A DNA stretch of 33,410 nt from Nemertoderma westbladi. Its lineage: Eukaryota > Animalia > Xenacoelomorpha. The notes under the pieces are model-generated. The model ran no database searches. It worked only from the letters and a program-made list of their open reading frames with translations, and was not told the DNA's origin. Location of the stretch: positions 1 through 33,410 of the forward strand of contig JAUCBJ010003854.1 of the NCBI GenBank assembly GCA_032718475.1, read 5' to 3'. This document shows, in pieces, positions 1 to 33,410 of this stretch. Position numbers and translations under genes: made by a program. Positions within the stretch are counted from its first letter, which is position 1. Each line of letters begins with the position of its first letter.

Positions 1-1
1 G

Positions 2-2300
2 GAAGAAATAAGCAAGCAATGGAGTAAGTGGACGGGGAGTTTAGAACAGATGGGGACGTACAGCATGCCACGCGTGTATTTCCCGGATGGGGACATGAAG
101 GATCTGGACCTACACATGTTCTCCGATGCATCATTGGAAGCATACGGAGCGGCACTCTACCTAGTACAGCGAAAGGGGGCTCATAAGCCCAGACTCGCAT
201 TCAGTAAAGCAAAGTCGACGCCACCAGATTCAGCGTCAGTCCCGAAACTCGACTTGACAGCTGCGAGATTAGGAGTAAGGGCCACAGCCTACTTGATGGA
301 AGCTATACCCAACATAGTGGAAACACACTACTGGACGGACTCTATGGTAGTGCTCGGGTGGCTGCACAACAAGAAGACGAGATACACTATATTCGTCGCG
401 AATAGGGTAGACGAGATAAGGGCGATGACAGACTTAGAAAGGTGGCAATACTGCCCTACGGACGACAACCCAGCAGACCTGTTATCGAAGGGCATGGAAC
501 GCCACACTTTCTCAAAGAAGGAAGTGTTGTGGCAGCACGGCCACACTTCCTGAACGATAGATCGGCCTGACCACCAATGAAGAAGGTGGACCCGGGCTCA
601 GAGGAGGTATCACTAGGAGAAGAGGGAGAAGATTCAGAAGGAGAAGAGATATATAGTCAGATGGTGAGGGAAGTCAGGGAGGTGAAGCCGAAATTAGAAG
701 AACCATGCGACAACCCGACGGATAGGTTACTCAGCTACAGCTCCAGCTGGTACAAGACCAAGAAGTTGGTAGCGTACTGGAGGGCCTACGGGGATTTCCT
801 CAAGGGAGCTGGCAAGGATGCCAAGAGGAAACCAGATATCGATCTGGAGGGAGCGGCTAAGGCCGTGACATGGTACGAACAGAGAAGGTACTATGCCGAC
901 GAAGTGGATCGAGTTAGCAAGCAACAACATCTTCGTCGAGTCAGCGAGCTCATCGTGCTGTCACCACAACTAAACAATGATGGGATTCTGGTGATGAACT
1001 CCAGAGTGCTGAATACCAACAGCTTAATCATCCCACCAAAACCCATTATCATCCCCAACAGATCGCCGATAGTCCACCAGATCATTTGGGACTCCCACAA
1101 GTCGATACTACACGGAGGCACCAACCAAACCCTCACAGAGATACGGAGGACCTTCTGGATCACACAGCTAAGGAAGAAGATGAAGGCTGTAGTTGGGGAG
1201 TGCCAGACCTGCCGACGGACGAGAGAGAGGAGAGGGCCGTATTATTATTATTATTATTATAGACCAGATCACATTACCATCAGCACTACATTATTATATT
1301 ATTAATAGGTCTACATAAATACAATTGATCCGTACAGGAGATGGCGCCATTACCGGCCAGTAGGGTGAGACAGCACGACCCGCCATTCACGCACTGCGGC
1401 GTAGACATGTTCGGGCCAATTAAGATCAAGGTGATGCGGCACACGGAGAAATGCTACGACATCATCTTCGTTTGTAACAACACGAGGGTGGCGGGAATAG
1501 AACTTGCCCAGGATGCCACGGCATCGGCATTCATTAATGCCTTAGAGAGATTTAGAAACCGCAAAGGTGGAACGATTGCAGTGATCTATTCCGACAATGG
1601 GACCAACTTTGTGGGAGCGGAGAACGAGTTGGAGGAGGCCTTTGACATCCTAGAAGGAGACGATGTGAGGGTGGCCATGAGGAGACGACAGGTGAATTGG
1701 GAAAGGAGGACGCCATATGCACCGCATACTTTAGGATGCGTCGAGAGGCTTGTGGGTAGTTCCAAGCATCTGATGACGAAGTTGATGAACACACACATGA
1801 TGACAGAGGACATACTAAGGACGGTGCTAGCTAAATGTGAGGGAATCATCAATAGCAGACCGCTATATCCGGAGAATGACTACCCGGAATCACTAGACGT
1901 GCTAACACCAAGCCACTTTCTGATGGAAAGGCCGGTGACCATAGACATGCGGGGTGTAGACCCAGATGACATACACTCCCGACAGAGTTGGAAAGTCGCC
2001 AAGGCGATAAGCGCCGAGTACTGGAGGAGATGGGTCGAGGAATACCTACCCACATTACACAGGAGGAGCAAATGGAGAAACACCACTAGGGAGTTAAAGA
2101 AAGGTGACTTAGTGATCGTCACAGACGACACAATCATTAACAACCAGTGGAGGTTGGCGAGAGTAGTAGACACTTACCCCAACGAGGATGGAAGAGTCCG
2201 ATCGGTGGAAGTGCGGATAGGGGGCAAAATAGGAGCAAAGGACAGGAAGACCTGCAGGAGGTCTGTAGGAAAGTGCTGCCTATTAGAAGGAGCACCATAG
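2..2300 (+). pseudogene. pol: BEL/Pao pol C-terminus: RNase H (2-~540), integrase HHCC finger, DDE core and C-terminal domain; disrupted
   Basis: Motifs LHMFSDAS..AYGA, SKAK..P, PKLDL.AA.LG, YWTDS..VLGW, FVANRV..I, NPADLLSKG; H-x4-H...CQTC; PFTHCGVDMFGP, IYSDNGTNFVGA, CVERL, LTPSHFL, W.RW..EYLP.L..R.KW, DGRVRSV. Lesions: frameshift at ~540 (WQHG/PHFL), TGA at 568-570, frameshift plus insertion at ~1221-1334. Final stop TAG 2298-2300. Confidence 0.93.
1242..1329 (-). mobile_element. 88-bp AT-rich insertion with (TAA)n tail on minus strand; probable 5'-truncated non-LTR retroelement 3' end
   Basis: Flanked by CCGTA at 1237-1241 and 1330-1334. Starts with a (TTA)n run on +. Splits integrase between CQTCRR and (AV)QEMAPLP. 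Confidence 0.65.
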
Positions 2301-2481
2301 AGTTTAGTTGTCCAAGTGTTGGACTGAGGGGGTGGGATTGAGGGCGAGACGCCCTTCCCACACAAAATATAAAAAAAAATAAAAATAAAATAATAAAATA
2401 AAGTAGTAGAAAGAGAGTTAGAAAGTTAGAAAGAGAAAGTAATAAGTAAGTAGGCAGATAGAAGCGTTAGTAGAGTTAGAA

Positions 2482-2777
2482 AGTAAGAGGGTACATAGTA
2501 CCGTTAGTAAAGTTAGAGAGTAAGAGGGTACGTAGTACTGTTAGTGGAGTTAGAGTTAGAGAGTAAGAGGGTACGTAGTACCATTAGTAGAGTTAGAGTT
2601 AGAGAGTAAGAGGGTACGTAGTACTATTAGTAGAGTTAGAGTTAGAGAGTAAGAGGGTACGTAGTACCGTTAGTAGAGTTAGAGTTAGAGAGTAAGAGGG
2701 TACGTAGTACCGTTAGTAGAGTTAGAGTTAGAAAGTAAGAGGGTACGTAGTACCGTTAGTAGAGTTAGAGTTAGAAA
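2482..2777 (+). repeat. 43-bp minisatellite, ~7 copies (AGTAAGAGGGTACGTAGTACCGTTAGTAGAGTTAGAGTTAGAG)
   Basis: GTAAGAGGG recurs at 2483, 2520, 2563, 2606, 2649, 2692, 2735 (first spacing 37 bp, then 43 bp). Confidence 0.9.
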
Positions 2778-3015
2778 GTTAGAGAGTTAGTAAGAGTTAG
2801 AGAGTTAGTTAGAGTTAGTAAGAGTTAGTAGAGTTAGAGAGTCAGTAGAGTTGGAGAGTTAGAGTTAGTTAGAGTTAGTAAGAGTTAGAGAGTTGGTAGA
2901 GTTAGAGAGTTAGAGAGTCAGTAGAGTCGGAGAGTTAGAGTTAGTAGAGTTAGAGAGTTAGAGAGATAGAGAGTTAGAGAGTTAGTAGAGTTAGTAGAAA
3001 GAGAGTGGAGAGTGT
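2778..3015 (+). repeat. Degenerate (AGAGTT/AGTT/AG)n low-complexity tract, almost C-free
   Basis: Direct reading: runs of GTTAGA, GTTAGTAGA and GAGTTAGAGA. Confidence 0.85.
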
Positions 3016-3590
3016 GATATGTAAGTATATCATAGTAATAGTGGTGATAGGGTACGTAGTACCGTAGGGGCTGTGGGCATAGAAAGCACCACGAAAGTAA
3101 GAGGGGGCACGTGGGTACAGCAGGATAGACCGTGTAGGCCGCACGAGACAGACTACTGTACTGCACAGCCCATAGAATAGGTTAGAATGTTTGATACAGG
3201 GCCAGGAGGTTACCTGGTGCAGACTAGCACAGTAGGGAATAGCTAGTCTACTCTGTATGCAAACCATAGGGGTTATTTAGGAAAATAACCCACTATAAGT
3301 ATTAATAGCACAGTAATGGGATTAAAATTAGAATTCAAAATAAAATTCAACAAATTATAGTAACAGTAGGTGGGAAATTCTAGAACATAATAAAAGTAAC
3401 TGACAAATTTGGGGAATTTAGGAAAATTAGCACTTTGGGGGGTACATAGGTAAAATATAGTGTAAAACCCTAGTGTTCTGAGAGAGATTGGCCATTATCG
3501 AACCACACAGACCATCCTAACAACATCACTCATCTATCTTGAGCCTTGGTAAGGCACCACCTTGTAGGTGAGCGATTGGGAGTGTTCGAA

Positions 3591-6500
3591 ATGGCGGAAA
3601 GACTTGTCAGGAAGAGAAAGGTGGAAAGAGGTGGAAAGGAGAGACTAGTAGACTTCACCCAAAGAAATCCGGAGGAGAAGACGAGGGGATACTACGAGCC
3701 GTTAGCGAAGGGTCACAAGGCGCGAACGCTGCAGGACCATTTCAGGGAGATGCACGAGAGGCGGCTGGTCGGGACCTACGGGACACCATCGCTAGACAAC
3801 GCGATCCTCGAGCATTTCCACTATGTAGTGAAGGGAGACGAGGCGAAGTTCTGGATACCGAAGTATCTGAGGGAACCACCGAGAAAGGACTGGAAGAGGT
3901 TCATAGAGTCCGTAAGCAGGGGAGGATACATGGTCCTAGACGATGAAGGGACTGTGGAAGACGACGAGGGTTCGAGAAGAGGGTCGGCGGGGTCGGCCAG
4001 AACCATACTTCTGCATTTGGCTGCGCCAAATGGGGACATATTCCTGTTCGATCTGGGAATGTATGGGAAGAAGAGCGGGCCGAAGTTGAACCGCTTGCCA
4101 AGGGCGGTACAGAACCTAGTAAGGGAGAAGTCGATGATGAAGGTGGGATCGGCGATCCGCGACGATGCGGAGAGGATCGTCGGACTGGAGACCCCCAACC
4201 TCCTGGACATGCAAACGGTCTACATGGCCATGACAGGGCCAGCTGGGTTGGGATTGGTAGAGAATACAGGACATTGCGGAGCAGTGGCGATGGGCCAGCT
4301 CATGGGGCTCGTCTGATTCAGGGAGGAGTACGGAGCGGAGTTGGCGAACTCGCTGAAGTGGGGAGCGAGGCCAGGGAAACAGGAGGTGTATCAATTCTGG
4401 TATTCCGATATATAATTTCGATATATCCTGCAGGAGGATTGGATAATGATAGGTTTACTAAACCTATCCATGGCCGTGGTTATCGGAAGAGAGCCAACGG
4501 CGTTTCTGCTGTCAGGATCACCCCTGAACTACAGAAGAGCCTTCAAGGTGGCCTTCGAGGGTCTGGCAGACCACCCGGGGCTGAAGGGCGAGTCGGTATA
4601 CTACAACTGCCGATATCTAGTAGACAGGGAGGTGGATACACCATATCAGCGATGGGAGAAGCTGGAGGCGGATAGACTAGAGGAGAAGCGATTGGAAGAA
4701 ATCGCCAGATGAGAAAGGAGGGAAGCAGACGAAAGAGATGCGGAAGCTAGAGGAGAGGACTACGGGTTCGAGGCCCAGAACTTAGACGAGTTACGGTGGG
4801 GATCAGAGAGCTCGGGCGAGTTTCTGGGGGAGGAGCTAGGATGGACGGAAGAATCGCCGAAACAGTCGACATCAGGATTGCAAGCGATGCCCATGCCAGC
4901 GGGCGCCGAGGGCGATTTCGCGAAGAAGAGACCGAGAGAACTGGAAGGATGGAAAGTTACGGGCAAGAGTCAAGGTGGGAAGGGACACAGTGGGTCTGCC
5001 GGGATACCGGGATTGGATCCACTCCCAGTGGGGGATGAGGATGACGACGAGTTCGGGGAGATGCCGCCCATCGAGAGGATCGGCCACTCAGACACGGACT
5101 GGGTTGGCGGGAGAGTGGTGATGGCCAGCGGGGTGAGGGCCTTCTGGGACAAACCCGGCAAGCGGGCCTGGGTGCACGAGGAGCCGGCGATGGATTTCGC
5201 GAGGAGCACCATCAGGTTGGGCGAACAACCGGGGACGGCACCACAGCTAGTGTTTGGAGAAACGATGCCGAGGCGAGACGAGGACGTAGACATGGACAGT
5301 AGGGCGGTGCGTTTTTTACTTTTTTTCGATTTTATTGTTCTACCGGTGCACAAAAGTTGCCAAATGGTACAAAATTAAGGCAAAAAAAATTTCTCTAAAT
5401 TTCATCGATATCTTGACGGATCCCAAGGGGGTTGAAATTTTAATACTTCGCTATGCACCACAATGAAATTTATAACAATATAACACATTGATGAAAGATC
5501 AATGACGCAAGAAAGAACTTCCTTCATGCATCAAATGTCATCAAATGGGTCCAAACTTAGTTAGATACCAAAATTTTAAATATTGGATCTAGGGAACTAG
5601 AGCCACAGGCACATGGCCAGGATCTACCCTTTGGCACTAGTGACGATTATTCTCAATTTTTGCGATGGTCAACTTTTATTACTCCTACTACATTAATAGT
5701 ATGCTCATTCGAACCACAATGACCGATTTAGTGGGGGTAGACACCTTCAAAACTAACGTAGAGCGAATAGTTCTTGAGATATCGCAGAAAATGTTAAGTC
5801 CGGCATAAGTCTACATTACCGCCTTGAAGCGATATGGGCAAATACACTAACAATGATACTTTGAATTATCTTAAGGCATCAAAAATATACACATCACTGC
5901 AACAAATTCATTTAATGTATACAGACACCTTCAAAATGAAAGAGTAGTGATTAGTTCACTATAGTTTTTGTACGAAATGTGTGGAATGGGTCAACTCAAA
6001 CTCAATATCAAGTATCAATAAATTGGTGGACATAGTCTTGACATTTTGTAAAATAGCTCAAGAACTACTGACTCTACTCTTATTTTGAAGGTGTCTACAC
6101 CCACTACATTGATCATTTTCTGTGATGTGTCTATTCTTGATTCCTTGAGATAATTCAAAGTATCATTTTATTATATTTGTCCATATCGCATTAAGGCGGT
6201 AATGTAGACTTGTGCCGGACTTCACATTTTCAGCGATATCTCAAGAACTATTCGCTCTATGCTTGTTTTGATGGTGTCTACCCCAACTAAATCGGTCATT
6301 GCGGTTCTAATGAGCATTATATTAAAGCAGTAGGAGAACTAAAAGTTGGCCATCGCGAAAATTGAGAATAATCGTCACTTGCGCCAAAGGGTATGTTCTG
6401 CCCATGTGCCTGTGGCACTAGTTCCCTTGATCCACAAATCAAAATTGTGGTTTCTAACTAAGTTTGGACCCATTTCATGACATTTTATGCATGCAGGTAG

Positions 6501-7537
6501 TTCTTTCTTGAGTCATTGATCATTCATCAATATGTTATATAGTTATAAATTTCATTCGCGATGGCTCAAAATTTCAACCCCCTTGGGATCCGTTAAGATA
6601 TAGACAAAATTTATAGAAATTTTTTTTGCCTTAATTTTTTACCATTTGGCAACTTTTGTGCACCGGTAGAACAATGAAATCGAAAAAAAGTAAAAAACGC
6701 GCCACCCTAATGGACAGAGACGTTAACACCCAGAAGTTTGCTAACCAACGGCTCCATAGACCTAGGAGACCGCTTGGGGCAAAAGACAACTTGGGGCAGG
6801 ATGTGTTGATACACAGCTGCGACTACTGCGGGAGGCTTACTCACCAGGAGAAGAGCTGTTTGTATCGATTCCAGAAGGGGACGAGTTGCCTCTACTGCCG
6901 CGAATCGAGTCATAGGATGGGGGCGTGTCCGAGGTTGCATAACCGGTGTTCTAAGTGTAACTTCCGAGGGCACTACGGGCGCCAGTGCGACTGGATGGAC
7001 AACGAGGAGAAGTTTAAGATCTTAGAGGAGTGGGCCGACGTCGGCGTGATGACATGACAGAGAATGAAGGCCCAGGAGTTCCTGTGGGGTTTCTTCAATA
7101 TCAACCAGGAGGCCCATCTGGAAATCATTAAGAGGAGGCTTCCGTTTACTTACCAAGAAGTAGCGACGGCGGCATCGTATGGTGGGGTCATCAATACGCA
7201 GAGGTATTTAGATAGATGGGCCCCAGAGAACAGAGGAGAGTTCAGAGATTTCCTGGCGGAGCATGTGCCGCAGACCATGAAGATGATCTTGTGGGATGCT
7301 ACTAGGGGAAAGCAGGAGGGGCATTCGGAAGGGCCACCTGTGAAGCGTTACTGGGAGCTAATAACACCAGCGCCCAAGGAATCGACCACGGGAATCAGTA
7401 AGGAGGTAACGGCGAGAAAGAGGAGCCTTAAGGAGGATAAGAACAAGGAAGCGGCAACAACAAGGAAGCGACCGAGACAGGACGACAATAGAGGGAAGGA
7501 ACTGAGATGGTTCCCGAAGACAGGAGGAGCGAACTAA
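3591..7537 (+). pseudogene. Retrotransposon accessory ORF (~842 aa reconstructed): DEDDy 3'-5' exonuclease-like domain, acidic linker, 3x CCHC zinc knuckle, basic tail
   Basis: ORFs at 3546, 4446 and 4878 share one frame, separated only by single stops (TGA 4314, TAA 4413, TGA 4710). Removing 5300-6717 joins in frame to MDRDVNTQ; TGA 7055 is followed in frame by the 7064-7537 ORF. Exonuclease motifs MVLDDEG, ILLHLAAPNGDIFLFDL, LP..VQNLV.EKSMMKVG.AIRDD, NLLDM, *FRYILQED. Knuckles CDYCGRLTHQEKSC, CLYCRESSHRMGAC, CSKCNFRGHYGRQC (6818-6988). Confidence 0.8.
5300..6709. mobile_element. Non-autonomous hAT-like foldback DNA transposon, 1410 bp, with very long imperfect inverted arms
   Basis: 8-bp TSD ATGGACAG at 5292-5299 and 6710-6717. 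Termini TAGGGCGGTGCG / CGCGCCACCCTA. Arms alignable as reverse complements inward to ~5980/~6040. AT-rich, no transposase ORF. Confidence 0.92.
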
Positions 7538-8274
7538 GACTTTGAGGGGGAGATGTGGGGATGCCTGGAAGGCACCACATGCGAAGTAATACGAACTCCT
7601 AAGTGCAAATTTAATAAAAGGCAATTAGTATGTACGTATGTAATAATCAATAGAATATAATAATTAGAATCAGTACAATCAAAGTAAGTACTATAGTCAT
7701 GTAACCTTTTCCAACTAGCTACTGGGACTGGGGACCAATTGACTATGACAGGACAGGACACTAGACGAACCACACTTCTTGAGTGCGACGGCACAAAAGG
7801 GGAGGGTGAGGCTCGTCAGGAGTGATTGGAGCGAAACTAGTATGGGTCGAGTACAGGAGCACTGGGAAGATATTGAGAGGGGGTGTTGACGCATGTGGGA
7901 AGTAGACGGGTGCAATTCAAATGTGGGGAGCGAGCAGTAAGAGGGAGAGTAAGGGACAGAGAGGTCCGAGAGTGAGATAGAGTAGAGTGGAGTTAGAGTG
8001 GAGCTAAAGTGAAGTTAGAGTCAGTTCAGAGTGAGGAGATATAAAATTGTGTGAGAGGAGTCCACAATTGTCTCGAACTGGGACGTCAGATGTCTTGGTG
8101 CAACATAGGTTGTGGTTGCACCAAGAAGGGGTAGTAATATCATACCCAGAGGGAGCGGCCTGGAAAGCCGACTCCGGGAAAATAACTCCACCCCACACCC
8201 GATAGTAGATCGGGTTCCAGCGGAATTGAAGCGCACTTGTAGTTGATGCTATCTTCTCACCGGGAAGATAGCAT

Positions 8275-8284
8275 GGGGGGGGAG
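8275..8284 (+). promoter_or_regulatory. Polypurine tract (plus-strand primer)
   Basis: GGGGGGGGAG immediately before TGT, preceded by a perfect 11-bp hairpin ATGCTATCTTC/GAAGATAGCAT (8246-8274). Confidence 0.8.
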
Positions 8285-8914
8285 TGTAAGCGGATTCAAT
8301 TCCGCCTCATTACCCTCATAAATGGGATGGTGGCATTTTCAGCAATATGTTGGAGATACGAGATTAGCAATAATTAATCTCGTATCACAACCAACATCGG
8401 GGGACAGTACAAACCCCGAAGCCACAAACAAAGGGAGGTTAGAGGTCAAACCACCTCGGAGGGGACACAGCTAGCAGGGGCTAGCAAAAGAGGGGAAGCA
8501 CTCCCAGAGAGTGGAAAGGCGAGAAGTGGGTTATTAGCCAATAAGGGCAAAGGAGAGCATCCACTAGGTAGCAGGCCAAGGTAGCATAGGAGAAAAGTAA
8601 TATTGGTATATCATATATTATCTCCTTGCTACCGGTTTATCATTCAGTTACCCAGTTATCAGTTTCAGTGCAGACCGGCAACATTGTCTTACCGTTGTCA
8701 CTAAGTGCTGTTATACGCTATCATTCAGTTACTACTATAACCGGTTTGTCAATCCGTTATCAACTGTGATATTATTATTACATATATGTTGGAACCCAAG
8801 GAACATCAAACTCTAAGACATTTTTTCTCCAACGGCCTCGGCCAAGTTACCCGATATCAGCCTAGGGCGACGCGTACAAGCATTAACCCGGTCGGGATCC
8901 CTGATCCCGTCACA
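8285..8914 (+). repeat. 3' LTR (~630 bp), TGT...ACA
   Basis: Starts TGTAAGCGG after the PPT. Ends CCCGTCACA exactly where the adjacent LINE RT coding sequence is cut. No second LTR copy is in the window to confirm the ends. Confidence 0.7.
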
Positions 8915-9599
8915 AAAATCGGGATCTATACTACTTATCATATCATTTACATCGCATACAAAAAGCAGAGGACCTAATATATACTACCTTGCGGTACACC
9001 ACAGGAATCTCTTGTACAGTAGACTGTGATTTGCTAATGACTACAGTTTGACCTCTGTCTGACAGGTAGGTCTTGAACCAGTCTATAGAACCTACACCCA
9101 TCAGCAGGCCTAACTTACCAAGCAGAATTTCATGATCTACAGTATCGAAAGCCTTTTGTAGGTCCAACATTACCATACCAGTATATAAACCCTTTGCGTT
9201 ATTACATCTAATTGTATCAGTTAAGTTAATAAGGCAGGTGTCTGTAGAATATTATTTACGAAAACCGGACTGAAGTTCATAGATCAGATTTAGCCTACTA
9301 AGATGTGCTTCCAGCTGTAGAAAAACAGAACGTTCTAGAATTTTAGATACAATACTTGATACTAACAGGTCTGTAATTACAGGGTTCTACTTTAATATTC
9401 TTTTTATACAGAAGAACAACCTTAGCTAATTTCAGTTCGTCTGGTACTACATTATCTACAATAGAGTAATTAATAATAAAAGTAATAGGCACTTTAAGTA
9501 CTTCAGCACCATCTTTAAGAAAACGGGCAGGTATTAGGTCTAGACCGGTACTTTTTGAGGCTGATAGGCTAAGTAGATTTTGAAAAACGAAATCCTCGA
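8915..9599 (-). mobile_element. CR1-group (CR1/Crack/Daphne-like) LINE reverse transcriptase fragment, degenerate
   Basis: Minus-strand translation KSTGLDLIPARFLKDGA...NYRPVSI...SKILER...QSGFR...STDTCL...LDLQKAFDTVDH...WFKTYLSDR.Q.V...CGVPQGSI.LGPLLF..VNDM, with frameshifts and a stop. Ends before the YADD motif. Confidence 0.92.
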
Positions 9600-9911
9600 A
9601 TTACCCCAAACCAGAATACCCCGAAATACTTGTTTTTCACTCACGTTTATTGTTTTGGTTAGAAAAACTTGCCACTGTAAACTGCTCCTTTCCGTCGCCG
9701 TTTCTAAACATTGTTGGCTTATTTCGGGGTACCGGTACCGGTAATAGTTTAGCCTTTTTGTGGTATTTTGTGACTATTTTGGGGTAGGCCTAATTCGTAG
9801 GACCCTCTAACAGTCTAATGTTAACATATATTGGTTTTATATTGATCACATTCTGACATTACAGCATTAAATTATAAATTTTGCGTTTTTCAAACACTGC
9901 AAAAACAGCGT

Positions 9912-9982
9912 TGCCTGGTCGAGGGATCGAACCAGGGCCTCCTACTTGGAAGCCTAAGGTTGTCACCACTAGACCATGAGGC
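9912..9982 (-). pseudogene. Degenerate tRNA-like sequence (Gly-TCC-like; tRNA pseudogene or SINE head)
   Basis: Minus strand GCCTCATGGTCTAGTGGTGACAACCTTAGGCTTCCAAGTAGGAGGCCCTGGTTCGATCCCTCGACCAGGCA. A box TGGTCTAGTGG, B box GGTTCGATCC, CTTCCAA loop, TTTTT just downstream. Stems pair poorly. Confidence 0.6.
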
Positions 9983-10000
9983 TGCTTAAAAATGACAATT

Positions 10001-10064
10001 AGTTGCCGTAAATTGCGGTTAGGTAGTTGCGGTAAATTGCGGTTAGTTGCGGTAAATTGCGGTT
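10001..10064. repeat. Three tandem copies of ~20-bp AGTTGCGGTAAATTGCGGTT
   Basis: Direct reading, copies at 10001, 10025 and 10045. Confidence 0.85.
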
Positions 10065-10177
10065 TTTAGTAAGCCTAGGACCCGCACTGTCTTACTACAA
10101 CGTTGTCCAGTTGTCTGGTTGCTGGGTTGTACCGTACCGGTACTGCAGTACTGCAGTACTGCCACACTAAATAAATA

Positions 10178-11386
10178 ATGTTGCGATTATTCCGAATGGA
10201 CATTAATTCTCGTACACGTAGCGACGTAATTTCTTCCCGCCGATACGCGAAAAGCAGCCCCAGTAAACAACAGGCATCCTCTGCTACAATAGGTAAACTA
10301 TTGGGAGCCGGTCTGCTGACAGGGGGTGTCGTGTTGAGTCTCGGAGAATTCTACGACTACTACTACGGTGCAGAAGGTTATTACTTTCCCAGAGGAACAT
10401 GGGAAAACCCTTATTTACCTCTACAAGGGGCAGAAAACCCTTTTAAACAAATAACTGGTAAATTCCCGTGGACCGGAAACACCGACGATTTACAAAGAGA
10501 AAATAACGTCGCCGATTTACCTAAACTTCGAATAAAAAGACAAATTGTTGAAAAGTCTAAAAATCAGTTGCAAAATGAGTTGTCAGTTGAGGCTGATCCG
10601 GAACCGGTTTGCCCTGTTTGCCAAGTCACCGACGAGGGGGAAAAATCAGTGAAAATTGAAAGAATTCCGGAGGAAATCGATCCTAAAGAACCTGAAGTTT
10701 CTAAGGAGAAGGTTTATCGTACCGGGGCCGAGTTACTGGCAGAGGAGGAAACCGCTGTCAGGATGGAACGAGAGATTATAGAACTGCAAGAGTTGACGCA
10801 GCTGGAGGAGTTGGGAGAGCGGATGAGGGAATTACGGGTAGCTATGGTAACGGGTTTGCGTGGAAGCGAGTTGCTGTGCGAGACAATAGAGAACCAGACA
10901 GGGAAACTGAAGGAGGTTCAATTGGCGGCGGATGGCAGGGAGAAGTCGAATAAATGGGGGTCGTTGCTGTCCGCAGCTAATCGGGAAACGGAGTTGTTGC
11001 GACGGTATGAGGTGGATGAACACGAGGTTAAAGCTAAACTTGAGATGTTGAAGGCCGTTATCGATAGTAAATGCAACGTGTTGGTGGGAGAACCCGCTAA
11101 GAAAGAGTTGGATAAGTACAGGCTGGAGGTTGATGCTGTTATTAAGGAAGTAGAAGTTCGTAGCGATGAGGTTAATGGGAGGCGGAAAGTGTTGCTCGAG
11201 TCGATGAAATGTTTGGCAACCGAGATGGGCGCCGATGGCATCGAAGATAAACTAGTGGAAGCGTTCGGGAAGGAAAAGGTGTTTCTTATGAGGGAAATCG
11301 GTAGGTTACTGGATGCAGAAACGGATAAAAGGCACAACCAACTTATAGAGGATCTAAAGGAGGCGTATAAGAACCGGATGGAAGAG
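10178..11386 (+). CDS. MIC60: Exon 1 (403 codons) of a Mic60/mitofilin-like mitochondrial inner-membrane protein
   Basis: Arg/Ser-rich presequence with RRY|A, then TIGKLLGAGLLTGGVV hydrophobic segment recalling IMMT TTGKIAGAGLLFVGG. Long Glu/Lys coiled coil, EKSNKW motif. Ends in a phase-0 consensus donor GAG|GTAAGT. Homology is recalled, not searched. Confidence 0.78.
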
Positions 11387-14300
11387 GTAAGTTTATAAGA
11401 ACCGGAAGAGGTAAGTTTATAAGAATCGGAAGATGTAAGTTTATAAGGATCGGAAGAGGTAAGTTTATAAGAACCGGAAGAGGTAAGTTTATAAGAATCG
11501 GAAGATGTAAGTTTATAAGGATCGGAAGAGGTAAGTTTATAGAACCGGAAGAGGTAAGTTTATAAGAACCGGAAGAGGTAAGTTTATAAGAACCGGAAGA
11601 TGTAAGTTTATAAGGATCGGAAGAGGTAAGTTTATAAGAACCGGAAGAGGTAAGTTTATAAGAACCGGATGGAAGAGGTAAGTTTATAAGAACCGGAAGA
11701 TGTAAGTTTATAAGAACCGGAAGATGTAAGTTTTTAAGAACTGGAAGAGGTAAGTTTATAAGGATCGGAAGAGGTAAGTTTATAAGGATCGGAAGAGGTA
11801 AGTTTATAAGAACCGGAAGAGGTAAGTTTATAAGAACCGGAAGATGTAAGTTTTTAAGAACTGGAAGATGTAAGTTTATAAGGATCGGAAGATGTAAGTT
11901 TATAAGAACCGGAAGAGGTGAGTTTATAAGGATCGGAAGATGTAAGTTTATAACAACCGGAAGAGGTGAGTTTATAAGAACCGGAATAGGTAAGTTTATA
12001 AGAATCGGATGGAAGAGGTAAGTTTATAAGAACCGGACGAGGTAAGTTTATAAGGATCGGAAGAGGTAAGTTTATAAGAACCGGAATAGGTAAGTTTATA
12101 AGAACCGGATGAGGTAAGTTTATAAGAACCGGAAGAGGTAAGTTTATAAGAACCGGAAGAGGTAAGTTTATAAGAACCGGAAGAGGTAAGTTTATAAGAA
12201 CCGGAAGATGTAAGTTTATAAGAACCGGAAGATGTAAGTTTATAAGAACCGGACGAGGTAAGTTTATAAGGATCGGAAGAGGTAAGTTTATAAGAACCGG
12301 ATGGAAGAGGTAAGTTTATAAGAACCGGAAGATGTAAGTTTATAAGAACCGGACGAGGTAAGTTTATAAGAACCGGATGGAAGAGGTAAGTTTATAAGAA
12401 CCGGACGAGGTAAGTTTATAAGAACCGGAAGATGTAAGTTTATAAGAACCGGACGATGTAAGTTTATAAGAACCGGACTAGGTAAGTTTATAAGAACCGG
12501 AAGAGGTAAGTTTATAAGAACTGGAAGATGTAAGTTTATAAGAACCGGAAGATGTAAGTTTATAAGAACCGGACGAGGTAAGTTTATAAGGATCGGAAGA
12601 GGTAAGTTTATAAGAACCGGAAGAGGTAAGTTTATAAGAATCGGAAGATGTAAGTTTATAAGAACCGGAAGATGTAAGTTTATAAGAACCGGACGAGGTA
12701 AGTTTATAAGGATCGGAAGAGGTAAGTTTATAAGAACCGGAAGAGGTAAGTTTATAAGAATCGGAAGATGTAAGTTTATAAGAACCGGAAGATGTAAGTT
12801 TATAAGAACCGAACGAGGTAAGTTTATAAGAACCGGAAGAGGTAAGTTTATAAGAACCGGAAGAGGTAAGTTTATAAGAACCGGAATAGGTAAGTTTATA
12901 AGAACCGGAAGATGTAAGTTTATAAGAACCGGACGAGGTAAGTTTATAAGGATCGGAAGAGGTAAGTTTATAAGAACCGGAAGATGTAAGTTTATAAGAA
13001 CCGGAAGATGTAAGTTTATAAGAACCGGACGAGGTAAGTTTATAAGGATCGGAAGAGGTAAGTTTATAAGAACCGGAAGAGGTAAGTTTATAAGAATCGG
13101 AAGATGTAAGTTTATAAGAACCGGAAGATGTAAGTTTATAAGAACCGGACGAGGTAAGTTTATAAGGATCGGAAGAGGTAAGTTTATAAGAACCGGATGG
13201 AAGAGGTAAGTTTATAAGAACCGGATGTGAGGTAAGTTTATAAGAACCGGAAGATGTAAGTTTTTAAGAACTGGAAGATGTAAGTTTATAAGGATCGGAA
13301 GATGTAAGTTTATAAGAACCGGACGAGGTAAGTTTATAAGAACCGGAAGAGGTGAGTTTATAAGAACCGGACGAGGTAAGTTTATAAGAACCGGATGGAA
13401 GAGGTAAGTTTATAAGAACCGGATGGAAGAGGTAAGTTTATAAGAACCGGATGGAAGAGGTAAGTTTATAAGAACCGGATGTGAGGTAAGTTTATAAGAA
13501 CCGGAAGATGTAAGTTTTTAAGAACTGGAAGATGTAAGTTTATAAGAACCGGAAGAGGTAAGTTTATAAGAACCGGACGAGGTAAGTTTATAAGGATCGG
13601 AAGAGGTAAGTTTATAAGAACCGGAAGAGGTAAGTTTATAAGAACCGGACGAGGTAAGTTTATAAGAACCGGATGGAAGAGGTAAGTTTATAAGAACCGG
13701 ATGGAAGAGGTAAGTTTATAAGAACCGGACGAGGTAAGTTTATAAGAACCGGAAGAGGTGAGTTTATAAGAACCGGACGAGGTAAGTTTATAAGAACCGG
13801 ATGGAAGAGGTAAGTTTATAAGAACCGGATGGAAGAGGTAAGTTTATAAGAACCGGACGAGGTAAGTTTATAAGAACCGGATGGAAGAGGTAAGTTTATA
13901 AGAACCGGATGGAAGAGGTAAGTTTATAAGAACCGGACGAGGTAAGTTTATAAGAACCGGATGGAAGAGGTAAGTTTATAAGAACCGGATGGAAGAGGTA
14001 AGTTTATAAGAACCGGACGAGGTAAGTTTATAAGAACCGGAAGAGGTGAGTTTATAAGAACCGGACGAGGTAAGTTTATAAGAACCGGATGGAAGAGGTA
14101 AGTTTATAAGAACCGGATGGAAGAGGTAAGTTTATAAGAACCGGATGGAAGAGGTAAGTTTATAAGAACCGGATGTGAGGTAAGTTTATAAGAACCGGAA
14201 GATGTAAGTTTTTAAGAACTGGAAGATGTAAGTTTATAAGAACCGGAAGAGGTAAGTTTATAAGAACCGGACGAGGTAAGTTTATAAGGATCGGAAGAGG

Positions 14301-17300
14301 TAAGTTTATAAGAACCGGAAGAGGTAAGTTTATAAGAATCGGAAGATGTAAGATTATAAGAACCGGAAGAGGTAAGTTTATAAGAACCGGACGATGTAAG
14401 TTTATAAGAACCGGACGAGGTAAGTTTATAAGAACCGGAAGAGGTAAGTTTATAAGAACCGGACGATGTAAGTTTATAAGAACCGGACGAGGTAAGTTTA
14501 TAAGGATCGGAAGAGGTAAGTTTATAAGAACCGGATGGAAGAGGTAAGTTTATAAGAACCGGATGTGAGGTAAGTTTATAAGAACCGGAAGATGTAAGTT
14601 TTTAAGAACTGGAAGATGTAAGTTTATAAGAACCGGAAGAGGTGAGTTTATAAGAACCGGACGAGGTAAGTTTATAAGAACCGGATGGAAGAGGTAAGTT
14701 TATAAGAACCGGATGGAAGAGGTAAGTTTATAAGAACCGGATGGAAGAGGTAAGTTTATAAGAACCGGATGTGAGGTAAGTTTATAAGAACCGGAAGATG
14801 TAAGTTTTTAAGAACTGGAAGATGTAAGTTTATAAGAACCGGAAGAGGTAAGTTTATAAGAACCGGACGAGGTAAGTTTATAAGGATCGGAAGAGGTAAG
14901 TTTATAAGAACCGGAAGAGGTAAGTTTATAAGAATCGGAAGATGTAAGATTATAAGAACCGGAAGAGGTAAGTTTATAAGAACCGGACGATGTAAGTTTA
15001 TAAGAACCGGACGAGGTAAGTTTATAAGAACCGGAAGAGGTAAGTTTATAAGAACCGGACGATGTAAGTTTATAAGAACCGGACGAGGTAAGTTTATAAG
15101 GATCGGAAGAGGTAAGTTTATAAGAACCGGAAGATGTAAGTTTATAAGAACCGGAAGATGTAAGTTTATAAGAACCGGAAGATGCAAGTTTATAAGAACC
15201 GGATGTGAGGTAAGTTTATAAGAACCGGAAGAGGTAAGTTTATAAGAACCGGAAGATGTAAGTTTATAAGAACTGGATGGAAGAGGTAAGTTTATAAGGA
15301 TCGGAAGAGGTAAGTTTATAAGAACCGGAAGAGGTAAGTTTATAAGGATCGGAAGAGGTAAGTTTATAAGAACCGGACGAGGTAAGTTTATAAGGATCGG
15401 AAGAGGTAAGTTTATAAGAACCGGAAGAGGTAAGTTTATAAGAACCGGACGAGGTAAGTTTATAAGGATCGGAAGAGGTAAGTTTATAAGAACCGGAAGA
15501 GGTAAGTTTATAAGAACCGGACGAGGTAAGTTTATAAGGATCGGAAGAGGTAAGTTTATAAGGATCGGAAGAGGTAAGTTTATAAGAACCGGAAGAGGTA
15601 AGTTTATAAGGATCGGAAGAGGTAAGTTTATAAGAACCGGAAGAGGTAAGTTTATAAGGATCGGAAGAGGTAAGTTTATAAGAACCGGACGAGGTAAGTT
15701 TATAAGAACCGGAAGAGGTAAGTTTATAAGAACCGGACGAGGTAAGTTTATAAGGATCGGAAGAGGTAAGTTTATAAGAACCGGAAGAGGTAAGTTTATA
15801 AGAACCGGACGAGGTAAGTTTATAAGGATCGGAAGAGGTAAGTTTATAAGAACCGGAAGAGGTAAGTTTATAAGAACCGGACGAGGTAAGTTTATAAGGA
15901 TCGGAAGAGGTAAGTTTATAAGGATCGGAAGAGGTAAGTTTATAAGAACCGGACGAGGTAAGTTTATAAGGATCGGAAGAGGTAAGTTTATAAGGATCGG
16001 AAGAGGTAAGTTTATAAGAACCGGAAGAGGTAAGTTTATAAGGATCGGAAGAGGTAAGTTTATAAGAACCGGACGAGGTAAGTTTATAAGGATCGGAAGA
16101 GGTAAGTTTATAAGAACCGGAAGAGGTAAGTTTATAAGAACCGGACGAGGTAAGTTTATAAGGATCGGAAGAGGTAAGTTTATAAGAACCGGAAGAGGTA
16201 AGTTTATAAGAACCGGACGAGGTAAGTTTATAAGGATCGGAAGAGGTAAGTTTATAAGAACCGGATGGAAGAGGTAAGTTTATAAGAACCGGATGTGAGG
16301 TAAGTTTATAAGAACCGGAAGATGTAAGTTTATAAGAACCGGACGAGGTAAGTTTATAAGGATCGGAAGAGGTAAGTTTATAAGGATCGGAAGAGGTAAG
16401 TTTATAAGAACCGGAAGAGGTAAGTTTATAAGGATCGGAAGAGGTAAGTTTATAAGAACCGGACGAGGTAAGTTTATAAGGATCGGAAGAGGTAAGTTTA
16501 TAAGAACCGGAAGAGGTAAGTTTATAAGAACCGGACGAGGTAAGTTTATAAGGATCGGAAGAGGTAAGTTTATAAGGATCGGAAGAGGTAAGTTTATAAG
16601 AACCGGAAGAGGTAAGTTTATAAGGATCGGAAGAGGTAAGTTTATAAGAACCGGACGAGGTAAGTTTATAAGGATCGGAAGAGGTAAGTTTATAAGAACC
16701 GGAAGAGGTAAGTTTATAAGAACCGGACGAGGTAAGTTTATAAGGATCGGAAGAGGTAAGTTTATAAGAACCGGAAGAGGTAAGTTTATAAGAACCGGAC
16801 GAGGTAAGTTTATAAGGATCGGAAGAGGTAAGTTTATAAGAACCGGACGAGGTAAGTTTATAAGGATCGGAAGAGGTAAGTTTATAAGGATCGGAAGAGG
16901 TAAGTTTATAAGGATCGGAAGAGGTAAGTTTATAAGAACCGGAAGAGGTAAGTTTATAAGGATCGGAAGAGGTAAGTTTATAAGAACCGGACGAGGTAAG
17001 TTTATAAGGATCGGAAGAGGTAAGTTTATAAGAACCGGAAGAGGTAAGTTTATAAGAACCGGACGAGGTAAGTTTATAAGGATCGGAAGAGGTAAGTTTA
17101 TAAGAACCGGAAGAGGTAAGTTTATAAGAACCGGACGAGGTAAGTTTATAAGGATCGGAAGAGGTAAGTTTATAAGAACCGGATGGAAGAGGTAAGTTTA
17201 TAAGAACCGGATGTGAGGTAAGTTTATAAGAACCGGAAGATGTAAGTTTTTAAGAACTGGAAGATGTAAGTTTATAAGAACCGGAAGAGGTGAGTTTATA

Positions 17301-20300
17301 AGAACCGGACGAGGTAAGTTTATAAGAACCGGATGGAAGAGGTAAGTTTATAAGAACCGGATGGAAGAGGTAAGTTTATAAGAACCGGATGGAAGAGGTA
17401 AGTTTATAAGAACCGGATGTGAGGTAAGTTTATAAGAACCGGATGGAAGAGGTAAGTTTATAAGAACCGGATGTGAGGTAAGTTTATAAGAACCGGAAGA
17501 TGTAAGTTTTTAAGAACTGGAAGATGTAAGTTTATAAGAACCGGAAGAGGTGAGTTTATAAGAACCGGACGAGGTAAGTTTATAAGAACCGGATGGAAGA
17601 GGTAAGTTTATAAGAACCGGATGGAAGAGGTAAGTTTATAAGAACCGGATGGAAGAGGTAAGTTTATAACAACCGGATGTGAGGTAAGTTTATAAGAACC
17701 GGAAGATGTAAGTTTTTAAGAACTGGAAGATGTAAGTTTATAAGAACCGGAAGAGGTAAGTTTATAAGAACCGGACGAGGTAAGTTTATAAGGATCGGAA
17801 GAGGTAAGTTTATAAGAACCGGATCGGAAGAGGTAAATTTATAAGAATCGGAAGATGTAAGATTATAAGAACCGGATGGAAGAGGTAAGTTTATAAGAAC
17901 CGGATGGAAGAGGTAAGTTTATAAGAACCGGATGGAAGAGGTAAGTTTATAAGAACCGGATGTGAGGTAAGTTTATAAGAACCGGAAGATGTAAGTTTTT
18001 AAGAACTGGAAGATGTAAGTTTATAAGAACCGGAAGAGGTAAGTTTATAAGAACCGGACGAGGTAAGTTTATAAGGATCGGAAGAGGTAAGTTTATAAGA
18101 ACCGGATCGGAAGAGGTAAATTTATAAGAATCGGAAGATGTAAGATTATAAGAACCGGAAGATGTAAGATTATAAGAACTGGAAGATGTAAGTTTATAAG
18201 AACCGGACGAGGTAAGTTTATAAGAACCGGAAGAGGTAAGTTTATAAGAACCGGACGATGTAAGTTTATAAGAACCGGAAGATGTAAGATTATAAGAACT
18301 GGAAGATGTAAGTTTATAAGAACCGGACGAGGTAAGTTTATAAGAACCGGAAGAGGTAAGTTTATAAGAACCGGACGATGTAAGTTTATAAGAACCGGAC
18401 GAGGTAAGTTTATAAGGATCGGAAGAGGTAAGTTTATAAGAACCGGAAGATGTAAGTTTATAAGAACCGGAAGATGTAAGTTTATAAGAACCGGACGAGG
18501 TAAGTTTATAGAACCGGAAGAGGTAAGTTTATAAGAACCGGACGAGGTAAGTTTATAAGGATCGGAAGATGTAAGTTTATAAGAACCGGACGAGGTAAGT
18601 TTATAAGAACCGGAAGATGTAAGTTTATAAGAACCGGACGAGGTAAGTTTATAAGGATCGGAAGAGGTAAGTTTATAAGGATCGGAAGAGGTAAGTTTAT
18701 AAGAACCGGACGAGGTAAGTTTATAAGAACCGGAAGAGGTAAGTTTATAAGAACCGGAAGATGTAAGTTTATAAGAACCGGAAGATGTAAGTTTATAAGA
18801 ACCGGACGAGGTAAGTTTATAAGAACCGGAAGATGTAAGTTTATAAGAACCGGACGAGGTAAGTTTATAAGAACCGGAAGATGTAAGTTTATAAGGATCG
18901 GAAGAGGTAAGTTTATAAGGATCGGAAGAGGTAAGTTTATAAGAACCGGACGAGGTAAGTTTATAAGAACCGGAAGAGGTAAGTTTATAAGAACCGGAAG
19001 ATGTAAGTTTATAAGGATCGGAAGAGGTAAGTTTATAAGAACCGGAAGATGTAAGTTTATAAGAACCGGACGAGGTAAGTTTATAAGGATCGGAAGAGGT
19101 AAGTTTATAAGAACCGGAAGAGGTAAGTTTATAAGAACCGGACGAGGTAAGTTTATAAGAATCGGATGGAAGATGTAAGTTTATAAGAATCGGAAGATGT
19201 AAGTTTATAAGAACCGGAAGATGTAAGTTTATAAGAACCGGAAGATGTAAGTTTATAAGGATCGGAAGATGTAAGTTTATAAGAACCGGATGGAAGAGGT
19301 AAGTTTATAAGAACCGGACGAGGTAAGTTTATAAGAACCGGACGAGGTAAGTTTATAAGAACCGGACGAGGTAAGTTTATAAGGATCGGAAGAGGTAAGT
19401 TTATAAGAACCGGAAGAGGTAAGTTTATAAGAACCGGACGAGGTAAGTTTATAAGAACCGTAAGATGTAAGTTTATAAGAATCGGAAGATGTAAGTTTAT
19501 AAGAACCGGAAGATGTAAGTTTATAAGAACCGGAAGATGTAAGTTTATAAGAACCGGACGAGGTAAGTTTATAAGGATCGGAAGAGGTAAGTTTATAAGA
19601 ACCGGAAGAGGTAAGTTTATAAGAATCGGAAGAGGTAAGTTTATAAGGATCGGAAGAGGTAAGTTTATAAGGATCGGAAGAGGTAAGTTTATAAGAACCG
19701 GACGATGTAAGTTTATAAGAACCGGAAGATGTAAGTTTATAAGAACCGGACGAGGTAAGTTTATAAGAACCGGAAGATGTAAGTTTATAAGAACCGGACG
19801 AGGTAAGTTTATAAGGATCGGAAGAGGTAAGTTTATAAGGATCGGAAGAGGTAAGTTTATAAGGATCGGAAGAGGTAAGTTTATAAGGATCGGAAGAGGT
19901 AAGTTTATAAGAACCGGACGATGTAAGTTTATAAGAACCGGAAGATGTAAGTTTATAAGAACCGGACGAGGTAAGTTTATAAGAACCGGAAGATGTAAGT
20001 TTATAAGAACCGGACGAGGTAAGTTTATAAGGATCGGAAGAGGTAAGTTTATAAGGATCGGAAGAGGTAAGTTTATAAGAACCGGAAGAGGTAAGTTTAT
20101 AAGAACCGGAAGATGTAAGTTTATAAGAACCGGAAGAGGTAAGTTTATAAGAACCGGAAGAGGTAAGTTTATAAGAACCGGAAGAGGTAAGTTTATAAGA
20201 ACCGGAAGAGGTAAGTTTATAAGAACCGGAAGATGTAAGTTTATAAGAACCGGAAGATGTAAGTTTTTAAGAACCGGACGAGGTAAGTTTATAAGGATCG

Positions 20301-23300
20301 GAAGAGGTAAGTTTATAAGGATCGGAAGAGGTAAGTTTATAAGAACCGGAAGAGGTAAGTTTATAAGAACCGGAAGATGTAAGTTTATAAGAACCGGAAG
20401 AGGTAAGTTTATAAGAACCGGATGAGGTAAGTTTATAAGAACCGGACGAGGTAAGTTTATAAGAACCGGAAGATGTAAGTTTATAAGAACCGGACGAGGT
20501 AAGTTTATAAGGATCGGAAGAGGTAAGTTTATAAGGATCGGAAGAGGTAAGTTTATAAGAACCGGACGAGGTAAGTTTATAAGAACCGGAAGAGGTAAGT
20601 TTATAAGAACCGGAAGATGTAAGTTTATAAGGATCGGAAGAGGTAAGTTTATAAGAACCGGAAGATGTAAGTTTATAAGAACCGGACGAGGTAAGTTTAT
20701 AAGGATCGGAAGAGGTAAGTTTATAAGAACCGGAAGAGGTAAGTTTATAAGAACCGGACGAGGTAAGTTTATAAGAACCGTAAGATGTAAGTTTATAAGA
20801 ATCGGAAGATGTAAGTTTATAAGAACCGGAAGATGTAAGTTTATAAGAACCGGAAGATGTAAGTTTATAAGAACCGGACGAGGTAAGTTTATAAGGATCG
20901 GAAGAGGTAAGTTTATAAGAACCGGAAGAGGTAAGTTTATAAGAACCGGACGAGGTAAGTTTATAAGAACCGTAAGATGTAAGTTTATAAGAATCGGAAG
21001 ATGTAAGTTTATAAGAACCGGAAGATGTAAGTTTATAAGAACCGGAAGATGTAAGTTTATAAGAACCGGACGAGGTAAGTTTATAAGAACCGTAAGATGT
21101 AAGTTTATAAGAATCGGAAGATGTAAGTTTATAAGAACCGGAAGATGTAAGTTTATAAGAACCGGAAGATGTAAGTTTATAAGGATCGGAAGAGGTAAGT
21201 TTATAAGAACCGGAAGAGGTAAGTTTATAAGAATCGGAAGATGTAAGTTTATAAGAACCGGAAGATGTAAGTTTATAAGAACCGGAAGATGTAAGTTTAT
21301 AAGAACCGGACGAGGTAAGTTTATAAGGATCGGAAGAGGTAAGTTTATAAGGATCGGAAGAGGTAAGTTTATAAGAACCGGAAGAGGTAAGTTTATAAGA
21401 ACCGGACGAGGTAAGTTTATAAGGATCGGAAGAGGTAAGTTTATAAGAACCGGAAGATGTAAGTTTATAAGAACCGGACGAGGTAAGTTTATAAGGATCG
21501 GAAGAGGTAAGTTTATAAGAACCGGAAGAGGTAAGTTTATAAGAATCGGAAGATGTAAGTTTATAAGAACCGGAAGATGTAAGTTTATAAGAACCGGAAG
21601 ATGTAAGTTTATAAGAACCGGACGAGGTAAGTTTATAAGGATCGGAAGAGGTAAGTTTATAAGAACCGGAAGAGGTAAGTTTATAAGAATCGGAAGATGT
21701 AAGTTTATAAGAACCGGAAGATGTAAGTTTATAAGAACCGGACGAGGTAAGTTTATAAGGATCGGAAGAGGTAAGTTTATAAGGATCGGAAGAGGTAAGT
21801 TTATAAGAACCGGAAGAGGTAAGTTTATAAGAACCGGAAGATGTAAGTTTATAAGAACCGGACGAGGTAAGTTTATAAGGATCGGAAGAGGTAAGTTTAT
21901 AAGAACCGGAAGATGTAAGTTTATAAGAACCGGACGAGGTAAGTTTATAAGGATCGGAAGAGGTAAGTTTATAAGAACCGGAAGAGGTAAGTTTATAAGA
22001 ATCGGAAGATGTAAGTTTATAAGAACCGGATGAGGTAAGTTTATAAGAACCGGAAGAGGTAAGTTTATAAGAACCGGAAGAGGTAAGTTTATAGAACCGG
22101 AAGATGTAAGTTTATAAGAACCGGACGAGGTAAGTTTATAAGAACCGGAAGATGTAAGTTTATAAGAACCGGAAGATGTAAGTTTATAAGAACCGGACGA
22201 GGTAAGTTTATAAGGATCGGAAGAGGTAAGTTTATAAGGATCGGAAGAGGTAAGTTTATAAGAACCGGAAGAGGTAAGTTTATAAGAATCGGAAGATGTA
22301 AGTTTATAAGAACCGGAAGATGTAAGTTTATAAGAACCGGACGATGTAAGTTTATAAGAACCGGACGAGGTAAGTTTATAAGGATCGGAAGAGGTAAGTT
22401 TATAAGAACCGGATGGAAGAGGTAAGTTTATAAGAACCGGAAGATGTAAGTTTATAAGAACCGGACGAGGTAAGTTTTTAAGAACTGGAAGATGTAAGTT
22501 TATAAGAACCGGATGTGAGGTAAGTTTATAAGAACCGGAAGATGTAAGTTTTTAAGAACTGGAAGATGTAAGTTTATAAGAACCGGAAGAGGTGAGTTTA
22601 TAAGAACCGGACGAGGTAAGTTTATAAGAACCGGATGGAAGAGGTAAGTTTATAAGAACCGGATGTGAGGTAAGTTTATAAGAACCGGAAGATGTAAGTT
22701 TTTAAGAACTGGAAGATGTAAGTTTATAAGGATCGGAAGATGTAAGTTTATAACAACCGGAAGAGGTGAGTTTATAAGAACCGGAATAGGTAAGTTTATA
22801 AGAATCGGATGGAAGAGGTAAGTTTATAAGAACCGGATGGAAGAGGTAAGTTTATAACAACCGGAAGAGGTGAGTTTATAAGAACCGGAATAGGTAAGTT
22901 TATAAGAATCGGATGGAAGAGGTAAGTTTATAAGAACCGGATGGAAGAGGTAAGTTTATAAGAACCGGATGTGAGGTAAGTTTATAAGAACCGGAAGATG
23001 TAAGTTTTTAAGAACTGGAAGATGTAAGTTTATAAGAACCGGAAGAGGTGAGTTTATAAGAACCGGACGAGGTAAGTTTATAAGAACCGGATGGAAGAGG
23101 TAAGTTTATAAGAACCGGATGTGAGGTAAGTTTATAAGAACCGGAAGATGTAAGTTTTTAAGAACTGGAAGATGTAAGTTTATAAGGATCGGAAGATGTA
23201 AGTTTATAACAACCGGAAGAGGTGAGTTTATAAGAACCGGAATAGGTAAGTTTATAAGAATCGGATGGAAGAGGTAAGTTTATAAGAACCGGATGGAAGA

Positions 23301-26300
23301 GGTAAGTTTATAACAACCGGAAGAGGTGAGTTTATAAGAACCGGAATAGGTAAGTTTATAAGAATCGGATGGAAGAGGTAAGTTTATAAGAACCGGATGG
23401 AAGATGTAAGTTTATAAGAACCGGATGGAAGAGGTAAGTTTATAACAACCGGAAGAGGTGAGTTTATAAGAACCGGAATAGGTAAGTTTATAAGAATCGG
23501 ATGGAAGAGGTAAGTTTATAAGAATCGGATGGAAGAGGTAAGTTTATAAGAACCGGAAGATGTAAGTTTATAAGAACCGGATGGAAGATGTAAGTTTATA
23601 AGAACCGGATAGAAGAGGTAAGTTTATAAGAATCGGAAGATGTAAGTTTTTTAAAAAACGGAAGAGGTGAGTTTATAAGAACCGGAATAGGTAAGTTTAT
23701 AAGAATCGGATGGAAGAGGTAAGTTTATAAGAACCGGATGGAAGAGGTAAGTTTATAACAACCGGAAGAGGTGAGTTTATAAGAACCGGAAGAGGTAAGT
23801 TTATAAGAACCGGATGGAAGAGGTAAGTTTATAAGAACCGGAAGATGTGAGTTCATATGAACCGGAAGAGGTAAGTTTATAAGAACCGGATGGAAGAGGT
23901 AAGTTTATAAGAACCGGAAGATGTGAGTTCATATGAACCGGAAGAGGTAAGTTTATAAGAACCGGAATAGGTAAGTTTATAAGAACCGGATGGAAGAGGT
24001 AAGTTTATAAGGATCGGAAGAGGTAAGTTTATAAGAACCGGAAGAGGTAAGTTTATAAGAACCGGACGAGGTAAGTTTATAAGGATCGGAAGAGGTAAGT
24101 TTATAAGAACCGGAAGATGTAAGTTTATAAGAACCGGACGAGGTAAGTTTATAAGGATCGGAAGAGGTAAGTTTATAAGAACCGGAAGAGGTAAGTTTAT
24201 AAGAATCGGAAGATGTAAGTTTATAAGAACCGGAAGATGTAAGTTTATAAGAACCGGAAGATGTAAGTTTATAAGAACCGGACGAGGTAAGTTTATAAGG
24301 ATCGGAAGAGGTAAGTTTATAAGAACCGGAAGAGGTAAGTTTATAAGAATCGGAAGATGTAAGTTTATAAGAACCGGAAGATGTAAGTTTATAAGAACCG
24401 GACGAGGTAAGTTTATAAGGATCGGAAGAGGTAAGTTTATAAGGATCGGAAGAGGTAAGTTTATAAGAACCGGAAGAGGTAAGTTTATAAGAACCGGAAG
24501 ATGTAAGTTTATAAGAACCGGACGAGGTAAGTTTATAAGGATCGGAAGAGGTAAGTTTATAAGAACCGGAAGATGTAAGTTTATAAGAACCGGACGAGGT
24601 AAGTTTATAAGGATCGGAAGAGGTAAGTTTATAAGAACCGGAAGAGGTAAGTTTATAAGAATCGGAAGATGTAAGTTTATAAGAACCGGATGAGGTAAGT
24701 TTATAAGAACCGGAAGAGGTAAGTTTATAAGAACCGGAAGAGGTAAGTTTATAGAACCGGAAGATGTAAGTTTATAAGAACCGGAAGATGTAAGATTATA
24801 AGAACCGGAAGATGTAAGTTTATAAGAACCGGAAGAGGTAAGTTTATAAGAACCGGATGAGGTAAGTTTATAAGAACCGGAAGATGTAAGTTTATAAGAA
24901 CCGGACGAGGTAAGTTTATAAGAACCGGAAGAGGTAAGTTTATAAGAAACGGATGAGGTAAGTTTATAAGAACCGGATGAGGTAAGTTTATAAGAACCGG
25001 AAGATGTAAGTTTATAAGAACCGGACGAGGTAAGTTTATAAGAACCGGAAGAGGTAAGTTTATAGAACCGGAAGATGTAAGTTTATAAGAACCGGAAGAT
25101 GTAAGATTATAAGAACCGGAAGATGTAAGTTTATAAGAACCGGAAGAGGTAAGTTTATAAGAACCGGAAGATGCAAGTTTATAAGAAACGGATGAGGTAA
25201 GTTTATAAGAACCGGATGAGGTAAGTTTATAAGAACCGGATGAGGTAAGTTTATAAGAACCGGAAGAGGTAAGTTTATAAGAACCGGAAGAGGTAAGTTT
25301 ATAAGAACCGGAAGATGTAAGTTTATAAGAACCGGAAGATGCAAGTTTATAAGAAACGGATGAGGTAAGTTTATAAGAACCGGATGAGGTAAGTTTATAA
25401 GAACCGGATGAGGTAAGTTTATAAGAAACGGATGAGGTAAGTTTATAAGAACCGGATGAGGTAAGTTTATAAGAACCGGATGAGGTAAGTTTATAAGAAC
25501 CGGAAGAGGTAAGTTTATAAGAACCGGAAGATGTAAGTTTATAAGAACCGGACGAGGTAAGTTTATAAGGATCGGAAGAGGTAAGTTTATAAGAACCGGA
25601 AGATGTAAGTTTATAAGAACCGGACGAGGTAAGTTTATAAGGATCGGAAGAGGTAAGTTTATAAGAACCGGAAGAGGTAAGTTTATAAGAATCGGAAGAT
25701 GTAAGTTTATAAGAACCGGATGAGGTAAGTTTATAAGAACCGGAAGAGGTAAGTTTATAAGAACCGGAAGAGGTAAGTTTATAGAACCGGAAGATGTAAG
25801 TTTATAAGAACCGGAAGATGTAAGATTATAAGAACCGGAAGATGTAAGTTTATAAGAACCGGAAGAGGTAAGTTTATAAGAACCGGAAGATGCAAGTTTA
25901 TAAGAAACGGATGAGGTAAGTTTATAAGAACCGGATGAGGTAAGTTTATAAGAACCGGATGAGGTAAGTTTATAAGAACCGGAAGAGGTAAGTTTATAAG
26001 AACCGGAAGAGGTAAGTTTATAGAACCGGAAGATGTAAGTTTATAAGAACCGGAAGATGTAAGATTATAAGAACCGGAAGATGTAAGTTTATAAGAACCG
26101 GACGAGGTAAGTTTATAAGGATCGGAAGAGGTAAGTTTATAAGGATCGGAAGAGGTAAGTTTATAAGAACCGGAAGAGGTAAGTTTATAAGAATCGGAAG
26201 ATGTAAGTTTATAAGAACCGGAAGATGTAAGTTTATAAGAACCGGACGAGGTAAGTTTATAAGGATCGGAAGAGGTAAGTTTATAAGAACCGGATGGAAG

Positions 26301-29300
26301 AGGTAAGTTTATAAGAACCGGAAGATGTAAGTTTATAAGAACCGGACGAGGTAAGTTTTTAAGAACTGGAAGATGTAAGTTTATAAGAACCGGAAGAGGT
26401 AAGTTTATAAGAACCGGACGAGGTAAGTTTATAAGGATCGGAAGAGGTAAGTTTATAAGAACCGGAAGAGGTAAGTTTATAAGAATCGGAAGATGTAAGA
26501 TTATAAGAACCGGAAGAGGTAAGTTTATAAGAACCGGAAGAGGTAAGTTTATAAGAACCGGATGTGAGGTAAGTTTATAAGAACCGGAAGATGTAAGTTT
26601 TTAAGAACTGGAAGATGTAAGTTTATAAGAACCGAACGAGGTAAGTTTATAGAACCGGAAGAGGTAAGTTTATAAGAACTGGAAGAGGTAAGTTTATAAG
26701 AACCGGATGGAAGAGGTAAGTTTATAAGAACCGGATGTGAGGTAAGTTTATAAGAACCGGAAGATGTAAGTTTTTAAGAACTGGAAGATGTAAGTTTATA
26801 AGGATCGGAAGATGTAAGTTTATAACAACCGGAAGAGGTGAGTTTATAAGAACCGGAATAGGTAAGTTTATAAGAATCGGATGGAAGAGGTAAGTTTATA
26901 AGAACCGGATGGAAGAGGTAAGTTTATAACAACCGGAAGAGGTGAGTTTATAAGAACCGGAATAGGTAAGTTTATAAGAATCGGATGGAAGAGGTAAGTT
27001 TATAAGAACCGGATGGAAGAGGTAAGTTTATAAGAACCGGATGTGAGGTAAGTTTATAAGAACCGGAAGATGTAAGTTTTTAAGAACTGGAAGATGTAAG
27101 TTTATAAGGATCGGAAGATGTAAGTTTATAACAACCGGAAGAGGTGAGTTTATAAGAACCGGAATAGGTAAGTTTATAAGAATCGGATGGAAGAGGTAAG
27201 TTTATAAGAACCGGATCGGAAGAGGTAAGTTTATAAGAACCGGATGGAAGAGGTAAGTTTATAAGAACCGGATGGAAGAGGTAAGTTTATAACAACCGGA
27301 AGAGGTGAGTTTATAAGAACCGGAATAGGTAAGTTTATAAGAATCGGATGGAAGAGGTAAGTTTATAAGAACCGGATGGAAGATGTAAGTTTATAAGAAC
27401 CGGATGGAAGAGGTAAGTTTATAACAACCGGAAGAGGTGAGTTTATAAGAACCGGAATAGGTAAGTTTATAAGAATCGGATGGAAGAGGTAAGTTTATAA
27501 GAACCGGATGGAAGAGGTAAGTTTATAAGAATCGGATGGAAGAGGTAAGTTTATAAGAACCGGAAGATGTAAGTTTATAAGAACCGGATGGAAGATGTAA
27601 GTTTATAAGAACCGGATAGAAGAGGTAAGTTTATAAGAATCGGAAGATGTAAGTTTTTTAAAAAACGGAAGAGGTGAGTTTATAAGAACCGGAATAGGTA
27701 AGTTTATAAGAATCGGATGGAAGAGGTAAGTTTATAAGAACCGGATGGAAGAGGTAAGTTTATAACAACCGGAAGAGGTGAGTTTATAAGAACCGGAATA
27801 GGTAAGTTTATAAGAACCGGATGGAAGAGGTAAGTTTATAAGAACCGGAAGATGTGAGTTCATATGAACCGGAAGAGGTAAGTTTATAAGAACCGGAATA
27901 GGTAAGTTTATAAGAACCGGATGGAAGAGGTAAGTTTATAAGAACCGGATGGAAGATGTAAGTTTATAAGAACCGGAAGATGTAAGTTTATAAGAACCGG
28001 AAGATATAAGTTTATAAGAACTGGAAGATGTAAGTTTATAAGAATCGGAAGATGTAAGTTTATAAGAACCGTAAGATGTAAGTTTATAAGAATCGGAAGA
28101 TGTAAGTTTATAAGAACCGGAAGATGTAAGTTTATAAGAACCGGAAGATGTAAGTTTATAAGAACCGGAATAGGTAAGTTTATAAGAACCGGATGGAAGA
28201 GGTAAGTTTATAAGAACCGGATCGGAAGAGGTAAGTTTATAAGAACCGGAAGAGGTAAGTTTATAAGAACCGGAATAGGTAAGTTTATAAGAACCGGATG
28301 GAAGAGGTAAGTTTATAGAACCGGAAGATGTAAGTTTATAAGAACCGGAAGAGGTAAGTTTATAGAACCGAACGAGGTAAGTTTATAAGAACCGGATGGA
28401 AGAGGTAAGTTTATAGAACCGGAAGAGGTGAGTTTATAAGAACCGGAATAGGTAAGTTTATAAGAACCGGATGGAAGAGGTAAGTTTATAACAACCGGAA
28501 GAGGTGCGTTTATAAGAACCGGATGAGGTAAGTTTATAGAACCGAACGAGGTAAGTTTATAAGAACCGGAAGAGGTAAGTTTATAAGAACCGGAAGAGGT
28601 GAGTTTATAAGAACCGGAATAGGTAAGTTTATAAGAACCGGATGGAAGAGGTAAGTTTATAGAACCGGAAGATGTAAGTTTATAAGAACCGGAAGAGGTA
28701 AGTTTATAGAACCGAACGAGGTAAGTTTATAAGAACCGGATGGAAGAGGTAAGTTTATAGAACCGGAAGAGGTGAGTTTATAAGAACCGGAATAGGTAAG
28801 TTTATAAGAACCGGATGGAAGAGGTAAGTTTATAGAACCGGAAGATGTAAGTTTATAAGAACCGGAAGAGGTAAGTTTATAGAACCGAACGAGGTAAGTT
28901 TATAAGAACCGGATGGAAGAGGTAAGTTTATAGAACCGGAAGATGTAAGTTTATAAGAACCGGAAGAGGTAAGTTTATAGAACCGAACGAGGTAAGTTTA
29001 TAAGAACCGGATGGAAGAGGTAAGTTCATAGAACCGGAAGAGGTGAGTTTATAAGAACCGGAAGATGTAAGTTTATAAGAACCGGATCGGAAGAGGTAAG
29101 TTTATAAGAACCGGAAGATGTAAGTTTATAAGAACCGGAAGAGGTAAGTTTATAAGAACCGGATGAGGTAAGTTTATAAGAACCGGAAGATGTAAGTTTA
29201 TAAGAACCGGATGGAAGAGGTAAGTTTATAGAACCGGAAGATGTAAGTTTATAAGAACCGGAAGAGGTAAGTTTATAGAACCGAACGAGGTAAGTTTATA

Positions 29301-31687
29301 AGAACCGGAAGAGGTAAGTTTATAAGAACCGGAATAGGTAAGTTTATAAGAACCGGAAGAGGTAAGTTTATAGAACCGGAAGAGGTAAGTTTATAAGAAC
29401 CGGAAGAGGTGAGTTTATAAGAACCGGAATAGGTAAGTTTATAAGAACCGGATGGAAGAGGTAAGTTTATAGAACCGGAAGATGTAAGTTTATAAGAACC
29501 GGAAGAGGTAAGTTTATAGAACCGAACGAGGTAAGTTTATAAGAACCGGAAGAGGTAAGTTTATAAGAACCGGAATAGGTAAGTTTATAAGAACCGGAAG
29601 AGGTAAGTTTATAGAACCGGAAGAGGTAAGTTTATAAGAACCGGAAGAGGTGAGTTTATAAGAACCGGAATAGGTAAGTTTATAAGAACCGGATGGAAGA
29701 GGTAAGTTTATAGAACCGGAAGATGTAAGTTTATAGAACCGGAAGAGGTAAGTTTATAAGAACCGGAAGAGGTGAGTTTATAAGAACCGGAATAGGTAAG
29801 TTTATAAGAACCGGATGGAAGAGGTAAGTTTATAGAACCGGAAGATGTAAGTTTATAAGAACCGGAAGAGGTGAGTTTATAAGAACCGGAATAGGTAAGT
29901 TTATAAGAACCGGATGGAAGAGGTAAGTTTATAGAACCGGAAGATGTAAGTTTATAAGAACCGGAAGAGGTAAGTTTATAGAACCGAACGAGGTAAGTTT
30001 ATAAGAACCGGAAGAGGTAAGTTTATAAGAACCGGAAGAGGTGAGTTTATAAGAACCGGAATAGGTAAGTTTATAAGAACCGGATGGAAGAGGTAAGTTT
30101 ATAGAACCGGAAGATGTAAGTTTATAAGAACCGGAAGAGGTAAGTTTATAGAACCGAACGAGGTAAGTTTATAAGAACCGAACGAGGTAAGTTTATAAGA
30201 ACCGGAAGAGGTAAGTTTATAGAACCGGAAGAGGTAAGTTTATAAGAACCGGAAGAGGTGAGTTTATAAGAACCGGAATAGGTAAGTTTATAAGAACCGG
30301 ATGGAAGAGGTAAGTTTATAGAACCGGAAGATGTAAGTTTATAAGAACCGGAAGAGGTAAGTTTATAGAACCGAACGAGGTAAGTTTATAAGAACCGGAA
30401 GAGGTAAGTTTATAAGAACCGGAAGAGGTGAGTTTATAAGAACCGGAATAGGTAAGTTTATAAGAACCGGATGGAAGAGGTAAGTTTATAGAACCGGAAG
30501 ATGTAAGTTTATAAGAACCGGATGAGGTAAGTTTATAGAACCGAACGAGGTAAGTTTATAAGAACCGGAAGAGGTAAGTTTATAAGAACCGGAAGAGGTG
30601 AGTTTATAAGAACCGGAATAGGTAAGTTTATAAGAACCGGAAGAGGTAAGTTTATAAGAACCGGATGGAAGAGGTAAATTTATAAGAACCGGAAGATGTA
30701 AGTTTATAAGAACCGGAAGAGGTAAGTTTATAAGAACCGGAAGAGGTAAATTTATAAGAACCGGAAGATGTAAGTTTATAAGAACCGGAAGATGTAAGTT
30801 TATAAGAACCGGACGAGGTAAGTTTATAAGGATCGGAAGAGGTAAATTTATAGAACCGGAAGAGGTAAGTTTATAAGAACCGGACGAGGTAAGTTTATAA
30901 GGATCGGAAGAGGTAAATTTATAAGAACCGGATCGGAAGAGGTAAATTTATAAGAACCGGAAGATGTAAGTTTATAAGAACCGGAAGAGGTAAGTTTATA
31001 AGAACCGAACGAGGTAAGTTTATAAGAACCGGATGGAAGAGGTAAATTTATAAGAACCGGATCGGAAGAGGTAAATTTATAAGAACCGGAAGATGTAAGT
31101 TTATAAGAACCGGACGAGGTAAGTTTATAAGAACCGGATAGGTAAGTTTATAAGAACCGGATCGGAAGAGGTAAATTTATAAGAACCGGAAGATGTAAGT
31201 TTATAAGAACCGGACGAGGTAAGTTATAAGAACCGGATAGGTAAGTTTATAAGAACCGGATGGAAGAGGTAAATTTATAAGAACCGGATCGGAAGAGGTA
31301 AGTTTATAACAACCGGAAGAGGTAAGTTTTTAAGAACTGGAAGATGTAAGTTTATAACAACCGGAAGAGGTGAGTTTATAAGAACCGGAATAGGTAAGTT
31401 TATAAGAATCGGATGGAAGAGGTAAGTTTATAAGAACCGGATGGAAGAGGTAAGTTTATAAGAACCGGAAGAGGTAAGTTTATAAGAACCGGAAGAGGTG
31501 AGTTCATATGAACCGGAAGAGGTAAGTTTATAAGAACCGGAATAGGTAAGTTTATAAGAATCGGATGGAAGAGGTAAGTTTATAAGAACCGGATGGAAGA
31601 GGTAAGTTTATAAGAACCGGAAGAGGTAAGTTTATAAGAACTGGATGGAAGAGGTAAGTTTATAAGAACCGGACTAGGTAAGTTTAT
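11366..31687 (+). repeat. ~20.3-kb tandem array of 23-28-bp units (main 24-mer TATAAGAACCGGAAGAGGTAAGTT), roughly 800-850 copies, derived from the exon 1/intron 1 junction
   Basis: First unit (28 bp, 11366-11393) is the last 7 codons of the exon plus 7 nt of intron. Copy number is estimated as length divided by unit size. Confidence 0.97.
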
Positions 31688-32769
31688 GTTGGAGTTTGAG
31701 CACAGCTTGCCTCATTTCATAGCACTCCGTGTCGAACCAAGGTTTGGAGTGTCGAGTTGATCAGCGCTTTGGGGGTGCGGAGTCCTTAATCGCTGTGGTT
31801 AAAGACTCGTACGCACAATTAATATCCCCGTCTTGAAGCTTGAGAGCGGCAATATTGAGCCTAGCATCTGCCCCCAGCCTTAGAAGATCGACTTTCCTTG
31901 TTGGTTTAGGCGCGTTAATATCTTGTGGTACTGGAACCATTGACTCCCATGAAGCTTTTATCGGCACATGTTTGCGCAGAGGAACTTTTAACAGATCGAC
32001 CGATTTAGCCACGTTGTTGCTGTAGATTAAATCGATCACGCTATTGCCGTTATGACAGTAGTAAATGGGCTTGCTGGAATCGGTTTGTAAAGTGACACCT
32101 TGGTCTGCCATTATGGTTTCCAGAGGAACCCTTCTTTGGTGGTCAGTAATGTCCATTCTGGTGTTAAAATCTCCACCAATGAACACCGGACCGGACTCTG
32201 GGATAATGTCTAGCATCGATAGGACTCCTACGATGAAGTCCTCAAGGTCGAGATCTGGGGAAAAGTAACAACATGCGAAAGTTCCAATTAGACAGCTGAT
32301 AACAACATAATGTTTCTCGGATACCAGTAACCTTGGGTTTAGGGTTTAGGCATGGTTTTACCGCAATGATGATTCCACCAGCTGGTCTTCCCAGCCCCGA
32401 ATTTTTGACAGCGAGTGACTCAAAAACATAGTACCCGTGTAAACTGGTGCTTACGGTCGCCATTGTTTCGGTTAATAGGATAACGTCCGGAGCCGTTAGA
32501 ATATCCGATTGGATAAGTGACAATACCGAGACAATTCCTTCTACGTTCCATAGAAGCATTGAAGTTAGAGTGGAAGGGGAGCCAGATGCTTCTGGAGGGT
32601 GAGTTTCAACCGGAGAGACATGAGGAAAACAAGCAGCAGTGGTAACAGGGGTGGTTATCAGTCCCCCGACTGATAACCCGACTGAGTCGAAGCTGGCATA
32701 TCCGCGCGCGGCCTTCTTCGACCACCATAGCGAACGCGTTCGTCCTCTGCCAGCTGTTAATTTCTTATT
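31688..32769 (-). mobile_element. Internal fragment of a non-LTR retrotransposon: possible ORF1 end plus ORF2 APE endonuclease and linker; no RT or tail
   Basis: MLLWNVEG, DVILLTET, GRPAGGI, [frameshift ~32310] CYFSP, IGGDFN, YYCHNGNSVIDL, KHVPI, then a stop and KPWFDTEC. Confidence 0.9.
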
Positions 32770-32920
32770 GATGTAAGATGTAAGTTTATAAGAACCGGCA
32801 GATGTAAGTTTATAAGAACCGGCAGATAGGTAAGTTTATAAGAACCGGAAGAGGCAAGTTTATAAGAACCGGATGAGGTAAGTTTATATGAACCGTAATA
32901 GATGAGTAAATCTGTAAGAA
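32770..32920 (+). repeat. Terminal ~6 increasingly degenerate units of the splice-donor satellite
   Basis: GTAAGTTTATAAGAACCGG units resume after the LINE fragment and decay to GAGTAAATCTGTAAGAAC. Confidence 0.88.
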
Positions 32921-32996
32921 CTTGTCCTATAAAATATATTTTTAGGGAAGGTCGTAAAGTAGACGAGCTTAACGAGCAGTTATTATTATTTAACAG

Positions 32997-33173
32997 TTTG
33001 AGAAGCAATCCACATCTAAACTTCACCAACAACTTCACGATATAACGACGGCGCATAACAGATTACTAAAAGACGAACTGGAGACACAGAAGGAAGATTA
33101 CGAACATAAACTCCGACAGACTTTAGTTCAACAAAAAGATGCTTTGGAGAGTCAGTACCACAACGAGTTGCAG
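32997..33173 (+). CDS. MIC60: Exon 2 (59 codons) of the Mic60-like gene; not in the ORF track
   Basis: FEKQSTSKLHQQLHDITTAHNRLLKDELETQKEDYEHKLRQTLVQQKDALESQYHNELQ, resembling mitofilin QLRRQAAAHTDHLRDVL..Q. Acceptor CAG at 32994-32996. Probable donor CAG|GTTTGG at 33174, followed by AT-rich intron-like DNA. Confidence 0.75.
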
Positions 33174-33410
33174 GTTTGGATATCCGGGAACGCAAATATT
33201 ATATTATATATAAAGTCGTGACAAATTCGGGGGACAATATGCCCTGGGTAATATATTGCTAATTAAATAAGCTCGTTTCTTACTAACAACGCATTCAACT
33301 CACTCAACTCATTCACTTGTTATATACATAAATAATAACAGATTTTGTATATCTAAGTCCGTTTTATTTATTTACAAATATTTATTTATTAAAAATATTA
33401 AATTATTTTG

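Follow-up and report, generated by a model that had tools for sequence, protein, structure and literature searches.

The window (the whole stretch of Nemertoderma westbladi DNA analyzed here, 33,410 nucleotides) holds a BEL/Pao pol gene followed by an extra reading frame, ORF3, whose N-terminal domain is, to judge from its sequence, very probably a divergent exonuclease of the Egalitarian/EXD/Mut-7 side and whose C-terminal part carries three CCHC zinc knuckles. DEDDy ORF3s are already known from rotifer Gypsy-type elements (PMC5408684); we found none published for a BEL/Pao host, and none with knuckles.

ORF3 is a single reading frame behind a BEL/Pao pol gene

The 3′ half of pol (positions 2–2300, forward strand) comprises an RNase H/Peptidase_A17 region, an H2C2 zinc finger, an integrase core and DUF5641, with Pfam matches to Peptidase_A17 (4e-23), Integrase_H2C2 (4e-11) and DUF5641 (1e-25). 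By its Pao-type Peptidase_A17 region and its integrase with H2C2 and DUF5641, pol is BEL/Pao (Belpaoviridae), as the first-pass annotation had proposed, an assignment that rests on the 3′ half since the 5′ half falls outside the window. It has 242 BEL-type relatives at E ≤ 1e-10, of which the closest is 45% identical, and lies on a long branch. Its reading is interrupted in the window copy near 551–571 and at about 1240–1328.

ORF3 occupies 3591–7537 on the same strand as one frame with no frameshift, broken by four stops (4314, 4413, 4710 and 7055) and a 1410-bp insertion. The halves flanking the insertion are in register and give 567 + 275 = 842 codons. The earlier reconstruction of a frame of about 842 residues with four stops thus stood, but what had been called a foldback is a discrete insertion (5300–6709) and the figure of 842 is specific to the window copy: residues around 242 and 270–277 are probably private to it, because other copies diverge there. 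Their contigs cease to match the window at 4315/4316 and across 4398–4419 (loose ends in contig sets X1, X2 and X3), and two of the four stops are more than simple point changes. The window copy of the element is dead.

The N-terminal piece (3591–5299, forward strand, with the stops at 4314, 4413 and 4710) consists of a basic N-terminus, the exonuclease-like domain (about residues 96–290; 3876–4460) and an acidic low-complexity linker. The C-terminal piece (6710–7537, forward strand, stop at 7055) contains three canonical C-x2-C-x4-H-x4-C knuckles by sequence (6818–6859, 6887–6928 and 6947–6988), a region of unassigned type that is helical in a low-confidence AlphaFold model, and an NLS-like basic tail (7415–7477; RKR at 7415, RKRPR at 7463–7477). 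These motifs, and those of the exonuclease-like domain, all lie where the first-pass annotation had placed them.

The N-terminal domain is DEDDy-like

Within the exonuclease-like domain, ExoI (D117-x-E119, 3939–3947, letters D-D-E) aligns with D-x-E in 14 domains of the RNase D/PolA/NrnC type, and D192 of ExoII (KVGSAIRDD, 4140–4166) is in register with the conserved ExoII aspartate; LLHLA (4008) and FLFDL (4041) lie between them. The likely ExoIII, from global hhalign, is Y278-x3-E282 (YILQED, 4422–4439), with E in place of the usual D of Y-x3-D. MAFFT favors an alternative ExoIII without the tyrosine, F269-x3-D273, of which D273 sits in a stretch that other copies read differently.

By sequence alone, ORF3 found no match in Pfam, NCBIfam, PHROGs or PDB. 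The family expected from the annotated motifs, PF01612 (DNA_pol_A_exo1), did not appear: no Pfam family was reported at E ≤ 10 with filters on. Relatives were likewise absent among 1.84 billion representatives, from a 5.8-billion set (0 of 3766 candidates; 0 of 447) and from metagenome, viral and phage collections, and by these searches ORF3 is an orphan gene. The plasmid collection returned a Haloferax hypothetical protein (E 0.01, two records, no Pfam family), which we dismissed as chance.

We compared ORF3 with a profile of 14 bacterial RNase D/PolA exonuclease domains, obtained from 19 candidate translations by removing four on the wrong strand and both readings of one candidate (one DnaQ-type, one on the wrong strand). 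hhalign gave a score of 33.9 (P 2.4e-4) over 133 columns with D117, E119 and D192 in register. This score was reached by none of 105 shuffles (maximum 22.7) and none of 105 pol pieces (maximum 20.6). With hmmsearch and the same profile, ORF3 scored only 2.9 bits, a level also reached by one shuffled sequence in 1000 and by 4 of 396 pieces of pol.

Adding ORF3 to the profile raised the bit scores of Egalitarian from 47.9 to 55.8 (43.7 and 44.3 with two control additions), EXD2 from 72.7 to 78.0 (70.1, 64.4), Mut-7 from 67.5 to 70.3 (67.0, 62.0) and TbRND from 52.0 to 54.8 (49.0, 46.0); RRP6 went from 103.3 to 99.3 (97.0, 96.8), and EXD1 was detected only when ORF3 was added. ORF3 thus draws the profile toward Egalitarian, EXD2 and Mut-7 while the two controls do not, a shift measured on a 14-sequence bacterial profile and not a phylogeny. 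Single-sequence AlphaFold prediction yielded no usable model (pLDDT about 37 and 42). The first-pass reading as a DEDDy exonuclease is upheld in that ExoI and ExoII are in register and the profile score exceeds its controls, but because ExoIII departs from Y-x3-D we class ORF3 as DEDDy-like and not as a canonical member, and its nuclease activity as putative only.

ORF3 is neither env nor Gag

Env is carried by few BEL/Pao elements (PMC3118150). Such elements, recognized by PF12259 tails among the pol relatives, resemble the ORF3 element in having additional coding sequence after integrase and ahead of the 3′ LTR, but four of their tails are hydrophobic (KD19 maximum 2.5–2.65) whereas ORF3 reaches 1.4 and has no hydrophobic segment. 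Pfam and KD19 revealed no env domain or transmembrane anchor, in agreement with the earlier view that ORF3 is not env-like. Pfam found no DUF1759 either, tblastn of ORF3 against 80 BEL loci gave no match, and none of 59 Gag-Pol proteins has three canonical knuckles; on these comparisons ORF3 is neither env nor BEL/Pao Gag. The likeness of its knuckles to Lin28 and nucleocapsid is weak (E 0.1–7). Downstream of pol, no relative or DEDD-like ORF was present in the 80 loci, only 22 of which have at least 2.5 kb there.

ORF3 is maintained in many copies

The ORF3 region is covered by thousands of diverged contigs, whose summed depth we did not treat as copy number. Among the 40 best supported of 202 variants, which cover the exonuclease core and linker, 29 are synonymous against about 13 expected (expected share 0.33), and 30 fall at third codon positions. 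The synonymous count was 13 of 16 in the core and 16 of 24 in the linker, compared to 15 of 20 in an integrase control. No indel was found at 15% share among copies. The synonymous excess in core and linker and the multi-copy state show that purifying selection has preserved ORF3 across many copies.

Comparison with known systems

Juno, Vesta, TelKA and Mag are Gypsy-type elements. They are the four lineages named in the rotifer paper, which describes in bdelloid Juno and Vesta LTR retrotransposons a DEDDy-exonuclease ORF3 common to Athena/Terminon elements (PMC5408684), the two groups of bdelloid elements in which the first-pass annotation had placed DEDDy cargo. As in Juno and Vesta, ORF3 is exonuclease-type cargo behind pol, in the place of env and with no transmembrane segment. 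One motif acid is exchanged in both (DEED in the rotifer ORF3, PMC5408684; E in ExoIII here). Unlike theirs, our ORF3 sits in a BEL/Pao host, runs to about 840 codons and has, besides its three CCHC knuckles, a basic tail; we found no mention of knuckles in the consulted parts of the rotifer paper, which also remarks that these ORF3s are typically spliced (PMC5408684). The likeness is one of description, and none of the rotifer ORF3s surfaced when ORF3 was searched against the 5.8-billion set and the 1.84 billion representatives. We found no literature on an exonuclease ORF in BEL/Pao, where the annotation had known of no such domain combination, and no published DEDDy ORF3 with knuckles, Repbase and subscription journals being outside the search.

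TbRND, the mitochondrial RNase D of Trypanosoma brucei (PDB 7c42/7c45), combines an exonuclease with CCHC fingers and degrades small RNAs including guide RNAs (PMC7797062). The order is that of ORF3, DEDD exonuclease then CCHC array, and the TbRND fingers bind the RNA substrate (PMC7797062). TbRND is, however, a cellular protist gene with four fingers after a 28-residue linker, whereas the three ORF3 knuckles lie about 300 residues off and are retrotransposon-borne. The pairwise comparison was not significant (E 0.54, knuckles only).

Egalitarian, EXD1, EXD2 and Mut-7 are host genes with other partner domains. Theirs are the exonuclease domains toward which ORF3 shifts the profile, with no direct sequence match to it. 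Egalitarian (Egl) is described as such a host gene, and its putative catalytic residues as dispensable, in a paper that also cites, by title, a transport machinery common to I-factor RNA and gurken (PMC13186709).

Proposed role of ORF3

We tentatively propose, as possible and still short of probable, that ORF3 is a DEDD-type 3′–5′ exoribonuclease with three knuckles that trims host small RNAs silencing the element. ORF3 would be read from a spliced subgenomic RNA, and the protein may reach the nucleus via its basic tail. The knuckles would hold single-stranded RNA and its 3′ end would enter a two-metal D-E-D-E site, as in TbRND with guide RNAs; the substrate might, at a guess, be piRNAs or siRNAs or their precursors. 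It is more doubtful that an unsampled BEL/Pao lineage swapped env for an Egalitarian/EXD-like exonuclease with three knuckles, which would destroy piRNAs aimed at the element, converge on the TbRND architecture and aid high copy number.

By analogy with viruses, animal retrotransposons are expected to encode suppressors of silencing by piRNA or siRNA, which to our knowledge are poorly documented; we know of no test of the role of the exonuclease cargo since the rotifer report. Exonuclease cargo in a second LTR superfamily, drawn from another branch of the exonucleases and joined to RNA-binding fingers, suggests that such domains were captured more than once under selection, and ORF3 offers a discrete assayable domain in a many-copy family open to dN/dS and small-RNA study.

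The exonuclease fold could instead bind RNA without cutting it, as an adaptor of the Egalitarian or EXD1 sort, which with the knuckles would bind the element RNA or particle and route it (for example to the germ line) or shield it, giving an env-like spread without a membrane protein. Egalitarian shows the biggest profile gain, EXD1 appears only with ORF3, the ExoIII is non-canonical and the dispensable residues of Egalitarian set a precedent; nevertheless the ExoI and ExoII acids are all there, Pfam finds no LOTUS-type domain, and the shift comes from 14 bacterial sequences and no phylogeny, so that we consider an adaptor rather unlikely.

An active nuclease might also serve replication, trimming the 3′ end of the genomic RNA, the primer or the cDNA ends, or proofreading, with the knuckles acting like nucleocapsid. 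Such a role shares the sequence evidence of the small-RNA reading and the weak Lin28 and nucleocapsid likeness of the knuckles, and has been proposed for the rotifer DEDDy ORFs (PMC5408684, PMC6431247); the rotifer paper names 3′-end processing of the element's RNA as its first proposal and is sceptical of silencing of the mut-7 type (PMC5408684). We hold it to be unlikely, as other BEL elements manage without ORF3 in a survey of 80 loci, of which only 22 extend 2.5 kb or more past pol.

Probable linkage of ORF3 to pol

Between pol and ORF3 lies a non-coding purine-rich stretch (2301–3590, forward strand) with a G-rich tract and hairpin at about 2323–2362 and 37/43/8-bp tandem repeats at 2444–2994, covered by diverged contigs in X1–X3. 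Near its 3′ end (3512–3567, forward strand) we predict a splice acceptor that would yield a subgenomic RNA for ORF3, made of a branch-point-like CTAAC (3517), a pyrimidine-rich 30-mer and a YAG (3565). The 30-mer has the highest pyrimidine content of 2300–3600 and ties for the highest of 1–5299, and the ATG at 3591 is the sole one within 3400–3600; from these features we infer a splice acceptor upstream of ORF3. Directly behind ORF3, a polypurine tract (7544–7553, forward strand) precedes the TGT that starts the likely 3′ LTR (7554–8197, forward strand; TATA-like at 8040). The end of this LTR is uncertain and falls either at 8197, as judged from an inverted match of 7 bp, or near 8600, where a bias toward purines stops. 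That bias is unbroken from pol onward, the insertion excepted. A tRNA search of the window gave no match; a single Rfam match was regarded as chance.

ORF3 and pol are very likely parts of one element, and pol, ORF3 and an LTR-like start are seen together in the window copy only. The polypurine tract and a single LTR-like start were seen, with no contig spanning pol to ORF3: an X5 contig with 61 differences joins the UTR to ORF3 (3476–3865), and a contig piece across the pol stop extends only 29 letters past it. ORF3 and the LTR might then be a separate non-autonomous or truncated repeat adjoining BEL pol, with 2301–3590 as the BEL 3′ end. The missing common contig, the G-rich tract behind the pol stop, the purine-rich repeats that UTR and LTR have in common (69% over 121 nt, low complexity) and the finding that the long ORF behind pol proved to be a Gag (DUF1759) of the next copy at no fewer than 4 of the 80 BEL loci would all suit such a repeat. 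It is nonetheless improbable: no second copy of the LTR-like sequence occurs in 1–11380, thus none before ORF3, or in 31601–33410 (a satellite lies between these two intervals), no well-supported loose-end cluster falls between pol and ORF3 among the clusters listed, and ORF3 has none of the Gag hallmarks examined (DUF1759, tblastn match in BEL loci, knuckles as in Gag-Pol). ORF3 might also be a real gene for a new zinc-knuckle protein with a different fold, its likeness to exonucleases being chance. This would fit the empty library searches, the weak hmmsearch score and the low pLDDT, but it is very improbable, since the motifs are colinear across 133 columns and both controlled tests stand against it.

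A hAT-like insertion in the window copy

The palindromic insertion (5300–6709, 1410 bp, no strand assigned) resembles a non-autonomous DNA transposon: it is 83% self-complementary, carries inverted repeats at its termini and is flanked by a target duplication of 8 bp (5292–5299 and 6710–6717). By the 8-bp rule we take it to be hAT-like, both the duplication and the inverted repeats of that type being present and no transposase seen. Contig depth drops from 2700–4000 to 72–161 at 5300–5320 (X1–X3). Because an X5 contig has equal depth (18.3) on 5206–5299 and at 6743, we infer that it probably crosses the empty insertion site.

Frame and coding status of ORF3

ORF3, the extra gene behind the BEL/Pao pol (3591–7537, +), is a single frame running from the ATG at 3591 to 7537. 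Sequence inspection bore out all the motif positions that the first-pass annotation had placed in it, as well as four stops in its frame, and no frameshift is present. The "foldback" reported there is real and self-complementary, but is a discrete 1410-bp palindromic insertion (5300–6709) with an 8-bp duplication. The ORF3 pieces flanking it (567 and 275 codons) are in register. Contig depth falls at 5300 in three sequencing runs, and one contig of a further run, X5, seemingly lies on both flanks, an identity we infer from its equal depth (18.3) in two separate comparisons between which records were renumbered. Because contigs from other copies leave the window sequence at 4315/4316 and across 4398–4419, the latter a short local repeat in the window, two of the four stops lie within lesions of this copy, where residues are unreliable.

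Contigs aligned to 3850–5320, which covers the exonuclease core and the linker of ORF3, numbered 3509, 2293, and 2339 in runs X1, X2, and X3 (82–100% likeness); these runs represent two studies, X1 and X3 being one sample, possibly the source of the window. Among these contigs, no indel attained a share of 15%. Among the 40 best-supported of 202 variants, 30 were at third positions (p 8e-8) and 29 were synonymous, the expected share for random transitions being 0.33. Within these 40, synonymous changes made up 13/16 in the exonuclease core and 16/24 in the linker, with 15/20 among the variants listed for the integrase control. ORF3 is a genuine gene, and its family has many copies. X5 also has loose ends at 10045 and 5137, which may be template-switch cDNA adaptor; listed as "DNA?", it may be a cDNA library, and if so its contigs on ORF3 would derive from transcripts.

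The host element

The window starts in the interior of a BEL/Pao pol (Peptidase_A17, Integrase_H2C2, rve, and DUF5641 in Pfam). Of 3133 candidates, 242 are related to its integrase at E ≤ 1e-10. Since none exceeds 45% identity and the integrase sits on a long branch in a tree with 120 listed relatives, the lineage is, by sequence comparison, an unsampled one.

A purine-rich, repeat-bearing gap of 1.3 kb (the UTR) separates pol from ORF3. Six bases past the ORF3 end lies a polypurine tract (7544–7553, +), directly followed by TGT, with which LTRs usually begin. Pol, ORF3, polypurine tract, and LTR start are contiguous in the window copy, and the purine bias is continuous from pol to about 8600, interrupted solely by the insertion. 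Diverged contigs in X1–X3 cover all 30 bins, and one contig of X5, with 61 differences, bridges the UTR–ORF3 junction (3476–3865). No contig of the sequencing runs spans pol to ORF3, and no second copy of the LTR was found in 1–11380 or 31601–33410, the remainder of the window being satellite. ORF3 and pol are very probably parts of the same element; that ORF3 belongs to a separate element abutting the BEL pol is unlikely.

Just past the pol stop, a G-rich tract overlaps a 12-pair hairpin (2323–2362; −19.6 kcal/mol, a value without shuffle control). Similar purine-rich repeats occur in the UTR (2777–2895) and upstream of the TATA-like box of the LTR (7936–8049), with 69% identity over 121 nt of low complexity, and an LTR-like internal promoter is possible in the UTR. 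Within pol, an AT-rich stretch with a TTA run (1240–1328) is probably private to the window copy, because an X2 contig skips 1218–1329. Summed depth is higher over 8130–8500, and at 8129/8138 other repeats show loose ends; this region is perhaps common to several LTR families.

Identity of the N-terminal domain

Pfam and homologue searches, suggested by the first-pass annotation as a check, gave no match for ORF3 in Pfam, NCBIfam, PHROGs, PDB, a 5.8-billion set, or 1.84 billion representatives, and AlphaFold without an alignment gave no usable model. We therefore built a custom profile from 14 bacterial exonuclease domains (RNase D, NrnC-type, and PolA), which did align above controls. In hhalign, residues 98–265 aligned to it across 133 columns with a score of 33.9 (P 2.4e-4), reached by 0/105 shuffles and 0/105 pol pieces. 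The hmmsearch result was weaker (2.9 bits, equalled by 1/1000 shuffles and 4/396 pol pieces). That the likeness is due to chance is very improbable.

Residues 96–313 were then added to the profile and PDB scores compared, with the ORF3 linker or the integrase added as controls. Scores rose for Egalitarian (47.9 to 55.8), EXD2 (72.7 to 78.0), Mut-7 (67.5 to 70.3), and T. brucei RNase D (TbRND; 52.0 to 54.8), all of which were lowered by either control, and EXD1 entered the matches. RRP6 fell with ORF3 and both controls, phage PolA (7pbk) rose with all three, most with ORF3, and WRN was uninformative. As hhalign exceeded its controls and the profile shifted in this way, the domain is likely a divergent DEDD exonuclease, and likely leans toward the Egalitarian/EXD/Mut-7 side, a lean rather than a phylogeny. 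The DEDDy motif series proposed earlier holds for ExoI (D117, E119) and ExoII (D192), which fall on catalytic columns in hhalign, but not fully for ExoIII: Y278-x3-E282 carries E in place of D, and the alternative D273 is within a stretch probably private to the window copy. ExoIII is the weak point of the assignment, and the domain is classed from its motifs as DEDDy-like rather than as a canonical member.

Env and Gag readings were rejected. ORF3 has no membrane segment (KD19 1.4 vs. 2.5–2.65 in four env tails), and three canonical knuckles within 70 residues occur in 0/59 BEL Gag-Pol proteins of at least 1600 residues. In 80 BEL loci from metagenomes, tblastn with ORF3 gave no match at E < 0.05, and no ORF of at least 150 codons downstream of integrase scored with the DEDD profile, only 22/80 loci extending at least 2.5 kb downstream. 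In at least four of these loci, a DUF1759 Gag starts 0.7–1.8 kb past a pol (L027:5150–8758, L030:4761–7256, L043:5585–8608, and L067:4301–5416); these are tandem or circularly assembled copies.

Possible role and relation to known systems

Upstream of 3591, the sole ATG nearby, lie a CTAAC resembling a branch point, a 30-mer richer in pyrimidines than any other in the UTR, and a YAG. These match the expectation for a spliced subgenomic RNA, from which ORF3 would be expressed, a mode described as typical of ORF3s (PMC5408684). In TbRND, the RNA is gripped by CCHC fingers and trimmed by the DEDD domain (PMC7797062); ORF3 likewise joins three CCHC knuckles to a DEDDy-like domain, and by analogy its product would cut single-stranded RNA back from the 3′ end, the basic tail presumably directing it to the nucleus. 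Its target may be host silencing RNAs, the likeliest reading, ranked first though held tentatively. Less probable is a non-catalytic adaptor role like that described for Egalitarian (PMC13186709), and rather doubtful is a part in processing RNA or DNA of the element itself.

DEDDy ORF3s are known in rotifer LTR elements and in Terminons, as the first-pass annotation stated; the LTR elements concerned include Juno and Vesta (PMC5408684, PMC6431247, and PMC5718144). The element in the window probably carries an ORF of this kind but belongs to BEL/Pao. The accessible text of a BEL/Pao survey mentions env as the sole extra gene, and the word "exonuclease" is absent from its main text (PMC3118150). 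The annotation knew of no such domain combination in BEL/Pao, and we likewise found no BEL/Pao element with an exonuclease ORF in the literature covered, which lies outside Repbase and closed journals. What is new is the host superfamily, the branch of nuclease, and the fusion with knuckles.

Other repeats and frames

Fragments of non-LTR retrotransposons encode a reverse transcriptase (8943–9600, −; RVT_1, 6e-6 in Pfam) and an AP endonuclease (31761–32835, −; 2e-7 in Pfam). An open frame of 407 codons (10175–11398, +), for which Pfam gave no good match, extends by its last codons into the start of a 20-kb satellite (11380–31687; 24-bp unit, about 827 copies), five further units of which lie at 32775–32895. 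The 49-bp stretch at 9645–9693, flanked on both sides by loose-end clusters of 86–207 contigs in X1–X3, is the core of a short, widely dispersed repeat.

Follow-up and report, generated by a model that had tools for sequence, protein, structure and literature searches.

In the window, the whole 33,410-nt stretch of Nemertoderma westbladi DNA analysed here, the first intron of a probable MIC60/mitofilin gene is filled by a 20-kb minisatellite that reiterates the exon/intron junction of the same gene. Since it is the first donor that is spliced in the assembled transcripts, this array is likely tolerated rather than selected, and a single 28-nt duplication across the donor followed by ordinary repeat turnover seems the probable course of its history.

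Host gene and intron structure

Exon 1 (10045..11386, plus strand; 5' end approximate) is delimited by an open reading frame, with an ATG at 10178 and 403 codons up to the donor, and by contigs of sequencing run X5 that cover 10045-11386 and bear a non-genomic 24-nt tail at 10045. It was present in five of eight sequencing runs from three studies, none of them recorded as RNA, and run X8 had no contig placed on the locus. Intron 1 (11387..32996, plus strand) measures 21,610 nt, has phase 0 and GT..AG borders, and rests on contigs of runs X5 and X2 that join exon 1 to exon 2. The latter (32997..33173, plus strand) contributes 59 codons in frame with exon 1, giving a stop-free joined frame of 462 amino acids, and is followed by another intron.

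We consider the host gene a probable MIC60/mitofilin gene, although no Pfam cut-off was reached. Exon 2 alone matched the Pfam Mitofilin profile at positions 343-398 of 614 (E 0.09 and 0.013; 12.1-14.9 bits vs a curated cut-off of 27.4), exon 1 had no Mitofilin match in Pfam, and the C-terminal domain of the protein falls outside the window. A predicted model (mean pLDDT 51) consists of an N-terminal membrane helix, a linker, a helical bundle and a coiled coil, in that order. The top two Foldseek matches were the helical bundle of MIC60 (9qwr; E 0.015 and 0.026), and VIA superposed model residues 183-355 on chain residues 198-368 of MIC60 (Z 10.8, rmsd 3.6, 162 aligned), a score tied with unrelated generic helical bundles. 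Protein homologue searches returned none for either exon, and PDB sequence searches gave nothing useful. A set of 1.84 billion representatives yielded a single match, which we discarded as a translated repeat. BEL integrase hits, at most ~41% identical over their full length, narrowed the taxon to an animal, probably an invertebrate.

Donor use in transcripts

Two cDNA-like runs reach the acceptor, X5 (study P3) and X2 (study P1, possibly a source sample), and in both the unique exon end at 11355-11386 directly precedes 32997. In X5, a single contig with a depth of 2505.7 departs from exon 1 at 11386 into exon 2, and contigs of both runs show 0 differences to exon 2 and continue into a third exon. 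Both runs are labelled 'DNA?', and the precise skipping of two introns suggests that they are cDNA. Because these contigs join 11386 to the in-frame exon at 32997, the first donor is the one used in assembled transcripts, which drop rare isoforms, and the junction proposed from sequence alone is indeed a working donor. In X5, neither a downstream donor nor the array appeared in any contig (depth 0 at 11408-11440 and 32771-32888), which is not evidence as contigs lose rare forms, and X2 held one 78-nt repeat contig (depth 7.18 vs 49.4 for the mRNA), i.e. repeat sequence is present in that library. Products of other donors would moreover be targets for decay, and minor use of such donors could thus escape the contigs.

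How the first donor is selected might have been explained by RNA structure, as the donor 10-mer is self-complementary via G-U pairs (z -2.65; 2 of 200 shuffles). We rejected masking by structure because the self-duplex is weak (-2.0 to -4.2 kcal/mol vs -10.7 for U1) and pairing of the first donor lies little below that of the median one (0.61 vs 0.78 and 0.74 vs 0.85). Splicing may favour cap-proximal donors, a preference for which the literature searched yielded no direct source. The first donor may win as it is the first out of the polymerase and the only one with an exon upstream, comparable to the 5'-to-3' scanning in human F7, and nonsense-mediated decay might clear rare products of the other donors. 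An in-frame TAA three codons past the first donor (11396..11398, plus strand) ends the frame for every downstream donor, so that 824 of the 825 GT donors, all but the first, lead to a stop after residue 406.

This premature stop would also suit length-tuned unproductive splicing, where internal donors are often used, their products are lost to decay and array length sets protein dose. According to the accessible text of PMC1557585, human IFI6 and CBS do make use of their nearest downstream donors, while downstream copies do not compete in F7. With the first donor in the acceptor-covering contigs of both X5 and X2, we regard unproductive splicing as unlikely here.

Organisation of the array

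The main minisatellite (11366..31687, plus strand) was delineated by TRF, motif counts and unit parsing and comprises 826 donor-equivalent positions in 54 unit variants of 22-29 nt with nested higher-order duplications. TRF, run on the window, reported 11380-31687 with period 24, 826.7 copies and 88% matches, which bears out the roughly 800 tandem copies of the gene's own 5' splice site claimed in the sequence-only reading, and the array makes up 94% of intron 1. As also foreseen, the repeat begins inside the exon: the founder unit (28 nt, 11366..11393, plus strand) starts within the reading frame that ends in YKNRMEE at 11386 and unites the last 21 nt of exon 1 with the first 7 nt of the intron, the authentic donor lying at 11386/11387. 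A terminal repeat block of about five units (32771..32895, plus strand; second TRF block 32775-32895, 5 copies) fades out by ~32920 and is more diverged, as three of the four units parsed there do not occur in the main array.

The motif GT[AG]AGT occurs 804 times in 11366-32920 vs 4 times in the remaining 11.9 kb of the window, the 24-nt unit yields 762 matches with up to 3 mismatches vs 0 in 100 shuffles, and a 30-nt unit pattern had 0 matches in metagenome contigs. GT is retained at 825 of 831 donor-equivalent positions. In the main array, the contexts from -3 to +6 are GAG|GTAAGT (516), GAT|GTAAGT (203), GAG|GTGAGT (38), TAG|GTAAGT (38) and others (31), i.e. the 9-mer of the first donor is common to 516 of 826 positions. 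Most units (648 of 825) are 24 nt long, but an exact junction copy is a 28-nt unit (106 units, of which 78 are exact). Nor are the donors all identical, as the sequence-only reading had it: predicted pairing with a U1-type arm (built from the textbook donor consensus) equals that of the first donor, about -10.7 kcal/mol, at 592 of 826 positions, a strong donor approximately every 35 nt across the 20-kb first intron, but GAT|GT units reach only -5.4 kcal/mol.

Most units end in AG, and splicing an internal donor to the acceptor would thus rebuild an AG in front of exon 2, from where a second round starting at the first donor could complete a stepwise removal of the intron. AG precedes 606 of 825 GT donors and the predicted final mRNA is the same as the observed one. 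Recursive splice (ratchet) sites are AG|GT sites preceded by a polypyrimidine tract. The 606 AG|GT sites of the array lack such tracts, the pyrimidine fraction before these AGs having a mean of 0.33 and a maximum of 0.47 vs 0.60 at the real acceptor, which makes stepwise removal very improbable.

Interruption by a LINE fragment and assembly support

The sequence-only reading had drawn the array as one stretch of 11366..32920. Repeats are present at both ends, but a minus-strand internal LINE fragment of 1,085 bp (31686..32770; APE endonuclease region, Pfam Exo_endo_phos_2, E 2.3e-07) breaks it. Loose contig ends of runs X1 and X3 at 31686 and 32770 indicate that copies of this LINE family extend past both ends of the fragment, and run X1 contained another LINE copy with 37 differences and left exon 2 without cover.

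An array length produced by the assembly, or a dispersed satellite that is present here by chance, would be an obvious objection. No spanning long read was seen, and the number of copies does not follow from summed contig depth: in simulations, the ratio lay anywhere between 14 and 1923 according to the length cut-off set for contigs, vs 619-1037 observed. The summed depth ratios of 767-869 in X4 and 1013-1037 in X3 should not be read as copy numbers. Short-read contigs nevertheless support the left edge (X3 contig 10042-11395), the bridge from array over LINE to tail (X3 contig 31654-32805) and the bridge from tail to exon 2. The X3 bridging contigs are shallow (depth 10.9 and 3.4 vs 30.1), which may reflect polymorphism or filtering. 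In a depth calibration with eight contigs, one was unconstrained, one was without a candidate in the window and five had 28-39 candidates and carry little information. The one well-constrained repeat contig, from X3, reached 17.5 times the depth of the exon, and the two candidates for its sequence have 13.3 and 16.7 copies in the window. Moreover, the share of placed contigs that continue into unlike sequence was only 0-0.03 in the DNA runs. We thus consider an artefact or a chance satellite highly unlikely.

Origin and growth of the array

Because no orthologous intron was seen, we infer the origin and direction of the amplification from the array itself. Seeding may have occurred by slippage or repair at a TATA 4-mer that is common to the exon (11366) and to intron position +8, and the commoner 24-nt unit, whose consensus equals the junction unit minus 4 exonic bases, could have arisen through a 4-nt deletion. 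Exact duplications of 32, 20, 17, 16, 16 and 15 units inside the array suggest growth by slippage and unequal exchange, and the diverged units at the far end resemble cluster edges that escape homogenisation in amphioxus. With a unit that equals the exon/intron junction and an array that makes up nearly all of a 21.6-kb intron, the proposed route to intron gigantism by junction amplification is supported.

The reverse direction, where exonisation of an older intronic repeat supplied the donor together with the final seven codons of the exon, would be compatible with the absence of an orthologue to show that YKNRMEE is ancestral. However, these codons lie within a continuous predicted helix (residues 370-402, pLDDT ~75 at its end), the frame continues directly into exon 2 with its match to the Mitofilin profile (below the curated cut-off), and the end of exon 1 corresponds to the minority 28-nt unit and not to the commonest one. 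Exonisation therefore appears hardly plausible.

Possible U1 loading and probable neutrality

The functional roles previously proposed for the array, i.e. U1 sponge, telescripting or timing device, imply a nascent intron that loads hundreds of U1 snRNPs, forms a splicing-factor body, slows transcription and has been selected for it. The array offers 78.6 GT[AG]AGT sites per 2 kb and its 592 strong positions, and the deep mRNA contig of X5 makes many nascent copies plausible. As reported in the available part of bioRxiv 10.64898/2026.03.19.712899, the RNA of chicken LL2R, for which >5 donors per 2 kb are predicted, gathers snRNAs and is slowly transcribed. In the most far-reaching version, the gene would grow its own U1 scaffold, a locus-bound splicing body like LL2R in which the first donor is still chosen out of ~830 and array length tunes timing or dose of the MIC60-like protein.

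Against such a role, the donor core is not under-mutated: the substitution load is 5.1% per nt both there and elsewhere in the unit, and 8 alleles in the 9-nt core vs 12 in the remaining 15 nt show no difference (P=0.82), a comparison with little power given only 20 alleles in a homogenised array. The weakening G>T change at -1 is found in 200 of the 648 24-nt units. Intron 1 contains no AATAAA and one ATTAAA, leaving telescripting little to act on, and the 24-nt spacing probably bars full occupancy. For a timing device, 21 kb is small compared to the megabase introns tied to timing in Drosophila, as far as the accessible text of PMC6508621 describes them. A selected U1 sponge or telescripting function is hence unsupported, as mutations are no rarer in the donor core than in the remainder of the unit and AATAAA is lacking. 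We consider a selected U1 reservoir or timing device quite unlikely, and the self-grown scaffold deserves no higher expectation.

Comparison with known systems

The array shares the hallmarks of junction minisatellites: head-to-tail units in the range of 10-160 bp, a first unit across the authentic boundary, a reiterated donor and a regular mRNA from the first donor. A close human counterpart is the 37-bp VNTR in F7 intron 7, where 5-9 identical donors occur and, according to the available text of Borensztajn et al. 2006 (PMC1557585), only the most upstream one is used. In both cases the first unit spans the exon/intron border and is followed by identical donors; however, the 37-bp unit of F7 includes 4 exonic bases and is present 5-9 times in an internal intron, in contrast to a 24-28-bp unit here that includes 17-21 exonic bases and is present ~830 times over 20 kb of a first intron. 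The same text lists donors reiterated by minisatellites in 10-25 copies for IFI6 (6-16), CBS intron 13, lamin B2 and PDGF, and two nearby downstream pseudo-donors are used too in IFI6 and CBS. In N. westbladi only the first donor appeared in contigs, and the copy number is ~30 times higher than in the human cases covered there.

Amphioxus 'mirage' minisatellites in Adh3, globins, TnC and PGBD5 (PMC3087553, PMC3902484, accessible parts) are another invertebrate example of a tandemly duplicated exon/intron boundary, with units of 10-160 bp, normal splicing and edge units that escape homogenisation. Copies are few there (3 and 6, globin Gb6), compared to ~830 in our array, and of the two systems it is the amphioxus one for which length instability was demonstrated. 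Chicken LL2R, described in the available part of its preprint as a non-coding 160-kb array of 446-bp units with snRNP gathering seen by microscopy, is likewise a transcribed tandem array with donors in excess and few poly(A) signals. Poor pyrimidine tracts also fit this type. In contrast, LL2R does not derive from its own gene's junction and stays unspliced, while the junction-derived array described here sits in an intron spliced out of a coding mRNA; donor density is ~15 times that of LL2R, counted by a different method, and in these sources snRNP gathering is known only for LL2R. Finally, Drosophila Y-loop introns are similarly enlarged almost wholly by tandem repeats, namely megabases of simple satellite that, in the accessible text of PMC6508621, are not splice-junction-derived, compared to 20 kb of a junction-derived unit here.

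In the literature searched, with most subscription journals outside, no junction array of hundreds of donors was described. A splice-junction-linked repeat mechanism, as suggested earlier, does correspond to a real class, but one already published under the names of junction VNTRs and 'mirages', and only the scale is new. Because the assembled transcripts use the first splice signal, the array is probably harmless and a very large case of this known repeat type. It offers an extreme natural test of how a 5' splice site is chosen, with ~590 strong competing donors all nearer to the acceptor and an observed mRNA that uses the first. Furthermore, it shows that an intron whose unique sequence amounts to ~100 nt can reach 21.6 kb by junction amplification alone. 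Local U1 loading is worth considering as LL2R, in the part of the preprint available, is an example of snRNPs gathered by repeat RNA rich in donors, and if such loading held true on the nascent RNA, junction minisatellites would be linked to splicing-factor bodies.

Structure and length of the array

The sequence-only reading had described an intron built from tandem copies of its own 5' splice site, and this array is present as claimed. TRF delimits a main array at 11380-31687 (period 24, 826.7 copies) and a second block of the same repeat at 32775-32895 (5 copies), the motif GT[AG]AGT occurs 804 times in 11366-32920 versus 4 times in the remainder of the window, and near matches to the unit number 762 in the window versus none in 100 shuffles. 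The main array was parsed into 826 donor-equivalent positions; its units fall into 54 variants and measure 24 nt in 648 and 28 nt in 106 of 825 cases. The 28-nt unit reproduces exactly the final 21 bases of the exon and the first 7 of the intron, while the 24-nt consensus misses four of these exonic bases. Altogether 20,301 of the 21,610 bases of intron 1 (11387-32996) are main array, and the acceptor is preceded by 101 bases of unique sequence. On the antisense strand of 11387-32996 there are 790 TATAAA hexamers, which resemble a TATA box as well as a variant poly(A) signal and are probably incidental.

Support for array length comes from short-read contigs and their depth. Contigs of the DNA run X3 back the left edge of the array (10042-11395) and bridge both the array, LINE piece and tail (31654-32805) and the tail and exon 2 (32875-33362). 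Summed repeat depth was 619-1037x exon depth, which decides little given a wide simulated range of 14-1923; one well-constrained contig reached 17.5x exon depth and could correspond to either of two sequences, present 13.3 and 16.7 times in the window. In the DNA runs, 0-3% of placed contig sequence continues into unlike sequence among the matches listed, which fits a single locus.

The two array blocks are separated by 1,085 bp of a minus-strand LINE (31686-32770, borders from contigs; Pfam Exo_endo_phos_2, E 2.3e-07). It is an internal fragment, since family copies in the contigs extend past both ends, and thus lacks the 3' end expected of normal retrotransposition. No target-site duplication was seen at its borders, and either break-repair capture or subsequent deletion is possible. 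Its depth in X3 is one third of exon depth.

Further elements lie upstream of the gene. The end of a broken BEL/Pao retroelement pol (1-2300; Pfam Peptidase_A17, Integrase_H2C2, rve, DUF5641) carries an AT-rich insert near 1221-1335 with a 5-nt direct repeat on both sides and is followed by a 43-bp tandem repeat (2511-2784, TRF). A non-coding element with long inverted arms (5297-6712; 155 nt at 91%, 389 nt at 88%), similar in build to a non-autonomous DNA transposon, interrupts a purine-rich stretch of broken ORF (about 3543-7537) and shows what seems to be an 8-nt target duplication. Of two broken ORFs (3543-4316 and 6635-7057), one looks to the eye like a 3'-5' exonuclease-like domain, for which there was no Pfam match, and the other contains three motifs resembling zinc knuckles (zf-CCHC_4, E 0.012). 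The reverse transcriptase part of a second LINE remnant (8943-9600, minus strand; RVT_1, E 6.3e-06) lies just upstream of the gene.

Host gene and use of the authentic donor

Exon 1 (10045-11386) was found in five of eight listed sequencing runs, none of them RNA by record; two runs (X5 of study P3 and X2 of study P1, possibly the source sample) act as cDNA. One X5 contig (depth 2505.7) follows the genome up to 11386 and then switches to the opening 30 bases of exon 2 (32997-33173). Another begins at 10045, where it carries a non-genomic tail, taken here to be a template-switch adapter. At the acceptor, X5 and X2 contigs carry 11355-11386 directly before exon 2, a segment that includes exon-specific bases; past 33173 the contigs of both runs extend into a third exon. 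Hence the authentic donor (11386/11387) is joined to 32997 across 21,610 nt, supporting the earlier proposal that this junction is used; had the contigs originated from a retrocopy, they would still record the identical splice. This evidence consists of contigs, in which rare isoforms are invisible. A minority X5 contig (depth 555 of 2307) shows two exon 1 differences (10852 and 10863), probably an allele. The apparent transcript start near 10045 falls within a short 10/20-bp tandem repeat (9990-10065) that, judging from contig depth, also occurs elsewhere in the genome.

The exon 1 ORF runs from an ATG at 10178 over 403 codons to 11386. Behind the AG at 32995-32996 this frame stays open for another 59 codons, and the joined exons encode an uninterrupted 462 residues. 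Their product is probably a divergent MIC60/mitofilin, an identity that is likely but short of demonstrated. Sequence searches with the protein returned no true homologue; exon 2 weakly matches positions 343-398 of 614 of the Mitofilin profile (E 0.09 and 0.013, below cut-off). For the low-confidence exon 1 model (pLDDT 51), the best two Foldseek rows are the MIC60 helical bundle (E 0.015 and 0.026), and model residues 183-355 align by VIA on 198-368 of the MIC60 chain with Z 10.8, a score that unrelated bundles tie.

Possible origin, proposed function and probable tolerance

Junction-spanning minisatellites of 5-25 copies have been described in human F7, IFI6, CBS, lamin B2 and PDGF (PMC1557585), and amphioxus 'mirages' are described as duplicated exon/intron borders that leave splicing undisturbed (PMC3087553; PMC3902484). 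Of the defining features of this class, the array shows short tandem units, a first unit across an authentic exon/intron border, a reiterated donor and mRNA made from the first donor, and no junction array of this size was found in the literature searched. The unit begins in the exon with a TATA 4-mer that is repeated at intron position +8, and the first duplication could have been seeded there. The variant map contains exact internal duplications (32, 20, 17, 16, 16 and 15 units), and in the terminal block three of four parsed units are absent from the main array, which is the pattern of minisatellite turnover.

The sequence-only reading had further proposed a U1 sponge, telescripting or timing device. 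The nearest precedent, as far as its preprint describes it, is chicken LL2R, where nascent RNA gathers snRNAs (bioRxiv 10.64898/2026.03.19.712899); LL2R is a non-coding array with >5 predicted donors per 2 kb, whereas the present array is a spliced intron in which a simpler count gives 78.6 donor motifs per 2 kb. Modelled pairing makes passive binding of U1 plausible: 592 of 826 positions should pair as well as the authentic donor and out-pair the real intron 2 donor (-6.9 kcal/mol). The donor core (-3 to +6) is mutated as much as the rest of the unit (per base, 5.1% of copies differ in each), substitution alleles number 8 in its 9 nt versus 12 in 15 nt elsewhere (P=0.82), and the -1 base is weakened in 200 of 648 units. 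There is no sign of selection for donors in this test, which is of low power, and it appears improbable that this coding gene carries a splicing body loaded with U1. Recursive splicing is unlikely since all 606 AG|GT sites in the array are without pyrimidine tracts. The donor 10-mer (11387-11396 and every unit) is self-complementary via G-U pairs (z -2.65), and donors of separate units are predicted to form long interrupted hairpins; as a selector, donor-donor pairing is weak beside U1 pairing and does not single out the authentic donor.

Three things likely make the array tolerable, namely use of the authentic donor, a stop behind the other donors and few poly(A) signals. Splicing from any of the remaining 824 GT donors would include the TAA at 11396 and end the protein at 406 residues. 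Nonsense-mediated decay is an established pathway, and judging from this premature stop it would probably clear such products. With no AATAAA and one ATTAAA, intron 1 offers little to premature cleavage. We regard the array as genuine and verified, a very large instance of a class already described, and Nemertoderma westbladi most likely tolerates it.
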